Below, piece after piece: positions 1-64,000 of a stretch of 64,000 bases of DNA. Numbering within the stretch: the first letter of the stretch is position 1; the number at the start of each line of letters is the position of its first letter. Position numbers and translations under genes: made by a program. The notes under the pieces are model-generated. The model saw only the letters and a program-made list of their open reading frames with translations, was not told the origin of the DNA and did not search any database. Where the stretch lies: the IMG/VR virus record IMGVR_UViG_3300034117_001294, positions 62,001 through 126,000 of that record. One strand, 5' to 3'.

Positions 1-2
1 TA

Positions 3-821
3 ATACAAGCAACTGCGGATTACATTAGCGGATTGATTGCTAGGATATACGAATGCAACGGTGGTTCAACTTCGATGCACTCTGCATGTTCAACTGGACT
101 AACTGGTATTGATTATGCTATTAAGCAACTAGAATTTAATGACGATCTCGATGCTGTCATTGTGGGAGGTGCCGACGTACCCATTGAAGGCTTCCAAGTA
201 TACTACTTTCAAAATCTCGGTGCATTAAGTTTACAACCAGCAGAAATTGCCAGTAGACCTTTTGACAAAGATAGATCAGGATTTGTAGCAGGAGAAGCTG
301 CTGGCACACTAATTATCGAACCGTTAGATAAAGCCAAAGCACGGGGTGCAAAGATTTACGGAATAATCAAGTCTGTGGGAATTGCCACAGCTGGTAATAA
401 TGATACTGCCCCAGATAAAAACGGTGACGCTGCAAAGTTAGCAGTAACCAGAGCAATAAAACAAGCAGGCATACAGTTAGCCGATGTCGGATATATTAAT
501 GCACACGCTACCGGAACTAAAGTCGGAGATGACATTGAATTTTATGCCATGCGTGAGTTGTTGCCAGGCACAACAATGACGGCAAATAAAGGACAAATTG
601 GACACACGTTGGCTGCAAGCGGAATTGTTGAAACTATCTACACTGTGTTAGCACTACGAGATCAAATATCACCCCCTACTGTAAATTTAACTAACCCAAT
701 TGATGTAGGAATCAATATTCCTACCAAGGCCACGGTGATTGCAACTAAGTATGCAATAAAGAACAATTTTGCATTCGGCGGCAGGGCTGCTTGTGCAGTA
801 TTAGAACGTTACGAGGATTAA
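3..821 (+). CDS. fabF: beta-ketoacyl-ACP synthase II-like (5' partial)
   Basis: SACSTG catalytic Cys, HATGT and GHTLAA His motifs, NNFAFGG; frame open from the window edge. Confidence 0.9.
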   Translation: MQATADYISGLIARIYECNGGSTSMHSACSTGLTGIDYAIKQLEFNDDLDAVIVGGADVPIEGFQVYYFQNLGALSLQPAEIASRPFDKDRSGFVAGEAAGTLIIEPLDKAKARGAKIYGIIKSVGIATAGNNDTAPDKNGDAAKLAVTRAIKQAGIQLADVGYINAHATGTKVGDDIEFYAMRELLPGTTMTANKGQIGHTLAASGIVETIYTVLALRDQISPPTVNLTNPIDVGINIPTKATVIATKYAIKNNFAFGGRAACAVLERYED

Positions 822-1373
822 ATGAGTCTTAAAGAATTAACAGCAGAAAATCACGATCGTGCAGAACACACACCTTTTATGAAGGCAGTGTTTGCAAAGA
901 CATTACCCAGAGAAATATGGACAGACTGGACTTTACAAAAGTCCTTATTTTACGGTGCAATCGAAGGTGCAGCCGGTGCTAACAGATTACTAGGCGACTT
1001 GCCCGATCTGCGTAGAGAATTTTATCTAAACATGGACTACAATGAGATGAACGGGCAAAATCCTCGTCACTCATATCGCCCATTGGTTATTGATTATTAC
1101 AACTATATATTAAGCATCAGTCAAGATCCTAATAAGGTTATGGCACATTTATATGTGTGGCATATGGGAGATATGTTCGGCGGACAAATGATTAAGAAGA
1201 TTGTTCCGGGTCCGCATCGCAATTTAGAATTTGAAGATGCTAACACATTAAAAACTAACATTCGTGCTAAGTTAGATGACAGCATGGGCGACGAAGCCAA
1301 TGTAGCTTTTGAATGGGCTATCAAAATTATGGAGTCATATAACAATGAGCTTGGTCTGGAACAGTCTAATTGA
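822..1373 (+). CDS. heme oxygenase
   Basis: N-terminal H (ENHDRAE), AHLYVWHMGDMFGGQMI motif, EANVAF. Confidence 0.9.
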   Translation: MSLKELTAENHDRAEHTPFMKAVFAKTLPREIWTDWTLQKSLFYGAIEGAAGANRLLGDLPDLRREFYLNMDYNEMNGQNPRHSYRPLVIDYYNYILSISQDPNKVMAHLYVWHMGDMFGGQMIKKIVPGPHRNLEFEDANTLKTNIRAKLDDSMGDEANVAFEWAIKIMESYNNELGLEQSN

Positions 1374-2025
1374 TATACAAACTGAGTTTGAAAGACAATT
1401 CAATCTCAGTGGTACAGAAGTACAAGAGCCGGGCTTAGAAAGATTCAGTTGGTACAACAAAGTCTGGACCAGTAGCTTATATCGCAGAGCACACATCGAT
1501 GTAGTAGATGCTAGAGAAACCAAGGGCCTATGGATGATGCATTGCTGTGTGTTTCCGCATACTCATAATCCTGCACCTATCTTTGGATTTGATGTAGTAG
1601 CTGGCAAAAACAAAGTAACAGGTGCGTTTCACGACTTTAGTCCTGCTGGTGATCCAGAGCATCCGATGCTAGATTATTTTGCAGACGAAGCACAAAAATT
1701 AGAGTGGAACAAAGTTAGACGTTTGCCCGACTGGGCAGAGCGTATCTTTACTCCTAGCATGATCAGTGCGGGAAACGTTAACGATCCAACTGAGCTTCAA
1801 CAACTGTATTTTACTGCTATTAATAACTTAAAGCATTTCATTAACACAGTAGGCGAGACAAACGGAACTGCATTAGACACTGGTCCTGCACAGGATTACT
1901 ATTGTGAAAATCAAAGACAGAATCCCCATACTCCTAAAGTAATGACTGCATTGGGTTTGAATCCAGAAGACGTTCGTGTGTTTATACAGGACTGCCTGTT
2001 TCCTAAGATAGGAACACATCAATGA
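1345..2025 (+). CDS. ferredoxin-dependent bilin reductase, PcyX/PcyA-like (paralog 1)
   Basis: RRAHID, MHCCVFP, PIFGFD, QDYYCENQRQNPHT; follows heme oxygenase; start placed at ATG 1345. Confidence 0.85.
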   Translation: MSLVWNSLIDIQTEFERQFNLSGTEVQEPGLERFSWYNKVWTSSLYRRAHIDVVDARETKGLWMMHCCVFPHTHNPAPIFGFDVVAGKNKVTGAFHDFSPAGDPEHPMLDYFADEAQKLEWNKVRRLPDWAERIFTPSMISAGNVNDPTELQQLYFTAINNLKHFINTVGETNGTALDTGPAQDYYCENQRQNPHTPKVMTALGLNPEDVRVFIQDCLFPKIGTHQ

Positions 2026-2690
2026 GCACAGTATGGACACAGATGCAGCAGTGTGCTGAAACTATGCAGGCCATGATGGAACATGCAGGGTACAGAGCAG
2101 AAGATCCTAGTTTAGATCAATACGACTGGGAAAATCATGTATACCATAGTAATCTGTTTCGTAGAGGACACGTGGAAGTAGTAGACAAGACTACAACACA
2201 CGGAATATACATCCTACATGCAACAGTATTCCCACACCCAGACGATCCTAGTCCTATCTGGGGTTTTGATGCTGTCTGCGGCAAGAACAAGATCACAGGT
2301 GCGTTTCATGATTTTAGTCTAGTAAGCAAAAGCCATTGGTTGCACGACTGGTTTGCAGATACTGTAAAAGACGTAACTTGGAACAAGAAACGAGAATTAC
2401 CCGGGTGGGCTCGTAATATTTTTAGCCCTGCTATGGTAGCAGCGGGTAATATTAGCGAGCAGCACGAGTTAGATAATATTATAGATCTAGGAATTAAAAC
2501 CCTAGATTACTATCTACACAATGTAGGAGATCGCATTAACGGGGTCGATGTTACTGACCAACAAAATTACTACTGTCAAAATCAGAAACAAAATCCCCAT
2601 GTGTATCGCAGCATGATTGCTATGGGAGTGCCGGAAGCAACTATCCGACAGTTTGTTGAGCAAGTGCTGTTCCCTGAAATTGGTAAATAA
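2022..2690 (+). CDS. ferredoxin-dependent bilin reductase, PcyA-like (paralog 2)
   Basis: RRGHVE, ILHATVFP, PIWGFD, YYCQNQKQNPH; clear paralog of the upstream gene. Confidence 0.85.
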   Translation: MSTVWTQMQQCAETMQAMMEHAGYRAEDPSLDQYDWENHVYHSNLFRRGHVEVVDKTTTHGIYILHATVFPHPDDPSPIWGFDAVCGKNKITGAFHDFSLVSKSHWLHDWFADTVKDVTWNKKRELPGWARNIFSPAMVAAGNISEQHELDNIIDLGIKTLDYYLHNVGDRINGVDVTDQQNYYCQNQKQNPHVYRSMIAMGVPEATIRQFVEQVLFPEIGK

Positions 2691-2696
2691 CTTATT

Positions 2697-4385
2697 ATGC
2701 GAGCACGTGAATTTTTAAAAGAATCTTTTCTAGTTGAAAAACTAATGAGCCAGGGCGGGTCAGATAATGACTGGCTAAAAGACAAATACTATATTCTATT
2801 TTTTGAAGGTATTTTAAACAATCAAGTTTATTCTTTCGGAGTAGGTGGTAGTACTAGTAAAAAGAATCCTAGTAGTCCAACAAACTTCATGGGTATAGTA
2901 CAAAATCCGCAAGATGTGGTTGCACAGATGAAACGTGCAATTAAGAATAAAGATTTTAGTGATGTGTATTTCGATGTAGAGGAAGTCGACGACGAAACTT
3001 TGGAACCTAATGGCGAGATTTGGGAAAATGTTAGGCCGGGTAATATTTTCAAAGATGAAAAGGTCACCGGGGTATTAAAACCTAACATGGGTAATGTTTC
3101 CGAAGCAATTCTAGGATGTGCCGTTGCTGCTAAATTTAGCAATCAAGGCGGCATGATAACCGAAGCTCAGGTTGTTAATTTAGCAAAACAGTTAGCAAAA
3201 AATAGAGGGCAACTAAATTTACAAGCAGGCAAAGATGTTTTAGAATTTAAAGTTACTATTCCTTTTATGGACAAAAAGGCGTTTTACGCCTGGCTCAACG
3301 AGGATAGCAGAGGCAAAACTCTCAAAGACTATAAAGTTCCCGATGATAGTATAAAAATGTTCGATCAAAGACTTAAGAGTGCAATAGAGTACGCCAACAA
3401 ATCAAAAAAAATATTAAGTGCAGTTAGTGAAGCAGTAGATGATCCGGGTAAAAATAAGATCGACGTTATCAGTGACGGTGCTGAAAAAGAAAATCAAAAT
3501 ACAACCAAAGTTGACTTAAAAATCTTAATAGATGGTAAAGAAACTGCTAAACGATTATTAAGTGTAAAGGCCGGAAACGTTGAACAGTTTGGTCAGGCCG
3601 GTGGACATAATTTTAACAACTTAAATGAGTTTTTTACTTCAATTGTAGGATTAGGTTTACCAGAAACTTTTAGAAAGAAATTTCATGAAATTCCTAAACA
3701 AGCACCTGCAGAATGGAATGTTAAGAAAAAAGAAAACTTTGAAAATAGTTTTGCAGTATCATACGAATTTATAGCTAAACAGTTATCTATACAGGCAAAA
3801 AGAGATCCCGACGGATTTGTTGAAAATGTTTATAGAGGGCTACTTAATCATTTAACTAGAAACGAAGCAGGAGTCGAAATGGTTATTTTAGATCCTGATA
3901 GTAAAAAAGCATTCTCTGAATTAGAATTTGGTAAAGATTTTGAAGATGCATTACGTCAGCTTCAATTAGTAGTGGATTTTAGACAGGCAACAGGATATGC
4001 TCTTTCTGTTTACGGATTACCAAAAACTCAATTGGCTAGTAAATTTATTCCTAAAAAACAAGGTGAGCCCACAAGATTAATTGATCTAAGATCTCAATAT
4101 GATAGCAGAACTAATGCAATTAGAAATAGAATCAATATGGGTCCTTTGTTAAAGAAAATAGCAGATATCGAAAATTATCTCGAAAAGAATCCAGAAGATA
4201 CTATGCAGCAGCCTGCACCTGTTTCAATGCCTGTTGCAAAAGCCCCAGTTGCAAAACCGCCAGTAGCTACGCCAAAACAGCCTGCACTAGCGGTAAGCAA
4301 GCCCAAAATAGGAGCACCGGTACAGCCCAAAGGCACACTGGGCTCAACTCCTGCACCCCAAACTGGTATCAAACCAGGAATTTAA
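2697..4385 (+). CDS. hypothetical phage protein, possible PD-(D/E)xK-like core, Pro-rich tail
   Basis: 562-aa ORF; MRAREFLKE N-terminus; E...KVD...SVK spacing; TAAATA upstream. Confidence 0.5.
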   Translation: MRAREFLKESFLVEKLMSQGGSDNDWLKDKYYILFFEGILNNQVYSFGVGGSTSKKNPSSPTNFMGIVQNPQDVVAQMKRAIKNKDFSDVYFDVEEVDDETLEPNGEIWENVRPGNIFKDEKVTGVLKPNMGNVSEAILGCAVAAKFSNQGGMITEAQVVNLAKQLAKNRGQLNLQAGKDVLEFKVTIPFMDKKAFYAWLNEDSRGKTLKDYKVPDDSIKMFDQRLKSAIEYANKSKKILSAVSEAVDDPGKNKIDVISDGAEKENQNTTKVDLKILIDGKETAKRLLSVKAGNVEQFGQAGGHNFNNLNEFFTSIVGLGLPETFRKKFHEIPKQAPAEWNVKKKENFENSFAVSYEFIAKQLSIQAKRDPDGFVENVYRGLLNHLTRNEAGVEMVILDPDSKKAFSELEFGKDFEDALRQLQLVVDFRQATGYALSVYGLPKTQLASKFIPKKQGEPTRLIDLRSQYDSRTNAIRNRINMGPLLKKIADIENYLEKNPEDTMQQPAPVSMPVAKAPVAKPPVATPKQPALAVSKPKIGAPVQPKGTLGSTPAPQTGIKPGI

Positions 4386-4461
4386 TCTAGATTAATAAAC
4401 TGCTATGTAAATATCGCATTCTGACCCTGTAAATACTAATACACTATACTGGGGACTTAGG

Positions 4462-4944
4462 ATGCGATTTTTAATTCTCGGCCTGGCCTTGTCTGCAATG
4501 ACGGTACAGGCTGCACCAATAAATGACTTTACTTTTAAAAGTCCGGCCTTCAACGGAGCAGGTTACAGTAGTCACGTCTTAACTATCGAAAATCAAGAAG
4601 CGACTCGTAGAAAAGCTCTACAAGATAGACTTCAAGCAGCATTAGACAAAGAGGCTGCTGACAAAAAGAACACTAACTTGGCTAAGTTTTTAAACAACTT
4701 AGAGTCTAGAATCTATGCACAAGTTAGCCAAAACGTAGCAACTGCTATGTTTTCTAATAGCGGATGCACCAGTACTACTCCTACAGCAGATTGTAAAGGT
4801 GAGGTTGATTTCCAAGGCAGCAAAATCAGCTGGCAAAAAGTTATATTAGTAGACGGCAACTTTATTCGTCTAACTGTAGTAGGTCCAGATATCAATACCA
4901 CTATTGATATTCCGTTAAGTCAATTTGTAGTTCCGGGGATATAA
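4462..4944 (+). CDS. csgF: CsgF-like curli assembly protein
   Basis: signal peptide, FTFKSPAFNG motif, LESRIYAQ; next to CsgG. Confidence 0.75.
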   Translation: MRFLILGLALSAMTVQAAPINDFTFKSPAFNGAGYSSHVLTIENQEATRRKALQDRLQAALDKEAADKKNTNLAKFLNNLESRIYAQVSQNVATAMFSNSGCTSTTPTADCKGEVDFQGSKISWQKVILVDGNFIRLTVVGPDINTTIDIPLSQFVVPGI

Positions 4945-4945
4945 T

Positions 4946-5860
4946 ATGAAAAAAATATTATTAGTACTAGTCTTTACAAGTTTTCTAACAGGGTGTGCAA
5001 TACATCAAAATAATCCTTTAGTAGAGGCGGACAAGCCCGAAGTTACCGCAGTGATGATGCAGAAAGAATTTGATACTATACAGGAGCCTGCACACGGAAA
5101 ACCTGTTAGTGTTGCGGTGTATAGTTTTAAAGATATGACTGGTCAGAGAAAGCCGCAGGCCAATATTGCCAGTTTAAGTTCCGCAGTTACACAAGGTGCA
5201 GAAAGCTTCTTGATCAAAGCACTGCAAGATGTAGGTCGAGGACAATGGTTTGATGTTGTTGAGCGGGTAGGTATCGATAACTTGACCAAAGAAAGATTAA
5301 TTATTCGTCAGATGCGTGAAGCATATGAAGGAGCGGCTGCAAAGCCATTAATGCCAATGCAGTTTGCTGGCATGATTATTGAAGGTGGTATAGTAGGTTA
5401 TGACAGTTCAACAAAGAGTGGCGGCATTGGTGCAAGAGTCTTTGGTATTGGAAAACAGACTCAGTGGAGTCAGGATATTGTAACCATAAGCCTAAGAGCA
5501 GTGAGTGTTAATACTGGAAAAGTATTAGCATCTGTAACTGTGCAAAAAACAATTCTTAGTTCGGCTGATGCAATAACTGCTCTTAAATTCTTTGACCTAG
5601 GCACTAGGGCATTTGAAGGCGAAGCAGGATTAACAATAAACGAGCCAGGAACATATGCTGTAAAATCAGCAATCGAAGCCGGAGTGGTTGAACTTATCAA
5701 AGAAGGAGCTCGTAAGGGGCTTTGGAATTATAAGGGAGCAAAAAATGAGTTGGTTCAAAAGAACACCGAAAGCGAAAGAGCCCCAGAAGGCCCTTCCGCA
5801 ACGCCGCAGTCCAGTGTCAGAAAAGATGCTGAAGGAAGCAAAGAAGTCAGGGCCAAGTAA
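4946..5860 (+). CDS. csgG: CsgG-like curli secretion lipoprotein
   Basis: lipobox LTGC, AVYSFKDMTGQRK, WFDVVER, EGGIVGYD. Confidence 0.9.
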   Translation: MKKILLVLVFTSFLTGCAIHQNNPLVEADKPEVTAVMMQKEFDTIQEPAHGKPVSVAVYSFKDMTGQRKPQANIASLSSAVTQGAESFLIKALQDVGRGQWFDVVERVGIDNLTKERLIIRQMREAYEGAAAKPLMPMQFAGMIIEGGIVGYDSSTKSGGIGARVFGIGKQTQWSQDIVTISLRAVSVNTGKVLASVTVQKTILSSADAITALKFFDLGTRAFEGEAGLTINEPGTYAVKSAIEAGVVELIKEGARKGLWNYKGAKNELVQKNTESERAPEGPSATPQSSVRKDAEGSKEVRAK

Positions 5861-5879
5861 GTCGGGGAGCAATACATAA
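5745..5879 (+). CDS. small basic ORF overlapping the csgG 3' end (MSWFKRTPK...)
   Basis: GGAG SD before ATG 5745; 44 aa in a different frame. Confidence 0.35.
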   Translation: MSWFKRTPKAKEPQKALPQRRSPVSEKMLKEAKKSGPSKSGSNT

Positions 5880-5916
5880 CACCCCAAGGAGCAGTTTCAA
5901 AAGAACTGATAAAAAC

Positions 5917-6696
5917 ATGAAGAAGCTAAATCAAGTAATGACAGCGATTGTGATGTTAGTCGCTTTACAAGTTTTCGCAGCAGACAATAGTATCTATATT
6001 GATCAAACAGGTGACAACTCTGTTATCACTATGCTACAAGATGGTGCAACCAACCGCGTCCGCGGCATACAAGGCACGGGCACAGGCAACACTACTCCGT
6101 CAAAAATCAAAGGTGATAATTTAACTTTGATTGTTGAACAAATTGGTAGTGCTAACATTTTAAACTTGGGTGTTGTAACTGCCACAGCTAGTGGCGGCGT
6201 TGATACTAGTGTTATATATCGAGTAACAGGTAATAGCGGTATCGGTACTATCAATATGAACAATAGCGAGCAGGGTACTGCAAATAGTAATACTGTTTCT
6301 ATTGATCAAACAGGCGATTATACTATTGCTAACCTTAATTTACTAGGATCTAATAACATATTCAATGCTGTTACAGACGGTAACTTGAATCAAATTGTTG
6401 CTACAATTGATGCGGATCAAGTTACTGTAAACATCAATAAGAGTAGCGGAACTGCAAATAACACTACACTAAATTTAACTGGTGCAAAAGGCACAGTAGA
6501 TTTAACCATATTAGGTGCTAGTAACGCAACGAATATTACTCAAAGTGGTGGTGGTGCCGACGGACACATTGCAACATTGAATATCAATGGATCTAATAAC
6601 AATACCACAGTTGTACAAAGTGGTACTATCAATACCAATGTTAATCTTGCTGTGGCAGGAAGCGGAAACACAGTCAGCATTACTACTGGTAATTAA
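5917..6696 (+). CDS. curlin-repeat (CsgA/CsgB-like) secreted protein
   Basis: signal peptide; repeated N-x-I-x-Q-x-G-x-x-N units; G/N/T rich. Confidence 0.75.
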   Translation: MKKLNQVMTAIVMLVALQVFAADNSIYIDQTGDNSVITMLQDGATNRVRGIQGTGTGNTTPSKIKGDNLTLIVEQIGSANILNLGVVTATASGGVDTSVIYRVTGNSGIGTINMNNSEQGTANSNTVSIDQTGDYTIANLNLLGSNNIFNAVTDGNLNQIVATIDADQVTVNINKSSGTANNTTLNLTGAKGTVDLTILGASNATNITQSGGGADGHIATLNINGSNNNTTVVQSGTINTNVNLAVAGSGNTVSITTGN

Positions 6697-6704
6697 GGTG
6701 TGAG

Positions 6705-7820
6705 ATGTCTGTATGTCGCTTAATCTTATTAGGCTTATTGATCAGTACCTCGCTGAACAGTCAAGCCAGCATCGGAACAGTGACGGAGTTGCTGAACGCA
6801 CCTCCCAGCATACAGAGAAAGAATTCAACTCTAACAGGCAACAAGGGCACGGGAGTAGAAATGAACGACTCTGTGAAAACAGCAGCGGGCAAAGTGGGCA
6901 TAACGTTCGAGGATCAGACTCGAGTACAGGTTAATGAAAACTCTAGATTGGTCATTGACGACTTTGTATACGATTCAAAATCAAAATCCGGTAAGCTGGG
7001 TGTTAAAGTTGCATTGGGCACTGTTAGATACGCCAGTGGACAAATTGCCAAGAACTCACCGCAGAACGTTGCAGTTAACACACCCACTGCTACTATCTCA
7101 GTTCGTGGAACTGATTTTACCGCCACCGTAGATGAAATGGGTGGCAGTACTGTAATTTTGTTACCAAGTTGCCCAAATGATCGTCCTACTCGTACAAATA
7201 GAGATATTGAAGCCAATTGTGTTGTAGGGACTATCATAGTTGAAACAGATGTTGGTCAGGTTATTCTTAATCAAGCATTCCAAGCAACCAAAGTAGCTAG
7301 CAGGGCTGCACTGCCTACTAAACCTGTTATCCTTACTCTCAGTGAAGATGCTATTAGTAATTTGTTAATCATAAGTCCTCCACAAGAACTAAAGCAGGGC
7401 GGTAAAAGAGAAACAAGTCTAAATCATAATGCATTAGATGCTGACTTCTTGAGAGAGCAAGGACTTGAAAACAAATTAGATCAACAAAATGCACAATTTT
7501 TTGAAGATAGACTTACTCGTAACTTTTTAGATAATAATTTTTTAGCTAACATATTTGATGTAATAGGTAGCGGCTTAGATGAAGATTATCTAAAAGACGA
7601 AACGGACAGCATATTGCCAGACTGGAAAAGAGCAAGCGGTATTATTGTGACTAAGGACGAGGGTCAAATTGGGTTATGTAGAGATAACGGTAGCGATATA
7701 CAATGCGTAACAACACCGTTGACACAGAACAGTTTGATAACGCAGATACAAGGTAGTATTGAATTTAGTAACAGAGTAAATTCGGGCGGTAATACTATTA
7801 TTACCATAGTACAAAGATGA
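6705..7820 (+). CDS. FecR-domain protein
   Basis: ITFEDQTRVQVNENSRL, TPTATISVRGTDF. Confidence 0.85.
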   Translation: MSVCRLILLGLLISTSLNSQASIGTVTELLNAPPSIQRKNSTLTGNKGTGVEMNDSVKTAAGKVGITFEDQTRVQVNENSRLVIDDFVYDSKSKSGKLGVKVALGTVRYASGQIAKNSPQNVAVNTPTATISVRGTDFTATVDEMGGSTVILLPSCPNDRPTRTNRDIEANCVVGTIIVETDVGQVILNQAFQATKVASRAALPTKPVILTLSEDAISNLLIISPPQELKQGGKRETSLNHNALDADFLREQGLENKLDQQNAQFFEDRLTRNFLDNNFLANIFDVIGSGLDEDYLKDETDSILPDWKRASGIIVTKDEGQIGLCRDNGSDIQCVTTPLTQNSLITQIQGSIEFSNRVNSGGNTIITIVQR

Positions 7821-9562
7821 AGAAAATATTATTAGCATTAATGTTATTATGTTCAAATGCCTTTGGTGCTATCACTGACGGTAAGTTTGGTATCAATCAA
7901 ATATTCGATGTTCAATATTACTGGAGTGGTAACACACTAAACGCCAGCAACTTTATTGCACCTTATAATAAAAACTTTCAAACAGTAACCGTAACCTCAG
8001 GACAGTACTTCCAATTCTTTGACAGCACAACCAATCCAGGTAAGCACGGATTGAAGTTAATGAACAGCAATGGAACACAACACAGCATTGTTCACGACCA
8101 CGGTGACATTACAGCACTAGGCAATGGTGCCATTTTTTATATCGGTTCGGGATTCTTTGGCAATGTTATTACTACTGCTCAGGGTTATAACTACGGTGCT
8201 AGTGCCAGTTTCACTAACATGGATACTAGTGTTACTAGCACAGACTTAAACAATTATACCTATGCGAGTTCAACTCCGTTATCAGCAGGACAAACAGCAG
8301 CCCCTCCTCCGCCTACAACTGATTGGAAAACAATCAAGACTAACAGCACGCCTGTTGTGATTAGTAACATTTACCCAACTAGTAATAACAGTCCAGCAGG
8401 CGAAGGTGCAGGCAATGCGTTCGACGGTAATACTGGTACAAAATACTTAAATTTTGATAAAAAGAATGCAGGAGTTACAGTTAAATTAAGTCAAGGTCGT
8501 GTAGTACAAAAATTTACCTTAACTACTGCTAACGACTTTGAAGGACGCGATCCTACTAGTTACAAACTCTACGGAAGCAATGACGGCGTAAATTGGGTAT
8601 TAATTAAACAGGATACCGTGTCTTTAAGCGATCAAAGATTTTGGACCAGTCCGGAGATACAAACAGGCAACACTACTGCCTATGTCTATTACTTTATTTT
8701 ATTCCCTACTACTAAATCAGGAGACGGATGCGGCCTTAACTGCGACAGTATGCAGATCGCTGAAATCACTTTTTACTACGACTTAAATGACGGAGTCACT
8801 AGCACTGCAACAGGTTCGGGCAGTACTCCAAACAATCCGGGTACTGCTGGCAGCGTCTGTGCTGACTGCGGTCCAACTGTAGTAGGCGGAACAATCACAC
8901 AGACAAATGCACCATCAAATCAAACTATACAAAGTGGCGGTACTTATGTTAATAATTCTAGTAGAGCTGCACAACAGACTAGAATCAATACTTGGGTTAA
9001 CAGTACTTCACCTTATAGTAATTCGGTGCATGTTGATCAGATAGGTGGGGACAACAATAACATAACTATCAACGTAACAGGAACAAAGAACCGAGTTGAG
9101 TTGACTTTAGACGGAGCTGGAACTAATACTATCGGCATCACACAAGTTGGTTCAAACTACGTAACAGCAGATGTTAATGGTTATCAAAATAACTTGACAT
9201 CCAGCCAGACAAATACCATTGGTACTAATTATACTGAAACTGTGATAAACGGCAATAACAACACTGCAAATCACACACAGGGCAACAGTCAGTTGTTATT
9301 CAGCACAGTTAGCGGTAATAACAATACGCTAGTCACTAGCCAAACAGGCACGGGACAACATTATCTCGATGTTAAGATGACGGGCAACGGGCACAATGTA
9401 AATGTTAATCAATTTGGTTCCATGGCTAATAATGCAAGAATTGATGTGACCAATGCCGGCGGGGCCGCAACTGTAGATCTAGAACAAAGCGGCGGCAAGA
9501 GTTTTACTCTAATACAGAGTTGTGCAATTTTATCAGGATGTAACACCACAGTTAGACAGTAA
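7817..9562 (+). CDS. secreted protein with F5/8 type C (discoidin/CBM32-like) domain and C-terminal curlin repeats
   Basis: NAFDGNTGTKYL, RDPTSYKLYGSNDG.NW, MQIAEI; Q-x-G-x-x-N repeats. Confidence 0.7.
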   Translation: MKKILLALMLLCSNAFGAITDGKFGINQIFDVQYYWSGNTLNASNFIAPYNKNFQTVTVTSGQYFQFFDSTTNPGKHGLKLMNSNGTQHSIVHDHGDITALGNGAIFYIGSGFFGNVITTAQGYNYGASASFTNMDTSVTSTDLNNYTYASSTPLSAGQTAAPPPPTTDWKTIKTNSTPVVISNIYPTSNNSPAGEGAGNAFDGNTGTKYLNFDKKNAGVTVKLSQGRVVQKFTLTTANDFEGRDPTSYKLYGSNDGVNWVLIKQDTVSLSDQRFWTSPEIQTGNTTAYVYYFILFPTTKSGDGCGLNCDSMQIAEITFYYDLNDGVTSTATGSGSTPNNPGTAGSVCADCGPTVVGGTITQTNAPSNQTIQSGGTYVNNSSRAAQQTRINTWVNSTSPYSNSVHVDQIGGDNNNITINVTGTKNRVELTLDGAGTNTIGITQVGSNYVTADVNGYQNNLTSSQTNTIGTNYTETVINGNNNTANHTQGNSQLLFSTVSGNNNTLVTSQTGTGQHYLDVKMTGNGHNVNVNQFGSMANNARIDVTNAGGAATVDLEQSGGKSFTLIQSCAILSGCNTTVRQ

Positions 9563-9573
9563 TAAATAGAGAT

Positions 9574-9675
9574 ATGAACTTTATCATATCTCTATTCCGT
9601 GAGTTCCAAGAGCGTAGACGCATACGTAAAAAATTAAAAGAGTTTCGTAAAAGAGACCCTTTCATTTACAAATGA
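9574..9675 (+). CDS. small basic protein (33 aa, ...KRDPFIYK)
   Basis: ORF coupled (ATGA) to the carbamoyltransferase; TAAATA upstream. Confidence 0.55.
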   Translation: MNFIISLFREFQERRRIRKKLKEFRKRDPFIYK

Positions 9676-10541
9676 CTGTAGTAGGAATAAACGCTCTTAA
9701 CCACGATGCTAGTATTGCGGTTGTGGACAATGGTCAAATATTGCACCATGAACGATCCCTGTGTGGAGTTGACCTTTGTCCTGAACTAGTTGATCGTGCA
9801 TTATCATACGGAGCAGTAGATGCAATTGCTTGGTACGAAAGGCCTTGGCTGAAAAAGTCACGGCAGCTATACGCAGGGCAATACAGAGATGCAGTCAGCA
9901 TTGATCAGCTACCTCATTACTATCTAAAAAAATTTAACATACCTTCTGTTCCAATTTATTATGTGCCGCATCATTTAAGTCATGCAGCCAATGCAGTATA
10001 TGAAAGTAGATTAGCTGAGACTGCGGTCGTAGTAGCCGATGCAATTGGAGAGTGGGATACTGTGAGTATCTGGCATTATAAAGATCAAAAATTTAAAAAA
10101 GTATTTTCAAAAGGTTATCCTTATAGCCTTGGTTTGTTCTACTCAGCATTTACAGAGTTACTGGGATTTAAACCTGTCCAAGAAGAGAGCAAACTTACTA
10201 TGCTAGCAACATCTGGTGATTGGGAACCAAACTACTTAACAGTCTGCGGCTACCTAACAAAGAATCTGCATAAAGGAATCTGGGATTGGGAAGTAGCAGA
10301 AAAAGATCGTGCAGACGTAGCTGCCAGCGTACAACGTGTGTTCATGGAACAGATAAAAAATTGCTTTAAACTTGCCTCTTTTCACAGTAATTCTTGTGTT
10401 TTTACAGGCGGATGTGCCTATAATGTGCCTGCAAAAAGGCTTCTTTCATCTACATTTAAACACAGCTATGTTCCAAAAAATCCAGGCGATGCAGGGTCAA
10501 GCATGGGTGCTGCACTATACATATCGGATAAACTAAAATAA
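9672..10541 (+). CDS. carbamoyltransferase N-terminal (Kae1-like) domain, NodU/CmcH family
   Basis: NHDASIA, HHLSHAA, DAIGE, SLGLFY, GGCAYN, PGDAGSSMGAA. Confidence 0.85.
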   Translation: MTVVGINALNHDASIAVVDNGQILHHERSLCGVDLCPELVDRALSYGAVDAIAWYERPWLKKSRQLYAGQYRDAVSIDQLPHYYLKKFNIPSVPIYYVPHHLSHAANAVYESRLAETAVVVADAIGEWDTVSIWHYKDQKFKKVFSKGYPYSLGLFYSAFTELLGFKPVQEESKLTMLATSGDWEPNYLTVCGYLTKNLHKGIWDWEVAEKDRADVAASVQRVFMEQIKNCFKLASFHSNSCVFTGGCAYNVPAKRLLSSTFKHSYVPKNPGDAGSSMGAALYISDKLK

Positions 10542-10548
10542 ATACATC

Positions 10549-10833
10549 ATGAGAGCACACGAATTTATTAACGAAGACTGGAATAAAGTCAACAGAAAAG
10601 ATAAGACTGATGGTCTAAGCCAAAAGGCAGTAAATGCTTACCGAAGAGAGAATCCGGGTAGTAAGTTAAAGACAGCAGTAACTACTAAGCCTAGCAAATT
10701 AAAAGCAGGTAGCAAGGATGCTAAACGCCGTAAGAGTTTCTGTGCCCGTATGAGTGGCAATAAAGGTCCTATGAAAAAGCCTAACGGAAAACCTACACCA
10801 AAAGCATTAGCACTACGCCGATGGAATTGCTAA
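10549..10833 (+). CDS. small basic phage protein
   Basis: MRAHEFINE N-terminus; RRKSFCARM...ALRRWNC. Confidence 0.7.
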   Translation: MRAHEFINEDWNKVNRKDKTDGLSQKAVNAYRRENPGSKLKTAVTTKPSKLKAGSKDAKRRKSFCARMSGNKGPMKKPNGKPTPKALALRRWNC

Positions 10834-10836
10834 TTT

Positions 10837-11484
10837 ATGAAACCTACCGTTGCCCTGTTTTTGTATGATCCTAAATGTAGCGTACAGTCAGGCAATGGAG
10901 TTATACGATCATTACAGTCACATTATAACTTTAAAATATTCAGCATCAATCCCTTAGAAGATAACTTCTTTGATGATGTAGACATGATAGTTATTCCTGG
11001 CGGCTTTGGTGATGCTAGTACATTTGACCGTGCATTTAAATATACTAAAGATAGAGTTAAAACATTTGTAAGCGGTGGTGGTAAGTATTTAGGTATATGC
11101 ATGGGTGCGTATTGGGCCGGCCAACACTATTTTGATATACTGGACAGCGTTGATGCTGTTCAATACTCAACGCAACCCAATACAGATACACGCAGACCAC
11201 ACGCTAAAAATATCAGTATAACTTGGAAAAACCAGCCAATGAATATGTTTTGGTATGATGGTTGTGCTTTAGTAGGTAACTCTGCTAAGTTTAACACCAT
11301 TGCCACATATGCAAACGGAGACGCTATGGCTATTATACAAAACAATATCGGTGTAATAGGTTGCCATCCAGAAAGTGAAAACTATTGGTACGATAGCTAC
11401 TCATGGATGGCGGGCAAGTATCACAATGGACAACATCACCGTCTGCTTTTAGACTTTGCTAACCAACTAAATACTGGATGTTGA
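10837..11484 (+). CDS. class I glutamine amidotransferase-like (BPL_N-type) protein
   Basis: IPGG, YLGICMGAY nucleophile elbow, HPE. Confidence 0.8.
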   Translation: MKPTVALFLYDPKCSVQSGNGVIRSLQSHYNFKIFSINPLEDNFFDDVDMIVIPGGFGDASTFDRAFKYTKDRVKTFVSGGGKYLGICMGAYWAGQHYFDILDSVDAVQYSTQPNTDTRRPHAKNISITWKNQPMNMFWYDGCALVGNSAKFNTIATYANGDAMAIIQNNIGVIGCHPESENYWYDSYSWMAGKYHNGQHHRLLLDFANQLNTGC

Positions 11485-13532
11485 AAAAAATCCTAACAAG
11501 TCCATGGACAGCATTGCTGACATTGGCACTTATTTTAAGTATAAGAATTGCTGATCCTGTCTTTGTAGAAAGTATAAGACTACGCTATTTTGATACGCTG
11601 ATTACATCTAAAGAAACTACTGTTAACAACATTGTTACAGTAAACATTGATGAAGGGAGCTTAGACAAATATGGACAATGGCCGTTACCTCGTGTTGAGT
11701 ATTCCCGACTTATACGAGATTTATATCAGAGGGGAGCGGGCCTTGTGGTACTTAACGTACTCATGCCAGAAACAGATCGTACAGGTGGTGACAGTCAACT
11801 GGGTAAAGCTCTAAAAGAATACCCAGTTGTATTAGGCAGCATTCCTGCACAGAAAACAAAGAACGAACCACGCAATCCCGGTTCGGCAGTATTAGGTCCT
11901 GAGTACTTGGATCAAATTATACAGTATCCGGGTTTGATTGCCAACGTACCTGTGTTAGAGAACGCAGCAGCAGGTGTTGGTATCGTAAACACACTGCCAG
12001 AAGTAGATGGTGTTAATCGCAGATTGCCGTTAATTGTCACAGTTGACGGTAAGTTATATCCTAGTCTAGCTATGGAAACACTCCGCGTAGCGGCAGGCGA
12101 TTCAACATTCCAAGTCAAGCTATTTGAAGGTGGAGTTGAGAAGATGCGTATACCTAAGTTTGGTCCTGTAGCAACAGATAACTTAGGTCGCATATGGATT
12201 GATTGGAGTCAGGCAAGTCACAGCGTTAGTGCAGTAAACCTGCCAAAAGATCTAGCAGGTGCTATTGTTATCGTAGGCCCAACAGCCGCAGGTATTGCTA
12301 ATCCATTACCCACTAGTAAGGGTGCAGTATTTCCACACGAAGTACAGGCCGCAGTAATAGGCACAATGATGAACAATGTAACTATCCAGCGTCCGGATTA
12401 CGCAGATGGTGTGGAAATTATTGTACTGTTAGCAGCAGGCGTACTATTATTATTTTTAACAAGGTGGGTATATGTTGGACTTGGAACAGTGGTTGCTCTT
12501 TCTATGGGTGGTGTTGCTGTCAGCATGTATGCTTATAGCCAGTATCTTTATCTGTTTGATGCTACTGCTTTTGTCAGTGGCATATTGCTTGTGGCATTAC
12601 ATGCATACGGAGTTAAATTCGTAAGCGAGTTTTTACAGAAGCAGGCAATCAAGAAACAGTTTGCAGGTTACGCTAGTCCTACAGTGGTTAGATTACTGCA
12701 AGAAAATCCAGACCTTATTAAGAAGGGTGTTAAGAAAGAAGTCAGCATACTGTTTTCAGACTTACGTGGCTTTACACCCCTAGGTGAAAGCTTTGGTGAT
12801 GATGTTGCGGGGCTTACACGTATAATGAACGGCTACATGGACGCTATTACGCAACCTGTATTAGATGCAGACGGAATGATTATCAAGTACATCGGTGATG
12901 CCAGTATGCACATACACAATGCACCCATTGAAGATCTTAATCACCCGTCAACAGCAGTTCGCACAGGATTAAAGATGCTTAGAGCTGTAGATACTTTTAA
13001 CCGAGACGTGATTGTTCCGCAAGGCAGACCACCAGTTGGTATGGGTGCAGGCATTAATACAGGATTGGGCTACATCGGTGAGATGGGCAGTACAGCTCGA
13101 CACAGTTACGATGTACTAGGCGATGCCGTTAGCACAGCCGCACGTATCGAAAGCAAGTGTAAAGAATACGGTTGCCTGTTATTAGTAGGTGGAGCAACCG
13201 TTCAACGATGTGCTGACGAGTTCTTCTTCCTTAAGATTGACGACCTAGCAGTTAAAGGTAAGAGTGTAGGAGTTGCTATCTATACAGTACTTGACCCTGA
13301 CGTAACTGTTGCCGCAGAATATTTGTTAGCACAAGAAACTCATAATGAAATGCACTCATGTTATAGACAGCAGAAATGGGACGATGCCATTACACTGTGT
13401 GAAGAACTGAAAGATGAGTTCGACGGGCAAATGAAAAAATACTACAGCATGTGGATAGAACGCTGTGAGTTTCAAAAGACTCAAATACTTCCAGCCGACT
13501 GGAATGGCGTATTCATAGCCACAAGCAAGTAA
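11478..13532 (+). CDS. CHASE2-domain class III adenylate/guanylate cyclase
   Basis: IDEGSL..YGQWPLPR CHASE2 motif, TM helices, FSDLRGFT, KYIGDA, GDAVSTAARIES. Confidence 0.92.
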   Translation: MLKKILTSPWTALLTLALILSIRIADPVFVESIRLRYFDTLITSKETTVNNIVTVNIDEGSLDKYGQWPLPRVEYSRLIRDLYQRGAGLVVLNVLMPETDRTGGDSQLGKALKEYPVVLGSIPAQKTKNEPRNPGSAVLGPEYLDQIIQYPGLIANVPVLENAAAGVGIVNTLPEVDGVNRRLPLIVTVDGKLYPSLAMETLRVAAGDSTFQVKLFEGGVEKMRIPKFGPVATDNLGRIWIDWSQASHSVSAVNLPKDLAGAIVIVGPTAAGIANPLPTSKGAVFPHEVQAAVIGTMMNNVTIQRPDYADGVEIIVLLAAGVLLLFLTRWVYVGLGTVVALSMGGVAVSMYAYSQYLYLFDATAFVSGILLVALHAYGVKFVSEFLQKQAIKKQFAGYASPTVVRLLQENPDLIKKGVKKEVSILFSDLRGFTPLGESFGDDVAGLTRIMNGYMDAITQPVLDADGMIIKYIGDASMHIHNAPIEDLNHPSTAVRTGLKMLRAVDTFNRDVIVPQGRPPVGMGAGINTGLGYIGEMGSTARHSYDVLGDAVSTAARIESKCKEYGCLLLVGGATVQRCADEFFFLKIDDLAVKGKSVGVAIYTVLDPDVTVAAEYLLAQETHNEMHSCYRQQKWDDAITLCEELKDEFDGQMKKYYSMWIERCEFQKTQILPADWNGVFIATSK

Positions 13533-13539
13533 TATCTGC

Positions 13540-14000
13540 AGGCCTACTATCCAAAATAGATCGCCATTTCGGTCGCAATCATTTTGGATAGCCTGTATAA
13601 TGTAAGTTACACACTTACATTCACACTCCCATTATTCGCAACTTAAGGTGAAACAGCACCGGTAATTTTCTGTTGGTCAAGGTTCTGACGTGTGACCCAA
13701 TGACCTAGCCTCATTGCGAGGGCGATTTCAATCCACTACCCGAGAGGATGCTTAAACGTCTGCCCACTGGCACGAAACGTTTGGATTGTCATAATAGTTG
13801 AAAAGATTTTCTATACTCTCATAGGAACAGTGACACCGCAGTTTCTTTAAAAGTCGTAGTAGGTTGGGTAAGGTACAGAGCCCAGAAGAGTGAAGATCAA
13901 ATACCTACTGTCAAGTGTGTGCAGAGCAACTCAGCAAACATCATAAGATCACCCTCCGTAGAGGGTGTCGTATGGCTTCACAATCTAGCAAAACTTTCTC
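13540..14000 (+). ncRNA. candidate large structured ncRNA
   Basis: ~460 nt without a credible ORF, packed with hairpins; strand not certain. Confidence 0.55.
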
Positions 14001-14003
14001 AAA

Positions 14004-14339
14004 TCAACTTTCACCTGATGTAGCTGACTTAGTATCTTCGTTACCCTCGCTTTTAGAGCGGTCTATTTTATTAATTGCTTTCTCTGCTTCTACACGTTCA
14101 AACTCAATTGTCTTACCACGTAGATGTAACACTGTATTAACTTTTTGGTTAAGTCTGATAAGGTCATTATCCAACATACGTATACGATCAATTAGTGCAA
14201 TCAAAACTGTGTTAGCATCGCTAATAACTGGTTTCACTTCCTTAGTAGCCCATTCCCACACATACTTGATAATGAATCCCATGCCTACTGCCATAACAAT
14301 AGGGAATCCGTACTTGTTAACTAATTCAACGACATCCAT
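14004..14339 (-). CDS. small membrane protein (paralog of 14663-14944)
   Basis: N-terminal TM (YGFPIVMAVGMG), LIDRIRMLDNDLIRL; start at ATG 14339. Confidence 0.7.
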   Translation of the reverse strand: MDVVELVNKYGFPIVMAVGMGFIIKYVWEWATKEVKPVISDANTVLIALIDRIRMLDNDLIRLNQKVNTVLHLRGKTIEFERVEAEKAINKIDRSKSEGNEDTKSATSGES

Positions 14340-14485
14340 TATAATATTACTCCTAGAATGAATCCTACTACTAATCCGAACATGCCGGCTCTCCACATGT
14401 CGCTATCGTGCCAAATTGGTTGGCTTTTTAAATAAATTTTGGTTGATTGGGGTAAACTGTCCCACCATGCTTCATACTTGCTCAT
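14339..14485 (-). CDS. small membrane protein (48 aa)
   Basis: MSKYEAWWDSL...GLVVGFILGVIL; fills the gap with coupled stop/start. Confidence 0.55.
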   Translation of the reverse strand: MSKYEAWWDSLPQSTKIYLKSQPIWHDSDMWRAGMFGLVVGFILGVIL

Positions 14486-14663
14486 ACTGTTTACTCCTTA
14501 TGAATTTTTCAAGAGGATCTATTTTGACTAGCATTTGCTTACCGTCGACATTGATAAACTTAAACATGTCGCCTGCTCGCCATCCTAATCTATCTGTATT
14601 AAGTTCTTCATCTAAAACAATCTTGTCTGGATGTAGATCCCAACGATAATCAATGTGCAACAT
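14472..14663 (-). CDS. hypothetical protein
   Basis: coupled ORF within the operon. Confidence 0.6.
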   Translation of the reverse strand: MLHIDYRWDLHPDKIVLDEELNTDRLGWRAGDMFKFINVDGKQMLVKIDPLEKFIRSKQYEQV

Positions 14664-14944
14664 TAATCTCTCCTTGCATCGTTTTTGCCGTCTGCACGAG
14701 CAATACGATCTGCATCAGGACGCAGACCTAGAGCATTGGATACAATTGTATCGATACGTATAACATCGTGATTCATAGTTTTTACACGATTGTCCAGTGC
14801 TGTGATAATACCAGCCATTCCTTTTATTGACCCAAGAACGCCCTGCAACAACAGCTTGATAGTTAAGTACACAAAGTACCCGCCTGCAAGTGCTGCCGCA
14901 ACTGGCATACCGAGGTCGCCGATAATTTTAAAAATATCGCCCAT
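14663..14944 (-). CDS. small membrane protein
   Basis: TM segment, ALDNRVKTMNHDVIRID; GGAG SD. Confidence 0.7.
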   Translation of the reverse strand: MGDIFKIIGDLGMPVAAALAGGYFVYLTIKLLLQGVLGSIKGMAGIITALDNRVKTMNHDVIRIDTIVSNALGLRPDADRIARADGKNDARRD

Positions 14945-15020
14945 TTTTGCTCCTAGTCCTAAGTTGTGGTGTAATCGTATTTACTAGGTATATAATTTTT
15001 AAAACCTGGTACTTAATAAC

Positions 15021-15095
15021 CTATTAGCGTTATAGGAACAATCAATGGAAAACCATGAGATTTTAGTTGATTTCTATTGTAAATATATGTACAAT
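15021..15095 (+). promoter_or_regulatory. partial OxyR-type box and sigma70 promoter for ahpC
   Basis: CTAT-N7-ATAG-N7-CAAT at 15021-15046; TTGATT-17-TACAAT at 15067-15095. Confidence 0.5.
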
Positions 15096-15152
15096 AACTG
15101 TACAGTACATAAGATGTACAGAAATTTTTTCATTTAACACACAGGAGATATT

Positions 15153-15692
15153 ATGAAAACAGTCGGTGACAAATTAGCCCCATTCGCAGTAACAGGCGTA
15201 AAGTTTGGACAACCAGAAGATGCATTCTTCGAAATTACAGAGAAGTCATTTCCAGGCAAGTGGAAAGTAATCGTTTACTATCCAAAAGACTTTACATTTG
15301 TTTGTCCTACAGAAATTGTAGCCTACGACAAACTAGCCGCAGATTTTGATGACCGTGACGCAGTATTGCTCACAGGGTCAACAGACAATGAGTTCTGTAA
15401 AGTCAGCTGGCAAAATGCTCACGCTGATCTAAAGAACATTCGTCATAATCAATTCGCAGACACACAGCGTGGTGAGTTGAGTTTGATTGAGCAGTTGGGC
15501 GTATTCTATGCACCTGCAGGTGCCGCACTTCGTGCAACATTCATTGTTGACCCCAACAACGAGATCCAACACGTAACTGTGAACAACTTGAACGTTGGTC
15601 GCAACCCAGAAGAAACACTTCGTGTTCTTGATGCGTTACAAACAGGCGAGCTATGTGCTTGTAACCGTACAGTTGGTGGCGAGACTCTATAA
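15153..15692 (+). CDS. ahpC: peroxiredoxin AhpC
   Basis: YPKDFTFVCPTE, GRNPEE.LR.LDALQ, ELCACN. Confidence 0.95.
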   Translation: MKTVGDKLAPFAVTGVKFGQPEDAFFEITEKSFPGKWKVIVYYPKDFTFVCPTEIVAYDKLAADFDDRDAVLLTGSTDNEFCKVSWQNAHADLKNIRHNQFADTQRGELSLIEQLGVFYAPAGAALRATFIVDPNNEIQHVTVNNLNVGRNPEETLRVLDALQTGELCACNRTVGGETL

Positions 15693-16087
15693 TGTTAGAA
15701 TGCCTTATCTTAGGCGATAGTATTGCTCAAGGCATTAGCACAGTTCGTAAAGAATGTGTTGCTTATGTTAAGAGCGGTATTAACAGCTACAACTGGAACA
15801 ATAGAAATATTGTCAAAGATTTATCTGCCAATACTGTGATTATCAGTCTCGGAACTAATGATCCTGATACTATAAACTCTTTTAAAGAATTGTTGTTACT
15901 GAGGCAACAAATCTATGCAAAAAAAGTCATGTGGGTAATGCCGCCTATTAAACCAGCGGTGCAGGATATTGTTAGAATCATTGCTAACAGTTTTGGTGAT
16001 ACTATTTTGACAATCCCAGAGTTATCGAAAGATAAGGTACATCCTACATATAATGGATATAAACAATTAGCGGAGATGACAAAATGA
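15692..16087 (+). CDS. SGNH/GDSL hydrolase-like protein
   Basis: GDSI, SLGTND, DKVHP. Confidence 0.8.
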   Translation: MLECLILGDSIAQGISTVRKECVAYVKSGINSYNWNNRNIVKDLSANTVIISLGTNDPDTINSFKELLLLRQQIYAKKVMWVMPPIKPAVQDIVRIIANSFGDTILTIPELSKDKVHPTYNGYKQLAEMTK

Positions 16088-16590
16088 GTTTTATTGAATC
16101 AGTAAAAGGTGCGTTGCCAGACTATGCAAAGGACACCAAGTTAAATCTTGATGCTGTTCTACTGCGTAGCACACTGGATGCAGATGTAGCCTTAGGGTGT
16201 GCTGTGGCTGCATTGGCTGCAACTGGCAACGGTAAAGTACTTAGCATCCTGTTAGCAGATGCCCCAGTACATGCAGAGTCAGCAATGACTGCGGCCAGTA
16301 TCATGGCACAGAACAATGTATGGTATCCATATGTTGAGATGGCAGATGATCCTGCCCTAAAAGGCCTGCCAGCACAGTTACGCATGAACGCCATTGCGTC
16401 ACACGGCGGAACTACCAAATCAAACTTTGAAGCGTTTAGTCTTGCAGCCAGTATTGTTGGAAAATGCCACTTCTGTGTAAAAGCACATTACGAAACATTA
16501 AAGACTGAAGGCTATACAGTGGAACAACTTCGTGACATTGGCCGAATCGCTTCTGTTATGAACTCAGTAGCAAAAGTTTTAAATAGCTGA
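16084..16590 (+). CDS. ahpD: alkylhydroperoxidase AhpD
   Basis: LPDYAKDTKLNL, MAQNNVWY, CHFCVKAH. Confidence 0.92.
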   Translation: MSFIESVKGALPDYAKDTKLNLDAVLLRSTLDADVALGCAVAALAATGNGKVLSILLADAPVHAESAMTAASIMAQNNVWYPYVEMADDPALKGLPAQLRMNAIASHGGTTKSNFEAFSLAASIVGKCHFCVKAHYETLKTEGYTVEQLRDIGRIASVMNSVAKVLNS

Positions 16591-17099
16591 TGCGAGTTGT
16601 AATCACAGGACACACAGGCGGGCTCGGGCTCGCCTTTTTCAATTACTTAACACAATCAGGTCACGAGGTTGTGGGTGTGTCTAGATCAAATGGTTATACA
16701 CTGCCTGAAAAGTTTGAAGAAGTTGTCAACTTAGCAGAGACTGCTGATCTGTTCATTAACAATTTACACCTTCACACTATACAATATGAATTTTTAAAAC
16801 GTTTATATAATAAGACTTCTATTATAACTTGCGGATCTATGGCTGCTGACTACCCTAATCCAGACATTATTCGTTATGCTACTGCAAAAAAACTTATTGA
16901 AATTGAACATAAGAAATTAAAAAAGGAATCTCAATTTCCAATGTTGTTGCTGAAAATGGGATTCCTTGAAAACTGGACACAGTATGATTCAATTCCGTAT
17001 CAACAGATTATAAATGCTGTTGACTTTTGGATTAAGAATCCTCGTGCAAGTTTAATAGAGTTTGATAATGTTAACTACAATAACGGCTTTACCAAATAA
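16590..17099 (+). CDS. short SDR/Rossmann-fold protein
   Basis: VITGHTGGLG, YxxxK. Confidence 0.65.
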   Translation: MRVVITGHTGGLGLAFFNYLTQSGHEVVGVSRSNGYTLPEKFEEVVNLAETADLFINNLHLHTIQYEFLKRLYNKTSIITCGSMAADYPNPDIIRYATAKKLIEIEHKKLKKESQFPMLLLKMGFLENWTQYDSIPYQQIINAVDFWIKNPRASLIEFDNVNYNNGFTK

Positions 17100-18027
17100 A
17101 GTTTTTAGTATAATACTTAACGATACTTTTCAACTCTGAATCAAACTTAGCAACTGGTTTCCAGCCAAGGTGTTGTAATTTAGCATCGTCAATTGCATAT
17201 CGTACATCTTGACCTGGGCGTTTTTCTGTAGTGTCTAGATACTGATCTGGATCTCCCTTTAGGCCCATTGCTTTAATAATCTTCCTGGCAACTACAATAT
17301 TTTGTTCTTCGTAGTTTCCACTAATGTTATATACTTCGTTTACAACGCCTACTTCTATAATTTTAATAACTGCGGCTGCTGTATCACTGGCATGTAACCA
17401 TGTACGTCTTGGTGTGCCGTTATCGTGCAATGTTGCCTTTTTACCTAAACTCAAATATTTTATAGTGTGAGGAATAAACTTCTCAGTATATTGTCCAATA
17501 CCGTAATTGTTAGTAGGACGAACAATTACATAAGATATACCGTAGGTACGTGCCCAAGCTGTAATTAACATGTCAGCCGATGCCTTTGTAGCAGAATACG
17601 GGTTGCTAGGCTTTAATAGATCTTCTTCTGTATGGAATCCTTTTTCAATATCTCCATAAACTTCATCTGTAGAAAAATGTAAGAATATAGGCTGTTTTCT
17701 AGCAGCCTTTATTTTTTCTAAAATATGATGAACTCCGTTAATGTTACTTTCTAAAAATACTTTGCTACTGGTAATACTGTTATCTACATGAGTCTCGGCA
17801 GCGGTATTAATGAAATAATCACACTCATACAATTTGTCTATTTCATTTATATCTTTGTTTTCAAATATAAATCTTTTATATTTTTTTAAGTCGTCTAGCA
17901 AATTCCAATTGGCTGCATAGGTGCCTTTGTCAATGCCACGAACGTGCCATCCTCGTTCTAAACAGGCCAGTGTTACATGATAACCTATAAAACCTAAACA
18001 CCCTGTTACATATACTGTTTTAATCAT
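17089..18027 (-). CDS. dTDP-glucose 4,6-dehydratase-like
   Basis: TGCLGFIG, AAETHVDNS, STDEVYG, PYSATK; start at ATG 18027. Confidence 0.88.
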   Translation of the reverse strand: MIKTVYVTGCLGFIGYHVTLACLERGWHVRGIDKGTYAANWNLLDDLKKYKRFIFENKDINEIDKLYECDYFINTAAETHVDNSITSSKVFLESNINGVHHILEKIKAARKQPIFLHFSTDEVYGDIEKGFHTEEDLLKPSNPYSATKASADMLITAWARTYGISYVIVRPTNNYGIGQYTEKFIPHTIKYLSLGKKATLHDNGTPRRTWLHASDTAAAVIKIIEVGVVNEVYNISGNYEEQNIVVARKIIKAMGLKGDPDQYLDTTEKRPGQDVRYAIDDAKLQHLGWKPVAKFDSELKSIVKYYTKNFIW

Positions 18028-18028
18028 T

Positions 18029-18970
18029 TTAATTCCTTGATAACCATTCTGGATTGGCCAAGTACCAATCAATTGTTTGTTTTAGTCTATCCTCTAAACT
18101 CGAAGGTTCTACCCAACCTCTATCATATAACTTCCAGGGATCTACTGAAAAGCATAAATCGTGTCCAGGCCGATCGACTGGCACATATTCTAAACTAATT
18201 TCTTTGTTCATTAGCTTGGCAATAATCTGAGCAAGGTCTGCGTTATTAACAAACTTCCTACCTGCACTATTCCATTTTTCACAAATGTCTTTTTGATTAT
18301 CTAAAATGAATCTAGTATGTAATGCAACATCTTCTGCATGAAACCATCTACGTCCGCCTATTGCTTTGCTAGGACCTACATGAATAGATAAAGGTTCTCC
18401 CTTTAAAATTTTAGACATAGCAATAACTGGAAATCTATTAGACTGGCACATTGGACCGAATGTGTTATTGATATGAATAATACTTACCGGAAGCCCAAAT
18501 GATTTACTATAAGAAACACATAATTCTTCGCCTGCTGCTTTACTTGCGGCGTAAGGACTGTTAGAATTGTATGCATCGTTTTCATAACTATCTTGCCCGA
18601 TTGGAATAGGACCAAACACTTCGCCGGAACTGTAGTAAACAAACTTTTCTACTTTTGATTTTCGAGCAAACTCTAATAAGTTTACAGTACCAATAACATT
18701 ATCTGTTACAGCACCCACCGGGTCGTTGATACTGTCGGCTGCACTAGGATTAGCACCTGCGTGTAGTATAATATCAATGTCGTGTATATTTGGTAATGGT
18801 TCTCTAATGTTATGGTTAACAAATTCAACCATACTGTATACGTCTAACAAACGATCTAAATTTTTAGATCCCGGACGAACAAGACACACCACCTTGTGAT
18901 CTTTTAAAAACTCTTTAACTAAATTGTGGCCTATAAATCCTGTGCCGCCTGTAATTAAAACTTTTTTCAT
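18029..18970 (-). CDS. NAD-dependent nucleotide-sugar epimerase/dehydratase
   Basis: TGGTGFIG, SSGEVFG, YAASK. Confidence 0.88.
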   Translation of the reverse strand: MKKVLITGGTGFIGHNLVKEFLKDHKVVCLVRPGSKNLDRLLDVYSMVEFVNHNIREPLPNIHDIDIILHAGANPSAADSINDPVGAVTDNVIGTVNLLEFARKSKVEKFVYYSSGEVFGPIPIGQDSYENDAYNSNSPYAASKAAGEELCVSYSKSFGLPVSIIHINNTFGPMCQSNRFPVIAMSKILKGEPLSIHVGPSKAIGGRRWFHAEDVALHTRFILDNQKDICEKWNSAGRKFVNNADLAQIIAKLMNKEISLEYVPVDRPGHDLCFSVDPWKLYDRGWVEPSSLEDRLKQTIDWYLANPEWLSRN

Positions 18971-19602
18971 TTTGCTACATAAACTCTATCAGACCAGTAC
19001 TCGGTTACAAACTCATAATTCCAACGAGCTAGATATGTTTCGATCATTTCAAGCGTTACACCGTATCGATGAGCCCATTCCTCCCACCATTCGATACAAA
19101 TAACAGGTCTAAACTTTTCAATAGTTTGTTCTGCACCTAGTAGCCCAAAATACTCAAATCCTTCAGTATCTAAATGGATAGCATCGCAAGCATCTAATCC
19201 CAAGTCGTCAATGCGTAAAGTAGGTAAGATTCCCGATCCCGATACATGTGTAGCACCTACATCAGTTGCCCAATGTCCTAGTCCGTGTAATCCTCGTTCA
19301 TTTCCTAAACAGGCTTGAAACTTTACTACATTAGAGGTATCTGCATTTAGCGTGAGAGATAAAAAATTTAAAGGATCTGGTTCAAAAGTATAGACACGAT
19401 CAAACATTTCTCCGTACTTTTTAACATAGAACCCTACATTGCCGCCTGCCTGTACAAGAACGCCTTTGTTTGGAACATGTGTAGCAAACTTTTCAGGTAC
19501 ATCCGGATGGCTATGCATAAAGTCCCAACAACCTTGATCGTGATTGGGCCACCAGTATTCTCCACGCTCGCCTATTAAATTTGTTAAATTTGTTTTACTC
19601 AT
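18967..19602 (-). CDS. FkbM-family methyltransferase
   Basis: QAGGNVG, FEPD, LDTEGFE. Confidence 0.8.
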   Translation of the reverse strand: MSKTNLTNLIGERGEYWWPNHDQGCWDFMHSHPDVPEKFATHVPNKGVLVQAGGNVGFYVKKYGEMFDRVYTFEPDPLNFLSLTLNADTSNVVKFQACLGNERGLHGLGHWATDVGATHVSGSGILPTLRIDDLGLDACDAIHLDTEGFEYFGLLGAEQTIEKFRPVICIEWWEEWAHRYGVTLEMIETYLARWNYEFVTEYWSDRVYVAK

Positions 19603-19603
19603 T

Positions 19604-20083
19604 TTATGTCCTTCTTATGTTTAGATAGCAAGGCCTGTCGTTATAAAGGAACTCTTCCCAAATATCGTTTAGCTCTTCAATGCTGTTTGGTTTATAAATC
19701 TTAATATTAGGAAATGCTCGTAATGCATCTTCATCATCGATTGCCCAATGACTAAATCCTAAATGGCCGTAATCTTTATCTCGACCTGTACCTACTAATT
19801 TAACAGGAGCACCTTCATGGTTGAGATAGTTACGCAACCATTCATATGGTCGGAAAATTACAAAAGGTGTGATACTGTAACAAATAGGAATTTTATTATG
19901 GTGAGTAAGTCCTACTGCGGCTCCCAGCATAAGCTGTTCAGCGGCACCTACGTTATATGCACGATCGGGTGCAACTTCTCTAGCTTTGTTTAATACACCA
20001 AATCCTAAGTCACCTGTTAACAGCCAAAGGCGACTGTCCTTTGATATACTTTCAGCTAACAGTTCTCCAAATCTATTTCTCAT
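19604..20083 (-). CDS. transketolase-like pyrimidine-binding subunit
   Basis: TGDLG, NVGAAEQ, GFSH. Confidence 0.85.
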   Translation of the reverse strand: MRNRFGELLAESISKDSRLWLLTGDLGFGVLNKAREVAPDRAYNVGAAEQLMLGAAVGLTHHNKIPICYSITPFVIFRPYEWLRNYLNHEGAPVKLVGTGRDKDYGHLGFSHWAIDDEDALRAFPNIKIYKPNSIEELNDIWEEFLYNDRPCYLNIRRT

Positions 20084-20688
20084 AATTGTGCATAGTCCTC
20101 TGGCTTTAATACGTAATAGTGTGTTAGAATACCTTCAGCCCATGGCCACTTAGGCGGTTCTGTTTCGCGAATGTTAATGCGTGGTAAGAAAGCACGTAAC
20201 CGATTAATGATATATTCTTTGTCAATAAAGTCGTAGGCGATCATCCCGTTGACGTTTACATATACTTCTAAGTTATCTAACTTGGCTTCGTAGATAAAAC
20301 GCAATGCTTCCCAAATACTACCTTCTCCGCATTCGCCGTCGCTGATAAGACAATGTACCTTTCGAGTTCTGTCTGCTAGGGCATAACCGGTGGCAACAGT
20401 AAGCCCCATCCCGAGACTACCTGTACTACAATAGATACCACTGCCAACATCACGATGAGGATGTACCCCATGCTTGTGGAATAAAGATTCTGCATTTTGT
20501 CCTTCATATTTTTCCAATACAACATATAACGCTAGGGCCGCATGACCAGAACTTAAAATAAAGGGCTCGTCTATCTTTTTATTTTTATAAATTTCTTCAA
20601 TGATATTAACCGCATTAAGATTAGAACTAAGATGTCCAATCTTTTCTTTGTAGCTAATATCAATTACTCTACGTTCTACGCCATTCAT
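20080..20688 (-). CDS. transketolase-like TPP-binding subunit
   Basis: GHLSS, LSSGH, STGSLGMG, SDGECGEGSIWEA. Confidence 0.88.
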   Translation of the reverse strand: MNGVERRVIDISYKEKIGHLSSNLNAVNIIEEIYKNKKIDEPFILSSGHAALALYVVLEKYEGQNAESLFHKHGVHPHRDVGSGIYCSTGSLGMGLTVATGYALADRTRKVHCLISDGECGEGSIWEALRFIYEAKLDNLEVYVNVNGMIAYDFIDKEYIINRLRAFLPRINIRETEPPKWPWAEGILTHYYVLKPEDYAQL

Positions 20689-22004
20689 ACAAATAAACTC
20701 ATAAAGCCGTCAACCTTCTCACCAATGTAGGCAATCTGTTCCGGAGTAATAACAGGACTAGTACCATGAAAGAAAGTATTCTTCATAGTGTAGGTTGCTA
20801 CTGGAAAGTTATCACGTGCGTCTACAGGATTCATTAAATGACTATATGCAGGCTGCAACATAATATTGCCAGCAAAGTAAGGACGAGTTTGGATTAAATT
20901 TTCTTCTAAATAATCAACAATGTCCATTCGCTTAAACGGAGCACCTTCTCTAATAGTTAATGGAAAGGCAAACCAGCTGACATCTGCTTTGTCACGGGCA
21001 CGTGGCAAGTGAAAGAATTGTTCATACTTTTCATAGATCTTAAACAACAATTCATAGTTACGTTGACGCAGTTGATGAATCTCCGGTAGCTTTTTAATTT
21101 GCTCAAGGCCCATTGCACTTTGTAATTCAATCGGCTTTAGATTGTAACCAATTTCATCGTATACATATTTGTGATCAAAAATTTCGCCGGGCATCTCTGG
21201 AATCCATTCCTGGAAACGTTTGCCACACGAACCGCATTTTAACTTGTTAGCCTCCGGACCCACACAGTAACAGCCGCGGCCCCATTCTCGTAGACTGCGA
21301 ACAATAACTTCTTGTTGAGGATCATTCATTGCAACAAAGCCGCCTTCGCCCATGGTCATGTGGTGTGCTGGATAAAAACTGCACGAAGCCATTTCACCAA
21401 AGCTACCTAACGGTTTGCCGTTATATGTAGTACCTAGGCCGTCACAACAATCTTCTAACAGTACTAGATTATACTTGTTAACTAACTCCATGACTCGATC
21501 CATGTTAGGAGGATTTCCTAACACGTGAGCAAACGTAATAATTTTAATGTCTGGCTGTTCTTGTAGCAGTCGTTCTGCATGATCTAAATCGAGATTCAAT
21601 GTATCAATCTCAATGTCACAGAATACTGGTGTAAATTTATTTTGAAGTGTAGGATTAAGTGTTGTAGGAAAGCCTGCAATAGGCATTAACACTTTTGTAC
21701 CTTCTGGGAAGTTGTGTCCTCGTTTAGACTTCATTGCTGCCATCATCAGCAGATTGGCACTACTACCGCTATTAGTTAGTATGCCTCTTTCTTTACCGAA
21801 CTCTTTAGGGAATTGGCGTTCAAACTGAATGCTTTTATTTCCCATAACAAGCCAGCCATTTAATAAAGTCTCTGCGGCTGCTACGTATTCGTCTGCTGAA
21901 AAATGTGGGCCTGCGTAGTTAACAAAGTCCTTGCCCGCAGTCCATGTTTTGTTCTCTTGTTTTTCTTCGATGAACTGTCGAATTTGGTCTAAGATTTCTT
22001 TCAT
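20685..22004 (-). CDS. rfbH: CDP-6-deoxy-4-keto-hexose 3-dehydrase (RfbH/DdhC)
   Basis: NSGSSANL, EDCCD, SFYPAHHMTMGEGG, WGRGCYC, DHKY. Confidence 0.9.
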   Translation of the reverse strand: MKEILDQIRQFIEEKQENKTWTAGKDFVNYAGPHFSADEYVAAAETLLNGWLVMGNKSIQFERQFPKEFGKERGILTNSGSSANLLMMAAMKSKRGHNFPEGTKVLMPIAGFPTTLNPTLQNKFTPVFCDIEIDTLNLDLDHAERLLQEQPDIKIITFAHVLGNPPNMDRVMELVNKYNLVLLEDCCDGLGTTYNGKPLGSFGEMASCSFYPAHHMTMGEGGFVAMNDPQQEVIVRSLREWGRGCYCVGPEANKLKCGSCGKRFQEWIPEMPGEIFDHKYVYDEIGYNLKPIELQSAMGLEQIKKLPEIHQLRQRNYELLFKIYEKYEQFFHLPRARDKADVSWFAFPLTIREGAPFKRMDIVDYLEENLIQTRPYFAGNIMLQPAYSHLMNPVDARDNFPVATYTMKNTFFHGTSPVITPEQIAYIGEKVDGFMSLFV

Positions 22005-22007
22005 AGT

Positions 22008-22652
22008 TTATTTTACTACTTCGTTCATAAAATGTCTAGCCAGTTGGAGGCGAAGATCCAAACTAGTTCCGGGCCAGTGGATTAACCAATCACTGTTTTG
22101 CCAAGTACCATCGTTACCTAGTAGATCGTATTTGCTTTGATGCGGGTACAGGTCATTCTTATAAGCATTCAAGTATCGTTGCGGAACAATCTTAATTTTA
22201 TCTTTATTGTCTGGATACGAGTCAATCATAGCCTGTTGTTCTAAAAACATTGCAGTTTTATACTTAGGCCAGCTGTTATATATGTCTTGCAACCACTTTT
22301 TGCTCCAGGCTGTATTTTTAATTAAGAAACTGTCGTTGTTAATTTCATTGCAGTCTGTTGCTATAATTAGATCATAATCTGGAAGAATTTTATCCTCAAT
22401 TTTGATTGTGAAATTTGTGATCATAGCATCGCAGCCAGTCCACCAAACCCACTCAACTTCTTTCTGTGTTTCAAACAACTCTTTGATTAATCTGCATCTT
22501 TCAAAACCTCCAGTTATGTTCTTATCAAAACCGCTGGTCCAATTTATTCCTAGATATCCGTGACGTTCACAATACTGTTGCTTGTTCTGATTCCATGTTA
22601 GATCAGCAAGCGGTTGATATTTTTCGTCGTTTAAACTTACAACTGCGTACAT
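22008..22652 (-). CDS. GT34-like glycosyltransferase
   Basis: YCERHGY, WVWW..CDAMITN, EQQAM, IHWPG. Confidence 0.7.
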   Translation of the reverse strand: MYAVVSLNDEKYQPLADLTWNQNKQQYCERHGYLGINWTSGFDKNITGGFERCRLIKELFETQKEVEWVWWTGCDAMITNFTIKIEDKILPDYDLIIATDCNEINNDSFLIKNTAWSKKWLQDIYNSWPKYKTAMFLEQQAMIDSYPDNKDKIKIVPQRYLNAYKNDLYPHQSKYDLLGNDGTWQNSDWLIHWPGTSLDLRLQLARHFMNEVVK

Positions 22653-22660
22653 ATATGTCC

Positions 22661-23470
22661 TTAAAAGTAAAAGCCGTTAGCACGGGGAAACCATGTGTCT
22701 CCATAGCCACCGTGTGGTGTTTTTGTCTGTTCGTAATCAGCACGTACTTCGCACCAATAAGTCTTGCCTAAACCGATTGCAACACTCAATGCGGCACTCT
22801 GGTTTCCAATAAACATTTCACTGCCTTGAATAAGTCTTGCAACTTCTAGCAGGTCTTCTGTTTTCTGATAGTGTATTTTTGTTTTGAATGTATCTTCAAA
22901 GCTAGCATGTTCGTCAGGTGTGCCAACAAACGCACCATATTCTCCGATCTGATTCTCAATGAACTTTTGCTCAATCCATCCGCCGCCGCCTTCTGCTCCG
23001 TGTAGATGCCTGTTAGTTCTGTTCACAATAATAGGCTTGCCTGGAATATGAATTGGTTGTACGGGAGTCAACCAAGGCTCGTGTAACAATTTCTTTTTAA
23101 TTTCTGGATCGTGAATGTTCCAACCCATAGCAAGTGCATAACATTCTGTTTGATTGCCTTGCCAACCGCGGATTAGGTGCTGTTTCCAATGATCTAGCAG
23201 TTGAGGAAAGTCGTCTACTTCGTCTTTCCATACTGCAACTTTGCCAATATAGTCTTGTGCTTCTAACAATGGTGCTACAATGTCGAAGTCTTTTTGTGTT
23301 AGTCTGCCACTTGCTGGGCCTGCGTTAGGCCACCCTAAAACTTTTTGTGCAAATTCATCGTGATAGTTTAATCTCACGTATAGGTCGCCTGGACCAATCA
23401 TTCGCATAACGCAGAGACTATAAACAATGTCTCCAAAAGTTGAGTGTGTGATATAGTTTGTATTTTTCAT
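22661..23470 (-). CDS. glycosyltransferase-like protein (GT9-like)
   Basis: FGDIV, LLEVARLI..SEMFIGNQS...A.GLG. Confidence 0.55.
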   Translation of the reverse strand: MKNTNYITHSTFGDIVYSLCVMRMIGPGDLYVRLNYHDEFAQKVLGWPNAGPASGRLTQKDFDIVAPLLEAQDYIGKVAVWKDEVDDFPQLLDHWKQHLIRGWQGNQTECYALAMGWNIHDPEIKKKLLHEPWLTPVQPIHIPGKPIIVNRTNRHLHGAEGGGGWIEQKFIENQIGEYGAFVGTPDEHASFEDTFKTKIHYQKTEDLLEVARLIQGSEMFIGNQSAALSVAIGLGKTYWCEVRADYEQTKTPHGGYGDTWFPRANGFYF

Positions 23471-23557
23471 AAGCTCTTAAAATTATAGCTGTATTTAATT
23501 ATAACTGCAACACCTAGAAAAATTTAAGGCATTGTTGCCAAAAAACAACACTGGATC

Positions 23558-23760
23558 TTGACAAGACTAAATAAACACTATACAATAGAGACTAGTTTGT
23601 AAGTTAGGTAGAGAAATTTTTAGCCACAGTTAAAATAGTGGTTGACAAGAGAACTAAATAACTGTACAATTAAGGCATAGTTAGTTAGAAAAGTTGTTAA
23701 AAAACTTTTTAGTCAAAAGATTAAAAAGAGGTTGACAACAACACTAAATAACTGTATAAT
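23558..23760 (+). promoter_or_regulatory. three tandem sigma70 promoters, each with CTAAATA in the spacer
   Basis: TTGACA-17-TACAAT at 23558 and 23642; TTGACA-17-TATAAT at 23732. Confidence 0.9.
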
Positions 23761-23819
23761 TAACACATAGGCAGCAATGGTGCTGTCAATGTAAAGAAAG
23801 TTTTTAAAGAGAAAACAAA

Positions 23820-23969
23820 ATGCAATCGAATTTTAGACATCAACAATTTAATACGATGCCCAAACAGGCAGGCTTTAACGCCTCCAATTGGTTATCTATT
23901 GAGTGTGGTAGTCTATCATATGATCGCACACCAGAGATTACAAGGGTCCGGGAGGGCTGGGATGGTTAA
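23820..23969 (+). CDS. putative attenuator leader peptide (49 aa, all 20 amino acids)
   Basis: MQSNFRHQQFNTMPKQAGFNASNWLSIECGSLSYDRTPEITRVREGWDG; lies between the promoters and the terminator. Confidence 0.6.
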   Translation: MQSNFRHQQFNTMPKQAGFNASNWLSIECGSLSYDRTPEITRVREGWDG

Positions 23970-24000
23970 GTAACAACTTAATTACATTTCAAAACTTCAA

Positions 24001-24036
24001 GGACCCTAGGATTAAAACCCTGGGGTTTTTTGTTTT
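24001..24036 (+). terminator. intrinsic terminator (candidate attenuator)
   Basis: GGACCCTAGG-loop-CCTGGGGTTT then T-tract; 5' arm complementary to AGGGTCC at 23943-23949. Confidence 0.8.
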
Positions 24037-24048
24037 CCGCAAGGAAGA

Positions 24049-24204
24049 ATGATAGAGAAAAAGATTAGAGAAGCAGAGTTTACTAGACAGCATACGCTTA
24101 GTCCAGAGCAACTTAAAAAATTGCTCGAAGGCAAAATGGCTCGTGCTAGACAGTATTACGAAGCAGTATCAAAGAAGCGAGAGGTAATCAAGGTTGCCGA
24201 TTGA
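24049..24204 (+). CDS. hypothetical 51-aa basic protein
   Basis: AAGGA SD, MIEKKIREAEF... Confidence 0.55.
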   Translation: MIEKKIREAEFTRQHTLSPEQLKKLLEGKMARARQYYEAVSKKREVIKVAD

Positions 24205-24315
24205 ATCGCAAAGTGTGAATATACAGGAAACGAGGTCCTGGCTCTGCACTATAAACACAGAGCAAACGGGCGGTGACGAGGATGGCTTACCCTTATGTGG
24301 GTAAAAAAATTCGTC

Positions 24316-24408
24316 ATATTAAAGCATATACTTGCCTGACTGCAAACGTCGTGGTAAACTACTAGAGAAAGGGGTTCGAATCCCCGGGACTGGTATGTGC
24401 TTTAATAT
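24316..24408 (+). ncRNA. 16-bp clamp enclosing a partial tRNA (CTGCAAA loop plus T arm)
   Basis: ATATTAAAGCATATAC/GTATGTGCTTTAATAT; GGGG-TTCGAAT-CCCC inside. Confidence 0.55.
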
Positions 24409-24472
24409 ACACTCTCCAGTCACTGACTCTGAATCAGCTGACAGGCGTAGCCGGAGAGTGTTAACAATTAAT

Positions 24473-24559
24473 GGAGCGTGTTCCCTGTTGCCGGCTGTAA
24501 CCCGGTAGTCACATTAAGCAGGGTGGCGACAAGAGGTTCGATTCCTTCACGCTCCACCA
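24473..24559 (+). tRNA. tRNA-Tyr(GTA)-like, no D arm, 8-bp acceptor
   Basis: GGAGCGTG/CACGCTCC-ACCA, CTGTAAC loop, TTCGATT. Confidence 0.65.
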
Positions 24560-24565
24560 ATAATT

Positions 24566-24640
24566 CCTCTTGTAGCTCAATGGCTAGAGCAATCGGCTGA
24601 TAACCGGTAGACATAAGTTCGATTCTTATCGAGAGGACCA
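24566..24640 (+). tRNA. tRNA-Ile(GAT)
   Basis: cloverleaf, CTGATAA loop, CCA. Confidence 0.9.
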
Positions 24641-24647
24641 AGTTTAT

Positions 24648-24722
24648 ACCGCAGTAGTCCTCTGGGAGGGCAACGGATTGTCTATCCGACTTAGGTGAGT
24701 TCGATCCTCACACACGGAGCCA
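24648..24722 (+). tRNA. tRNA-Asp(GTC), chimeric with mispaired acceptor
   Basis: TTGTCTA loop; 3' part identical to the Asn tRNA at 26253-26286. Confidence 0.6.
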
Positions 24723-24807
24723 TTATAGAAGCACATACAGATCCGCCCGAGTAGTAAGGGAGATAGCGACTAACCGTTGAAGGACTGTTTAAATGTGTTT
24801 CTATAAT

Positions 24808-24882
24808 GGGGGCAGCAGAGGGCTGCGGAGTTGCCTTGCAAGCATCTTGTCTAGAGGGGTTCGATACCCCCGGCCTCCACCA
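24808..24882 (+). tRNA. tRNA-Ala(TGC), atypical D arm
   Basis: G3:U70, CTTGCAA loop, CCA. Confidence 0.7.
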
Positions 24883-24889
24883 ATTTTAT

Positions 24890-24965
24890 CTCTCTAAAGC
24901 GTTATCAGGTTGCGTACACGGTTTGGGGCCGTGTGGTCCAGGTTCGAATCCTGGTAGGGAGACCA
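24890..24965 (+). tRNA. tRNA-Pro(TGG)
   Basis: cloverleaf, TTTGGGG loop, CCA. Confidence 0.88.
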
Positions 24966-24971
24966 ATTAAT

Positions 24972-25047
24972 GCACCTTTAGCTGATGTGGTCATAGCGGC
25001 GGTCTGAAGAACCGTTGAAGTTGGTTCGATTCCAACAGGGTGTACCA
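24972..25047 (+). tRNA. tRNA-Phe(GAA)
   Basis: CTGAAGA loop, CCA. Confidence 0.9.
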
Positions 25048-25052
25048 AATTT

Positions 25053-25127
25053 GCCCTTTTATCCTTAATGGTAGAGGTCCTGTTTTGTAATCAGGGTGTG
25101 TGGGTTCGATTCCTGCAAGGGGCACCA
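25053..25127 (+). tRNA. tRNA-Thr(TGT)
   Basis: TTTGTAA loop, CCA. Confidence 0.88.
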
Positions 25128-25137
25128 AGCAAATTAT

Positions 25138-25212
25138 ACTCCGGTCGTCTAGTGGCTAGGACGCCAGCCTTTCAAGTTGGAGAAGCGGGATCGAAACCCG
25201 TTCGGAGTACCA
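25138..25212 (+). tRNA. tRNA-Glu(TTC)
   Basis: CTTTCAA loop, CCA. Confidence 0.88.
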
Positions 25213-25219
25213 AGTTTAT

Positions 25220-25306
25220 GGAGATGTAGGAAAATTGGTAACCCCAGTGGACTGTAAATCCGCCGCCCGAAAGGCACTACTGGTTCGACTCCAGTCGTCT
25301 CCACCA
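25220..25306 (+). tRNA. tRNA-Tyr(GTA)
   Basis: CTGTAAA loop, long variable arm, CCA. Confidence 0.92.
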
Positions 25307-25311
25307 TTTTA

Positions 25312-25386
25312 GGTCTGTTCGTATAGAGGTTATTACTGCGGATTGTCTATCCGCTTACGGGGGTTCGATTCCCCCACAGACCGCCA
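25312..25386 (+). tRNA. tRNA-Asp(GTC)
   Basis: TTGTCTA loop, GCCA. Confidence 0.9.
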
Positions 25387-25389
25387 AGT

Positions 25390-25587
25390 TTTGTAAGTGT
25401 CAGCAAGAGAAAGACTCGCTAGGAAGATTCTTCGAAGGTCAACCTAGTGTTAAAGTAGGGCGGGTTCGAGTACCGTAAATGCAATGGTGCACCTATGTCA
25501 AGTATTCCAAGTGACTTACCTCCTCCCGTCCGGACTTGCATGAATCGGGTGAATGGTTGCGATTACAGAGGTGCAACTACTTACAAA
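25390..25587 (+). ncRNA. CAGCAA-clamp variant RNA
   Basis: TTTGTAAGT-GTCAGCAA ... ACTTACAAA, internal hairpins. Confidence 0.5.
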
Positions 25588-25597
25588 TTCATTTCAG

Positions 25598-25626
25598 TTG
25601 ACAACTACTGCAAAAGGTTGTATAAT
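25598..25626 (+). promoter_or_regulatory. sigma70 promoter
   Basis: TTGACA-17-TATAAT. Confidence 0.85.
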
Positions 25627-25740
25627 ACTAACTTAAACAAAAAGGAAAATTGACATGAAACGTTCAGGTAAACTGTAGTGTCATCCTAGACCCCCGTATG
25701 GTCCTGGATGGCACGTGAAAGACAATTCTTTACGATCCAT

Positions 25741-25816
25741 CCACAGCTGGCGTTAACGGTAGCGTACTCGGCTCTTAACCGATGAGGTGTCAGTTCGAAT
25801 CTGACGCTGTGGACCA
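25741..25816 (+). tRNA. tRNA-Lys(CTT)
   Basis: CTCTTAA loop, CCA. Confidence 0.88.
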
Positions 25817-25819
25817 TAT

Positions 25820-25894
25820 GGGGGTATAATTCAACGGCTAGAATAGCTGGCTTTTAACCAGTCTATCAGGGTTCGATTCCCTGTGCCCCTACCA
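25820..25894 (+). tRNA. tRNA-Lys(TTT)
   Basis: CTTTTAA loop, CCA. Confidence 0.9.
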
Positions 25895-25974
25895 TATGCA
25901 AACACATTACTGCACAGCATTTTGACTTCCAGGTCTTTTTGTATGTTGTGGTCGTCTGTAGTGTGTTTACATAT

Positions 25975-26050
25975 GGTGATGTAGCATAGTGGCTAATGCA
26001 GTTCCTTCATACGGAAAAGATCGTCGGTTCGAGTCCGACCATCACTACCA
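25975..26050 (+). tRNA. tRNA-Met/Ile2(CAT)
   Basis: TTCATAC loop, 1-72 paired, CCA. Confidence 0.85.
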
Positions 26051-26056
26051 ATTTAT

Positions 26057-26131
26057 GGAGCTATCGTCTATCGGTTAGGACATCTGGTTTTCATCCAGGC
26101 AAGCGGGGTTCGATTCCCCGTAGCTCTTCCA
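26057..26131 (+). tRNA. tRNA-Glu(TTC)
   Basis: TTTTCAT loop, CCA. Confidence 0.88.
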
Positions 26132-26135
26132 AGTT

Positions 26136-26195
26136 TAGGATCGGTTCAGCAAACAAAAAGCTAACTTTTGGTGTCTAGCGACAAAAACGATCCTG
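26136..26195 (+). ncRNA. CAGCAA-clamp RNA 1 (TTG anticodon-like loop)
   Basis: TAGGATCG-GTTCAGCAA...CGATCCTG; inner hairpin loop TTTTGGT. Confidence 0.7.
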
Positions 26196-26205
26196 TTATT
26201 TCTAT

Positions 26206-26284
26206 TCCGTGAAATCCAAGCATGGTGCAAGGACTTGACTGTTAATCAATGATTAGGTGAGTTCGATCCTCACACACGGAGCCA
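26206..26284 (+). tRNA. tRNA-Asn(GTT)
   Basis: CTGTTAA loop, GCCA. Confidence 0.85.
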
Positions 26285-26809
26285 TTCATTAATATCCCAA
26301 CGCTGATTAATCCTAAACAAGATTACAACCCGCGGAAGGATATTACAATTTTGAAAAGCATGTGGAACTTGTGTATTAACAATTGCAGGCTCATTTGTTT
26401 CCACTTTTCCAACAAACTCACAGTCACTGTGGTTGTATAGCATGTAGGTAACATTGCCTTGCCCTGTACCTTGTATTCTCGGCTCTGTAGTTGAAGAATA
26501 AAAATTTAGAAAAGTATTATCAAATCCAAGGATAGGAATGTTTAGACTATAAACAAACCCTCCTGTATCTTTGTGAATAGGATATGTTCCTTTAAGACTT
26601 ACGTTAATAACTGCATAATGAAGATATTGATATAGTCCGTATGTTTGAAGTTGTTCTTTGAGTTCTGGAATATCAGTAAACTCCGAAGCTTTAACATATT
26701 GAAATAAAGGCTCATTAAGTTTTGTATGTTTGAGAACAACATCAACCATTTTATTTCTAATGGTGTCAATGTTTTCAAACTTGATTGATCTATAAAGTGC
26801 CGGATCCAT
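26270..26809 (-). CDS. 2OG-Fe(II)/cupin-like oxygenase
   Basis: IHKD...SLNIP...PHAFQN...R. Confidence 0.65.
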   Translation of the reverse strand: MDPALYRSIKFENIDTIRNKMVDVVLKHTKLNEPLFQYVKASEFTDIPELKEQLQTYGLYQYLHYAVINVSLKGTYPIHKDTGGFVYSLNIPILGFDNTFLNFYSSTTEPRIQGTGQGNVTYMLYNHSDCEFVGKVETNEPAIVNTQVPHAFQNCNILPRVVILFRINQRWDINEWLRV

Positions 26810-26833
26810 TCCGATATTTATAGCAAGTATTAT

Positions 26834-26909
26834 ACCGTCGTAGTAATCTGGGTATTACACCTCCCTGTCTAGGAGATCAAGGCGAGTTCGATTCTCGTCG
26901 GCGGTGCCA
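26834..26909 (+). tRNA. tRNA-Asp(GTC)
   Basis: CTGTCTA loop, GCCA. Confidence 0.85.
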
Positions 26910-26913
26910 ATTT

Positions 26914-26976
26914 TAGGATGCGTTCAGCAAACTTTATACATTCAACTTTTAATTGAAAACGTAAAAAAGCATCCTG
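26914..26976 (+). ncRNA. CAGCAA-clamp RNA 2 (Lys TTT anticodon stem-loop)
   Basis: TAGGATGC-GTTCAGCAA...GCATCCTG; TTCAA-CTTTTAA-TTGAA. Confidence 0.75.
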
Positions 26977-26987
26977 TTTTATTTTGT

Positions 26988-27061
26988 TGGTCTATGGTGT
27001 AATGGTAACACAACAGACTTTGACTCTGTCGTTCCAGGTTCGAGCCCTGGTAGGCCTGCCA
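26988..27061 (+). tRNA. tRNA-Gln(TTG)
   Basis: CTTTGAC loop, GCCA. Confidence 0.9.
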
Positions 27062-27070
27062 ACAATTCAT

Positions 27071-27147
27071 ACCCGCGTAACTCAGTGGACTAGAGTACTA
27101 CGCTACGAACGTAGGAGTCGGAGGTTCGAATCCTTCCGTGGGTGCCA
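27071..27147 (+). tRNA. tRNA-Arg(ACG)
   Basis: CTACGAA loop, GCCA. Confidence 0.9.
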
Positions 27148-27715
27148 AGTACTTGGTTAGCATATTGATAGATCGTTGCATAGAGGGTCTATATACACAT
27201 CCATCTTTTAAAGATGATAATACTAGACTGATACAATATCTATCTTCGATAGGATTAATGATATTATGAGGTACTCCGACTTGCACAACTGAAGGAAATC
27301 CTATAGGGGCTGAAAACAACAAATCAACTTCAGTTCGATTATATCCTATGTAATGTGAGTTAACCGCAGATAAACTTTGCTCAGTGCGAACAATATTATC
27401 TTTTGGTTTGTACCAATTCATAATGCTGTTAGCACCTCCAAATATCCAATTTATTTTAGTAAAGTCTCCATGTTTAACATCAACATGTATACCGCTAAAA
27501 AAATTAGGAGTAGAGTAGAACACTTCGCAATGATCTGGAAAAATATCTAAATCTGCTAGCAAGTCTAGCATGTCCGAGTTAATATGTTCCTTGATACTAA
27601 TTGAAGAATGATAGGATTTTTTGCCATTAACTATGTTAGGAAGACTTGTTAAACTATGTTTGTTTTTTAACAAGTCAACATTAAAATTTAAGTTATGATG
27701 ATACGTTGTCATCAT
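27098..27715 (-). CDS. 2OG-Fe(II)/cupin-like oxygenase
   Basis: IHVD...KINW...WY...PHNIIN...RYCIS; 3' end runs antisense into tRNA-Arg. Confidence 0.65.
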   Translation of the reverse strand: MMTTYHHNLNFNVDLLKNKHSLTSLPNIVNGKKSYHSSISIKEHINSDMLDLLADLDIFPDHCEVFYSTPNFFSGIHVDVKHGDFTKINWIFGGANSIMNWYKPKDNIVRTEQSLSAVNSHYIGYNRTEVDLLFSAPIGFPSVVQVGVPHNIINPIEDRYCISLVLSSLKDGCVYRPSMQRSINMLTKYLAPTEGFEPPTPTFVA

Positions 27716-27740
27716 TTATTTACCGAAAGACTTATTAGGT

Positions 27741-27811
27741 GTGGCTATGTTGTAATGGTAGCAACCTAGACTGTGACTCTGGTAGTACGGGTTCGAGTCC
27801 CGTTAGTCACC
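27741..27811 (+). tRNA. tRNA-His(GTG), no encoded G-1 or CCA
   Basis: CTGTGAC loop, C73; flanked by a 10-bp inverted repeat. Confidence 0.85.
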
Positions 27812-27850
27812 CCTAATAAGTTTTTGCCACATTGTGGCACCAATAAATAC

Positions 27851-27942
27851 GGAAAGTAATGCAGGGGAGTTGGTTCCCCGACCAGCCTTGAAAACTGGGT
27901 TCTCAGAAATGGGATGGGGTTCGACTCCTCTGCTTTCCACCA
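27851..27942 (+). tRNA. tRNA-Ser(TGA), 8/4-type fold with long D stem
   Basis: GGAAAGTA/TGCTTTCC, CTTGAAA loop, 4-bp T stem. Confidence 0.7.
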
Positions 27943-27947
27943 ATAAT

Positions 27948-28460
27948 ATGAACGAAGATTATTTTATCCCTGTTAACACTGACATTAATTTTTTACCTAA
28001 AGTAAAAGAATTTATTCCGAATGCAATTTGGAAATGGGTTCCGTCTATGTTTATTGCTACAAATTTATCTAGTACGCACATCGGTGATGATCAATTACTG
28101 AGTAAAATTCATAAGGAATTTTTAGGAGAGTTAAATCTTTATAAAATTCCATGTAAATCTGTCTATGGATGGCACCAGGATAAAAATTCAATAGGGTGTT
28201 CATTAAATATGGCATTAGATCGATATCATTGTCATACATTGTTTTCAGTTGGGAATCACGGAACTCCTTTCTTACAAAAAGTAATTGAACTTGAGTACGA
28301 TCCTAATACATGGTATGCATTTAATTCAAAACAGGTGCATACTGTAATAAATCTAGACGAAAAAGATAGATATCTACTTTCATATGTACTACCGGGAATT
28401 TTTTCCTACACAGATCTAAAATCTTGGTTAGTACAGCATACATATACTTCTCTGATGTAA
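27948..28460 (+). CDS. 2OG-Fe(II)/cupin-like oxygenase
   Basis: WHQD...SLN...VHTVIN...RYLLS; start moved to ATG 27948 after the tRNA. Confidence 0.65.
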   Translation: MNEDYFIPVNTDINFLPKVKEFIPNAIWKWVPSMFIATNLSSTHIGDDQLLSKIHKEFLGELNLYKIPCKSVYGWHQDKNSIGCSLNMALDRYHCHTLFSVGNHGTPFLQKVIELEYDPNTWYAFNSKQVHTVINLDEKDRYLLSYVLPGIFSYTDLKSWLVQHTYTSLM

Positions 28461-28519
28461 TGGCAGCATAGCGGTCTCCAAAACCGTTCGTTGGGGTTCG
28501 AGTCCCTAGGGGAGTGCCA
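28446..28519 (+). tRNA. tRNA-Trp(CCA)
   Basis: CTCCAAA loop, GCCA. Confidence 0.88.
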
Positions 28520-28524
28520 GTTTA

Positions 28525-28639
28525 AGGATACATACAGCAATGTCTAACGACACGTTGGTTCGATTCCAACATTATCCGCTTTGGATGATTCGCTCAATGG
28601 TAGAGCAATGGGCTTCATGCCCATCGAAACTGTATCCTG
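28525..28639 (+). ncRNA. CAGCAA-clamp RNA 3 containing a circularly permuted tRNA (TCA anticodon)
   Basis: order T arm, closed acceptor, D arm, anticodon arm inside AGGATACA/TGTATCCT. Confidence 0.75.
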
Positions 28640-28648
28640 TTTTATTAT

Positions 28649-28726
28649 GTAGGGGTTCCAGAGAGGCTTAATGGCACTGATTGCAAACCAGTTGATTCGT
28701 GGGTTCAAATCCCACTCCCTACTCCA
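28649..28726 (+). tRNA. tRNA-Cys(GCA)
   Basis: TTGCAAA loop, U73 CCA. Confidence 0.88.
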
Positions 28727-28731
28727 TTTAT

Positions 28732-28805
28732 GCGTGGTTAGTTTAATGGTAGAACCAGACGTTGCCAACGTTTAAGCAGGAGTTCGATTCTCCTACCCCG
28801 CACCA
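28732..28805 (+). tRNA. tRNA-Gly(GCC)
   Basis: TTGCCAA loop, CCA. Confidence 0.88.
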
Positions 28806-28825
28806 AGTTAGTTGTAAATATTGTT

Positions 28826-29395
28826 ATGTATTTTGTTAAATTAAAAGAACAATTTTTTCTAACACTAGATGCAAATATTGCAAAAGAAGAATTTGCAAAT
28901 TTTGGATCTGTAATCGGCAATGAATTTAAAGGTATACAATATAATAGAATACCGCAGTATTGTACTGATACTATGTTAGAAGTCGTTCCGGAAAATTATA
29001 GAAAACATTTTACATCGGGCATTATGAAAATTAATGTACCGTATGCAAGACCACACACTGATAGCGGAGTAACCGCAGTATTAAATTTTTATGTACAGAC
29101 TGCTGATGCTGTGACAGTATTTTATAATCAGCTTACTGAAGATTCGGTTTTAACAAAGATAAAAAATCAAACTAACGGAAGTGTCTTTAAATTAAAAGAT
29201 CTAGTTCCTGCTGCAAATTTTAAAGCATTGCCGGGAGACGTTTGGTTACTGGATGTAACGAAGCCGCATTCTGTTATTGCTGCATCCGCAGTTGATAGAG
29301 TAGCATTCTGTTTACACACTAACAGTTTATCTTTCGAAGAAGTCAAAAAAATATTTGAATGCCCGGGTGGTGGAATGGTAGACACACTTTACTGA
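28826..29395 (+). CDS. 2OG-Fe(II)/cupin-like oxygenase
   Basis: PHTD...LNFY...PHSV...R; 3' end runs into a tRNA. Confidence 0.65.
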   Translation: MYFVKLKEQFFLTLDANIAKEEFANFGSVIGNEFKGIQYNRIPQYCTDTMLEVVPENYRKHFTSGIMKINVPYARPHTDSGVTAVLNFYVQTADAVTVFYNQLTEDSVLTKIKNQTNGSVFKLKDLVPAANFKALPGDVWLLDVTKPHSVIAASAVDRVAFCLHTNSLSFEEVKKIFECPGGGMVDTLY

Positions 29396-29446
29396 GGTAA
29401 GGAAAAACACTAGGATGTGAGAGTTCGAATCTCTCCTCGGGAACCA
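29361..29446 (+). tRNA. tRNA-Leu(GAG), degenerate anticodon arm
   Basis: Leu-type D arm, CTGAGG loop, T arm, CCA. Confidence 0.6.
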
Positions 29447-29451
29447 TGTAT

Positions 29452-29528
29452 GCCTTCGTACGCTAATTGGGAGTGCGGCTTGCCTTAGAAGCAGGTGGTT
29501 GGGGGTTCGAATCCGCCCGAAGGTACCA
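29452..29528 (+). tRNA. tRNA with TAG (Leu) anticodon, short variable loop
   Basis: CTTAGAA loop, CCA. Confidence 0.75.
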
Positions 29529-29666
29529 TTTTTGTTATCCCGTTTGATCCCAAAGTGTTCGCATAATGGGTAGGGTATCGAGCAGTGCGGCGATATAGTT
29601 GCCATTGCGTCGTGAGGTTGTGGAACAATAAACTGATAAAATCCACAATATAACAAATCTGTTTAT

Positions 29667-29743
29667 GCCCCGTTACGCTAATTGGTAGTGCGGATTCTCT
29701 CAAAAGGAGTTGGCTGTCTGTTCGAATCAGACACGGGGTACCA
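29667..29743 (+). tRNA. tRNA with CAA (Leu) anticodon, short variable loop
   Basis: CTCAAAA loop, CCA; D arm near-identical to the tRNA at 29452. Confidence 0.75.
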
Positions 29744-29748
29744 ATTAC

Positions 29749-29823
29749 AGTTCCTTATTTCAGAGGTAGAATATCACATTGACATTGTGAAGGTCACTGG
29801 TTCGATCCCAGTAGGAACTACCA
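29749..29823 (+). tRNA. tRNA-Val(GAC)
   Basis: TTGACAT loop, CCA. Confidence 0.88.
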
Positions 29824-29824
29824 A

Positions 29825-30400
29825 TTATATAATTAAAGGTTTGAAAAGCTCAACTATTTCTTCCCAAGTAGAAAATTTTGCAGTTGCCCGAATGCTTAGA
29901 CACCAGCGAATATTTGCAATGTCCCGATTAGCAACATTATGAGGTATATTAGTTCTAACTAAACAAGGCCCTTCAATTCTAGCAGATTCAATGCAGACAA
30001 CATCGGCTCGATCAAAATGAATATATGGTGTGCCGCCGCTTGACATTTTAATATTATTTTGTTTACCGGGCAACGGGGAATACCAAAACATTTCTGAATT
30101 AGCAGACCCCCATACTATATTGATACCCCATACACAATGAGTAACTCCGTTAATAGTATCAATATGAATGTCTAGATTGCTGTTAGCATTACCTCTAAAA
30201 AAAATACATTCTGAAAGAATATCTATTCCGAAATTTTTAAAAAATTCAATAGACTCATCTGTAAGAAATTCTTTATGGTCAACTAACTTCATAGCCCAAT
30301 TGTGCTCTGATTTAGAATAAACCAAATCAATATAATGTTGCATGTCTATATTATCTTTTAATATTTTGACAGGAATATTTAATTTGTAATGGTTTTGCAT
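29825..30400 (-). CDS. 2OG-Fe(II)/cupin-like oxygenase
   Basis: IHID...GIN...WY...PHNVAN...RWCLS. Confidence 0.65.
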   Translation of the reverse strand: MQNHYKLNIPVKILKDNIDMQHYIDLVYSKSEHNWAMKLVDHKEFLTDESIEFFKNFGIDILSECIFFRGNANSNLDIHIDTINGVTHCVWGINIVWGSANSEMFWYSPLPGKQNNIKMSSGGTPYIHFDRADVVCIESARIEGPCLVRTNIPHNVANRDIANIRWCLSIRATAKFSTWEEIVELFKPLII

Positions 30401-30412
30401 TACGTATTTATT

Positions 30413-30487
30413 GCCCTAGTAGCTCAGTGGTAGAGCACCGTCTTGATAAGGCGGGTGTCCGTGGATCGTTCCCACGCTAGGGTACCA
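30413..30487 (+). tRNA. tRNA-Ile(GAT), unusual T loop
   Basis: TTGATAA loop; T loop ATCGTTC. Confidence 0.8.
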
Positions 30488-30506
30488 AAAAAAAAATAAA
30501 AAAGAC

Positions 30507-30575
30507 TTGACAGAGTCTTAAATAGACTGTATAATAAACACATACGCTAGCAACTGTTAGCACTGTTCTTTAAAA
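30507..30575 (+). promoter_or_regulatory. sigma70 promoter followed by boxB-like hairpin and boxA
   Basis: TTGACA-17-TATAAT; GCTAGC-AACT-GTTAGC; TGTTCTTTAAAA at 30564. Confidence 0.75.
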
Positions 30576-30591
30576 AGTTAAGTTGGTATTT

Positions 30592-30675
30592 GCCCCGGTG
30601 GTGTAATGGTAGCCACGCTGGTCTTAGAAGCCAGTGGAGAAATCCGTGTCGGTTCGAGTCCGACCTGGGGCACCA
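30592..30675 (+). tRNA. tRNA-Leu(TAG)
   Basis: CTTAGAA loop, long variable arm. Confidence 0.92.
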
Positions 30676-30790
30676 TATACAAACATACTATAGGTTGGGT
30701 TAGATTCGCGGTCTAACTATTTGGGTCTGTAGTGTAGCCCTCCAAAACTACACGCGACTAAGATACATAGTGTGTTTCTATATGGTGAAT

Positions 30791-30874
30791 GCGAGAGTGG
30801 AGAAATGGTATACTCAGGAGACTTAAAATCTCCCGTCGAAAGGCATGCGGGTTCGAGTCCCGCCTCTCGTACCA
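30791..30874 (+). tRNA. tRNA-Leu(TAA)
   Basis: CTTAAAA loop, long variable arm. Confidence 0.92.
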
Positions 30875-30883
30875 AACAATTAC

Positions 30884-30958
30884 CTGGCGTTCGTTCAATG
30901 GATAGGACAGCATTCTTCTAAAGTGCGAATAGAGGTTCGATTCCTCTACGCCGGACCA
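30884..30958 (+). tRNA. tRNA-Arg(TCT)
   Basis: CTTCTAA loop, CCA. Confidence 0.9.
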
Positions 30959-30979
30959 AGTTTTTTATTAAGGATCAAA

Positions 30980-31213
30980 ATGAGAGCAAGAACATCTGCA
31001 ACTTTTAAGTTGAGTAAGCGAACAAAAACAATGTTAGCATTGATGAAGTTTAAAAATAATCAAGACCGTCATGGTTTTAAAAATGCAATGATTGATGCAC
31101 AAGTGGCAGCAAGCATTGTTCCAAAATCAGAAAAGCGTGATCGTAACGCACCTCGCCCACAAGGCACTAGTTACGTGACCAATGACACTGGTACTGCAAG
31201 TACTAGCGTTTGA
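30980..31213 (+). CDS. hypothetical basic protein
   Basis: AAGGA SD; start at ATG 30980. Confidence 0.6.
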   Translation: MRARTSATFKLSKRTKTMLALMKFKNNQDRHGFKNAMIDAQVAASIVPKSEKRDRNAPRPQGTSYVTNDTGTASTSV

Positions 31214-31224
31214 GTAAAAAATAT

Positions 31225-31300
31225 TCCGCAGTAGCTCAGTCGGTAGAGTAGAAGACTGTTAATCTTTTGGTCCGTGGTTCGAGCCCACGCTGTGGAGCCA
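31225..31300 (+). tRNA. tRNA-Asn(GTT)
   Basis: CTGTTAA loop, GCCA. Confidence 0.92.
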
Positions 31301-31308
31301 AGTTAAAT

Positions 31309-31398
31309 GGTGCGGTCCTATAATGGTATTAGAGCGGATTGCTAATCCGTCGATCGGTGAAAGCCGGTTTCTGAGTTCGAGTCTCAGTCGCACCGCCA
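31309..31398 (+). tRNA. tRNA-Ser(GCT)
   Basis: TTGCTAA loop, long variable arm, GCCA. Confidence 0.9.
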
Positions 31399-31405
31399 AG
31401 TTTTT

Positions 31406-31469
31406 TAGGATCAGTTCAGCAAACATAATAAAAATTTCATTTATACTGAAACATAAAAAGTTGATCCTG
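31406..31469 (+). ncRNA. CAGCAA-clamp RNA 4 (TAT anticodon stem-loop)
   Basis: TAGGATCA-GTTCAGCAA...TGATCCTG; TTTCA-TTTATAC-TGAAA. Confidence 0.72.
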
Positions 31470-31478
31470 TTATTTTAT

Positions 31479-31570
31479 GCCCCTGTAGTTTAATGGTAGA
31501 ACAGCGGATTTATATCCCGTATGCAACAGATAATTGGTTAGTGTGGGTTCGACTCCCGCCGGGGGTACCA
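31479..31570 (+). tRNA. tRNA-Ile(TAT) with long variable region
   Basis: TTTATAT loop, CCA. Confidence 0.75.
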
Positions 31571-31728
31571 AGTTTTGAGATAGACGATGAGATGAGTCCC
31601 TTGTATTCTAGTGCCCTATTCTTGAGCATGACACACCAGTAGAATTGTACAAGGTCTGCATAAACTCTCTCATTCGAGACAACCCAGCGAGTCCTTAAGA
31701 AAGATAGTTGGTCTCTCAAAAACCTATT

Positions 31729-31789
31729 TAGGTTAATTACAGCAATAAAAAATGGCTGTCTGCTAGGACTTTAAACTAGTATTAACCTG
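31729..31789 (+). ncRNA. CAGCAA-clamp RNA 5
   Basis: TAGGTTAA-TTACAGCAA...TTAACCTG. Confidence 0.7.
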
Positions 31790-32081
31790 TTGAAAACCCG
31801 GTTTACTGTTTTACGTTATTAAAACAGCGTCCCTGAAACGATAGAACAGGGGGTACACTAGGACCTGACCTTACAGTCTTCTGTTCGGAGATACTGAAAA
31901 CTGCCTAGGGGCGGGAACAAAACCCGTCCAGATGGAAAAATTAGTGGACAGAGTAACCGCTCAGTTTGGGGCTCATGTGGTGTGAGTGGCTAGACACTTT
32001 ATTGAAATGCATTAGGTATCGTATCAAGTAGTGTAACTACTTTGCCAGCGGTGTTAGTGTGTTTCAATAAATAGATTTAAT

Positions 32082-32155
32082 GCGGGGTTAGTTTAGTGGT
32101 AAAACGAGATCCTTCCAAGTTCAAGTCGCGAGTTCGATTCTCGCACCCCGCTCCA
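32082..32155 (+). tRNA. tRNA-Gly(TCC)
   Basis: CTTCCAA loop, U73 CCA. Confidence 0.9.
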
Positions 32156-32163
32156 AGTTTTTT

Positions 32164-32239
32164 GCGTCCTTAACTCAGTTGGTAGAGTTCTGCCTTTACA
32201 CGGCAGCTGTCGGCGGTTCGAGCCCGTCAGGACGTACCA
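32164..32239 (+). tRNA. tRNA-Val(TAC)
   Basis: TTTACAC loop, CCA. Confidence 0.92.
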
Positions 32240-32246
32240 AGATAAT

Positions 32247-32323
32247 CGGTGTGTAGCTCAGCTTGGTAGAGCTCTGCGTTTGGGACGCAGTGGTCGCATG
32301 TTCGAATCGTGTCACACCGACCA
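32247..32323 (+). tRNA. tRNA-Pro(TGG)
   Basis: TTTGGGA loop, CCA. Confidence 0.92.
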
Positions 32324-32488
32324 ATAAACTCTCCCTTACATACGGAGTACAATGAGATAAGTAGTATGTAAACGAATTTAGACCGGACCTGTATCCATAC
32401 TCCGGTTCCGCTGAAGCGAAAACAGGATGGGCTGCTCTCACGGGGTTTGATGGTTTCCCGACACAACAATAATCATCAACAAGAATTA

Positions 32489-32562
32489 CGCGGGTAGGGT
32501 GGTCACCACACCGGTCTCATAAGCCAGGTGCATCGGAGGTTCGAATCCTTCACCCGCATCCA
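32489..32562 (+). tRNA. initiator-like tRNA-Met(CAT) with reduced D arm
   Basis: C1:A72 mismatch, CTCATAA loop, CCA. Confidence 0.7.
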
Positions 32563-32567
32563 TATTT

Positions 32568-32642
32568 GGGCTGATAGTGATAATGGGAGCACAGTGGCTT
32601 TGCAAGCCTCGGGTGGGAGTTCGATCCTCCCTCGGTCCACCA
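32568..32642 (+). tRNA. tRNA-Ala(TGC)
   Basis: G3:U70, TTTGCAA loop. Confidence 0.88.
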
Positions 32643-32657
32643 ACAAAGGAATGTTAT

Positions 32658-32795
32658 ATGAGTACAAAAGATACACTTGATAAAGCATATGGCAATATTC
32701 CCAAAGAGCCGGTATCATTTATACAATTTGATTTACCGACATTTAGAGGAATTAAGTATTACTGGCTGCGGCTAGTAAGACTTTTTACTCGTTAA
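32658..32795 (+). CDS. hypothetical 45-aa protein
   Basis: AAGGA SD, ATG 32658. Confidence 0.5.
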   Translation: MSTKDTLDKAYGNIPKEPVSFIQFDLPTFRGIKYYWLRLVRLFTR

Positions 32796-32806
32796 GTTTT
32801 GACCTT

Positions 32807-32924
32807 TAGGTTCTTTTCAGCAATTAAAAATAATCTTTCTGTAAAAAAGAGGGGCTGGGTTCGAATCCCGGGCGTGAGTTGGTCTTCACGTTGGTGTAGT
32901 GGTAGCACGTAAAAAGAGAACCTG
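32807..32924 (+). ncRNA. CAGCAA-clamp RNA 6 containing a circularly permuted tRNA (GTA anticodon)
   Basis: order anticodon arm, T arm, closed acceptor, D arm inside AGGTTCT/AGAACCT. Confidence 0.75.
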
Positions 32925-32955
32925 TTTAACTTTAACTTTAACTTCAAGGAAACAC

Positions 32956-33183
32956 ATGGCACGTTTAACGTCACAAGCAGCGGTAGAGATGGTAGGTAAT
33001 CGTTTTGATCTAGTATTGATTGCATCAATTCGTGCTAGAGAATTAAAGCGTGGGCATATGCCTATGGTTACCTGTAATAACGGATTCAACGTCACTGCAC
33101 TTCGAGAAATTGAAGCAGGTAAAGTGGGACGTGATTATTTGGAAAAGCTTCGCAAGCCTCCTAAAAAGAGTGAACACTATTAA
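32956..33183 (+). CDS. rpoZ: RNA polymerase omega subunit
   Basis: MARLT...VGNRFDLVLIAS.RAREL...ALREIEAG; SD before ATG 32956. Confidence 0.85.
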   Translation: MARLTSQAAVEMVGNRFDLVLIASIRARELKRGHMPMVTCNNGFNVTALREIEAGKVGRDYLEKLRKPPKKSEHY

Positions 33184-33188
33184 AGATC

Positions 33189-33647
33189 ATGCAGCCAATC
33201 TATCTTAATAAAGAAGTCGATAAGACCGGCGTTGAGCTAGAAATTTTACACGTTGAACAAATAGCCAATAGTCCAGTCTATACATTTTTTATCAGACACA
33301 TGGCCGAATTGATAGATTCCGGGTTCGCAATGGCACGAACTAGTTGGAATGACAATGATTGTGGAGCCATTTATGCAGAAGAGAATGGTGTTATAGTAGG
33401 GGCCATAATCTACAGTAGAGCATACCTACACAAAAATTGCCTGTGGATCGAACTTAGTGCAGTACGTAGTGATTGCCGGAAACGCGGCATTTATTCAGTG
33501 TTACATAATTATTTTGAAATGCTTGCAAAAAAAATGAACTGCGATTCTATTTCTAGTAAAGTACATAAAAACAATGTAATTCGATTATCTTCAGCAGAAA
33601 AAGTTGGCATGAATATTGCTTTCTACCAAATGGTTAAAATGATCTAA
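33189..33647 (+). CDS. GNAT acetyltransferase
   Basis: V..D.RKRGI motif A; KVH..N. Confidence 0.7.
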   Translation: MQPIYLNKEVDKTGVELEILHVEQIANSPVYTFFIRHMAELIDSGFAMARTSWNDNDCGAIYAEENGVIVGAIIYSRAYLHKNCLWIELSAVRSDCRKRGIYSVLHNYFEMLAKKMNCDSISSKVHKNNVIRLSSAEKVGMNIAFYQMVKMI

Positions 33648-33688
33648 TAAATATTAAACAATATGCGTGAATACTTGCATTAATTAAT

Positions 33689-34438
33689 ATGAAAATAGAT
33701 CAATACTTAAAACCAAAAAATATACCGGGATGGCTAGAGAAAGTATTAGCTTCTCAGCAACGAACAGAGTATAATAAAATACCAACTTATCCAGAAGTTG
33801 AAACTATCAGAGAGTTTTACACTGCACACACATGCAATACTTTTGTTGATCTAGGATGTTGGCTAGGAGTTTTATCAGCACAGGTTAAAAAAGCAGTAAA
33901 TCCGAACAAGCACATACTGATCGATGCTGTGCCTACATACCTGTATCTTGCAAAAAGTCTATTGACAACAGAACAATTAGATGCTAATATAGATATAGTC
34001 GAAATGTCAATTATCGATCGTGAAGAATTTCCAAGTCATTTAACAGTAAATCTTGATGATACATTAAACACTTCTTCAATTAGAACAACCACCAAAGCTG
34101 ATATAACAGTTAACATTCCAATTGCAAATCCAAAAACATGCAATGATGCCGCAGTTGAGATTTTTAATCTTGCACCGAATAGTACATATTTAAAAATGGA
34201 TTTAGATGGAGTTGATTACTCATTTTTAAAATCTTTAATAAATCTCTCTATACTGCCCAGCGTTATTCATTTTGAAGCATGGCTAATGACTCCTTCAGAA
34301 TTTAAAGAATGTATTAGTATTTTGGCTCAGTTTGAATCGCTCGGTTACAAAGTTCCTAATCCTCTCGAACTTCTTGGTGCAGATATTAGGGTAATCGTTA
34401 TTTCAAGACAACAATTTAAAAACATCAAAGTAAGGTAA
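33689..34438 (+). CDS. FkbM-like methyltransferase
   Basis: FVDLGCWLG, LKMDLDG.D, IHFE. Confidence 0.6.
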   Translation: MKIDQYLKPKNIPGWLEKVLASQQRTEYNKIPTYPEVETIREFYTAHTCNTFVDLGCWLGVLSAQVKKAVNPNKHILIDAVPTYLYLAKSLLTTEQLDANIDIVEMSIIDREEFPSHLTVNLDDTLNTSSIRTTTKADITVNIPIANPKTCNDAAVEIFNLAPNSTYLKMDLDGVDYSFLKSLINLSILPSVIHFEAWLMTPSEFKECISILAQFESLGYKVPNPLELLGADIRVIVISRQQFKNIKVR

Positions 34439-34440
34439 AA

Positions 34441-34905
34441 ATGGCAAAATGTTATCAATTGGTCGGAGTGCCTGCCTCGGGCAAGAGCACTTGGATTAAA
34501 GAACAAGATTGGGCTTCTGACTGCGTAGTAGTGAGTACTGACGATTTTGTTGAAGCCTATGCTGTAGAACAAGGCAAGACCTACTCGGAAGTATTTGTAG
34601 AGTACATGCCGACGGCTGTAAATCTAATGGCTGACAAAGTTGTACAAGCACGTGAAGCTGGCAAGGACATTATATGGGATCAAACCAGTACTACTCTAGT
34701 AAGCCGTATTCGTAAGTTTAATATGTTGCCTGACTACGAGCATATTGCTGTGGTGTTTAAGACACCGGAACATAAAGAACTGTTTAGACGGTTATGGAGT
34801 CGCCCAGGCAAAGACATTCCAGAGCATGTTATCGCCAGCATGATTGCCAGTTGGGAAGAGCCTACTGTAGAGGAAGGCTTTAAGGAAGTTTGGTTCGCCC
34901 AATAA
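34441..34905 (+). CDS. P-loop kinase (AAA_33, polynucleotide-kinase-like)
   Basis: GVPASGKSTW, STDD, WDQT, EPT.EEGF. Confidence 0.8.
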   Translation: MAKCYQLVGVPASGKSTWIKEQDWASDCVVVSTDDFVEAYAVEQGKTYSEVFVEYMPTAVNLMADKVVQAREAGKDIIWDQTSTTLVSRIRKFNMLPDYEHIAVVFKTPEHKELFRRLWSRPGKDIPEHVIASMIASWEEPTVEEGFKEVWFAQ

Positions 34906-34910
34906 TTACT

Positions 34911-34946
34911 GCCCTGCTTGACAGGGCTTTCTTTTGACTGTATAAT
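34911..34946 (+). promoter_or_regulatory. terminator hairpin overlapping a sigma70 promoter
   Basis: GCCCTG-CTTGA-CAGGGC-TTTCTTTT; TTGACA 34918, TATAAT 34941. Confidence 0.7.
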
Positions 34947-34974
34947 ATGTACTTACTACACTTAAGGAAACATC

Positions 34975-35148
34975 ATGGCAGGCAAAGCAAAATCAATCTA
35001 TCTCACAATATTGCCTAAGGGCAAGCATATGAGCGTATTCAAGAAGGTGTTCTTTGAAGCTAAATCCTACAATGAATATGTTAAGACTGAAGAATTTAAG
35101 GCTGCATGGCCTGCTGAACTATATGATATTATAAAAGAGACGTATTGA
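34975..35148 (+). CDS. hypothetical 57-aa protein
   Basis: AAGGA SD; coupled to the next gene. Confidence 0.6.
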   Translation: MAGKAKSIYLTILPKGKHMSVFKKVFFEAKSYNEYVKTEEFKAAWPAELYDIIKETY

Positions 35149-35699
35149 TGAAAATATGGATAACTAGCGACCTACATTTTGGACATAAGAACATTATGAA
35201 GTTCTGTCCACAGACAAGAGCACGATTTAGAGACGATGTTGCGTATATGAATAATGCAATGGCGGAAGAATGGAATGCTAAGGTCGCTCCCGAGGATATG
35301 GTTTACATCTTAGGAGATGTAGCATTTATGTCAGGCAGTGATGCAGGCCGAATGATGCATCGCTTAAATGGTGATAAAATTTTAGTTGAAGGTAATCACG
35401 ATCGCAAGACACTAATGGACGAAACGTTCCGTAGTGCATTTAAGGAAATACACAAGTATTTGGATATTACCTATGACGGCCACAAGTGCGTGATGTTTCA
35501 TTATCCAATTGCCGAATGGGACCAAATGCACAGAGGTGCATTACACTTTCATGGTCACTTACATGGTGGTAAGAGTGGAATCGAACAGTATCGTGCGTTG
35601 GACGTAGGAATGGATTCAACCGGAGAAATTGTTATATCTATGGATCGTGCTGTACGTATGATCAAAGATAATGTGATTAAAGGACATCATACCGGTTGA
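35148..35699 (+). CDS. calcineurin-like metallophosphoesterase
   Basis: SDLHFGH, LGD, GNHD, HGHLH. Confidence 0.9.
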   Translation: MKIWITSDLHFGHKNIMKFCPQTRARFRDDVAYMNNAMAEEWNAKVAPEDMVYILGDVAFMSGSDAGRMMHRLNGDKILVEGNHDRKTLMDETFRSAFKEIHKYLDITYDGHKCVMFHYPIAEWDQMHRGALHFHGHLHGGKSGIEQYRALDVGMDSTGEIVISMDRAVRMIKDNVIKGHHTG

Positions 35700-35749
35700 C
35701 AGTATGGTAAAACCATGCTATAATATAACTTATTAACAAGGAGAGTAGC

Positions 35750-36286
35750 ATGGAAGAATTTACTATGGAATTAACTGGGATGGATTTGGTCCATAAGGCC
35801 CAAGTTTTCGCTATTGCTGCTCACAGTGCCGTGGGTCAAAAGCGTAAGTATACCGGAGAACCTTACTTTGTTCACCCTGCAGAAGTTGCAAGGATTGTGG
35901 CAGAGGTTCCTGGCAGTACTGCTGAAATGGTAGCGGCTGCTTGGTTACACGATACAGTAGAAGATACCGGAGTTACCGCCACTGACATCCATATGAATTT
36001 TGGTCCGGAGGTTGCGGCGTTAGTTGGTTGGTTAACTGACGTGTCAAAGCCAGAAGATGGCAATCGTGCTCATCGCAAGGCCATGGACCGTGCTCACACT
36101 GCTGAAGCACCTGCTGAAGCACAGACTGTTAAGTTGGCAGATTTGATCTCCAACAGTCGTAGCATCATGGCACACGATCCTGCTTTTGCTAGGACTTACT
36201 TAGAAGAAAAGCGTTTGATGTTAGAAGTAATGACTCGAGGTGATCGTGGGTTGCACGCCGAAGCCAGCCGGTTCGTAGGTGTATGA
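35750..36286 (+). CDS. HD-domain hydrolase (SpoT/Mesh1-like)
   Basis: H..QKRK.TGEPY..HP, LHDTVED, VKLAD; own sigma70 promoter at 35696-35724. Confidence 0.85.
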   Translation: MEEFTMELTGMDLVHKAQVFAIAAHSAVGQKRKYTGEPYFVHPAEVARIVAEVPGSTAEMVAAAWLHDTVEDTGVTATDIHMNFGPEVAALVGWLTDVSKPEDGNRAHRKAMDRAHTAEAPAEAQTVKLADLISNSRSIMAHDPAFARTYLEEKRLMLEVMTRGDRGLHAEASRFVGV

Positions 36287-36576
36287 TTGATTTAGACGTT
36301 AATAGTTTTTATCCGCATACTCCTATGAACTGGTTTACTAAACGCCCCCGTAGTTTAGAACTGCGGGTTCGAGAAGATCTTGCTCCTCAGAAATACACTG
36401 TGTATTTTTCGGGCGGTGATTGGTGGGAAGAAAAAGATAAGATGACAGAGTGGTGCTCGAAGCAGTTTGGACACAGAAACAATGGATATAACAATCCTCG
36501 TTGGAGTCCTGGACCTTTTGAGTATAGATTTAAAAATGAAAAGGACGCTACGTTCTTTATGTTAAAGTGGGGATGA
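36283..36576 (+). CDS. hypothetical phage protein
   Basis: coupled ORF, C-terminal FMLKW. Confidence 0.6.
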   Translation: MIDLDVNSFYPHTPMNWFTKRPRSLELRVREDLAPQKYTVYFSGGDWWEEKDKMTEWCSKQFGHRNNGYNNPRWSPGPFEYRFKNEKDATFFMLKWG

Positions 36577-36577
36577 T

Positions 36578-36784
36578 ATGAAATTCTTTTGGGGCGATGC
36601 GAAAGGGCTCAAGGCAGATGTCGAACGTCATCGTGCTCACGAAGCCGAACTGGATGCTAAGATAGCAGAGTTAGAAGGCAAGGAAGATCCCATGAGCATT
36701 GCCGCATTGCGAGTATATCGTCGCTTCCGTGCCCAACTGCTACAGAGCAAGGCCGATGTTGTAACAAAGATTGGACGAAAATAA
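36578..36784 (+). CDS. hypothetical protein
   Basis: ORF in operon. Confidence 0.55.
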   Translation: MKFFWGDAKGLKADVERHRAHEAELDAKIAELEGKEDPMSIAALRVYRRFRAQLLQSKADVVTKIGRK

Positions 36785-36893
36785 TGTATATCACAAATAA
36801 ATTTAAATCAATCCGACTGCCCAATGAACCGGGCATGTTGGAATGGTTGAAAGAAACATACCCTAATTCAGGATACTATATTGTGGAGACAGT

Positions 36894-37079
36894 ATGAAAG
36901 ATGAAGGCCATTTACCTGTTGCAGAACAGAGCTTGATATTTCGTTTACGTAAACGAGCAGAGATCCGCAGACAGATTCAAGGACGTAAAAGCGTAGAAGA
37001 AGGCAAGCCGGATCGTATTGCGGATCTCTTAGAAGAAGCCGCCAACGAAATTGAACGGCTAAATTCGGAGCAAATATAA
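36894..37079 (+). CDS. hypothetical protein
   Basis: GGAG SD, coupled ORF. Confidence 0.6.
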   Translation: MKDEGHLPVAEQSLIFRLRKRAEIRRQIQGRKSVEEGKPDRIADLLEEAANEIERLNSEQI

Positions 37080-37285
37080 TGCAAATATCAAGAGCAGAAC
37101 AAAGTGTTATAAAGTACAATCAAGAACAATATCGTCTGGATCAGACTCGCTTGGAAAAACAACGAACTGAAGATTACGCAAAAAAAATTGAAGAACGTAG
37201 GCTTGATCAAATCATAGCAGAACGAGTAGCAAGAAATCTTCGTTTAGATTTGGACAAGGGCAGAAATATAGATATCGAATGTTAG
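37079..37285 (+). CDS. hypothetical coiled-coil protein
   Basis: coupled ORF. Confidence 0.55.
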   Translation: MQISRAEQSVIKYNQEQYRLDQTRLEKQRTEDYAKKIEERRLDQIIAERVARNLRLDLDKGRNIDIEC

Positions 37286-37294
37286 GAGGCAATC

Positions 37295-37762
37295 ATGCCA
37301 TGGATTGAAAATGTAGCCGCAGATGATATTCCGAAGAGATTTCATCACGAGGCAGGTGAGAACAGTATGCTGATCAGCATTGTTGATCCAGCAAGCTGGC
37401 GACCTACTCCTGCACACAAGTTCAAAGAAATTCACAATTTTGAATTTTTGGACGTCGAAGAAAAGGATGAGGTGCTGGAAGAAGCTATGAAGTGTAGTCA
37501 TGAGCAGGCCGCAGAGCTTGTTCGATTACTGCAACATGCACTGGAAAATAAGATGAACGTGGTTGTTCATTGCTATGCAGGTGTTTGCCGTAGTGGTGCT
37601 GTGTGTGAACTCGGAGTCATGATGGGCTTTGAAGACACTGGCCGCTTCCGTAGTCCTAACTTACTAGTTAAGCATCGCATGATGAAGTCATTAGGCTGGA
37701 CATATGATGCAGATGAAAAGCCAAACATTGATGATTGGCGAACTTTTAGAAGTGTAGACTAA
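37295..37762 (+). CDS. Cys-based (CX5R) phosphatase
   Basis: VHCYAGVCRSGA. Confidence 0.8.
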   Translation: MPWIENVAADDIPKRFHHEAGENSMLISIVDPASWRPTPAHKFKEIHNFEFLDVEEKDEVLEEAMKCSHEQAAELVRLLQHALENKMNVVVHCYAGVCRSGAVCELGVMMGFEDTGRFRSPNLLVKHRMMKSLGWTYDADEKPNIDDWRTFRSVD

Positions 37763-38637
37763 TGAAAGATCAGCAACACACATCCTCAAAGTTTCACACA
37801 CAGAATATAGTGTCGTATCCTTATGCAGAATACGGCATTAAGGGAGTCGGTAAGAATCGACTCCCTATTTTGTCAATGGACAAATATATTGATCACAGTC
37901 AAGACCAAAAACTTCATATCGAATGTTGCAAAGGTCTTGCATTAAACGAAGAATATAAAATGGGGATGACCTACGGAGCATTACCCCCAGAAGAAGTTGC
38001 CAGGTTTGGTGGACACGATTGTTGGAGTGAGATGCTTCAGCAACTGCATAAGTACGATCCAACAGGAGTGCATCGAGAAGCTCTTAAAGAAGTTATTGAT
38101 CGAAGTCCCGGAAAAGAAATGCAGGCAATGTACAAATATGCTTATTTTGCCATGGGTGCAGTTATTCCGTGGTTCTTTGCATTGTACTTAAAGAAAAATG
38201 ATTTTGGAAAGAAAACAGAGGACTTTGGGCAATGGACCGAAGCTGCAAAATTGTTTCCTAATGTAGTTGAGTACATTAACCAACTGCCGTTTAAGACAAT
38301 TGGTCGAGTTTTATTTTTTACAACTTACCCAAATGCCGGAGTAGTAACACATCGAGACAGTGTTATGGCTGAACACAGTGATCACAATATCAATTTATTT
38401 TTTGCAAGTGGAAGTCGCCCTAGTTTTATTTGGGACGAAAAGGCTAAGAAAAAGATTTATCTAGATAGTGACGCTCGTAGCTACTTCTTTAATAACCGCG
38501 ACTACCACGGAGTTGACCCAGAACCAGTATTTCGATATACTTTAAGAGTTGACGGAACGTTTACTGACGAGCTATGTGAACAATTAGGATTGGAAGACGG
38601 CCGCACTTGGAAGTGGAGTTACGAAACTCCTGATTAG
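37762..38637 (+). CDS. 2OG-Fe(II)/cupin-like oxygenase
   Basis: THRD...DYHGV...YTLRVDG. Confidence 0.6.
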   Translation: MKDQQHTSSKFHTQNIVSYPYAEYGIKGVGKNRLPILSMDKYIDHSQDQKLHIECCKGLALNEEYKMGMTYGALPPEEVARFGGHDCWSEMLQQLHKYDPTGVHREALKEVIDRSPGKEMQAMYKYAYFAMGAVIPWFFALYLKKNDFGKKTEDFGQWTEAAKLFPNVVEYINQLPFKTIGRVLFFTTYPNAGVVTHRDSVMAEHSDHNINLFFASGSRPSFIWDEKAKKKIYLDSDARSYFFNNRDYHGVDPEPVFRYTLRVDGTFTDELCEQLGLEDGRTWKWSYETPD

Positions 38638-39254
38638 AGTTTACCGTGATCTGTTAGACCGAGTGTTTGATATGCCCACATTCTTTCGCTACATTGAAAA
38701 CATTTTAAACATCTACCTGTTACTTGTTCAGTACAGGTATGCGTTAGATTTGCGAGTGCCTGAATTTCAAGTTGATCAACAAGATCAACTATGTGTGTCT
38801 TGTACAGCATCATAAAAGGCATCTCTATTCTAGGATTACTATTAGATATAGGCCTGTTAGGAAACTGCCATTTTGGATCTCCCCAAGGTTGTGGCGGATT
38901 TTGATTGATGCCTATAAACAATTTTTCTATTTCTGGATACTTTATTAGAACATGTCTAATGCCTGTTTGATTAATCTGGGTATGATGAATATCCGGTGAC
39001 CCTACTTTGATAGGGTCAGGTAGTCGAATATTAAACAGTAGATTTATGTACTCAATGATACCGTCAATGTACGCATACGAGCCGTCGTGTTTGGCAATAT
39101 AAAAAGGTTGGATGCTAGCAGTAGGACAATCTTTAAGCATTAGATAGAGCAATACTGCACTGTCTAGTCCTCCGGACATCATTAACCCGTAAGCTGTATT
39201 CTGTTGTAAATTCACAACGATCTGTTTACCATCTATCCTTGACTGAATTTCCAT
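38634..39254 (-). CDS. QueC-like PP-loop ATPase
   Basis: SGGLDS; C..CxxCxxC (TC...RCLKCFQC). Confidence 0.65.
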   Translation of the reverse strand: MEIQSRIDGKQIVVNLQQNTAYGLMMSGGLDSAVLLYLMLKDCPTASIQPFYIAKHDGSYAYIDGIIEYINLLFNIRLPDPIKVGSPDIHHTQINQTGIRHVLIKYPEIEKLFIGINQNPPQPWGDPKWQFPNRPISNSNPRIEMPFMMLYKTHIVDLVDQLEIQALANLTHTCTEQVTGRCLKCFQCSERMWAYQTLGLTDHGKL

Positions 39255-39294
39255 AATGTTGTATAATTAAAGTATATTTAAAAGAAAAAGATTT

Positions 39295-39368
39295 GCTCCT
39301 GTAGTATAAAGGCAGTACACTTCCTTGGTAAGGATGAGAAGCTGGATCGTTCCCAGCCTGGAGCACCA
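39295..39368 (+). tRNA. tRNA-Thr(GGT), unusual T loop
   Basis: TTGGTAA loop; T loop ATCGTTC; promoter at 39239-39267. Confidence 0.8.
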
Positions 39369-39372
39369 AATG

Positions 39373-39447
39373 CGGCCATTAGTGAAATGGATATCATGCT
39401 TGTCTTCGAAACAAGCGGTGTGGGTTCGATTCCTGCATGGCCGGCCA
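39373..39447 (+). tRNA. tRNA-Arg(TCG)
   Basis: CTTCGAA loop, GCCA. Confidence 0.88.
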
Positions 39448-39451
39448 ATAT

Positions 39452-39961
39452 ATGTATTTTATTCCAATAACTACAAAAAACGTATTTTCATATCATCTAA
39501 ATCCAAATGTTGGAAATTTTTGGGGTGTTGTAGATTCCTCGCCTTATTTAAAAATGTTAGGATTGGAAGATTTAGTCGATGATGTATATACCCTTTCTAT
39601 TTGGTTGAGTCCAAACTCGAAAGACATAATACATAAAGATCAACGGCTAGACGGTACGGGAGTTCGTTGGTCATTAGTAGTAGCACCAATAGGTCATGAG
39701 GATGTTTCGATAGAAATTTTTGACCAGATAAATGATACAACTAATACCTTTCATCAAAATTTTCATAAAAGTTCTATACCTTTATTAGATGAAAATAACG
39801 CAAAATTAGTTGACCAATGGAGTATGAAAAATGGCAGTTGTATTTTTGATGCGTACAATTATTGGCATACTGTAGTAAATTCTACAGATCAATTTAAAAA
39901 TATTATCAGTATAAGATCGGATCATTTAGAATTAGAGAAAATATTAGAAAAGTTTTTATAA
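39452..39961 (+). CDS. 2OG-Fe(II)/cupin-like oxygenase
   Basis: IHKD...WHTVVN...ISIR; start at ATG 39452. Confidence 0.55.
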   Translation: MYFIPITTKNVFSYHLNPNVGNFWGVVDSSPYLKMLGLEDLVDDVYTLSIWLSPNSKDIIHKDQRLDGTGVRWSLVVAPIGHEDVSIEIFDQINDTTNTFHQNFHKSSIPLLDENNAKLVDQWSMKNGSCIFDAYNYWHTVVNSTDQFKNIISIRSDHLELEKILEKFL

Positions 39962-40036
39962 CCCGCTATAGTTCAATGGATAGAACGGGGACCTCCTAAG
40001 TCTCAGATACAGGTTCGATTCCTGTTGGTGGGACCA
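39962..40036 (+). tRNA. tRNA-Arg(CCT)
   Basis: CTCCTAA loop, CCA. Confidence 0.9.
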
Positions 40037-40077
40037 AACGTTGTTGTGATGAGTAAGAAAAGAAAGTAAAATTAACA

Positions 40078-40305
40078 ATGTATAAAGTAATAAGCAAAAA
40101 TAAATTGACATTAAATGAATGTCTAACATTAAGTGACGCAATGATATTTGCCAAAACTGTTGGCATGTTTGTAACAATTAAAGGTCCTGACTTTGAAATT
40201 GTAGGCATGTTCGGAGTTGACAGTGTGAAAGACGGCAAGTGCCCGGACGGTGTTGCATACGATTGGAACAAAGCCAGTCGTATTGGGGCACCGAAGCGTC
40301 GATAA
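40078..40305 (+). CDS. hypothetical protein
   Basis: 75-aa ORF between tRNAs. Confidence 0.55.
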   Translation: MYKVISKNKLTLNECLTLSDAMIFAKTVGMFVTIKGPDFEIVGMFGVDSVKDGKCPDGVAYDWNKASRIGAPKRR

Positions 40306-40308
40306 AAT

Positions 40309-40398
40309 AGTGGGTTGCCAGAGCGGTTTATTGGCACATCTTGGAAAGGTGCAGGTTGCGAAAGCGGCACAAGAGTTCGAATCTCTTACCCACTGCCA
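40309..40398 (+). tRNA. tRNA-Ser(GGA)
   Basis: TTGGAAA loop, long variable arm, GCCA. Confidence 0.9.
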
Positions 40399-40429
40399 GA
40401 CATTTTGGATAACAAACTTAAAAAATTTG

Positions 40430-40458
40430 TTGACAACAAGAGTTAATTAGTATATAAT
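40430..40458 (+). promoter_or_regulatory. sigma70 promoter for the clamp-RNA/DUF2828 unit
   Basis: TTGACA-17-TATAAT. Confidence 0.85.
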
Positions 40459-40495
40459 TAATACATAGCAAGCAGTAATGCAAGCTAAGAAGTTT

Positions 40496-41003
40496 TAGGT
40501 TAGGTACAGCAACATTCATTAACTATGAACTGTTAGACACTGTGGTAGAAACTGGAGCAGAGTGCGTAAAAACACCGAGCGTTGAAGGGGTCTATTGAAG
40601 CAAGACTAACGAGCACAGAGTGATGGCCTGTGTAAAATAAAAGCAGTCAACAACTAACCTGTTAAATCCTAGGATGGATTCAGCAACTTAAACAATAAAC
40701 TCTGAACTAACTGCTATAGAAGATGGTCGCAGGACACAGTAGAAATACTGTTCTAGGAAACTAGACTCGAAGGAATAGACGACACATTGGAAAGACTTTG
40801 TATGATGATTGTACAGACACAACACAATCTAGGCGACATGAATTGTATGCTAGGCTTGCGAGACTTGAACCGATATACTGGGGATGGGGGTAAGCAGAAA
40901 ATAAAAATCCGTCTCAGCCATCCTGTTGTAGTTAGGTTAATTACAGCAATTTTAAATTGTATCATTAAAACCCGTGGGAACAACAAAGCCCACATTTAAC
41001 CTG
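40496..41003 (+). ncRNA. three tandem CAGCAA-clamp RNAs (40496-40661, 40670-40925, 40933-41003)
   Basis: TAGGTTAG/CTAACCTG, TAGGATGG/CCATCCTG, TAGGTTAA/TTAACCTG, each with WCAGCAA. Confidence 0.75.
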
Positions 41004-41015
41004 AAGGAAAAGAAA

Positions 41016-42431
41016 ATGAACGCATTTGTAGAAGCCGTTAAAAACCAAGAAGCCCGTACTGCCAATGGCATGAAGGCTCGCAAATCTACTGCCAACGCAG
41101 TAGTTGATCTGTTCTTCAAGATCGGTGCAAGCCGTGGTAAGGACATCACTAAGGACTTTGTTGCCGCGTATGTGGAAGACAAAGATCTAGCCCTGCGTGT
41201 TGCACAATGGGCACGAGACGTTCGTGGAGGTTCCGGTGAACGTGAACTGTTCCGTAGCATCTTAAAGTATCTGGAAAAGCACGATCCAGCAGCCGCAGAA
41301 GTGCTGATGGACAAGATCCCAGAACTTGGTCGTTGGGACGACTTGTTTGTATTTGAGTCCAAAGCATTGAAGGCTAAGGCTTTCACACTGCTAGGCGATG
41401 CACTTCGTGCTCGCAATGGCTTGGCTGCAAAGTGGACTCCTCGTAAGGGTAAAGTCGCCGCAGAAATCCGTGATTTCTTTGGTATGACTCCTAAGCAATA
41501 CCGTAAGTCATTGGTAGCAATGACTACAGTTGTTGAAACACAAATGTGTGCCAACGACTGGGATAACATCAACTTCAACCACGTGCCATCCGTTGCGGCA
41601 GCACGTTACAAGAAGGCCTTCGGCCGTCATACTGAAAAGTTTGCGGAATACGTGGCTAAATTGGCTAAGGGTGAAGCAGGTGTCAAGGTTAACGCCGGAG
41701 CTGTTTACCCATACGATGTCTTGAAGGGCGTGATCAACCACTACGGTGGTGTCAAGTTCAACAAGACAGAACTGGACCACATTGTAGCACAGTGGGAAGC
41801 ACTGCCTAACTTTGTCGGTGATGCTAGCATCCTACCATTGGTAGACGTTAGCGGCTCTATGAGCACACCAGCAGGTAAGGGAAGTTCTTTCTCTTGTATG
41901 GATGTTGCTGTCAGCTTGGGCTTGTACCTTGCTGATAAGAACAAAGGTGTGTTCAAGGACACATTCCTAACATTTAGCGGTTCACCAGAACTGTTGACTC
42001 TGAAGGGTAATGTGGTTCAAAAGGCTGAACAAATGGTTAAGTCTAAGTGGGATATGAACACTAACTTGGTTAAGGCTATGGACAAGATCCTTAGTGTAGC
42101 TGTTAATGGTGCTGTTCCACAAGAAGACATGCCAAAGATGCTGTTGATCTTGAGCGACATGCAGTTTGACGCCTGTGCAAAGTACGATGACTCTGCTATG
42201 CAGATGATCAAGCGTAAGTTCACAGACGCCGGATACGATGTTCCAAACATTGTATTCTGGAATTTGAACGCTAGCGACAACGTGCCTGTCAAATATGACA
42301 CACGTGGAGCGGCATTGGTTAGTGGTTTTAGCCCAAGCATCGTGAAAGCGGTCTTGAGTGCGGACACTGAACAATTCACTCCAGAAGGCATTATGATGAA
42401 AACCATCATGGTTCCACGCTACGATCTGTAA
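41016..42431 (+). CDS. DUF2828-type helical + VWA protein (Ro60/TROVE-like architecture)
   Basis: RDVRGG.GER, GRWDDL, AKWTPR, MIDAS DVSGSM, SDMQFD, WNL; SD AAGGA before ATG 41016. Confidence 0.78.
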   Translation: MNAFVEAVKNQEARTANGMKARKSTANAVVDLFFKIGASRGKDITKDFVAAYVEDKDLALRVAQWARDVRGGSGERELFRSILKYLEKHDPAAAEVLMDKIPELGRWDDLFVFESKALKAKAFTLLGDALRARNGLAAKWTPRKGKVAAEIRDFFGMTPKQYRKSLVAMTTVVETQMCANDWDNINFNHVPSVAAARYKKAFGRHTEKFAEYVAKLAKGEAGVKVNAGAVYPYDVLKGVINHYGGVKFNKTELDHIVAQWEALPNFVGDASILPLVDVSGSMSTPAGKGSSFSCMDVAVSLGLYLADKNKGVFKDTFLTFSGSPELLTLKGNVVQKAEQMVKSKWDMNTNLVKAMDKILSVAVNGAVPQEDMPKMLLILSDMQFDACAKYDDSAMQMIKRKFTDAGYDVPNIVFWNLNASDNVPVKYDTRGAALVSGFSPSIVKAVLSADTEQFTPEGIMMKTIMVPRYDL

Positions 42432-42446
42432 TAGGATTGTAGATCC

Positions 42447-42473
42447 AATACCCGCTTCGGCGGGTATTTTTTT
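42447..42473 (+). terminator. intrinsic terminator
   Basis: AATACCCGC-TTCG-GCGGGTATT-TTTTT. Confidence 0.9.
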
Positions 42474-42488
42474 GACTTAAATATCATC

Positions 42489-43412
42489 ATGAACTACGGC
42501 TTCGAAAACAATCAATTTTATGTAGAATTCCCAGCATTAACTAGGGTGCCAGGAAACATGCGAGAAGAGTCAGATAGAAGGGCTCGAAAACTTGCAGAAA
42601 ATCATCACAAGTTGATTTTAGGAATGAGTTCGGGTGTTGATAGTCAGAGTGTATTACACAGTTTCTTTACTCAAGGCATTCCGCTCGACTGTGTATTTTA
42701 TTATATGCCGGGGTATAATGATATAGAATACGAACAATTGCAATTAGTTAAGAAGAAGTACGGTGTACGCATCGATATTATTGATTTAGATCCGATACAG
42801 TACGAGGAACAAGTAATGAAAATTGCACAGGATCAATGTATCCATCCTGTGCAAGTAATGCAGAGTATTTTTACTAGACTTTTACCTGACGACGCCGATG
42901 TCATTCAAATGATTCATGATCCATTTGTACATATTACTCCGGACAATAAGTTTTATTTTTATCAAGGATATCACAGTCCCGAGGTAGCGAGAATGCGATC
43001 AATGGAGTTATTAAAAAGAAAAGGAAAGTATATACCTTACGGAGATCCATCAGAATTTCTTTATAGTATTTTAAATGATGATGTTTATCAATCGGCAATG
43101 CATACTCATAGATATTTTGACGGAAATGGGCTGTGCAAGGAAAACTTTCACTTAGATAGTGTAGATAGATGGGACTATTATATTAAACCAATAATTTATG
43201 GAAAGTATTGGAAAGACGAATTATTATACTTCCCAAAGTTTGGCGGATGGGAAAATGTTCCTTTTATGAAAAACGAACCATCTAATCCTGAATTAAAACT
43301 AACTGTTGGAAATTTGTATAGAAAGACTGCTGTGCTTATTCCTTACTTTGAATTTATTAAAGAATTAAAAAGTTCTAAAGTATCTTTGAAATACTTTCAG
43401 CGACCAGATTAA
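42489..43412 (+). CDS. PP-loop (adenine nucleotide alpha hydrolase-like) protein
   Basis: LGMSSGVDS. Confidence 0.5.
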   Translation: MNYGFENNQFYVEFPALTRVPGNMREESDRRARKLAENHHKLILGMSSGVDSQSVLHSFFTQGIPLDCVFYYMPGYNDIEYEQLQLVKKKYGVRIDIIDLDPIQYEEQVMKIAQDQCIHPVQVMQSIFTRLLPDDADVIQMIHDPFVHITPDNKFYFYQGYHSPEVARMRSMELLKRKGKYIPYGDPSEFLYSILNDDVYQSAMHTHRYFDGNGLCKENFHLDSVDRWDYYIKPIIYGKYWKDELLYFPKFGGWENVPFMKNEPSNPELKLTVGNLYRKTAVLIPYFEFIKELKSSKVSLKYFQRPD

Positions 43413-43463
43413 CTAGCTTATAGAAAAGTTAACATAGGTTACCAAACTGTTTAAATACGTTAT

Positions 43464-44891
43464 ATGAGAAATATAATATTTTGGAGCGGTGTCTGGCCGA
43501 ATTTTACTTACGAAAAACTGCCAACTATGCAGCGTCCAATGGCCGCATATGCGTTAGCTCATTGGATGCGGAAGAATCGATTTCAATGTCAGGTTATAGA
43601 TTTCTTACAACATTTTACTGCTAAAGAAATTATTGAATTTACAGAGCCTTTAATAACTAAAGACACTGTTTGTATTGCACTCACTACAGTATTTTGGAAC
43701 GCAGATAGTTCTTATCCGCCCGGGGCTATTATGATAGCAATACAGTATTTTAAAAAGAAATTTCCAAATCTTCCAATTGTAGGAGGTGGGCCGTACTCTA
43801 ACAATTACAAGATGTTAGATCGTGCATTTGTCGGGGAAGGTGAAGACCAATTTCTAAAATGGTGTCAAGAACAGAGTATGGGAGTAGCATTGCCAAATTC
43901 TGTTTTTGATATAACTCAAAACGATCATACATTTCACGAAGATGATTGTATTATGCCCGATGAAGCAGTTCCTATAGAATTAGGTCGAGGGTGTATTTTT
44001 AAGTGCAGTTTCTGTACGTATCCAAATCTAGGTAAATCTAAAGGGTCATATATTAGGAAACCTGAATACTTATTAAATGAAATGCTACGAAACAGAGATG
44101 TATTTGGAACTACTAACTATGTTTTCTTAGACGATACCTGCAACGAAGATCAAGATAAGATAGCTGAGATTGCTAATATAAACAAACAACTTGATTATAA
44201 AATTAGATGGTCTGGCTTTGTACGTGCAGATTTGATATGGAGCCATGAAAATCACAATCTAATGTTGGAAAGCGGAGTAGACCAGGTATACTTTGGCATG
44301 GAGAGTTTTCATCCAGAAGCTGCTCGAAAGGTAGGAAAGGGATGGAATGCTAAACACGGAAAAGATTACTTACCTAAATTACACAATGATCTCTGGAAAA
44401 ATCAAGTAGGTATCGAAGCAAGTTTTATTTCAGGACTACCTGGAGAAGATATACCCCATCTTAGATCAACAGTAGATTGGATTAAAGAGAATAATTTTAT
44501 AAGAGGATATTTTCGAGGACTTGTCATATTGCCAAAATCTGAGTTTGCAAATAATCCCGAAAAGTTTTTTCTAAAAAAGAAAGCATATTGGAAAAATTCT
44601 GACGATCAATCTGGAGATGCAGAAGTCATGGGGTGGGAAGATACTAGAGACCCCAAAAATAATCACGAACTGCACGAAGCACTATCACACGAGTTTAATG
44701 ATATCTTGCAACCGACTTGGCCTATGACTGGATTTTATACTTCTTCGCTTTATTCATTAGGGTATACTAAGGAAGAAATTAAACAATACGGTTGGAAAGA
44801 TTGGGCTATGTTAGTAATGGCAAGGAAAGATCCTTTTATTTCTACATATAAAGAAAAATTAAAAACAATAATAAATCGAGGATGGAGATGA
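43464..44891 (+). CDS. B12-binding radical SAM protein
   Basis: RGCIFKCSFC, DDTCN, FGMES. Confidence 0.85.
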   Translation: MRNIIFWSGVWPNFTYEKLPTMQRPMAAYALAHWMRKNRFQCQVIDFLQHFTAKEIIEFTEPLITKDTVCIALTTVFWNADSSYPPGAIMIAIQYFKKKFPNLPIVGGGPYSNNYKMLDRAFVGEGEDQFLKWCQEQSMGVALPNSVFDITQNDHTFHEDDCIMPDEAVPIELGRGCIFKCSFCTYPNLGKSKGSYIRKPEYLLNEMLRNRDVFGTTNYVFLDDTCNEDQDKIAEIANINKQLDYKIRWSGFVRADLIWSHENHNLMLESGVDQVYFGMESFHPEAARKVGKGWNAKHGKDYLPKLHNDLWKNQVGIEASFISGLPGEDIPHLRSTVDWIKENNFIRGYFRGLVILPKSEFANNPEKFFLKKKAYWKNSDDQSGDAEVMGWEDTRDPKNNHELHEALSHEFNDILQPTWPMTGFYTSSLYSLGYTKEEIKQYGWKDWAMLVMARKDPFISTYKEKLKTIINRGWR

Positions 44892-45514
44892 ATTTAAAAG
44901 ATATTATACTAATGCCTATTGATTTGCCTAAGTTAAATTTAGATAGACAGAAAGTTTTGGAATACTTTGACGCAAGAAAGCTACCTCATCAAGACTGGGC
45001 TTGGGTAAATTTTAAACCAATGAACAAGCCAATAGACCCGGATCTGCTAAAGTTGTTTCCCGACCTTGATGAAAAATTAAGAGCATTGCCGCTGTTAGAT
45101 TATGAAAATAATGGACATTTTGATTTTAGAGAGCAGATAGTCAATAATAAGCCGCACCAAGATCCAATAGCTAAATCGTTAGCTGATGGAGAATTAGGAC
45201 CCACTGCTTATAAAAATTTAGTAATGCGTGACATGTTAGAAACATTCTATGTGCTGCCAACGTCATCTAATCCCGATATTGTACAATACGATCAAAGACC
45301 TAGAAACTTATTATCACCTGTGTTTCCTGTACTACCCAATGACACTGATTGGTTTGTATTAAACAACCATGTAGGCTATCATGGATCTTTCATAGCACCT
45401 GCAGAATATAGAAAAATTACCATGTTCATTGCAGGAAGATTAGATACTGATAAACATTTAGAACTTATGTCTAGAAGTATTGAAAAGTACAAAGATTACA
45501 TTATCTATAATTAA
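44882..45514 (+). CDS. hypothetical, possible cupin/2OG-like protein
   Basis: PHQD...YHGS...RK. Confidence 0.45.
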   Translation: MEMNLKDIILMPIDLPKLNLDRQKVLEYFDARKLPHQDWAWVNFKPMNKPIDPDLLKLFPDLDEKLRALPLLDYENNGHFDFREQIVNNKPHQDPIAKSLADGELGPTAYKNLVMRDMLETFYVLPTSSNPDIVQYDQRPRNLLSPVFPVLPNDTDWFVLNNHVGYHGSFIAPAEYRKITMFIAGRLDTDKHLELMSRSIEKYKDYIIYN

Positions 45515-46119
45515 TGCAGAATATACTTTCAACTCCGTTACACATGCCCAGGATTGAACCAATTAATTGGGATAATTGGTGGTCACTATGGTATAAAGAA
45601 TCTAAGCCTGTACAAAAAATACAAACTAATCACAATACTAATGCTGCACCATGGAGAGGTTTTGATATCTGGGTAAAGCCCGGAGTTGACGCAGAAGAAA
45701 CTACAAAATACAAATCTAAAAATTTAAACTGTCCAGAACTATTTCCATCTATCTTTGATAATCTAGACAAGTTTCCTATTGATATAGAAGTAGTAAGATT
45801 TGTTTCTAGCATGGGAGCAGTACTTCCGCACACCGATTATGATTCAGAAAGTTTAAGTGTAAGGTCGCTAGTATATGATAATAATGTGCGTCCTAATTTT
45901 TATTACCTAAAAGATACTAAAAGAGAATATCAACTATTACCTTCGGATACAAACACTTGGGCTTATTGGGACCACAAAAGAAAACACGGAACTGATTGGT
46001 ATTTTGGACACAGTAAAATTTTAATCACATATTTTGGAAAACCAAAAGAAGATGCATATCAAAGCATCATAACCGAGAATGCAAAACGGTATCAAGAATA
46101 CGTTATTTTTGCAGATTAA
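45514..46119 (+). CDS. hypothetical, possible cupin/2OG-like protein
   Basis: PHTD...KHGT...K. Confidence 0.45.
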   Translation: MQNILSTPLHMPRIEPINWDNWWSLWYKESKPVQKIQTNHNTNAAPWRGFDIWVKPGVDAEETTKYKSKNLNCPELFPSIFDNLDKFPIDIEVVRFVSSMGAVLPHTDYDSESLSVRSLVYDNNVRPNFYYLKDTKREYQLLPSDTNTWAYWDHKRKHGTDWYFGHSKILITYFGKPKEDAYQSIITENAKRYQEYVIFAD

Positions 46120-47557
46120 ATTTATTTTTAAAAAATTCTAATTTTTTATATTTGTAAACGTCTACAAATTTAGCGGCTTTGTTTATAAGATCAGGAACAT
46201 CTAAATTATTTTTATTCTCTTTTAGTAATTGATCTATATCGTATCCGTGTACAGTAATTGAAAATGCTGACCACGGATTTATCTTTTTGTTATTGTATCT
46301 TTTTGCGTTGAGCTCTGCTGATAGTTTTTCAGAAGTATATGTATTAAAATGTTTATTTTCCCAAATAATACGTATATCATCTTCTTCAATTTTTTTGTAT
46401 CCGTACAATCTCCAGTTATCTGCAAAATATGAAGTTAGTACCATTCCGCTTTTTGCAGGGATATTCAATGGATATGTTGACCATGCATCTAATACCATTG
46501 AAGTATCACACCAATTAAATGTATCTTCTAAACATTGTGCATCCTCGTATGGTAGCCCAACAATAAAACTAGAATGTAAGAACAAGTTAGGATGTTTTTG
46601 TTTAACACTAGTTAAATATTCTTTCATTTTAGATCCGCTAAATGCTTTTCCTATTAGTTTACTAGCTTCGGGATGGAATGTTTCTATTCCAAAATGCATG
46701 GCTTTAAATCCTGCTTCTACTAGTTTATCAACAGTAGTGCCTCTGGCATGCATTAAATCAGCTCTAATGAACCCCATGATAGACAATTTAAAAGGAAGTT
46801 GTTTGGATATTCTTAATAAGCTATCGACTTTTAATTCATTATCGTTAAATGTATCATCTGAGATAATGTAGTGTGTTGTTCCCCATTGATTGTAATTTCT
46901 GATAAGTTCTTTTAATATATCTTCATCTTCTCTAAGATAATCGTTTTTATTTTTGCCTATTAACGGAAAATCACAAAACTTACATTTAAAAATACATCCT
47001 CTAGAGTATTCTAATACTAATGTCTCATTAGGGGAAATAAAATCGCTAGCTTGATATATAGTCTCTAATTTTTGATTGTTTACCAATGGATATGTATGCG
47101 TGACTTTTACAGTAGGCTTTCCATTAAACGATTCAATTTGCATAGAATGTACTTGATCTTCTACAAATCTAACGATATCGTCTATTGCTTCTTCAACAAA
47201 TCCTTCTGTATATAAGTCGGCCCCGGGTGCGTCCTTTGCATAGACATTAGTTCCGCCGACTATAATTTTTGCCCACGGTAAATTTTTTCTTATAAATTTA
47301 ACTACTGAATCTATTTTGCCTTTAGGATAATAAGTGATGCTGGCACTAAACCCTATAAATTTTAAATCGTTATCATACAGGCTTAGTATTTGAAATATTT
47401 CATCTAGACTAAAACTTAAAAAGAAATCAACTACTTCTGTGTCAATACCTTTTTTTCTCAGTAACGTAGCAACTCTATGAGCCCCAGTTGTCCTAGCAAT
47501 TCCTACTCTGTGTATACCTGCGGGGATAAAATTATCCCCAAATATAATTGCCTTCAT
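46103..47557 (-). CDS. B12-binding radical SAM protein
   Basis: SRGCIFKCKFC, DDTFND, FGIET. Confidence 0.85.
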   Translation of the reverse strand: MKAIIFGDNFIPAGIHRVGIARTTGAHRVATLLRKKGIDTEVVDFFLSFSLDEIFQILSLYDNDLKFIGFSASITYYPKGKIDSVVKFIRKNLPWAKIIVGGTNVYAKDAPGADLYTEGFVEEAIDDIVRFVEDQVHSMQIESFNGKPTVKVTHTYPLVNNQKLETIYQASDFISPNETLVLEYSRGCIFKCKFCDFPLIGKNKNDYLREDEDILKELIRNYNQWGTTHYIISDDTFNDNELKVDSLLRISKQLPFKLSIMGFIRADLMHARGTTVDKLVEAGFKAMHFGIETFHPEASKLIGKAFSGSKMKEYLTSVKQKHPNLFLHSSFIVGLPYEDAQCLEDTFNWCDTSMVLDAWSTYPLNIPAKSGMVLTSYFADNWRLYGYKKIEEDDIRIIWENKHFNTYTSEKLSAELNAKRYNNKKINPWSAFSITVHGYDIDQLLKENKNNLDVPDLINKAAKFVDVYKYKKLEFFKNKFNLQK

Positions 47558-48312
47558 TTAGAAATAGCTTTAATCACAATACCTGCAGGATCAATCTCCC
47601 ACCACTTTTCGTGAGTAGTAGCTGATTTAGGATTACCGTGATGATTATTATGCCACGCATCTCCCATAATTAAAGGCCATAGTAATGCGTTATTAGTGCT
47701 AGTGTCAGTTGTTTTGTAGTTCCTATATCCGTAACTATGACCAACATAATTAAAGATATTCTGACTCATCTGTACTAGAAAGACGGGAACTATCCATGTA
47801 AAGTAAACGAGATTGATATCTATCATTGCTAGAATGGATAACCATACAATAATTATTGCATAGTAGTATTCGTTGATGAACACTTGCTCTTTATTCATTA
47901 AATCTTTTATCATGAACACGTTAACTTTACCGCTGTTAGATTCAATATGTTTAAAGCCGAATGGTTTAAATCCTATTGTTTTAGGTCCATGGGGATCTTT
48001 ATCAGTGTCCGAATATGCATGATGCAATCGATGAACATATACCCAACCTAGTACACTTGCTCTACCAGCCAGTATTGCAAACAATGTAAAGAGCCATTTA
48101 ATTGCAGGATGAATAAATTCAAATGATTTGTGAGTATAGTATCTGTGCAGTGTAATACCAATACCAAAAACTCCGTATACATAAAACGATGCTAATATTA
48201 AGAACATATTAGTCATTGTAAAATCAAAATAAAACAGTCCAATAATTGATAAAATTCCTGTAGTAATTTGTACCTTGGTAATAGTATCTGCAGATGCGGA
48301 GAAGATTTTCAT
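47554..48312 (-). CDS. membrane fatty-acid (delta9-like) desaturase
   Basis: HRYYTH, HRLHH, WHNNHH. Confidence 0.9.
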   Translation of the reverse strand: MKIFSASADTITKVQITTGILSIIGLFYFDFTMTNMFLILASFYVYGVFGIGITLHRYYTHKSFEFIHPAIKWLFTLFAILAGRASVLGWVYVHRLHHAYSDTDKDPHGPKTIGFKPFGFKHIESNSGKVNVFMIKDLMNKEQVFINEYYYAIIIVWLSILAMIDINLVYFTWIVPVFLVQMSQNIFNYVGHSYGYRNYKTTDTSTNNALLWPLIMGDAWHNNHHGNPKSATTHEKWWEIDPAGIVIKAISK

Positions 48313-48345
48313 ACTGGTATTTATTTGAAGGATAAGTACGTTGAT

Positions 48346-48918
48346 ATGATAAAGATATTAGGCCCCGAACACTTTGATGCCTGTTTAAAAATCAAACAGT
48401 TACGACCAAAAATTGGCGGAACAGTGGCAATTAGTGACCAATCATTTATAGAAGGATATCAGAAGTTCTTCGAATCAAATGATACAAATTTTGCAATTGG
48501 CTATTTTGAAAATAATGATTTAGTGAGTTGGATATCGATGGGAATATATGACAGTAGCTTACGAGGAAAATTTTGGGTAGTCCCTTGTTTTTTTTCTAGC
48601 CGGCAACAATCGTATTTTAGTTTTAACCATCCAGATTTGAGTATGATGATTAAAGAAGCATTTGCAATTGCAGAGTCTAAAAATTGTTATACATACTACT
48701 ATGCAATATCTGAAAAGATATCAAGAGTATACGACAAACAGTGGCAAAAGAATTCTTTTATGCAGGTAGGAAGGTATCACTTATCAACATTAGATGTTGT
48801 CCCCCCAAATACTAAACCCGATCAATCACTGTATTGGAAGTTAATGGGGGAAGAATTAAAACCCGATGCAACACTAATTAAACAGCGAGTTCTTAAATTA
48901 GAATTTAGATCACGTTAA
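48346..48918 (+). CDS. hypothetical GNAT-like protein
   Basis: resembles 55123-55740; start at ATG 48346. Confidence 0.45.
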   Translation: MIKILGPEHFDACLKIKQLRPKIGGTVAISDQSFIEGYQKFFESNDTNFAIGYFENNDLVSWISMGIYDSSLRGKFWVVPCFFSSRQQSYFSFNHPDLSMMIKEAFAIAESKNCYTYYYAISEKISRVYDKQWQKNSFMQVGRYHLSTLDVVPPNTKPDQSLYWKLMGEELKPDATLIKQRVLKLEFRSR

Positions 48919-49842
48919 AATATTAAACATTTCTTCGTGAGTTCCAATAAACGACAACTCACTGGTCCCGTACTGTTTCTTCAGCTTGTGTTGATATTCT
49001 TTTAACAAATGCCACACTGCATCGGGAGCACCGATCTTAGGACGAGGATCTTTTTTCATTATCTTAAATTTGTTTTCTTCGCTGTTTAACGACATATCTC
49101 TTTCTTTAATGTAAGCAAGAACAATCTCAGGATTCCAGCTTAAAAAGTTATAGGTATGATAACCAGGATTATACATATCTACATAGAAGTCGTCTTCGTG
49201 TAATAACCAACCTGATTTTTTTGTACCGTCTTCATTAAAAAATCCAGAGTCATTAACAATATCTATCAAATACTCTAATGTGTAGTCGGGATAATATTCA
49301 GGAAATGCTTGACCGTTTATCACAACACCGTCGTGTTGCACTGCAAACTCTGACAATATAATATTTTGTGCAGGGTATAATTTTCTTCCTTTAATTTTAT
49401 CAATTAATGGCTTAATATCTGCAAACATTTCCAACGTAGTTGTATTTTTTACAATCGGAGTGATATTATGTTTTTTGCACCAACGATACGCCCACCAAGA
49501 ATCTGCATAAGTTAGTTGAAGTCCCAATGACCAAACTTCGTGTATTATAGGAGTGAACGGAATCTTTAACTGCAAAAAGGTATCTGCAACTGTTTCGCTA
49601 TCACACCCACCACTCATTGGAACAAATATAGTTTGGTGTCTATTAAGTTCATAAAGCTCTTCTGCTACTAATTTACAAGCAGTATTAAATGTAGGAGCAG
49701 ATGTTGCTTTCTTTGTAAATGTTACTTCAAAATTATCTTTGGGATTTACTCTAGTTCGATTTCCGTTAAAATGATATTTGATCCAATTATCCTGGCCTAT
49801 GCCATTAACATCTAAGTTAAATTTATTCCATTTGCTTGTCAT
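48910..49842 (-). CDS. PP-loop protein
   Basis: PMSGGCDS. Confidence 0.5.
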   Translation of the reverse strand: MTSKWNKFNLDVNGIGQDNWIKYHFNGNRTRVNPKDNFEVTFTKKATSAPTFNTACKLVAEELYELNRHQTIFVPMSGGCDSETVADTFLQLKIPFTPIIHEVWSLGLQLTYADSWWAYRWCKKHNITPIVKNTTTLEMFADIKPLIDKIKGRKLYPAQNIILSEFAVQHDGVVINGQAFPEYYPDYTLEYLIDIVNDSGFFNEDGTKKSGWLLHEDDFYVDMYNPGYHTYNFLSWNPEIVLAYIKERDMSLNSEENKFKIMKKDPRPKIGAPDAVWHLLKEYQHKLKKQYGTSELSFIGTHEEMFNILT

Positions 49843-50704
49843 GTAGCCAGTCTCTAAAATGTTGTTTAGATTTCTCTAAGTTGTCTTGATTAAATTCGGT
49901 TAATAATTCAGCTTGCTGTTTATCTTGCTTCCATGCAAGTTCCCAAACTTCTTCATTAATTTTCCAATTCGTGTCATTATATCTATTGTCTCTGTATTTA
50001 AAAACATGCACCTTTGCCTGAGACGAAGTTTGATTTGTAGCAACTGTGATAAACAACGCACCCGGTTGCCACTCAATCATTGTTCCTGGATATATAGAAA
50101 GCCATGCTGCCCTATAAGGATTATTTTTATCTTCGTCTAGTAATGTACCCGCAAATTCAGGACACTGACTATCATTCTTTACTAATTGAAGATTACCAAA
50201 CGAATAATATTTCCAAATGACATCGGTGGATAATTTAAATCCTATTCGATCATAAACACCTGAATGTACTATTGGAATATGGTCGACATCTAAAAATAGA
50301 TCCATGACGTTTTTAAAATTACTGTTAACAGTATCTACCCGTTGCTCTACTAGACTAAAATTTTTAAAGTCAATAAAATTCAAATCTTCGCATTCAACTT
50401 GATTAGAAAATATTAATTCCTTCCAGACAAATGCATCTGTATTTGTTAATGCAGTGTGATTTGGACAGAGTCTATTAGCACGCTCTGTTACTATCACCGT
50501 GCCGGCAAAGTCGAAACTTAGACCGTGATACGGACATACTCTAATGCCTTGCTGTTCTGTTGTAGAGATTAAACTCTTTTGATGCGGACAAATATTGCTT
50601 TGCATATAAGGAGAGTCTGTATTGACCAACACTAATTTATTGTCGCACTGAGATAGTGGACGCAACCCGTCCTTATGTATATCTGACCTATGTGCTAGAA
50701 ACAT
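49823..50704 (-). CDS. Rieske non-heme iron oxygenase
   Basis: CPH...CPYH, D.DH..IVH, QD. Confidence 0.8.
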   Translation of the reverse strand: MFLAHRSDIHKDGLRPLSQCDNKLVLVNTDSPYMQSNICPHQKSLISTTEQQGIRVCPYHGLSFDFAGTVIVTERANRLCPNHTALTNTDAFVWKELIFSNQVECEDLNFIDFKNFSLVEQRVDTVNSNFKNVMDLFLDVDHIPIVHSGVYDRIGFKLSTDVIWKYYSFGNLQLVKNDSQCPEFAGTLLDEDKNNPYRAAWLSIYPGTMIEWQPGALFITVATNQTSSQAKVHVFKYRDNRYNDTNWKINEEVWELAWKQDKQQAELLTEFNQDNLEKSKQHFRDWLHDKQME

Positions 50705-50705
50705 C

Positions 50706-52142
50706 TTATAACCTCTTTATTTTTTCTTTATATTTTGAAATAAGTTTCTTCCTAGAAGAATACAATTTTTTATAGCTTATATCTTTAATTGTAAGATCTT
50801 TAATTTCGTCTAGTTCAAAGTGATTTAAAATTGCAAAGAGATAAGAACCTGAAGGTTTATTCTTTCCATACGCATATTCTGTATTAATTATTGATGCAAT
50901 TCTTTCAGCAGTATGTTGTGTCATAACATCATTGCACCATACATCATCTTTGACAGTATATCCATACTTATTATAATTTTTTTCAAAATCACTTTGATAA
51001 TATGTTCCCCCGGAATCTTTCAATCTCAATGGCTCGAAATGAAAACTAAAAGGAGTTTCTTTTAACCAACTAACGCTGTTAAAAATATCTTCTTCAGTCT
51101 CATGCGGGAGACCGACTATCATACCTAAGAATATTGAAACATCCTTATTCCAATGTACATTATATAAATCAATTAAGAACTGTTTAACAATTTCAGGCTT
51201 TAGACTTTTTCCAATTATTTTTAATGTATCTTGCCTAAATGATTCAATACCAAAAAATACTGTTGACAATCCCATCTCTTTAAGCATGTTGATAGTTTCT
51301 GGATTCTTATAAAGAAGATCTAATCTCATCCAACAGCTGAATTCAATTTTAAACGGCAATGATGTGATAACTTTATGCAGCTCTTCAATTTTAAATACGC
51401 TGTCGTTAAGGGTGTCGTCATTAAAGAAATATCTAGTAGTTCCGAAATGTTTATAGTTATATTCTAGTTCTTCTTTAATTTGTTCAATATCTCTCAAGTA
51501 ATCTAGTTTACGTTTTCCGTTAAGAGGAAATGCACAAAATTTACATTTAAAAATACAACCCCTACTAATCTCAATTGGCAGTACTTCTTTTTCTAAAATG
51601 CAGTCTTCTAGTAAAAACTTATGATTAAGGGACTGGATATCAAAAGAAGAATTCTGTTTGTCATATATCTTTTTACCAGACACTGTTTTAATAAACTTAT
51701 CTGTCTTACCTTTTTTAAGATTTTCACAGTATTTTAAAAATTGATCTTCTGAATAACCTTGAAATATATCATCTACCCATACGTAATCTACTCCGTGCAA
51801 TGCTTTTGCTCCGCCGAGACATATACGTAATTTAGGAAATTCTTTTTTTAATCTAATACACACATTAGATACATTCTCAGGAATTGAAAGAGGCAAGACT
51901 GATTTGTTGTCAACCATCATTTTAAACTCGTTAAAAAACGAAGTTGATATTCCTAAACACAATGTATCTGTGGAAACAAATTGTTTAGCAGTATCATATA
52001 ATTCCTGCTCTGAAAAGTCTTGTATAAAATCAATAACTTGACAACTAAAACCGTGCTGCCTGCAATTATGTGCAAGTTGATATGCCCCTAACGATCGTTG
52101 AAAGACTAAACCAGATACTGTGGTTAATAAAAGGATGTCCAT
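50706..52142 (-). CDS. B12-binding radical SAM protein
   Basis: SRGCIFKCKFC, DDTLND, FGIES. Confidence 0.85.
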   Translation of the reverse strand: MDILLLTTVSGLVFQRSLGAYQLAHNCRQHGFSCQVIDFIQDFSEQELYDTAKQFVSTDTLCLGISTSFFNEFKMMVDNKSVLPLSIPENVSNVCIRLKKEFPKLRICLGGAKALHGVDYVWVDDIFQGYSEDQFLKYCENLKKGKTDKFIKTVSGKKIYDKQNSSFDIQSLNHKFLLEDCILEKEVLPIEISRGCIFKCKFCAFPLNGKRKLDYLRDIEQIKEELEYNYKHFGTTRYFFNDDTLNDSVFKIEELHKVITSLPFKIEFSCWMRLDLLYKNPETINMLKEMGLSTVFFGIESFRQDTLKIIGKSLKPEIVKQFLIDLYNVHWNKDVSIFLGMIVGLPHETEEDIFNSVSWLKETPFSFHFEPLRLKDSGGTYYQSDFEKNYNKYGYTVKDDVWCNDVMTQHTAERIASIINTEYAYGKNKPSGSYLFAILNHFELDEIKDLTIKDISYKKLYSSRKKLISKYKEKIKRL

Positions 52143-52143
52143 T

Positions 52144-53022
52144 TTAATATTGAAATTCGTTTAATTTTACATGCTCAAAGAATGGGGCTATTTTAAAGTC
52201 TTGTGTAATGCGTCCACGTCGAACACTACCGGGGTCGGGAATATCACTATCTTCAGGAGACCAGTCTGTAATTTTAACCCAAATTTTATTATCAGTATTA
52301 GGAATAGGAAACAATACATTGTGTTCTTCGTCGTAACCGTCGACATTATGATGCTTGTTAATCTCCTCAACAGGCATACCGCTTGCAGCAGATACAATAT
52401 CAATTAGATCATTAAAAGAATAGTTCTCATCTTTCTCAAGGGTATATCGTCCTATTTGTCCAATATTCCTAAATCTAATGACAACTTTTTTATTAAATGT
52501 TTTACATAAGTCGATTAATCTCGGGATAGATGATTCATTAACTCCTTTCATTATTAGACAGTTAATGTTAACGAACATATTCATGTTGACACAGTTTTCT
52601 AATGCTTTAACTTTTCGTTTAGCACACAACATATTATCTGTTTTAAGATACAAATGGTCAAGGTCTGCACCATTCATACTAATAGAAAGTGTACGTAACC
52701 CGCTATCAAATAGTCGACGAACGTAGTCTGCATTAGCTAGTTTTAAACCGTTAGTGTTTAGCATCGGCCGATGCCCTACTCGTCTAATCATTTTGATTAT
52801 TTCGGGTAAGTCTTTTCTAACTGTTGGCTCTGCACCGATTAGTCTAACTTCAGTCCTATTAGGAAACTTACTAATACATTCTTCCAGCTTTGCAATATCC
52901 ATATCAGGGATATCTCGATTAGGAATATAGCAATTAGCACATTCCATATTGCATCGATGTGTTACGTCTGCAATAACAGAATAGAACAAACTATCCTCCG
53001 GGTTATATTCAAAATATTCCAT
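52144..53022 (-). CDS. radical SAM protein (MoaA-like fold)
   Basis: CNMECANC, GAEPT, TNG. Confidence 0.8.
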   Translation of the reverse strand: MEYFEYNPEDSLFYSVIADVTHRCNMECANCYIPNRDIPDMDIAKLEECISKFPNRTEVRLIGAEPTVRKDLPEIIKMIRRVGHRPMLNTNGLKLANADYVRRLFDSGLRTLSISMNGADLDHLYLKTDNMLCAKRKVKALENCVNMNMFVNINCLIMKGVNESSIPRLIDLCKTFNKKVVIRFRNIGQIGRYTLEKDENYSFNDLIDIVSAASGMPVEEINKHHNVDGYDEEHNVLFPIPNTDNKIWVKITDWSPEDSDIPDPGSVRRGRITQDFKIAPFFEHVKLNEFQY

Positions 53023-53023
53023 C

Positions 53024-53782
53024 TTAAATTTTACAGTTATCCATTAAGGTCATTAAGTCATTGCTAGAACTAAAATGGTCATATACTGACAAATTAACAC
53101 TAAGAGTTATTCTATCAGTAGTACCGTTATTAGATACTGCATGATCTCGGCCTACATCGAACCAATAAAAATTGCCATCAGCGGGAATCTGAAATCTTTC
53201 ACCTTCTACTTCAAACCATGTATCGTCATTAGTATACAATGCCGCATGAACTCTAATTTGCCTGTAATAAGGAAAATCAACATGAGGAGAAATAACTCCT
53301 CTTGGCTTTAAATTTAAAATTCTGCACTTAGTTTTAATACTATGAAATTTATTAACGACTTCGGCAAAATATCCCGAGTATGCTTGAGTCGGTTCAGAAA
53401 AGATCTTTTCATTTAGCTCAGTAGTTTGATCGTTTCCGAACTTAGCAAACGTATCATTAATGTCTAATTCAACTTCTTTTCCATCTTGATATCCGAATAA
53501 TTTTAATCCATCATACTCAGGATCTTCACTTTCTTTTCTAGAAGTTAAACTAATACCTTGATAAGTAGTTCGTATTTTTCCTTTTTTAGAAACTACGAAA
53601 GGTTTAAAGTCGTAATCACCTCTAACCCTAGTTAAGTCTGCACGTAACTTTTCTAAATCAAAAGAATAATATTCTGGCAGCTGTCTCCACTTAACTGATT
53701 GAGGTTTCCACTCAGTGAACGGCGTGTACCAATCTTTATAGTAATCTGCCCCCTCAGTGGTGCTAACATCAAACTTAATCAT
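53024..53782 (-). CDS. aspartyl/asparaginyl beta-hydroxylase-like 2OG oxygenase
   Basis: ISPHVD, RVH, HAVSNNG...R. Confidence 0.7.
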   Translation of the reverse strand: MIKFDVSTTEGADYYKDWYTPFTEWKPQSVKWRQLPEYYSFDLEKLRADLTRVRGDYDFKPFVVSKKGKIRTTYQGISLTSRKESEDPEYDGLKLFGYQDGKEVELDINDTFAKFGNDQTTELNEKIFSEPTQAYSGYFAEVVNKFHSIKTKCRILNLKPRGVISPHVDFPYYRQIRVHAALYTNDDTWFEVEGERFQIPADGNFYWFDVGRDHAVSNNGTTDRITLSVNLSVYDHFSSSNDLMTLMDNCKI

Positions 53783-54515
53783 TTTTCTTCCTTATTAACT
53801 TTATAAATTGCCAAGTTAAATCAAACTCTAAAGGTTTAGTTGAGAAACTCGGCGAGGACGGATTCTTATGATGGTTGTTATGAAACCCTTCACCTCCTAT
53901 TAACCACCCAGCTAACAACATATTAGTACTTAAATCGTCTGTTGCAAAATTTCTATAACCGACCTTGTGATTAACTGCATTTGTAATTGCAGTACTATGA
54001 AACATTAATACTGCCGGAATGCTATAGATCAATATTCCGATCATTGGATTTATTATATATAAGAGTACAATAAATCCTAACAGTAGTTCCATATATCGTT
54101 TGTGAATAAACACTGCTGTTTTGTTTTGCATTAAATCTTTTACAAGGTTACTGGGAATAACAAATGGTTTCCAAATATGGAAATAACTTTGTAAAAAACC
54201 TATTGATACAGGGCTATGAGGATCTTTTTTAGTATCAGAATACGCATGGTGTAACCTATGGGTACCGATCCACCCTATTGGAGTACCAACTGTTGCCGGA
54301 ACACTAGCAAATAACATTATCTTTTCCCATGCTTGGGAAGTTTGAAAACTTTTGTGAGTAAAGTATCTATGAAGACCGCCCGATACTCCTACTACTAATA
54401 AAAATTGATATACTATAAAGGAAACACATAATAACCAGTATTGCTGATAGTATAATAGAAATACTACCAAAGCAACGTGATTTAAAAAATGTATTCCTTT
54501 AAGCACATAGTTCAT
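53775..54515 (-). CDS. membrane fatty-acid desaturase
   Basis: HRYFTH, HRLHH, FHNNHH. Confidence 0.9.
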   Translation of the reverse strand: MNYVLKGIHFLNHVALVVFLLYYQQYWLLCVSFIVYQFLLVVGVSGGLHRYFTHKSFQTSQAWEKIMLFASVPATVGTPIGWIGTHRLHHAYSDTKKDPHSPVSIGFLQSYFHIWKPFVIPSNLVKDLMQNKTAVFIHKRYMELLLGFIVLLYIINPMIGILIYSIPAVLMFHSTAITNAVNHKVGYRNFATDDLSTNMLLAGWLIGGEGFHNNHHKNPSSPSFSTKPLEFDLTWQFIKLIRKKND

Positions 54516-54516
54516 G

Positions 54517-54897
54517 TTAAGCTAATGTAAGTGATGCCTTGTCCGACTCGAATTCGATGTGAAAATCTGTTCCAAATTCTGTTAACAATGTTGCCCTATA
54601 TTCGTCATATGCAGCCTCATCTGTAAAAATTCCAATCCAGGTTAAACTTCTCTCATCAGTAAATTCTGCAAGATGGTTTAACAGTTTATTATCATTGATA
54701 AACTGTTGACGGACTTGTCTTAATTTTGGTAAAAAATTCTCTACTGCTACAACGGGTGCAGAAAAAACGCCCGTCTGAATCATGTAATTGTAGAATAAGA
54801 TTACATAATTTTCACCGCTATCCGGGTTAAAATCGGGATCGGAGATGTGAAAAAATTTAGTAACTATGTGGTGCATATCTGGCTTCCTATAATTCAA
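54517..54897 (-). CDS. hypothetical protein
   Basis: ORF in operon. Confidence 0.55.
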   Translation of the reverse strand: MNYRKPDMHHIVTKFFHISDPDFNPDSGENYVILFYNYMIQTGVFSAPVVAVENFLPKLRQVRQQFINDNKLLNHLAEFTDERSLTWIGIFTDEAAYDEYRATLLTEFGTDFHIEFESDKASLTLA

Positions 54898-55133
54898 TAT
54901 TTATCCGAGATTTTGCCTTCAAGATATAATAACAGCTCGTTAAAATTTACCAGCTTTTCTTCATCCTCTTCTTCGATAGTTACACCAAATTTTTCTGCAA
55001 CAGTTAGCATAACCTCTAAGGTGTCTAAGCTGTCTATTCCTGCCTCTTTCCAAGATTGACTACTAGTAATAGTATGTTTTGTAACCGCCGTTTGATAAGA
55101 AATAATTTCTAGCAATTCTTCTTTAATGTTCAT
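54894..55133 (-). CDS. acyl carrier protein
   Basis: GIDSLDTLEV, acidic, 79 aa. Confidence 0.85.
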   Translation of the reverse strand: MNIKEELLEIISYQTAVTKHTITSSQSWKEAGIDSLDTLEVMLTVAEKFGVTIEEEDEEKLVNFNELLLYLEGKISDKY

Positions 55134-55740
55134 TTAGGTCCTTGAGAATCTTAAGTTTTCGTCGACTGTTTTTTGCAGTCGCACTTCTAATGTAGTATTT
55201 TGAATTATAGGGAGGAGGAAGTCTCGCACTTTCGAGTAACATGTCATACACAGGAAACCCAGTTGATTCGACTCCATCATGCTCAAATTCAACAACGTAT
55301 AGATAATCGTTTAGTTCAGGAACATACTTAGGCCATAGATCAAAAATTTCTTGGCTCATTTGTCGTTCACTAATTGAGGTGTAGAACCTAAAATATCCTT
55401 TTGACTCTGCTAAGTCTAGTGCTAGCTTCATGGCCGCTGCAACACCATTTTTTTCTAGATTAATTGTTAGTGTTCTAATATTAGTTACAATATTACCAAG
55501 ACTCCAATGCGGCATACTTTTCCACCAAGTCATACGTAATGATGCTATTAACTGCCCATCTTGAAAAGTTCCAATATAAGTTCCTGACTTATCGAGCAAT
55601 GTTTTTTCGACATTTTCTAAATTTTTCCAAAAGTCAAATTTTTCTTTTGGCTGATGTTCTGAACGCCAGGGCTCAATTTGATGATAGATATTAGACAATG
55701 CGTTAGCGTCATCTACAGTTAAAATTCTCGTCTCTTGCAT
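55123..55740 (-). CDS. hypothetical GNAT-like protein
   Basis: YIG.F.DGQLIAS, AESKGY. Confidence 0.45.
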   Translation of the reverse strand: MQETRILTVDDANALSNIYHQIEPWRSEHQPKEKFDFWKNLENVEKTLLDKSGTYIGTFQDGQLIASLRMTWWKSMPHWSLGNIVTNIRTLTINLEKNGVAAAMKLALDLAESKGYFRFYTSISERQMSQEIFDLWPKYVPELNDYLYVVEFEHDGVESTGFPVYDMLLESARLPPPYNSKYYIRSATAKNSRRKLKILKDLNEH

Positions 55741-55747
55741 GTCTTAT

Positions 55748-57649
55748 TTAATTTTTTACAATTTCTATCTCTTTAAGAAAGAGTCTGTTTTTTCTTTGAG
55801 AGACTCCGGTGAACATTTGATATGCAAACATTCGTGGTCTCTTTTCCATTGGTATTCTGTAAAAGATTATCTCTTGTTTATCCCAGTCACTAACTCCTAC
55901 TTGTTTATCAACATATCTATATTTGTTAGTTCTTAATGAAATTGATGCTGACCAATTTCTATTGTCAAACCAATTGTCCCAATCAAACAGGGAAGAACAT
56001 AATTTACCCGAAGTAGGATCATACTCCATATCGATAACTTTATTATTTTGCCACTTTATTAAATCTTCAATTTTAGAATTTAATATAGGATGTAGTGACT
56101 CTATCACAGATTGATAGAATTTATCTTTATTTTTTACAAAATGAAAACATAACTTTTCTTCTATCTCAAGACCAGAAACTCCGTCTGGATTCCAATTTAA
56201 AATTGTTCTATCTGTAGTGATCCATTCATTGAGTGCTAAAGTTAAATCTTTAAACAACTCAGGAAAGTTCTCTTCAAGTTTAGCAATTAAATCATCATAA
56301 AAATTTTGATAGCTTTTAATTTTTTTATTATGTAGATAAATGGCAATAACTTTAACTAACCCTAAATCGTGTAGAGCTTGAATGAGCCTACCAAAAATAT
56401 TCATTTTAATCCAGTCATCTGAATCAAATGTTTTGCACCCGATTATAATATCAGACATTTGATCAGGGTCTTTCTCTTTCGAGGACTGATTAAAGTAGTT
56501 TACTGTTGAAAACTGTAGTGCATGTTGATCTATATAGTTTTTATCTGCTGCTGGACTTCCTGGCAAGACACAGAAGTAGTACATCCTTAATTCTTCGTGC
56601 AAGTTTAGTTCAAACACATCATACAAACACTTACGCCATTTTTTAGGAGTATCGCCCGGGTTGCCAATTATTAGCTGTGTAAATGTAGGTATCTTTTTTT
56701 CTAAAAGTTTATCGGACAGTTTTCTAAGTTTATCGATATGCGGATTAATTCTATCAATAATTTCTAAGACTTCTTTGTCAGTATGCTGAAGACTGAACGT
56801 ATAGTTACTAGTTGCACCACTTGAAAATAATATGTCTGCAATTTCTAAATTCCTATCTAAATTATTTTTACTATAACTGACATACATATTTTTTGGCTGA
56901 TTTGTTTTAGATTTTACATCTGCAATAATCTTTGCAATTTCAACATCTCTAGGAAGGATACCAAAATTTGCATCAGCTAGATAAACATAGTTCGGATCTA
57001 AACTGGCAATAAATTCTATTTCAGCTTTAACTACATCAAAAGGCCGCTGTCTAATTTTTGATAGTGTGGAAGATCCCCAATCACAAAATGTACATCCATA
57101 GGGGCATCCCCTATTAGTTTCTAAAATTATGCTCATATTAAAGCTACTGAATTTTTCTTTTAGATCTAATATTGTGTCTTTTTGGAATAGATATGCACTA
57201 ACAGAAAAATCAGTTATCTTTTCTACGAAATATTCTGATAATGATTTGCTTTTAGTACAGGGAATTCTATCAATTGGTTCCCCTTTAATTTTATCAACAA
57301 TTAAATGAATGCATGTTTCTGCTTCGTTAGTAACTACAAACTCAAATATTTCTGTATCATTTTCCAATGTATGTGGGCCACCAGCAATAATCACACCCTT
57401 AGGATTTAAATTTCTGTACCTATCAACAATCTTCATTGTTAAATTTCTATTCCATGCATAGAGACTAACCATCAAGATGTCACTATTTTTTAGATAAGCG
57501 TCATCTATTTCGTGATTGTGTATTATAGGATCTAGAAAATTAAATTTATTTTTAGATTTAGTTTCAACAGTGGTCTTAACTATTAGCCAGGATAAGGGAT
57601 AATGTATAAGGTTGTTGCTGATAGGTAGATGTACAAATCCGATTTTCAT
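55748..57649 (-). CDS. B12-binding radical SAM protein
   Basis: GGPH, ETNRGCPYGCTFCDWG, DANFG. Confidence 0.88.
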   Translation of the reverse strand: MKIGFVHLPISNNLIHYPLSWLIVKTTVETKSKNKFNFLDPIIHNHEIDDAYLKNSDILMVSLYAWNRNLTMKIVDRYRNLNPKGVIIAGGPHTLENDTEIFEFVVTNEAETCIHLIVDKIKGEPIDRIPCTKSKSLSEYFVEKITDFSVSAYLFQKDTILDLKEKFSSFNMSIILETNRGCPYGCTFCDWGSSTLSKIRQRPFDVVKAEIEFIASLDPNYVYLADANFGILPRDVEIAKIIADVKSKTNQPKNMYVSYSKNNLDRNLEIADILFSSGATSNYTFSLQHTDKEVLEIIDRINPHIDKLRKLSDKLLEKKIPTFTQLIIGNPGDTPKKWRKCLYDVFELNLHEELRMYYFCVLPGSPAADKNYIDQHALQFSTVNYFNQSSKEKDPDQMSDIIIGCKTFDSDDWIKMNIFGRLIQALHDLGLVKVIAIYLHNKKIKSYQNFYDDLIAKLEENFPELFKDLTLALNEWITTDRTILNWNPDGVSGLEIEEKLCFHFVKNKDKFYQSVIESLHPILNSKIEDLIKWQNNKVIDMEYDPTSGKLCSSLFDWDNWFDNRNWSASISLRTNKYRYVDKQVGVSDWDKQEIIFYRIPMEKRPRMFAYQMFTGVSQRKNRLFLKEIEIVKN

Positions 57650-58458
57650 TTTTTTCGATCTTGGAACATCTTAATAAATGTTCCGGCTGGGTCAATTTCC
57701 CACCATTTAACACCAAGGTAGCTTTTTCCAGGTTTGGCATGATGATTGTTGTGCCATGTTTCCCCGAATACAAATGGCCAGAGCCACCAAACATTCATAC
57801 TATTATCTTTAGTATCAAAATTTGTATATCCAAAGCCAGGTGTATGATTTAAACTATTAGTAATATTATACGTGATTAAGGTAACAAAAGCAGCCAGTAT
57901 GGAGAAATATAAAAAGAAATCCCAACTGATAATTAAAAATATCAAATTAGAAACTACCCAAACTTTGTTATAGTGAGTACTAAACCATACTACATCTGGA
58001 TTACGAAGGCAATCGATTGCATATTTAAAATTAACTGCGGAGGGTTTAATGCGGTACATCCAAAGGATAAAGCTATGCCAAAACCCATGTATAGGGCTAT
58101 GATGATCTAATTCAGTATCACTGCACCGGTGATGATATCCTCTATGTAACGCTACCCACCAAACAGGACTACCCTGTCCTGCAATCACTGCGGCCCACAA
58201 CATGAGGCGTTCTTTCCATTTACTTGCTTTAAAACTTCTATGACTAAAATACCTGTGAAGTCCGGCAGTCACTCCGATAATGTTGATTACAAAATATCCT
58301 AGCAAGAAATATATTAGTTTAATATGTTCATAGTTTGCAACAATATCATAGCAGGCCCACATACCTAACAGCAAAGTCGGTGTTAATATTAGCAGAAGGT
58401 TAGGCACTTCTTTCAAGTTTTTAAGGATAGGATTAAACATGCTGCTATTTACCGGCAC
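57646..58458 (-). CDS. membrane fatty-acid desaturase
   Basis: HRYFSH, HRGYHH, WHNNHH. Confidence 0.9.
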   Translation of the reverse strand: MPVNSSMFNPILKNLKEVPNLLLILTPTLLLGMWACYDIVANYEHIKLIYFLLGYFVINIIGVTAGLHRYFSHRSFKASKWKERLMLWAAVIAGQGSPVWWVALHRGYHHRCSDTELDHHSPIHGFWHSFILWMYRIKPSAVNFKYAIDCLRNPDVVWFSTHYNKVWVVSNLIFLIISWDFFLYFSILAAFVTLITYNITNSLNHTPGFGYTNFDTKDNSMNVWWLWPFVFGETWHNNHHAKPGKSYLGVKWWEIDPAGTFIKMFQDRKK

Positions 58459-59102
58459 AGTCGATATTGGTGTTTAAGCGTGAATGATAATAAAACTACC
58501 GGGCCCAAAATAGACTTTGGTAAAATAAAACTAAGACCTTTAAATTTAAAAGAATCTAAATCTTGTTGAGATCTAAATATCTGTTCTACTCTAAAATTAT
58601 GAGTCAGCCCCGGAATAGTTTTTGTAAACACTTTGTCAATATATTCGTCTGCCTTAGAAAAATCAGTCATGTTTACTAAACCCTTCGGTGCTTTAATTAC
58701 CATGTACCCAGTATAATATCCTTGTGCTTCAAAGAATGAAGTAGATAATGCTTCTATTGATAAAATTTTATCAGCAGGTGTAGCCCAGGATGTTTCTCTG
58801 AAATATACTAACCCTACGCACCAATAAGGCCAGTAACTTTCTTTAATGCCCCAAACTACTTCTAACTTGTACGCAACAAATATTTGTTCTAATCTGCCAT
58901 TGATAAACTGTCCTGTTATAATAAAATCATTTTGAGATGCTTTATTAAACGTGTCTTTAATCCATGTAACAACACCTACTTGATTCTTATATGCGTATAT
59001 AGGATTAGTTCGTTGAAATTCTCCTTGCAAATAAAGATCGAGTATTTCGTTTAGTTGCTTTACATCATCAACATTAGCTGGATCTAAAAATCTATTAATC
59101 AT
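58449..59102 (-). CDS. hypothetical protein
   Basis: ORF in operon. Confidence 0.55.
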   Translation of the reverse strand: MINRFLDPANVDDVKQLNEILDLYLQGEFQRTNPIYAYKNQVGVVTWIKDTFNKASQNDFIITGQFINGRLEQIFVAYKLEVVWGIKESYWPYWCVGLVYFRETSWATPADKILSIEALSTSFFEAQGYYTGYMVIKAPKGLVNMTDFSKADEYIDKVFTKTIPGLTHNFRVEQIFRSQQDLDSFKFKGLSFILPKSILGPVVLLSFTLKHQYRLCR

Positions 59103-60318
59103 TTTTATATTCTATGCAGATAGACTGTAACAATTTGTTAGCACGATTAGATACTTCAGTGATCGATTTATCTGCAATAATAAAATAACCTTTCTCGTTC
59201 GCTAGCATATCGTGTCTAGACGGATATATTCGTTTTCCGATATCTGGTAATACTAATTCATTAGCAGTGTTATTTTTGCATTCTATGTTTGATATTGTTC
59301 CTGCAGGAAAATTAAAATTATGATAAATGCAAGCACCGTCAAATATTGGCTGGTACTGTTGGTTGTTTAGTAAAGAAATGACCCATAACCCGGTGTATTC
59401 TTTACACAAAGAATGTAATGGTTTTTGGGGATTGTTTGTGACCCTCATACCAAAATCAATAAAATAAAAATCAGTATCACTAATAATCACATCAAATAAA
59501 AAAGGTGAATCATTCAATTGAATATGTTGTAAAAATTGGGCTGCTTGTTCTTTAATTTTTTCAATAACACTACGAGAAATTTTAGAAGGAAATCGAAACA
59601 CTAATTCTGTGCACCACGGCGGGGGAGATGATTCTATATCAAAAATTGAATCAAACGTAATTTGACTACCAACTACTCGACCAGAAACTGTGATTAACTC
59701 ACCTTCTATAAATTCTTGTATAATATAGTTGCTATTAAAATCAAAGTAGCCTTGCTTCCAGAATTCAATTTTTGGTAAAGCGTGTTTATCAATATCAAAA
59801 AATTGCGTCAACTGTTCATTATTAAAAATTACTTTAACACCTATACTACCTGTTCCTGCTGACGGTTTAACAACTACAGGAAATTTTAACGAAGTGTTAT
59901 CTATAAAAGTTTTAGGATACGGTATTCCAATAGTTTCAAAAATTTTATAATATGCTTCTTTATTGCACAGTGCTGATTGTTCTAGTTTTATCCCTGGCAA
60001 ATTAAATTTTGAGTTTAATGATGCAATTACATGATTAATATAATCAGGCATAGTAGGCAATATGTAACAGTACTCTTCAACTTTAATCAATTCTTTAAGA
60101 AATATTTCAAACCTACTATGGGTAGTAGAATCGTAGGTCAATTCACTATTATAAATTTTAATATTGTTTTGAGGAATAAGTCCTTTTAGTTTTCTAATAA
60201 GAAAGTCAAATTCAGTGTTGTCAGTAGCGATAACAACATCGTACTCTATTAACAAATCATTTAAAGATTGTAGACAGCACAGCAGATTTGCATTCAATGA
60301 CGGAATTAATATTTTCAC
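59095..60318 (-). CDS. ATP-grasp ligase
   Basis: FPVVVKP..G.GSIGV, IQEFIEG, IDFG.R. Confidence 0.8.
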   Translation of the reverse strand: MKILIPSLNANLLCCLQSLNDLLIEYDVVIATDNTEFDFLIRKLKGLIPQNNIKIYNSELTYDSTTHSRFEIFLKELIKVEEYCYILPTMPDYINHVIASLNSKFNLPGIKLEQSALCNKEAYYKIFETIGIPYPKTFIDNTSLKFPVVVKPSAGTGSIGVKVIFNNEQLTQFFDIDKHALPKIEFWKQGYFDFNSNYIIQEFIEGELITVSGRVVGSQITFDSIFDIESSPPPWCTELVFRFPSKISRSVIEKIKEQAAQFLQHIQLNDSPFLFDVIISDTDFYFIDFGMRVTNNPQKPLHSLCKEYTGLWVISLLNNQQYQPIFDGACIYHNFNFPAGTISNIECKNNTANELVLPDIGKRIYPSRHDMLANEKGYFIIADKSITEVSNRANKLLQSICIEYKND

Positions 60319-60773
60319 GGTACAGTCTTATAAGTTCTAAATAATATATCCCAGAAGGGATGAAATATCCCATAATTATACGGTCCGTTAAAATGATGAA
60401 CTAGGTGCCACTTTCCGCTAGTACTCAATGGAAAGATATCAAAGGTTCGATTGTGTTCGATTGCTTCTTGAATAAATGCAGACCATATATAAAATATCAC
60501 AGCAATCCACCATTGTCCTGTAATATAGCAAAACAATAGAGTTGGTATAATTTCAGTTAACCAAACATCTATAGTACTGACTTTGTTATCCTGAAAAATA
60601 AAAATATTAGTCCAATGCCAGGTTGGTTCATTATTAACGATAAACTGATGATGTCCAACATGATAGGTTTTTAGGAATGGTACTACATGGGCAGCACGAT
60701 GCATCCAGTATAGCAGTAGCGTCCATACTAGGAAATATATTATACCAAAGATTATGCTTTGAGCACTGACCAA
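60315..60773 (-). CDS. sterol desaturase/fatty-acid hydroxylase family protein
   Basis: YWMHRAAH, HVGHH, HLVHH, NYG...WD.LF.T. Confidence 0.8.
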   Translation of the reverse strand: MVSAQSIIFGIIYFLVWTLLLYWMHRAAHVVPFLKTYHVGHHQFIVNNEPTWHWTNIFIFQDNKVSTIDVWLTEIIPTLLFCYITGQWWIAVIFYIWSAFIQEAIEHNRTFDIFPLSTSGKWHLVHHFNGPYNYGIFHPFWDILFRTYKTVP

Positions 60774-61369
60774 TCAAACTCCCAGGTTGCGTCTATTTTT
60801 TCGTACAGCACCCATTGCGGAGTGTACTGTATATTTACAAGGAAGGGTAGTTCGTTTATGTTAGAAAAGAATAAATGTTCCGGGGATCTCTGAAATACTC
60901 GACCTGTTTGTTCTCCAAGGCGAGTTCTGTAAAAAATGTTCTTTATATTTTTATTGTAATCATTAAAGCATAATGCTACCTGTTTACAGCCTTTATTCAT
61001 ACTCCATACTTTTTGTTTGGGGAGAATGTAATCTCTAATTAACGCACGATGTCGAAACTGTTTTGCAGTCCATGTGCGAGTTCCAGCTAAACTGATGCCT
61101 TTGTTAAATTCACTTAGATAAACTCCACCGCAAGCAGCAATAGTTTCTCCATTAATTAGTACATAAAATTCACCATTGCCGTTTGAAAATCGATCAGTTT
61201 TTAGTAACACATGCGGTAAGGTATGTGGAGCTTCTTCCCAATTATCGTCCCACATGTTAGTTGCTGCAGGTTGATCAGATTCTAGGCTAGCAGCTTTGCA
61301 AAAATCAAAAAAGTATAGACGTTGTTGCTCCGACAAAGACGAAAAGGCAATTAAAATAAATTCAGACAT
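60752..61369 (-). CDS. GNAT-like protein
   Basis: ACGGV, RTW...FR. Confidence 0.45.
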   Translation of the reverse strand: MSEFILIAFSSLSEQQRLYFFDFCKAASLESDQPAATNMWDDNWEEAPHTLPHVLLKTDRFSNGNGEFYVLINGETIAACGGVYLSEFNKGISLAGTRTWTAKQFRHRALIRDYILPKQKVWSMNKGCKQVALCFNDYNKNIKNIFYRTRLGEQTGRVFQRSPEHLFFSNINELPFLVNIQYTPQWVLYEKIDATWEFDWSVLKA

Positions 61370-61406
61370 ATTAAAAACGGTTAAATATTTATATATGGGG
61401 TATCCA

Positions 61407-62201
61407 ATGAAGCAGTATTTTTATCCAAGGGAATGGTTTTTTATCTTAATGCAACTCGTATCTGCAGGAGTGTTTGTGTGGGCACTAACTACAACCGTTA
61501 GTTGGAGCAATTGGTTGCTTGCTCTATTTGGATATTTTTTAATTACATGTTTAGGCATTACAGTTACATTTCATAGATTGCTGACTCATAAATCATATCG
61601 ACTTTGGAAACCCTTAGAGTATTTGTTTAGCTTCTTTGGAAATTTAGGCTGCACCGGTAGCTCAGTAGGATGGGTTTTTGTACATAGAGAACATCATAAA
61701 TTTGCAGATAAGCCTGGCGATCCACACAGCCCAGTAGTACTAGGTCCAATAGGTGCTTTTGTTGGTAACTACGGCGGCAAATTTAACAAATGGTCTGTAA
61801 AAGATATTATCAACGATCCTGTTCATAGATTTATGCACGAATACTATATGCCGATAGTCTTATTGGTTGTAGCAGTATTGGTAGCAATTGATCCAATAAT
61901 TGCTGTGTTCCTCTACATTATTCCTGTATTTTTTAACACGATGGCTTCTAGGTTGAGCAACTGGATTGATCATAGCCCAATGTTTGGTACTCGCGTTGCA
62001 ACCGACCATAGAGATCAGTCACATAATGTTTGGTGGTGGTCGTACTTAACATTTGGCGAAGGTTGGCACTATAACCATCACACTACTCCCGGAAGTTGGA
62101 AAATTGGAAAAGAATGGTGGCAGTTTGACCCCGGTCGATACGTTATCCAAATTTTGATATTTCTAGGACTTGCGTCGGAGAAGAAAATAAGTTATAATTA
62201 A
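61407..62201 (+). CDS. membrane fatty-acid desaturase
   Basis: HRLLTH, HREHH, GEGWHYNHH; start at ATG 61395 or 61407. Confidence 0.9.
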   Translation: MKQYFYPREWFFILMQLVSAGVFVWALTTTVSWSNWLLALFGYFLITCLGITVTFHRLLTHKSYRLWKPLEYLFSFFGNLGCTGSSVGWVFVHREHHKFADKPGDPHSPVVLGPIGAFVGNYGGKFNKWSVKDIINDPVHRFMHEYYMPIVLLVVAVLVAIDPIIAVFLYIIPVFFNTMASRLSNWIDHSPMFGTRVATDHRDQSHNVWWWSYLTFGEGWHYNHHTTPGSWKIGKEWWQFDPGRYVIQILIFLGLASEKKISYN

Positions 62202-62203
62202 TT

Positions 62204-62304
62204 GCGGTCGTGAGCAAATTGGAAAAGCTCCCAAGGTCCACTGAGGGGAACGGGCACGGTCCTAGACGACGCCCTTGTAGGTTCGAAGCCTACCGACCGT
62301 ACCA
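62204..62304 (+). tRNA. tRNA-Leu(GAG)-like, expanded anticodon arm
   Basis: GCGGTCG/CGACCGT-ACCA, T arm, CTGAGG loop; 101 nt. Confidence 0.6.
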
Positions 62305-62317
62305 AATTTAGTAAAGT

Positions 62318-63013
62318 ATGATTAAAACTATAATATCAGGTGTTGATGCTGACAAATACATATACAAAACAAATTTAAAATTTGCAGATGATTTTTGTCA
62401 GGATCTGTTAGGTCAAGTTAAACTTAGCATAGACAATCTTGTTTTTAGAAATAACTACAACGACCCTAGAAATAACCCAAGAGATACTTTTAATTTAATA
62501 GGAATTGAAGATTCAAGAGAATTGATTCGACGAGGCAGGCAAATCAAGGAATACTTTACAGAAAGTAATGTTATTAACTTTACTCAATATTTTCTTACAG
62601 AACATGATACTTCTGAATTCCTTTCACTAACTCCGGACTTTTTAAAAGAACCCACTCCCGGCGAGCCAGTTCCTATATTCCAAATTAGCCACGGAGGAGA
62701 AATCCTGCCGCCCCATAAAGGTCATAAAAGAAAAAGTTCTCTGTTTATGCTACTCGAAGGTAACGGAGAAGAGACTAGATGGTATCGAGAAAAAGAGCCA
62801 TTCGAGATTATTCACACTACTAGAATACCAGACTTAGATAAAATCGAACATGTGGTCAGTGCCCAAATAGAGCCAGGGTATTGGTATGTGTTCAATCATC
62901 TCGAGTGGCATAGTGTACATAAGTTTAGCACTGGTATTCGAATGAACATAGGCCTAGACTTTGACAGTATCTTAGCACCCGAACTAATTAACCTAATAAA
63001 AAAGAATTCTTAA
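62318..63013 (+). CDS. 2OG-Fe(II)/cupin-like oxygenase
   Basis: PPHK.H...WY...WHSV...R. Confidence 0.5.
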   Translation: MIKTIISGVDADKYIYKTNLKFADDFCQDLLGQVKLSIDNLVFRNNYNDPRNNPRDTFNLIGIEDSRELIRRGRQIKEYFTESNVINFTQYFLTEHDTSEFLSLTPDFLKEPTPGEPVPIFQISHGGEILPPHKGHKRKSSLFMLLEGNGEETRWYREKEPFEIIHTTRIPDLDKIEHVVSAQIEPGYWYVFNHLEWHSVHKFSTGIRMNIGLDFDSILAPELINLIKKNS

Positions 63014-63014
63014 A

Positions 63015-63746
63015 ATGTCAGAAGTTAAAAACAACTATATCAAAGCCTCATGGGCACGTAGAGCAGAACTTACAGAATTAGTGTATCAACGAACACAGGG
63101 ATTCGTACATCGAGGTCCATTTCAAGCAATGAAAATTTTGCACAAGTTTAGCTGGGGCGATGGCGACTGTGCTAGCAAATTACTAGGGTTATATGAATGT
63201 GAACTATTTGAAGACATTGAACGAGTTATTAATCAACCGCACGACCTAATCTTAAACATAGGATGTGCTGAAGGTTACTATGGTATTGGTTTGGCAAAAA
63301 GAACACAGACAAAAACCATAGTGTTTGATGTAAACAAAACTGCTGTGGACATTGCAAGAGAAAATGCTGCCGCCAACGGTGTAAACAAAATTCTATTCAG
63401 TACAGACTGCACTATAGACAACTATAGATCATTCCTTGCTTCGGCTAATAATCCGTTTATCTTTATGGATTGCGAAGGTGCAGAAGAAGAAATACTTGAC
63501 CTCAATGTGATGCCAGAACTAACCAAGACCGCAGTAATGGTTGAAAGTCATGACTGTAATAGGCCTGGCCTAACTGATAAGTTAGTTGCACGATTTGCAG
63601 AAACACACAATATTAAACTGATTAGGCAAGGAAATAAAAATCCCTATATGCCGTTAATTGACGATTTAGATGATTATGATAAAATGTTGCTATGTGTGGA
63701 AGCAAGGCCTAGCACAATGATCTGGTTATACATGTATCCTAAATGA
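63015..63746 (+). CDS. class I SAM methyltransferase
   Basis: NIGCAEGYY, MDCEGAE. Confidence 0.75.
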   Translation: MSEVKNNYIKASWARRAELTELVYQRTQGFVHRGPFQAMKILHKFSWGDGDCASKLLGLYECELFEDIERVINQPHDLILNIGCAEGYYGIGLAKRTQTKTIVFDVNKTAVDIARENAAANGVNKILFSTDCTIDNYRSFLASANNPFIFMDCEGAEEEILDLNVMPELTKTAVMVESHDCNRPGLTDKLVARFAETHNIKLIRQGNKNPYMPLIDDLDDYDKMLLCVEARPSTMIWLYMYPK

Positions 63747-64000
63747 AGTACGAAATTTTTAAAGAACCATTTGTCCACATTGTGATAGATGATTTTGTAC
63801 CATGGGTGTACAATTTGCAGATTATCAACGAAGCTTGTAGATTAATTCCTGGAATGATTACTAGCAAGGTCAACAGTAATCAAGGCATTGTTATTAGTCC
63901 CGGCTCGAAGAGCAGTAAGAATATGTGGCTGTTCCAGCAATACGCTGCCCGACCAAACAATTTTCAAATTTCAACTTACCTTGAACAGAGAATTTGGTCC
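63743..64000 (+). CDS. probable 2OG-Fe(II) oxygenase (3' partial)
   Basis: EPFVHIVIDDF N-terminus; frame open to the window edge. Confidence 0.5.
   Translation, partial: MKYEIFKEPFVHIVIDDFVPWVYNLQIINEACRLIPGMITSKVNSNQGIVISPGSKSSKNMWLFQQYAARPNNFQISTYLEQRIWS

Follow-up and report, generated by a model that had tools for sequence, protein, structure and literature searches.

A predicted structured RNA gene of a freshwater T4-like phage, with a 5′ domain related to Polynucleobacter-1 (RF01718) and a twin variable motif

The 471-nt gap between two convergent genes of a T4-like freshwater myophage probably holds a free-standing gene for a structured noncoding RNA, running on the + strand from approximately position 13594 to 14000 and possibly to 14071. 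Of the identity of this RNA we are confident: comparison of sequences places it as a conserved structured RNA that forms a divergent phage branch within a larger family, known in Rfam through its 5′ part as the Polynucleobacter-1 motif (RF01718). All positions refer to the window, the 64,000-nt stretch that was analysed, which comprises bases 62001–126000 of a 228,849-bp IMG/VR virus contig that is estimated to be 65% complete and derives from a phage akin to Methylophilales phage Melnitz. The gap (13533–14003) contains no ORF longer than 23 aa and is bordered on its 5′ side by the stop of a 684-aa cyclase gene homologous to Melnitz gp104 (11478–13532, +) and on its 3′ side by the stop of a convergent gene of 111–130 aa without a Pfam match (14004–14339 or 14004–14396, −); the stops at 13532 (+) and 14004 (−) thus bear out a preliminary description of this DNA, which had placed its RNA candidate between convergent genes. 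The Melnitz cyclase gene is followed by small genes with no comparable gap. Upstream of the gap, the genes at 9672–13532 (+) encode carbamoyltransferase-like and glutamine-amidotransferase-like proteins and then the cyclase, relatives of which are present on more than 500 IMG/VR contigs; the Melnitz homologue is annotated as an adenylate/guanylate cyclase and sits after a curli set (CsgF/CsgG/curlin). The RNA element itself occurs once in the phage contig.

Related loci were collected through the two flanking proteins and an invariant 19-mer, GGGTAAGGTACAGAGCCCA, and nhmmer delineated 48 distinct homologous stretches among them. With nhmmer and covariance models combined, the conserved core (approximately 13634–13997, +) was found on at least 42 distinct contigs from phages or MAGs. 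Two further copies lie on the short MAG contigs L219 and L229, one binned as Bacteroidetes and the other as Polynucleobacter; these were the only real ones among twelve 17-mer matches in bacterial genomes, the other ten being chance. A Polynucleobacter host is suggested by one binned 6-kb contig and by the RF01718 copies in that genus, and among cultured phages blastn matched only the cyclase gene. No protein family adjoins the element at more than 10 of 50 loci, and this variety of gene contexts argues for an independent gene rather than the leader or trailer of one particular gene. In L039, the RNA scores 395 bits and the adjacent cyclase is just 66% identical; the RNA element can exceed its neighbors in conservation. 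Elsewhere the element has other noncoding neighbors: in L167 it starts 17 nt past a phage-encoded permuted tmRNA gene, and in L111 and L188 such a gene lies 0.75–1.8 kb away. These two-piece tmRNA genes (L167 2967–3366, L188 2656–3125 and L111 290–736, all on the − strand) encode tags that end in ...YALAA or ...FALAA.

The conserved core comprises two domains, for which we built separate covariance models (model R1 for 13634–13802 and model R2 for 13796–13997). The 5′ domain (13634–13802, +), homologous to RF01718, contains P1 (13639–42/13797–800), S2 (13652–56/13670–74), H2a (13675–79/13701–05), H2b (13681–83/13695–97) with its near-invariant capping loop UCUGACGUGUG, and H3 (13708–11/13720–23), followed by a three-way junction that is closed by H4 (13729–35/13782–88) and holds H5 (13740–41/13746–47, with a GAGA loop), H6a (13755–58/13778–81) and H6b (13761–64/13769–72). 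The junction strands CACUACC and GAUGC are invariant. Model R1 found 46 copies and scores 126.5 bits on the window copy. In the model-guided alignment, standard pairs fill 89.9% of 1883 cells, compared with 70.2% in shuffles, and 37 of the 44 pairs change on both sides. The covariation of the domain is 0.525, against 0.196 in shuffles (0 of 500 reach it) and at most 0.11 with the partners slid; the shuffle values for either domain may be inflated by the kinship of the sequences, to which the slid controls are a partial answer because the structure was derived from the same sequences. The junction helices (helices 6–9) are among those supported by covariation.

The 3′ domain (13796–13997, +) contains two pseudoknots. 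In the first, Hb (13815–19/13887–91) and its upstream extension Hb′ (13809–11/13892–94) both cross Hd (13856–64/13903–11), which encloses He (13866–68/13881–83) and its invariant loop UAAGGUACAGAG (13869–80). In the second, PK2, the UGACACC loop (13831–37) of Hc (13823–28/13841–46) pairs with 13964–70. The latter strand also supplies the 3′ arm of Hf (13950–56/13961–67), so that PK2 and Hf are alternative pairings and a switch between two folds is possible. Model R2 found 42 copies and scores 200.2 bits on the window copy. A plain MAFFT alignment, both pseudoknots included, has 97.5% of cells paired versus 84.5% in shuffles, with a covariation of 0.430 versus 0.164 in shuffles and at most 0.096 in slid controls. 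In Hb and Hc every pair changes on both sides, and PK2, 99.6% paired, has one covarying pair, an A-U to G-C switch in seven sequences. The strand order Hb-Hd-He-Hb-Hd resembles the topology of an HDV-like ribozyme, a candidate that we rejected because Hb continues upstream as the covarying helix Hb′ and because no such family matches in Rfam. Across both domains, compensatory changes back approximately 80 base pairs, the two pseudoknots included, and the + strand pairs better than its complement (89.9% and 97.5% of cells in the two domains, versus 84.5% and 89.0% on the opposite strand, with 246 G-U cells). Long unpaired strands are also invariant, such as UUAAAARUCGUAG, CACUACC, UCUGAUGUGUG and the He loop. 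Folded as a single sequence, the region has only a slight advantage over shuffles (z = −2.4 on the + strand and −2.7 on the −), and the case for structure therefore rests on the homologues.

These comparisons sustain the view, put forward in the preliminary description, of a large, highly structured phage noncoding RNA conserved in its own right, and alter several of its details. The six inverted repeats listed there are all found in the sequence. The last four, GGTCA/TGACC (13675–79/13701–05), AAACGT/ACGTTT (13754–59/13776–81), AGTAGGT/ACCTACT (13858–64/13903–09) enclosing GGG/CCC (13866–68/13881–83), and CACCCTC/GAGGGTG (13950–56/13961–67), are helices with compensatory changes in 33–46 related sequences; the first two, of 11 bp (13547–57/13581–91) and 9 bp (13599–607/13613–21), fall outside this core, in the region of the putative promoter and leader. 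The proposed size of ~460 nt is roughly right, since the conserved RNA measures ~365 nt (13634–13997) and would reach ~390–460 nt with the leader and a possible terminator. Membership in GOLLD or ROOL, named there as a size class, was not upheld, as neither Rfam model matches at the gathering threshold in the window or at E values up to 10 in 13400–14150. The RNA is novel to the extent that it falls in no Rfam family at threshold; its 5′ half is nonetheless a divergent homologue of RF01718.

Upstream of the core we found a sigma-70-type −10-like box, TGTATAAT (13594–13601, +), which is aligned in the nearest relatives and may mark a promoter. In 29 of 35 copies, the 110 nt upstream include a TATAAT-like hexamer, and a consensus promoter scan did not call the box at 13594–13601; given that the hexamer occurs at variable distance in AT-rich DNA, we infer a promoter here without assigning it more firmly. 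The 11-bp stem CTATCCAAAAT/ATTTTGGATAG (13547–13591, +) lies just past the cyclase stop codon and just 5′ of the box, and several relatives whose upstream genes differ have a similar CCAAAA...TTTTGG hairpin ahead of the box; the window hairpin probably terminates the cyclase gene, serves as a promoter-proximal element, or does both. The variable leader (13599–13633, +) contains the hairpin AATGTAAGT/ACTTACATT, present in the closest relatives only, which overlaps the box and extends into the leader. The leaders of L206, L188, L167, L171, L111, L209, L198, L210 and L192 carry three to seven UAGGCA/UAGGCU repeats, spaced ~11–12 nt apart between the −10-like box and the conserved core, that could be protein-binding sites on RNA or DNA; the window copy has none. 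At the other end, conservation stops directly after the second copy of the twin motif described below, near 13997, and a possible intrinsic terminator, a 6-bp stem followed by TCTATTTTAT (14047–14071, +), lies within the 3′ end of the convergent gene.

The only Rfam matches in the window that reach the gathering threshold are tRNAs. The Rfam covariance-model search proposed in the preliminary description, run with E values up to 10 over 13400–14150, returned one sub-threshold match, RF01718 at 13671–13791 (+), with 15.4 bits and E = 0.71 against a gathering score of 37. This match is full-length (model positions 1–141) and aligns the junction strands CACUAnCC and GGAnGC; four other window-type copies gave no RF01718 match in Rfam. 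The motif was described by Weinberg et al. in 2010 as 141 nt long and of unknown function, with no copy in purified phage (PMC2864571). Its architecture of 5′ hairpins and then a three-way junction with conserved CACUAnCC and GGAnG strands is found in the window copy, and the search in the other direction agrees: model R1, built from phage sequences, matches the Polynucleobacter-1 loci L241 (53.7 bits, E = 3e-15) and L237 (16 bits) exactly at the RF01718 coordinates. Scanning for RF01718-type junction sequences gave 93 stretches on phage contigs, and the three that were checked score 69–75 bits with Rfam. Among the relatives, L210, L186 and L291 are hybrids in which an RF01718-type junction is joined to a window-type 3′ domain. 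These intermediates and hybrids show that the 5′ domains of the window-type and RF01718 RNAs are homologous. Both kinds of RNA occur in freshwater phage-like DNA.

The flanks of RF01718 show that the motif is the 5′ part of a 450–600-nt RNA that runs to an intrinsic terminator. Genuine RF01718 RNAs are present in 10 of 101 Polynucleobacter genomes searched, and, unlike in the 2010 picture, we find the family on well over 100 IMG/VR phage contigs; cultured phages gave no match to an RF01718-type RNA. Whereas the Rfam model spans 141 nt, the window RNA extends over ~365 nt or more, and its 3′ domain, with the GGGUAAGGUACAGAGCCC hairpin and two pseudoknots, is missing from Rfam. Apart from the twin motif, no significant similarity links this domain with the 3′ portion of the Polynucleobacter RNAs (E = 0.05–0.7). 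The RF01718-type RNAs end instead with a conserved GAGCGAAAGCGAA hairpin, in which tandem G-A pairs surround a GNRA-capped 2-bp stem, followed by the intrinsic terminator; this hairpin lies 60–150 nt after motif copy R2 in L259, L316, L283, L291 and the Polynucleobacter loci, and is missing from the window copy and nearly all window-type copies.

The feature common to all groups is a twin motif, in which CUC plus a variable core and UCU plus the same core lie ~54 nt apart. In the window, copy R1 (13927–13939, +) reads CAA-CUC-AGCAAAC, copy R2 (13981–13994, +) reads CAA-UCU-AGCAAAAC, and the two flank Hf. The core, 6–8 nt in length, varies between genomes, and the 42 aligned copies contain seven versions of its 6-nt form (AGCAAA, AACAAA, AGCGAA, AGAUGA, GGAUGA, AGCGAG and ACAUGA). 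The two cores of a given RNA are nevertheless identical in 40 of these 42 copies, whereas shuffling R2 among the sequences leaves 7.4 identical pairs on average and 17 at most; the two exceptions are misaligned copies, each of which has its own twin motif. Genuine RF01718 RNAs bear the motif further downstream, and the CUC-core...UCU-core layout is kept with other cores in RF01718-type phage RNAs (AGAUAAU, GGAUAAU, GAAUGAU, GACGAAA and others) and in Polynucleobacter RNAs (AGCGAAAG, AUCAAAAG, GGAGAAAG and others). As direct repeats that covary, R1 and R2 are not explained by mutual pairing. Within the RNA, no candidate partner holds for all sequences, and the H2 loop and the S2 strand each fit some copies and do not covary; in the 229-kb phage contig or beside the RNA, no complement of the cores was found, a single 12/13 match being within chance; and neither in phages nor in Polynucleobacter do the cores appear at cassette borders. 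With no complement within the RNA, beside it or in the contig, the pairing partner that we propose below is hypothetical. Pairing of the segments that precede R1 and R2 into a helix is plausible for RF01718-type RNAs and has no covariation support in the window type.

A GUUCAGCAAAC motif that resembles R1 lies elsewhere in the window. A hairpin element occurs three times (26132–26200, 26910–26975 and 31399–31470, +), directly after tRNA-Glu, tRNA-Asp and tRNA-Ser, in the form UUUAGGAUnnG-UUCAGCAAAC-(~30 A/U-rich nt)-nnAUCCU-GUUAUUU; its stems covary, and the elements look like terminators or processing signals. We rejected a link to R1 because the inter-tRNA motif stays CAGCAA in a relative whose R core is AACAAAC. 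The surrounding array (24566–40033, +) holds 35 tRNA genes by Rfam, and ARAGORN finds 34 in 24–33 kb alone; all are on one strand, and CCA ends are encoded wherever inspected. The tRNA-Asp (26834–26909) was called by ARAGORN and not by Rfam, and one gene (29361–29446) has an odd anticodon loop.

The neighbors of the RF01718-type relatives include two small enzymes. Four Polynucleobacter genomes have the RNA within a conserved ~2.7-kb block (L242 6035–8712, L243 5950–8915, L244 7572–9953 and L245 6085–8763), with a divergent DUF6641 gene on one side and, on the other side and the same strand as the RNA, a gene for a short PF00589 tyrosine recombinase of 188–211 aa that consists of the catalytic domain only. 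The recombinase gene is ~1 kb away from the RNA, and the DNA between them is variable. Near the block, L242 (12600–15440) and L244 (6750–6833) carry a tRNA-like 3′ end, GGTGGTTCGATTCCGCCCCGGGCCACCA, and then, between groups of genes, three partial copies of it in direct order; the arrangement looks like islands inserted in tandem at an RNA gene, within a few kb of the RF01718 block. Rfam and ARAGORN called no complete gene at this site. On phage contigs, a SegE-like GIY-YIG gene (PF19835, 132–147 aa) lies directly upstream of the RF01718-type RNA in 68 loci (L259 7319–7762 and 67 more in L257–L345), and encodes a protein that is nearly all catalytic domain, with no DNA-binding domain. Polynucleobacter-1 RNAs were reported to follow ‘GOS11034’ genes (PMC2864571), a remark that the position after the GIY-YIG gene matches. 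The same small protein is common in cultured T4-like phages that have no such RNA, as in Melnitz gp43, so the linkage may be plain synteny within one clade, and its value as proof of a functional pair is weakened. In cultured cyanophages and rhizobiophages, the homologues frequently bear the annotation ‘NAD synthetase’, apparently an error passed on between records. No recombinase, DUF6641 or GIY-YIG gene lies near any window-type copy, and none was found in the 229-kb contig at its 65% completeness; the DUF6641 search gave no match anywhere, controls included, and so carries no weight.

As a working model, we propose that the RNA would be transcribed from its own −10-like box and would act in trans instead of controlling a neighboring gene, an idea that follows from the neighbors differing between phages and from the next gene here being convergent. 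Its conserved pseudoknotted core may serve as a scaffold for a partner, protein or RNA, and the twin hypervariable cores R1 and R2 may form a specificity element that pairs with two copies of an external nucleic-acid sequence, while the 3′ arm common to Hf and PK2 would let the RNA switch between two folds. We put this whole chain forward tentatively, as possible rather than probable. An unlikely alternative fate for the same features is processing, by the RNA itself or by an enzyme, in which R1 and R2 would be the sites of cleavage or ligation on either side of the ~54-nt Hf segment and the core would be a ribozyme or a nuclease handle, with a small hairpin RNA released or circularised. Two identical short sites in direct order around a conserved hairpin would suit this arrangement, as would the density of pseudoknots and the invariant unpaired stretches that are typical of ribozymes, but known ribozyme families have no match in Rfam, the continuation of Hb as Hb′ defeats the HDV-like form, and we found no internal guide complementary to the sites. 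Moreover, such free variation between genomes would be surprising in a signal for sequence-specific cleavage. Nor does the RNA resemble other known catalytic or processed classes, as group I introns and RNase P RNA have no Rfam match at E values up to 10, and no host gene is seen to be interrupted by an intron, the cyclase gene ending as its Melnitz homologue does and the gene downstream being convergent.

The small enzymes beside the RF01718-type RNAs raise the idea of a partner or guide RNA for a DNA enzyme, with guide-like twin cores that would address two copies of a DNA site and with the window copy as an orphan served by a partner gene at another site, or as a decoy against a host system of this kind. 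We consider this quite unlikely: the 68 GIY-YIG loci and the DUF6641/RNA/PF00589 block of four Polynucleobacter genomes speak for it, but cultured T4-like phages commonly have the GIY-YIG protein and no such RNA, the window-type copies and their contig have no such gene, and the cassette borders are without R cores. Very doubtful, in our view, is a role in translation, in which the RNA of a phage with ~35 tRNA genes would bind tRNA 3′ ends, tmRNA or ribosomes. In some relatives the element does lie next to a phage tmRNA gene or close to tRNA arrays, the R1-like GUUCAGCAAAC motif sits in hairpins after three window tRNA genes, and the invariant loop UAAGGUAC has what we take to be a resemblance to the CCA-binding loop of bacterial RNase P RNA; that likeness is an 8-mer that could be chance, however, a tRNA or tmRNA gene lies within 3 kb in just 2 of 77 RF01718-type loci, and the inter-tRNA motif is constant while R changes in relatives. 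Rfam and ARAGORN see no tRNA- or tmRNA-like features in the element, and a tmRNA, standard or permuted, was rejected on the grounds that ARAGORN finds nothing in 12500–15000 and Rfam has no match. Close to excluded is the reading that there is no dedicated RNA and that the gap holds the terminators of the convergent genes or a DNA element such as protein-binding sites or a replication origin, the last being the fallback named in the preliminary description. The outermost hairpins do sit where terminators are expected, and TAGGCA repeats ~11 nt apart occur in the leaders of some relatives, but terminators and iterons explain neither the ~80 covarying pairs with their long-range helices, pseudoknots and G-U strand bias, nor the movement of the whole block as a unit between unrelated gene contexts.

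Two groups of known RNAs invite comparison. GOLLD and ROOL are large ‘ornate’ RNAs of phages and prophages that form homo-oligomer cages (PMC12286853). Like the window RNA, they are large, pseudoknotted, phage-encoded noncoding RNAs of unknown function that are sometimes near tRNA genes, and full-length relatives of the window RNA, at 550–600 nt, attain the size of ROOL. The window RNA differs from them in having no self-complementary loop that would suggest cages, and no internal complement to R1 or R2. In the bridge (seek) RNAs of IS110/IS1111 elements and the omega RNAs of IscB/TnpB (HEARO), short variable segments covary with the target and the RNA is encoded beside a DNA enzyme. The analogy is purely functional and lies in the relatives encoded beside a short tyrosine recombinase or GIY-YIG protein; genes for IS110, IscB or TnpB are absent, no enzyme adjoins the window copy, the R cores have no match in the flanking DNA, and the two variable segments are identical here rather than addressing two different sites. 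Nevertheless, we speculate, while thinking it improbable, that these may be modular ‘twin-address’ RNAs, in which a pseudoknotted scaffold presents one 6–8-nt sequence twice to paired DNA or RNA sites on behalf of enzymes without a DNA-binding domain (the Polynucleobacter recombinase and the phage GIY-YIG protein), or of which the orphan copies are decoys or competitors.

To our knowledge, RNAs that are large and intricately folded yet have no assigned function are uncommon, and every one investigated so far has led to new biology, as omega RNAs, bridge RNAs, ribozymes and RNA cages did. The window-type RNA is abundant in uncultured aquatic phages, and with the relation described here a 16-year-old orphan Rfam motif is redefined as only the first quarter to third of a 450–600-nt RNA. 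The covariance models and coordinates make the RNA directly testable. Its identical and fast-changing pair of short sequences suggests a programmable specificity element and, if the twin-address idea were true, the family would represent a new kind of RNA-specified DNA transaction, with orphan copies as decoys in conflicts between phages and hosts or between phages and islands.

Follow-up and report, generated by a model that had tools for sequence, protein, structure and literature searches.

Why phages carry large sets of tRNA genes and how they time their expression are open questions. At the entrance of one array of tRNA genes, in a 64,000-nucleotide window (positions 62,001 to 126,000 of the 228,849-bp IMG/VR contig IMGVR_UViG_3300034117_001294, from an uncultured giant phage), a 49-codon open reading frame containing all 20 amino acids lies between three promoters and an intrinsic terminator. 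Could this short gene be a switch through which the state of translation controls transcription of the tRNA genes? An earlier note, made from the sequence alone, had proposed that it is an attenuator that samples much of the tRNA pool, so that stalling after loss of a tRNA would free an antiterminator and switch on the phage tRNAs. It based this on the amino-acid content, on 34 different codons (among them five different Ser and four different Arg codons) and on a 7-nt complementarity between the end of the ORF and the terminator. Every item of that observation is in the sequence. The interpretation is partly supported, and on the main points it holds up much better than the note's own caveats suggested, although the support, which is strong statistically and structurally, is comparative and computational only.

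A conserved short ORF before the tRNA array

ARAGORN finds 38 tRNA genes on the + strand between 24566 and 40398, and all the features described here lie on the same strand. Upstream are three tandem consensus promoters: TTGACA-17-TACAAT at 23558-23586 (11 of 12 matches), which is the first unit of a self-similar tandem repeat of about 84 nt; TTGACA-17-TACAAT at 23642-23670; and TTGACA-17-TATAAT at 23732-23760 (12 of 12), whose -10 element ends 60 nt before the ATG. A small hairpin is predicted in the 5' UTR close to the transcription start (23770-23787). It is not universal in relatives, since the diverged locus L090 lacks it, but a similar hairpin follows a promoter within the array at 30507. 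A weak Rfam hit to freshwater-2 RNA in the 5' UTR (20 bits against a cut-off of 49.9) was disregarded. A weak Shine-Dalgarno-like AGAGA (23808-23812) precedes the ATG by 8-12 nt, and the GAGA(A) motif is kept at this distance in most relatives.

The ORF itself (23820-23969) has 49 sense codons plus TAA, 20 amino-acid types and 34 distinct codons, including TCG, TCC, TCT, AGT and TCA for Ser and AGA, CGC, AGG and CGG for Arg. For the window alone these features are only mildly unusual. All 20 residues in 49 codons occur in 2.3% of random ORFs, in 3.2% of 49-aa windows of this phage's long ORFs, and in 1 of 68 mechanical ORFs of 45-53 codons, that one being this ORF. Codon diversity, on which the note had laid weight, is not significant: at least 34 codons are reached by 11% of random ORFs and by 13 of 68 spurious ORFs of similar length, and 32.5±1.9 codons are expected given the peptide and the phage's codon usage (P = 0.31). 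Three of the different codons (AGG, GTC, CGG) are dictated by an RNA motif, GGGTCC, read in frame, and the family-wide excess of codon diversity (z = +1.7) could likewise come from the RNA motifs. We also compared the leader codons with the phage's own anticodons, and found that 30 of 34 codons can be read by phage tRNAs and that 26 of 31 anticodons are sampled, but judged this uninformative because the tRNA set covers nearly every codon box.

The decisive evidence is comparative, and a comparison with related phages had been named beforehand as a test. A word-indexed search found 69 clusters of homologous peptides at 90% identity, a scan of IMG/VR with a peptide alignment gave 80 loci on contigs of up to 383 kb, and a profile search of 1.84 billion representative proteins gave 126 hits, of which about 118 are peptides of 41-73 aa. 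In total the family comprises 238 distinct peptides from uncultured phage contigs. In all 75 loci with more than 700 nt of downstream sequence, the ORF is followed by 4-22 tRNA genes on the same strand (within up to 3.5 kb of downstream sequence) and preceded by 1-3 TTGACA-N17-TAtAAT promoters, the last -10 element ending 47-67 nt before the ATG. Strongly diverged members (loci L006, L090, L092 and L094) show the same layout. In contrast, no deposited phage genome among 50,697 gave a match by blastn of the region, tblastn of the flanking gene or tblastn of the leader peptide; the cultured relatives of this phage in that set are distant, Methylophilales phage Melnitz being the nearest with 51% identity on one protein, and Pelagibacter phage HTVC008M reaching 36%. 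Pfam and PHROGs gave no family for the peptide, and Rfam gave none for the leader RNA.

The frame is open in all 61 unique nucleotide versions, while frames +1 and +2 carry 2.7 and 4.6 stops on average, and dN/dS over the ORF body is about 0.45; translation is inferred from conservation. RNAalifold on a codon alignment finds no conserved structure in the body, so that conservation there is at the level of the peptide or the codons. A long hairpin predicted over codons 1-36 in the window is not conserved, and was rejected as a part of the element. Synonymous sites are less free than usual, with entropies of 30.1, 28.4 and 33.2 at codon positions 1, 2 and 3, and the leaders prefer codons that are rare in the phage's own genes: GAG makes up 97% of Glu codons in the leaders against 23% in the phage's genes.

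Downstream of the terminator, the first gene is a 51-aa ORF (24049-24204) with its own Shine-Dalgarno sequence (AAGGAAG), conserved in some relatives and without a significant match to a family. It is followed by a conserved structured RNA of unknown kind together with tRNA-like elements that ARAGORN missed (24215-24556), and then by a first block of seven tRNA genes for Ile, Pro, Phe, Thr, Glu, Tyr and Asp (24566-25386), which would be reached by read-through before the next promoter at 25598. Two internal consensus promoters, at 25598 and 30507, lack the leader and feed later parts of the array. The proposed switch would therefore gate entry from the triple promoter into the first block (the small ORF, the unknown RNA and seven tRNAs), and not the whole array.

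Two alternative structures at the end of the leader

The intrinsic terminator (24003-24036), found as a terminator-like site at 23999-24030 followed by a T run, has a stem formed by ACCCTAGG (24003-24010) and CCTGGGGT (24019-24026), extendable to 23999, and a T tract at 24026-24036; it folds at -16.2 kcal/mol and is conserved in all relatives. The note had matched AGGGTCC (23943-23949) with GGACCCT (24001-24007) in the 5' arm of the terminator and had counted it as a weakness that this antiterminator core was only 7 bp long. It is instead the basal helix of a 65-nt, roughly 25-bp hairpin (23943-24007) with three helices: P1 pairs AGGGUCC (23943-23949) with GGACCCU (24001-24007), P2 pairs GGAG (23952-23955) with CUUC (23995-23998), and P3, the apical helix, pairs 23958-23971 with 23976-23991 and holds the stop codon in its 5' strand. 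The predicted energy is -28.8 kcal/mol (z = -6.35, with 0 of 200 shuffles folding as well), and when both structures are allowed the hairpin wins and the terminator is lost. Because the last strand of the hairpin is also the 5' arm of the terminator, the two structures exclude each other.

All 59 unique 3' leader sequences fold into the same P1/P2/P3 architecture, with a mean of -24.2 kcal/mol against -16.2 for their terminators. RNAalifold on the MAFFT alignment recovered only the terminator, because the variable apical part is misaligned, and was replaced by folding of each sequence and anchor-based counts of pairs. P1 is paired at all seven positions in 59 of 59. The position that is A...T in the window is A-U in 41, G-C in 14, G-U in 4 and A-C in none, while locus L063 has GGGTTC/GAACCC and locus L008 has GGGTTTTT/AAAAACCC. 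These last changes fall on bases that pair only with the U tract in the terminator fold, and the constraint is therefore specific to the antiterminator. On the MAFFT alignment (A3) 3 pairs and 16 cells show changes on both sides, which 0 of 500 shuffles reach and for which the slid controls are clearly lower; compensatory changes occur at three P1 positions and in P3. The hairpin loops and the sequence of P3 vary freely but P3 keeps pairing, the flanks of the stop codon showing GC, AT, GT and TA types.

The tail of the ORF (23937-23969, codons 40-49 and the TAA stop at 23967-23969) overlaps the 5' half of this hairpin, and its peptide sequence is variable. GGGTCC is kept in two reading frames: the P1 start falls in frame 0 (the R-V-R frame) in 42 of 61 unique ORFs and in frame 2 (the G-S frame) in 19. 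Even so, the stop codon is paired in the 5' strand of P3 in 43-44 of 49 unique hairpins, and P1 starts 21-24 nt before the stop in 56 of 61 and 9 nt after the conserved Glu codon. The note had worried that its segment lies about 20 nt before the stop codon, but with the stop inside the antiterminator this is not a problem, since it is the geometry that a ribosome-operated attenuator needs.

Amino-acid content of the leader peptide

Of the 238 unique family peptides, 192 hold all 20 residue types and 234 hold at least 19. Some manage all 20 in 41-43 residues (family peptides P0162, P0186, P0172 and P0190), and the very divergent 58-aa leader of L006 also has all 20. Among representatives of clusters at 50% identity, 86 of 118 hold all 20 in 41-55 aa, whereas random peptides with the family's own composition and lengths do so in 4.2%, and windows of 39 aa in this phage's proteins in 0.43%. 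The neighbouring 51-aa ORF has 17 types.

Since conserved positions and shared ancestry could fake this result, we simulated evolution on the family tree with site-specific residue frequencies, starting from an all-20 consensus. Setting the rate from mean pairwise identity was degenerate, and per-site maximum-likelihood rates were used instead. In the close set, 109 of 124 peptides have all 20 types against 63±14 simulated (maximum 103 in 1000); for the body alone (36-40 aa, up to the Glu of the D-R-x-P-E motif) the figures are 103 of 124 against 49±13 (maximum 89); and for the 50% representatives they are 86 of 118 against 26±5 (maximum 45). Completeness thus exceeds the tree-aware nulls by more than 3 SD in the close set and more than 10 SD in the diverse set, and it appears to be under selection, although the null models are simple, with independent sites, a tree built from about 48 residues and possible alignment error.

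The signal comes from residues that are not anchored in conserved columns. Cys appears in 36 alignment columns, yet 102 of 118 peptides have it, with a mean of 1.03 per peptide and a variance/mean of 0.29, and His and Tyr behave in the same way. An alignment-free test, counting the peptides that hold a residue in 0, 1 or 2+ of four regions, gave 17/86/15 for Cys against 34.6/55.3/28.1 expected if regions were independent, 1/73/44 for Tyr against 17.8/48.8/51.4, and 2/106/10 for His against 8.5/93.7/15.8 (permutation P below 0.0002 for each). When one of these residues is lost from one place, it is present somewhere else. Completeness is nevertheless not absolute, as Cys is missing in 11 of 124 peptides of the close set and 16 of 118 of the diverse set. 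Nor does it always reside in the body of the ORF (23820-23936, codons 1-39, from Met to the Glu of D-R-x-P-E), which we take as the proposed sensing part. In the window the body holds 19 of 20 types, Val occurring only at codon 43 inside P1, where a stall would block the antiterminator; in the diverse set only 57 of 109 peptides have all 20 in the body alone, and Val, Tyr or Cys sometimes come only from the tail.

Composition alone does not explain the strongly conserved motifs W24, D35-R36-x-P38-E39 and K-Q-[AG]-G, which point to a sequence-specific role as well. M1 and W24 are invariant, and D35, R36 and P38 are invariant or nearly so. E39 is invariant in four alignments (A2, A4, A5 and the 61-sequence codon alignment), while some diverse representatives lack the D-R-x-P-E motif, and the spacing between W and P varies within the family. 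AlphaFold2 gave no confident fold for the peptide (pLDDT 59.5, pTM 0.12), which argues only weakly against a folded microprotein given 49 residues and 40 sequences.

A candidate attenuator and its alternatives

Our results are best explained, with somewhat better than even confidence, if the stretch 23558-24036 is a ribosome-mediated transcription attenuator at the entrance of the tRNA array. In this view, three tandem sigma-70 promoters would transcribe the leader. On RNA without a ribosome the hairpin would form first and be more stable, the terminator could not form, and RNA polymerase would read on into the small ORF, the unknown RNA and the tRNA genes. A ribosome translating without delay would reach the stop codon inside the apical helix and, taking the standard ribosome footprint, with the stop codon in its A site would cover P2 and P3 and abut P1, so that P1-P3 would melt, the hairpin could not form, GGACCCU would be free, the terminator would form about 66 nt downstream and transcription would end. 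A delay anywhere in codons 1 to about 38 would leave the hairpin free to fold as soon as it is made and would give read-through. As the body holds 19 residue types in the window and all 20 in most relatives, the element would report whether every kind of aminoacyl-tRNA (or translation as a whole) is available and would raise phage tRNA transcription when any one is short, a negative feedback on tRNA supply.

What the comparative analysis shows, by computation only, is the conservation of the ORF, selection for compositional completeness (within the limits of the null models), two alternative structures supported by covariation, and the strict linkage to tRNA arrays, and in these respects the proposal of the note was supported by every computational test that we ran. 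That the leader is translated, that translation and the supply of charged tRNA toggle the switch, the direction of the response and the physiological trigger are inferred from the anatomy, and the triggers considered (starvation, tRNA-cleaving defence nucleases such as the anticodon nucleases named by the note, or decay or mismatch of the host tRNA pool during infection) are speculative. Several observations also weigh against the model. Each amino acid occurs only 1-5 times, whereas classical attenuators need runs of regulatory codons to respond to moderate starvation, so that single codons would respond only to severe loss; the Shine-Dalgarno-like motif is weak, as the note had said; the internal promoters bypass the element; and no pause or protector hairpin was found. 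The conserved motifs, the place of Val inside P1 in the window, the peptides whose body alone lacks a residue type and those without Cys do not fit it well either.

If this reading is correct, which in its fullest form we regard as about as likely as not, this would be the first attenuator whose leader peptide is selected to contain every amino acid: a 20-valent sensor of aminoacyl-tRNA supply that would give jumbo phages homeostatic control of their own tRNA genes, switching them on when any host tRNA species is depleted. It would extend attenuation from sensing one or a few amino acids to sensing the whole decoding capacity of the cell, would offer a concrete feedback model for phage tRNA supply, and would be a compact, portable part of about 220 nt that reports translation capacity. 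No regulation of a phage tRNA array beyond promoters and processing is known to us, and full-text literature searches found none and no description of such an element. The comparative signal is unusual in itself, because residues are conserved in presence but not in position, which is selection on the composition of a peptide rather than on its sequence.

A less likely possibility is that the attenuator is real but that its signal is specific rather than general. The conserved motifs (W ... D-R-x-P-E) could make the nascent chain arrest the ribosome in response to a ligand or factor, as with TnaC, SecM or the erm leaders, or a trans-acting protein or RNA could bind the hairpin, and holding all 20 amino acids would then be secondary. 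The invariant residues and the unusually constrained synonymous sites favour this idea, and the evidence for the alternative structures serves it equally well. However, a ribosome arrested with P38 or E39 in the P site would cover P1, which favours termination, so that the logic would have to be inverted. The variable spacing between W and P does not fit a fixed geometry in the exit tunnel, the freely varying loops and P3 sequence leave no conserved pocket or protein site, Rfam finds no T-box or riboswitch, and this reading does not explain why Cys, His and Tyr move but are retained.

More doubtful still is that this is an ordinary, highly expressed early small-protein gene with its own terminator, in which the long hairpin would be an mRNA-stability or RNase III processing element separating the leader mRNA from the tRNA precursor, the tRNAs would be transcribed by leaky read-through and from internal promoters, and the all-20 composition would be incidental. 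The dN/dS of the peptide, the strong tandem promoters, the internal promoters and the second small ORF with its own Shine-Dalgarno sequence speak for it. Against it, the hairpin and the terminator share seven nucleotides and both pairings are kept through compensatory changes, including at bases that pair only with the U tract in the terminator, and selection therefore acts on both mutually exclusive folds. The free tail read in two frames with the stop codon kept in P3, the absence of a predicted fold and of a Pfam or PHROG family, the excess of completeness over the tree-aware nulls and the linkage to tRNA arrays in 75 of 75 loci also speak against it. A chance ORF with chance complementarity in a non-coding spacer, which the window alone might have allowed, is refuted by hundreds of homologues with a conserved frame, structure and context.

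Among known systems, the element is closest to the leader-peptide attenuators of enterobacterial amino-acid operons (trpL, hisL, leuL, pheL, and especially the multivalent thrL and ilvL of ilvGMEDA, which already respond to 2-3 amino acids). It shares with them a short leader ORF, an intrinsic terminator before the regulated genes, an antiterminator that shares a strand with the terminator, and a placement of the ORF end by which a ribosome that reaches it would block the antiterminator while one stalled earlier would permit it. It differs in having no runs of regulatory codons, each of the 20 residues being present about 1-5 times instead and that completeness being conserved. No pause or protector hairpin (1:2), which synchronises ribosome and polymerase and gives termination when the leader is untranslated, was found, the non-conserved hairpin over codons 1-36 being the only candidate, so that the predicted state without translation is read-through rather than super-attenuation, unlike in trp. 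The stop codon also lies inside the apical helix of the antiterminator, and the cargo is the tRNA genes of a phage, not biosynthetic enzymes.

Leaders that sense general translation inhibition (ermC/ermB, cat and cmlA leaders, the vmlR, bmrCD and lmo0919 attenuators, and the topAI leader toiL) resemble it in that any slowing of the ribosome on a short ORF remodels the downstream RNA and switches on the cargo, the signal being the state of translation rather than one metabolite. They respond to antibiotics, usually through specific nascent-chain contexts, several act on translation initiation or Rho rather than on an intrinsic terminator, and none is reported to need a compositionally complete peptide or to control tRNA genes, full-text searches having found no such case. 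T-box riboswitches also couple the charging state of tRNA to read-through of a terminator by way of an antiterminator, but a T-box binds one uncharged tRNA directly, through a specifier loop in Stem I and the conserved T-box sequence in the antiterminator bulge, and has no ORF; here there was no Rfam match at E up to 10 over 23760-24580 or at E up to 1 over 22000-42000, and the loops of the hairpin are not conserved. Finally, the pyrBI and pyrE attenuators have a leader ORF of about 44 codons in which the distance between ribosome and polymerase decides termination, but there a closely following ribosome prevents the terminator directly, without an antiterminator, and the signal is UTP-dependent pausing, whereas here fast translation is predicted to promote termination.

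Non-coding elements in and around the tRNA array

A conserved structured RNA of unknown kind lies directly behind the attenuator, or behind one small ORF, at 24215-24330 in the window and 79-272 nt after the leader stop in the related loci L015, L016, L017, L024, L029, L031, L079, L085, L090 and others. It has motifs such as GGAAACGAGG and AACGGGCGG and hairpins that covary in RNAalifold. It has no match in Rfam, and it may be the first regulated product. tRNA-like elements that ARAGORN did not call, or called oddly, are found at 24472-24556, 27851-27938, about 24373-24387, and 29361-29446. Two of them match the tRNA-Sec model below its threshold (30.7 and 35.6 bits), so they may be tRNAs with a long variable arm, for example Ser-UGA; there is a canonical T-arm near 24375, and one ‘tRNA-???’ was called with a two-base anticodon. 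A weak match to the Y RNA-like YrlA model (25.9 bits, E = 0.09) lies between tRNA genes at 28525-28641.

Promoters and leader codon usage

The triple promoter (23520-23760) is a tandem repeat of units of about 84 nt, about 74% identical to one another, of which relatives carry one, two or three. Two perfect consensus promoters (12 of 12), at 25598-25626 and 30507-30535, lie inside the tRNA array with no leader ORF or attenuator behind them, and the one at 30507 is followed by the same AACACATA-plus-hairpin start as the promoter at 23732. When the leader ORFs of the related loci L010-L089 were compared with the long ORFs of the window, the leaders were found to strongly prefer codons that are rare in the phage's own genes: GAG (97% against 23%), and also ACG, GCC, CCC, CGG, AGG and TCG, while His is always CAT. 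This could make the leader a more sensitive sensor, or it could reflect RNA constraints.

Neighbouring protein-coding genes

In the diverged relative L006, a 120-aa Cys-rich ORF that looks like an HNH-type endonuclease (3194-3556, - strand) sits between the attenuator and the first tRNA, which suggests a mobile insertion into the putative regulated unit. Elsewhere in the window (11478-13532) there is a 684-aa protein annotated in the relatives Melnitz and HTVC008M as an adenylate/guanylate cyclase and, upstream of the promoters, a divergent block (20685-23470) encodes an aminotransferase (PHROG 3139) and a GMA12/MNN10-type glycosyltransferase.

What the first reader, a model, noticed from the sequence alone, without database searches (positions are those of the whole stretch)
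24316..32071. Second repeated clamp family (AAACACAY...RTGTGTTT), some carrying tRNA-like fragments
Seen: five 16-21 bp long-range stems share a core: 24316-24408, 24721-24808, 25892-25976, 30671-30787 and 31998-32071, with a shorter relative at 24409-24461. Differences are mostly G:U-compatible, implying RNA-level structure. Inserts include a Cys-type CTGCAAA loop plus T arm, a Gln-type CTGA-CTCTGAA-TCAG stem-loop and a Trp-type CTCCAAA loop. Three stems overlap the CCA end of the preceding tRNA. Inference: RNase III-like processing sites or a second protein-binding scaffold for anticodon decoys.
Basis: partly seen in the sequence, partly recalled or inferred. Interest (0 to 1): 0.65.

Follow-up and report, generated by a model that had tools for sequence, protein, structure and literature searches.

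The report
Clamped spacer RNAs in phage tRNA arrays
Between the tRNA genes of a lake-water jumbo phage lie small hairpin RNAs that share one ~20-base-pair closing stem but carry different inserts; the same design recurs in dozens of uncultured phages and in no RNA catalogue searched, and its function is unknown.

Summary
All five long stems exist at the stated coordinates. They fold far better than shuffled sequence and share one helix, with core 5'-AAACACAUU / AGUGUGUUU-3'.

The window comes from a 229-kb IMG/VR phage record from lake water. A covariance model built on the helix finds 93 distinct copies in 58 viral loci, almost all inside tRNA arrays and on the tRNA strand. Compensatory changes run along the whole helix. 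Core columns hold 23 G.U pairs against 1 A.C, and a U.G wobble is kept in about 80% of copies.

Where a tRNA lies just upstream, its CCA end forms the first helix pairs in 35 of 38 cases. A sixth copy in this genome fills the excised intervening segment of a permuted tmRNA gene.

Inserts fall into about 68 classes. Only 16 of 98 carry a T-loop. The "anticodon-type" loops are not conserved in orthologues, so the decoy idea fails its own test.

The window's Ro60-like gene tracks the other clamp family (YrlA-like), not this one: complete phages with this clamp have no Ro60-like gene.

Best reading: a modular spacer-RNA cassette released by tRNA end-processing, its helix read by a host factor, possibly RNase III. 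Function is unproven. Probably a new RNA family.

The parts
24316..24408 (+). Clamp copy c1. Arms 24316-24331 / 24393-24408. The insert is a cloverleaf-like fold with a T arm (GGGGUUCGAAUCCCC). It is the first element of the array and has no tRNA upstream.
   Evidence: 41.6 bits; z = -4.36. Orthologues L051:2635-2741 and L043:7794-7900 show covarying T stem and first hairpin.
24720..24809 (+). Clamp copy c2. Arms 24720-24736 / 24793-24809. It starts on the CCA of an uncalled tRNA-like gene ending ...GGAGCCA. The insert has no tRNA features.
   Evidence: 41.3 bits; z = -6.85. Insert is conserved in L072 and L038, with a compensatory change in the AGCG/CGYU hairpin. A metatranscriptome contig covers 24719-24884 with 1 mismatch.
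25890..25978 (+). Clamp copy c3. Arms 25890-25910 / 25958-25978. It fills the gap between tRNA-Lys(UUU) 25820-25894 and tRNA-Met(CAU) 25975-26050 exactly. CCA pairs with U-1, G+1 and G+2 of the next tRNA.
   Evidence: 59.7 bits; z = -4.97. The Lys(UUU)-clamp-Met arrangement recurs in other phages.
30671..30787 (+). Clamp copy c4. Arms 30671-30691 / 30767-30787. It lies between tRNA-Leu(UAG) 30592-30675 and tRNA-Leu(UAA) 30791-30874. The insert is 75 nt with two hairpins.
   Evidence: 56.3 bits; z = -4.74. Orthologue L015:5170-5290 keeps the first hairpin but replaces the 'CUCCAAA' hairpin.
31998..32071 (+). Clamp copy c5. Arms 31998-32015 / 32054-32071, with four G.U pairs. It sits at the end of a ~430-nt conserved non-coding block, 10 nt before tRNA-Gly(UCC) at 32082.
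   Evidence: 38.2 bits; z = -5.60; the - strand folds at only -12.2 against -25.8 kcal/mol.
24409..24461 (+). Separate hairpin with a 9-bp stem (ACACUCUCC/GGAGAGUGU) and an inner CUGA-CUCUGAA-UCAG stem-loop. It is not a member of the family by the model.
   Evidence: z = -3.09. No R1 match at E <= 10. Absent at the corresponding place in the two orthologous arrays examined, L051 and L043.
25820..25894 (+). tRNA-Lys(UUU), whose 3' CCA forms the first pairs of c3. This is the commonest upstream neighbour of the family.
   Evidence: It precedes 14 of 35 distinct tRNA/insert combinations, against 4% of background tRNAs.
25975..26050 (+). tRNA-Met(CAU), whose first two G pair with the CC of the upstream CCA in the precursor. 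Its RNase P site would define the 3' end of c3.

Best explanation
These are members of a conserved, modular family of spacer RNAs built into phage tRNA arrays. Each unit is co-transcribed with the tRNAs.

Its 5' arm begins on or directly after the CCA of the upstream tRNA. Its 3' arm ends at or a few bases before the next tRNA. A ~20-bp helix therefore brings the two processing sites together and closes a variable insert of 25-96 nt.

Proposed mechanism (inferred): 3'-end maturation of the upstream tRNA and RNase P cleavage of the downstream tRNA release a blunt hairpin. A host double-strand-specific cut inside the helix may contribute. The paired ends of the hairpin resist exonucleases.

The conserved core is AAACACAUU/AGUGUGUUU, with a preferred U.G wobble and a frequent mismatch just outside it. 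It would be the element read by a host factor. The insert would be the functional, exchangeable part.

Shown: the family, its structure, its strand, its register with CCA, its modularity, its use as a tmRNA intervening segment, and its independence from the phage Ro60-like gene.

Inferred: excision, stability, the identity of the factor, and any function of the inserts.
For: - Structure. On 56 sequences, 90.2% of cells are paired against 79.8% in shuffles (0 of 500 reach it) and 30-53% when the partner is slid. 13 of 20 pairs change on both sides.
- Covariation in the core. Copies found by the model but not by the search pattern show compensatory core variants such as AAGUACACU/AGUGUACUU and AAAUACACU/AGUGUAUUU.
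- Strand. Core columns hold 23 G.U against 1 A.C. The U.G wobble is present in 75 of 93 copies. 83 of 86 copies are co-oriented with tRNAs. All five window copies are more stable on the + strand.
- Register. The upstream tRNA's CCA coincides with helix columns 5-7 in 35 of the 38 cases with a tRNA within 30 nt.
- tmRNA context. A sixth copy fills the segment between ...CCACCA and GGGCCUGA... of a permuted tmRNA (Rfam tmRNA_permuted, 101 bits), which is a segment removed in maturation.
- Modularity. There are about 68 insert classes. 14 different inserts follow tRNA-Lys(UUU). The same insert occurs both in the tmRNA junction and between tRNA-Lys and tRNA-His.
- RNA libraries. Metatranscriptome contigs cover the tRNA and ncRNA bins but none of the four pure-ORF bins. 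One contig covers c2 with 1 mismatch.
Against: - No read ends or cleavage data exist. The RNA libraries are contigs only and could contain DNA.
- The downstream junction is loose: 12 exact, the others 1-20 nt away.
- 55 of 93 copies have no ARAGORN tRNA within 30 nt upstream, although uncalled tRNA-like genes and other clamps often sit there.
- No factor reading the core was identified. RNase III, TROVE, RtcB and RNA ligase families are absent from this 65%-complete record.
- No insert shows more than chance-level complementarity (at most 13 nt) to this phage record.
- Part of the core's sequence conservation was imposed by the search pattern.
Confidence: 0.5

Rival explanations
1. A pure processing signal. 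The helix is simply a host RNase III (or similar dsRNA nuclease) site that separates neighbouring tRNAs, like the leader-trailer stems of rRNA operons. The inserts would be functionless filler or tRNA debris.
For: - The helix is held at about 20 bp, roughly two turns.
- It joins the CCA end to the next 5' end.
- It occupies the excised tmRNA segment.
- tRNA-His sits in a comparable 22-bp leader-trailer stem, conserved in L003.
- Some inserts contain tRNA fragments.
Against: - Most tRNAs in the same arrays are separated by 3-10 nt with no hairpin, so the helix is not needed for separation.
- Inserts are conserved between distant phages, with compensatory changes in c1 and c2 orthologues. One 68-nt insert looks identical in three contexts on reading.
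- A sequence-conserved core with a preferred wobble is more than RNase III is known to need (my own knowledge).
- No phage RNase III was found.
Confidence: 0.2
2. The clamp is a scaffold for a dedicated RNA-binding protein, for example the phage Ro60-like protein as for Y RNAs. It would present anticodon-like or tRNA-like decoys against tRNA-targeting defences.
For: - The window encodes a Ro60-fold protein at 40974-42431: the top 11 PDB fold matches are all Ro60, and feature neighbours are TROVE.
- 16 of 98 inserts have T-loops, and some look like permuted tRNA pieces.
- Clamps lie preferentially after tRNA-Lys(UUU), Glu(UUC) and Gln(UUG): 24 of 35 against 12% background. From my own knowledge, tRNA-Lys(UUU) is a known bacterial anticodon-nuclease target, and Glu and Gln share its wobble-uridine modification.
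Against: - Complete clamp-bearing phages G001, G003 and G004 have no DUF2828 or TROVE gene, with positive controls working.
- The Ro60-like gene tracks the other family, AGGAU..CAGCAA..AUCCUG.
- Read directly, the arm sequences contain no GNCGAA/CGAA Ro-binding motif, and there is no Rfam YrlA hit on these copies.
- The anticodon-like loops are not conserved and lack U33.
- A small basic ORF in the array is not shared consistently.
Confidence: 0.08
3. A DNA-level element. The inverted repeats would be the ends of a miniature mobile element, or recombination flanks that shuffle cassettes between phages. That would be analogous to promoter-stem-loop cassettes in T4-type phages, with no RNA function.
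For: - The same insert occurs in different junctions.
- 14 different inserts occur at the same site after tRNA-Lys.
- Copy number is 1-8 per phage.
Against: - Pairing is maintained by G.U, not by DNA-symmetric matches: 23:1 in the core.
- Orientation is fixed relative to transcription in 83 of 86 copies.
- Compensatory substitutions occur in both arms.
- No transposase or endonuclease lies inside; inserts are only 25-96 nt.
- Exchange by recombination is compatible with, and probably additional to, an RNA role.
Confidence: 0.1
4. Chance inverted repeats or decayed tRNA pseudogenes peculiar to this genome.
For: AU-rich phage DNA gives many weak hairpins: 72 stems of at least 16 pairs (G.U allowed) in the 229-kb record.
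Against: - z-scores are -4.4 to -6.9.
- There are 93 distinct copies in 58 independent viral loci.
- Neither ARAGORN nor the Rfam tRNA model calls them.
Confidence: 0.02

Closest known systems
Phage T4 species 1 and species 2 RNAs (rnaC, rnaD)
   Same: - They are small stable RNAs encoded inside a phage tRNA cluster and abut a tRNA directly. rnaD starts 1 nt after tRNA-Arg and rnaC 6 nt further on.
- rnaC contains a T arm and has paired ends.
- Their function is still unknown (PMC9697503).
   Different: - No match to model R1; the best hit in the T4 tRNA region is 9.9 bits at another place.
- They have no shared 20-bp closing helix and no modular set of inserts.
- T4 has two such RNAs, not a family repeated across junctions.
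YrlA-type bacterial and phage Y RNAs (Rfam RF02553), partners of Ro60/Rsr
   Same: - A terminal helix formed by the 5' and 3' ends closes a variable, often tRNA-like module.
- They are found in phages with tRNA arrays (PMC4201824; PMC12135203).
   Different: - No Rfam YrlA hit on the five copies.
- No GNCGAA motif in the arms.
- The family occurs in complete phages with no Ro60-like gene.
- The window's YrlA-like RNA belongs to the other clamp family: 28525-28641, 25.9 bits, full-length but below threshold.
Intervening segment of permuted (two-piece) tmRNA genes (Rfam RF04321, RF01849)
   Same: One copy in this genome is exactly that segment, between ...CCACCA and the 5' GGG of the coding piece. 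Both are excised at a CCA end and an RNase P-type 5' end.
   Different: The consensus intervening segment is about 25 nt, AU-rich and unstructured in the model. Here it is a ~95-nt structured unit that also occurs between ordinary tRNAs.
Leader-trailer helices of rRNA operons (RNase III sites)
   Same: A long helix formed by sequences flanking a unit to be excised, about two helical turns long. The extended 22-bp stem around tRNA-His in this array fits this model even better.
   Different: Here the helix encloses the spacer, not the mature product. The core is sequence-conserved. Cleavage is untested.

Membership tests
Y RNA / YrlA (Rfam RF02553) | Match to the curated covariance model | tested here: not met
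   cmscan of 22000-42000 at E <= 1 gives no YrlA hit on c1-c5. The only hit, 28525-28641, belongs to the other clamp family.
Y RNA / YrlA (Rfam RF02553) | Encoded with a Ro60 (TROVE) orthologue | tested here: not met
   Complete clamp-bearing phages G001, G003 and G004 have neither TROVE nor DUF2828/DUF7788, and positive controls rang.
Y RNA / YrlA (Rfam RF02553) | GNCGAA-type Ro-binding motif in the 5' strand of the terminal helix (PMC4201824) | tested here: not met
   The 5' arm consensus is ACCAUAUAAAAACACAUUA, with no CGAA.
Y RNA / YrlA (Rfam RF02553) | tRNA-like T and D arms in the module | tested here: inconclusive
   A T-loop motif occurs in 16 of 98 inserts, and D-arm-like pieces in a few such as L009:9272-9384. 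Most inserts have none.
RNase III substrate | Double helix of about two turns (about 20 bp or more) | tested here: met
   20 pairs are modelled and 90% of cells are paired. Window copies have 16-21 bp.
RNase III substrate | Staggered cleavage by RNase III | not testable with these tools
   Only contigs of RNA libraries were available, so no read ends. No phage RNase III gene was found.
T4 rnaC/rnaD-type stable RNAs | Sequence or structure homology to T4 species 1 or 2 RNA | tested here: not met
   R1 over T4 68000-75000 with filters off gives nothing on rnaC or rnaD; best score is 9.9 bits elsewhere.
T4 rnaC/rnaD-type stable RNAs | Small RNA gene abutting a tRNA within the phage tRNA cluster | tested here: met
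   CCA is in exact register in 35 of 38 cases here. T4 rnaD lies 1 nt after tRNA-Arg.
tRNA gene or pseudogene | Cloverleaf recognised by ARAGORN or the Rfam tRNA model | tested here: not met
   None of c1-c5 is called.
Miniature inverted-repeat mobile element | DNA-symmetric terminal inverted repeats | tested here: not met
   Arm mismatches are strand-asymmetric: 23 G.U against 1 A.C in core columns, and U.G at one column in 75 of 93 copies.
Permuted tmRNA intervening segment | Lies between the acceptor-piece CCA and the coding-piece 5' end of a permuted tmRNA | tested here: met
   This holds for the sixth copy only, G000:C1:30905-31018, which is outside the window. Rfam tmRNA_permuted scores 101.1 bits against a cut-off of 47.

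The most novel reading that the evidence does not exclude
The clamp is a natural, standardised RNA 'display scaffold'. A host or unrecognised phage factor reads the conserved wobble-containing helix. The roughly 68 exchangeable inserts, some of them tRNA mimics, are effectors that tune or protect translation during infection, for example by titrating tRNA-targeting defence nucleases or tRNA-modifying enzymes. That would explain why the units sit preferentially after tRNA-Lys(UUU), Glu(UUC) and Gln(UUG), and why inserts at that site turn over between phages.
Probability: 0.15. Interest if true: 0.85.

Novelty: new variant of a known kind. Interest (0 to 1): 0.62.

Why it matters
Phage tRNA arrays are usually read as lists of tRNAs. 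This finding shows that in one large group of lake-water phages the 'spacers' are themselves a conserved, modular RNA family with a fixed architecture and many different inserts.

If the units are released as stable RNAs, they add dozens of unexplored phage small RNAs. They would also offer a natural design for expressing structured RNAs between tRNAs.

The strict coupling to the CCA end, and the use of one unit as the excised part of a permuted tmRNA, give a concrete handle on how polycistronic tRNA and tmRNA precursors are matured in these hosts.

The T4 species 1 and 2 RNAs have been without a function for fifty years. A larger family in the same genomic niche offers comparative data that T4 alone cannot give.

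Tried and rejected
- **Isolate phages.** Megablast of 24000-32700 against 50,697 isolate phage records gave no match. Sensitive blastn with c3 and with a consensus-like copy (L070) gave only chance or T-arm hits. No cultured phage with the element was found.
- **Rfam 15** at E <= 1 gave nothing on the copies.
- **Cellular genomes.** Only a 1.5-kb contig binned to a 'Planktophila' MAG holds true copies, and it is probably phage DNA. Absence from hosts is therefore not shown.
- **Ro60-like protein as partner**: rejected as an obligate partner.
- **Small basic ORF 30980-31210 as partner**: not shared consistently.
- **Phage RNase III, RtcB, Rnl-type ligases, TROVE**: none in this record. A circularisation idea therefore has no support here. 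The T4 Rnl1 family search had no working control, and the record is only 65% complete.
- **Antisense targets.** Insert complementarity to the phage record is at most 13 nt, which is chance level.
- **T4 rnaC/rnaD**: not members.
- **Literature.** Searches found no description of the element.
- **Complex prediction** was not used, because no protein partner is claimed.

Full report
**Context**

The window is bases 62001-126000 of a 228,849-bp IMG/VR virus record. The record is linear, and CheckV estimates it 65% complete. It occurs in many lake-water metagenomes. It carries 38 ARAGORN tRNAs in the window, 34 of them in one array at 24.5-32.7 kb, all on the + strand. There are also several tRNA-like genes that ARAGORN does not call. 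No isolate phage is close at the DNA level.

**The observation**

- Each folds far better than shuffled sequence: z = -4.4 to -6.9, with 0 of 200 shuffles as stable. Each is more stable on the + strand than on the complement; c5, for example, gives -25.8 against -12.2 kcal/mol.
- The arms share a core, 5' AAACAYAY and 3' (U)AGUGUGUUU(C).
- c2, c3 and c4 start on the CCA of the preceding tRNA. In c3 that CCA pairs with U-1, G+1 and G+2 of the next tRNA.
- The hairpin at 24409-24461 is real, but the family model does not match it.

**It is a widespread family**

An ORF inside the array led to a distant phage contig, L003, at 36% protein identity. A simple hairpin scan of L003 found three stems with the same core. 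It also found the same extended stem around tRNA-His.

About half of them lie in tRNA arrays and extend into the typical form ACCAUAUAAAAACACAUUA ... UAGUGUGUUUCUAUAUGGU.

I aligned 56 copies (A1) and counted pairs for a 20-bp helix:

| Measure | Result |
|---|---|
| Cells paired | 90.2% |
| Same, 500 shuffles | 79.8% (0 of 500 reach the real value) |
| Same, 3' partner slid | 30-53% |
| Pairs changed on both sides | 13 of 20 |

Model R1, built on this alignment, finds 93 distinct copies in 58 viral loci. These include 33 copies that do not fit the seeding pattern. Their cores carry compensatory variants such as AAGUACACU/AGUGUACUU, AAAUACACU/AGUGUAUUU and GAACACAUU/AGUGUGUUC. The core is therefore a helix with a preferred sequence, not merely an artefact of the pattern.

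Further properties of the family:

- **Strand.** 83 of 86 copies lie on the strand of the tRNAs.
- **RNA-level pairing.** Core columns hold 23 G.U pairs against 1 A.C. One column is U.G in 75 copies, C:G in 15 and U:A in 3. The position just outside the core is unpaired in about half the copies, mostly as A.C.
- **Copy number.** Five whole records checked hold 1-6 copies; fragmentary arrays show up to 8 (L051). That includes complete phages of 162, 172 and 364 kb.
- **Catalogues.** Rfam 15 has no match, and blastn finds nothing in 50,697 isolate phage records.
- **Cellular genomes.** Among the first 80 pattern hits in cellular genomes, only a 1.5-kb MAG contig holds true copies.

**Coupling to tRNA ends**

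- Where ARAGORN calls a tRNA within 30 nt upstream, the tRNA's CCA is exactly helix columns 5-7 in 35 of 38 cases.
- The downstream tRNA starts exactly at the end of the helix in 12 cases and 1-20 nt later in the others.
- The upstream tRNA is Lys(UUU) in 14, Glu(UUC) in 6 and Gln(UUG) in 4 of 35 distinct tRNA/insert combinations. Together these three make up 12% of tRNAs in the same loci. Shared ancestry has not been corrected for.
- Outside the window, at G000:C1:30905-31018, a sixth copy lies between ...CAGGUCCACCA and GGGCCUGACACAGGAUCGA.... Rfam calls the surrounding gene a permuted tmRNA (tmRNA_permuted 101.1 bits, cut-off 47; alpha_tmRNA 70.9 bits). The tag reading frame encodes ANDSQFALAA.
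- The clamp unit there is precisely the segment removed when the two tmRNA pieces mature.
- The same 68-nt insert also occurs in the tmRNA gene of L088 and between tRNA-Lys and tRNA-His in L038.

**The inserts**

- Inserts are 25-96 nt long and fall into about 68 classes by shared 8-mers. 16 of 98 carry a T-loop motif.
- Orthologous inserts are conserved between phages. The T stem and first hairpin of c1 covary in L051 and L043, and a hairpin of c2 covaries in L038.
The c1 loop is UGCAAAC, CGUAAAA and CGCAAAA in the three orthologues, with G or C where U33 should be. The c4 'CUCCAAA' hairpin is replaced by another hairpin in L015.
- No insert has more than chance-level complementarity to the phage record.

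**Protein partners**

- ORF 40974-42431 carries DUF2828 and DUF7788. A fold model (mean pLDDT 72) has Ro60 structures as all of its top 11 PDB matches. Language-model neighbours are TROVE families. The window therefore encodes a Ro60-like protein.
- That gene goes with the other clamp family, AGGAU..CAGCAA..AUCCUG. One member of that family is a full-length but sub-threshold YrlA match.
- Complete phages G001, G003 and G004 have R1 copies but no DUF2828 gene, no TROVE gene and none of the short first-family RNAs the pattern can detect. The controls behaved as expected.
- A small basic ORF in the array is not shared consistently.
- No clamp phage checked encodes RNase III.
- Any factor that reads the helix is therefore most likely from the host.

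**Expression**

Four freshwater metatranscriptomes hold contigs over the tRNA and ncRNA bins of 24250-30249, but none over the four bins that are pure ORF. One contig covers c2 plus the next tRNA-like gene with one mismatch. This is compatible with transcription but gives no ends, and DNA carry-over cannot be excluded.

**Interpretation**

The best-supported reading is a modular spacer-RNA cassette. A conserved helix ties the end of one tRNA to the start of the next and encloses an exchangeable insert, so the tRNA end-processing enzymes release it as a clamped hairpin.

- The preferred wobble and fixed length argue that something reads the helix. Host RNase III is the simplest candidate but is untested.
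- A pure processing role is weakened because most neighbouring tRNAs do without the helix and because the inserts are conserved.
- A DNA-only mobile element is contradicted by the strand-asymmetric pairing, although exchange of units by recombination clearly happens.
- The decoy/Ro-scaffold reading fails its own test.

**Comparison with known systems**

- T4 rnaC and rnaD occupy the same niche, abutting tRNA-Arg, and rnaC has a T arm. They do not match the model, and their function is likewise unknown (PMC9697503).
- YrlA Y RNAs share the end-helix-plus-module design, but three of their four defining features are not met.

I therefore class this as a new variant of a known kind: small structured RNAs embedded in phage tRNA clusters. 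It is probably a new RNA family.

Noticed in passing
window 26137-26200, 26914-26980, 28523-28645, 31407-31475: The 'first clamp family' (AGGAU..UNCAGCAA...AUCCUGUU). 28525-28641 is a full-length but sub-threshold Rfam YrlA match (25.9 bits) containing a circularly permuted tRNA-Met-like module. The family is present in 8 of the 9 loci that carry the Ro60-like gene. It is absent from clamp-2 phages that lack the gene. These are likely Y RNA-like partners of the Ro60-like protein.
   Followed up: partly
window 40974-42431 (+): The DUF2828+DUF7788 protein has a predicted Ro60 fold. Its top 11 PDB matches are Ro60 from phage phiLo, human, Deinococcus and Xenopus. About 8,000 relatives exist in metagenomes, and homologues occur in 711 isolate phage records.
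   Followed up: yes
outside the window: G000:C1:30853-31155 (locus L245:454-755): A permuted two-piece tmRNA gene that ARAGORN missed. It has a sigma70-like promoter upstream and the tag ANDSQFALAA. A clamp unit forms its intervening segment.
   Followed up: yes
window 27726-27825: tRNA-His (27741-27813) sits inside a 22-bp stem formed by its leader and trailer. The same arrangement is conserved in L003:2900-2995. Position -1 is U, not the G that pairs with C73 in bacterial tRNA-His.
   Followed up: partly
window 24472-24556 and 27851-27938: Two tRNA-like genes are matched only by the Rfam tRNA-Sec model, below threshold (30.7 and 35.6 bits). They may be tRNAs with unusual acceptor/T-stem lengths, as described in PMC5389517.
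   Followed up: no
window 24641-24722, 24810-24885, 26200-26277, 29361-29446: Further tRNA-like genes are uncalled or called with a two-base anticodon. 24641-24722 and 26200-26277 share an identical 3' half (...GGUGAGUUCGAUCCUCACACACGGAGCCA).
   Followed up: no
window 26270-26809 (-), 27098-27715 (-), 29825-30400 (-): Paralogous ORFs of 180-205 aa sit on the opposite strand inside the tRNA array: 28% identity between 27098-27715 and 29825-30400; 26270-26809 is grouped with them by position and size only. They have no Pfam match, and relatives occur in other phage arrays. An H-x-D...H pattern is visible by eye only.
   Followed up: partly
window 32899-39254: Gene cluster downstream of the array:
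- Rpb6/omega-like, 32899-33183.
- GNAT and a methyltransferase.
- AAA_33 kinase, 34441-34905.
- Metallophosphoesterase, 35145-35699, found in 12 clamp-bearing loci.
- HD domain protein, dual-specificity phosphatase and QueC-like protein.

This looks like an RNA end-healing and modification set, but no ligase was found.
   Followed up: partly
window 25387-25740, 29529-29666, 31571-31997, 32324-32488: Other non-coding blocks of the array are conserved in many of the same phage loci (70-95% identity). None matches Rfam. 25387-25740 contains a TTGACA-17-TATAAT promoter-like site near 25599-25628.
   Followed up: partly
family-wide (loci L002-L124): Clamp units follow tRNA-Lys(UUU), Glu(UUC) and Gln(UUG) far more often than expected: 24 of 35 against 12%. 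14 different inserts occur after tRNA-Lys(UUU). The figures are not corrected for shared ancestry.
   Followed up: partly
window 11478-13532, 43464-57649: The phage encodes a CHASE2-adenylate/guanylate cyclase protein and a cluster of four radical-SAM proteins, two of them with B12-binding domains. It also encodes an ATP-grasp enzyme and a DegT-type aminotransferase.
   Followed up: no
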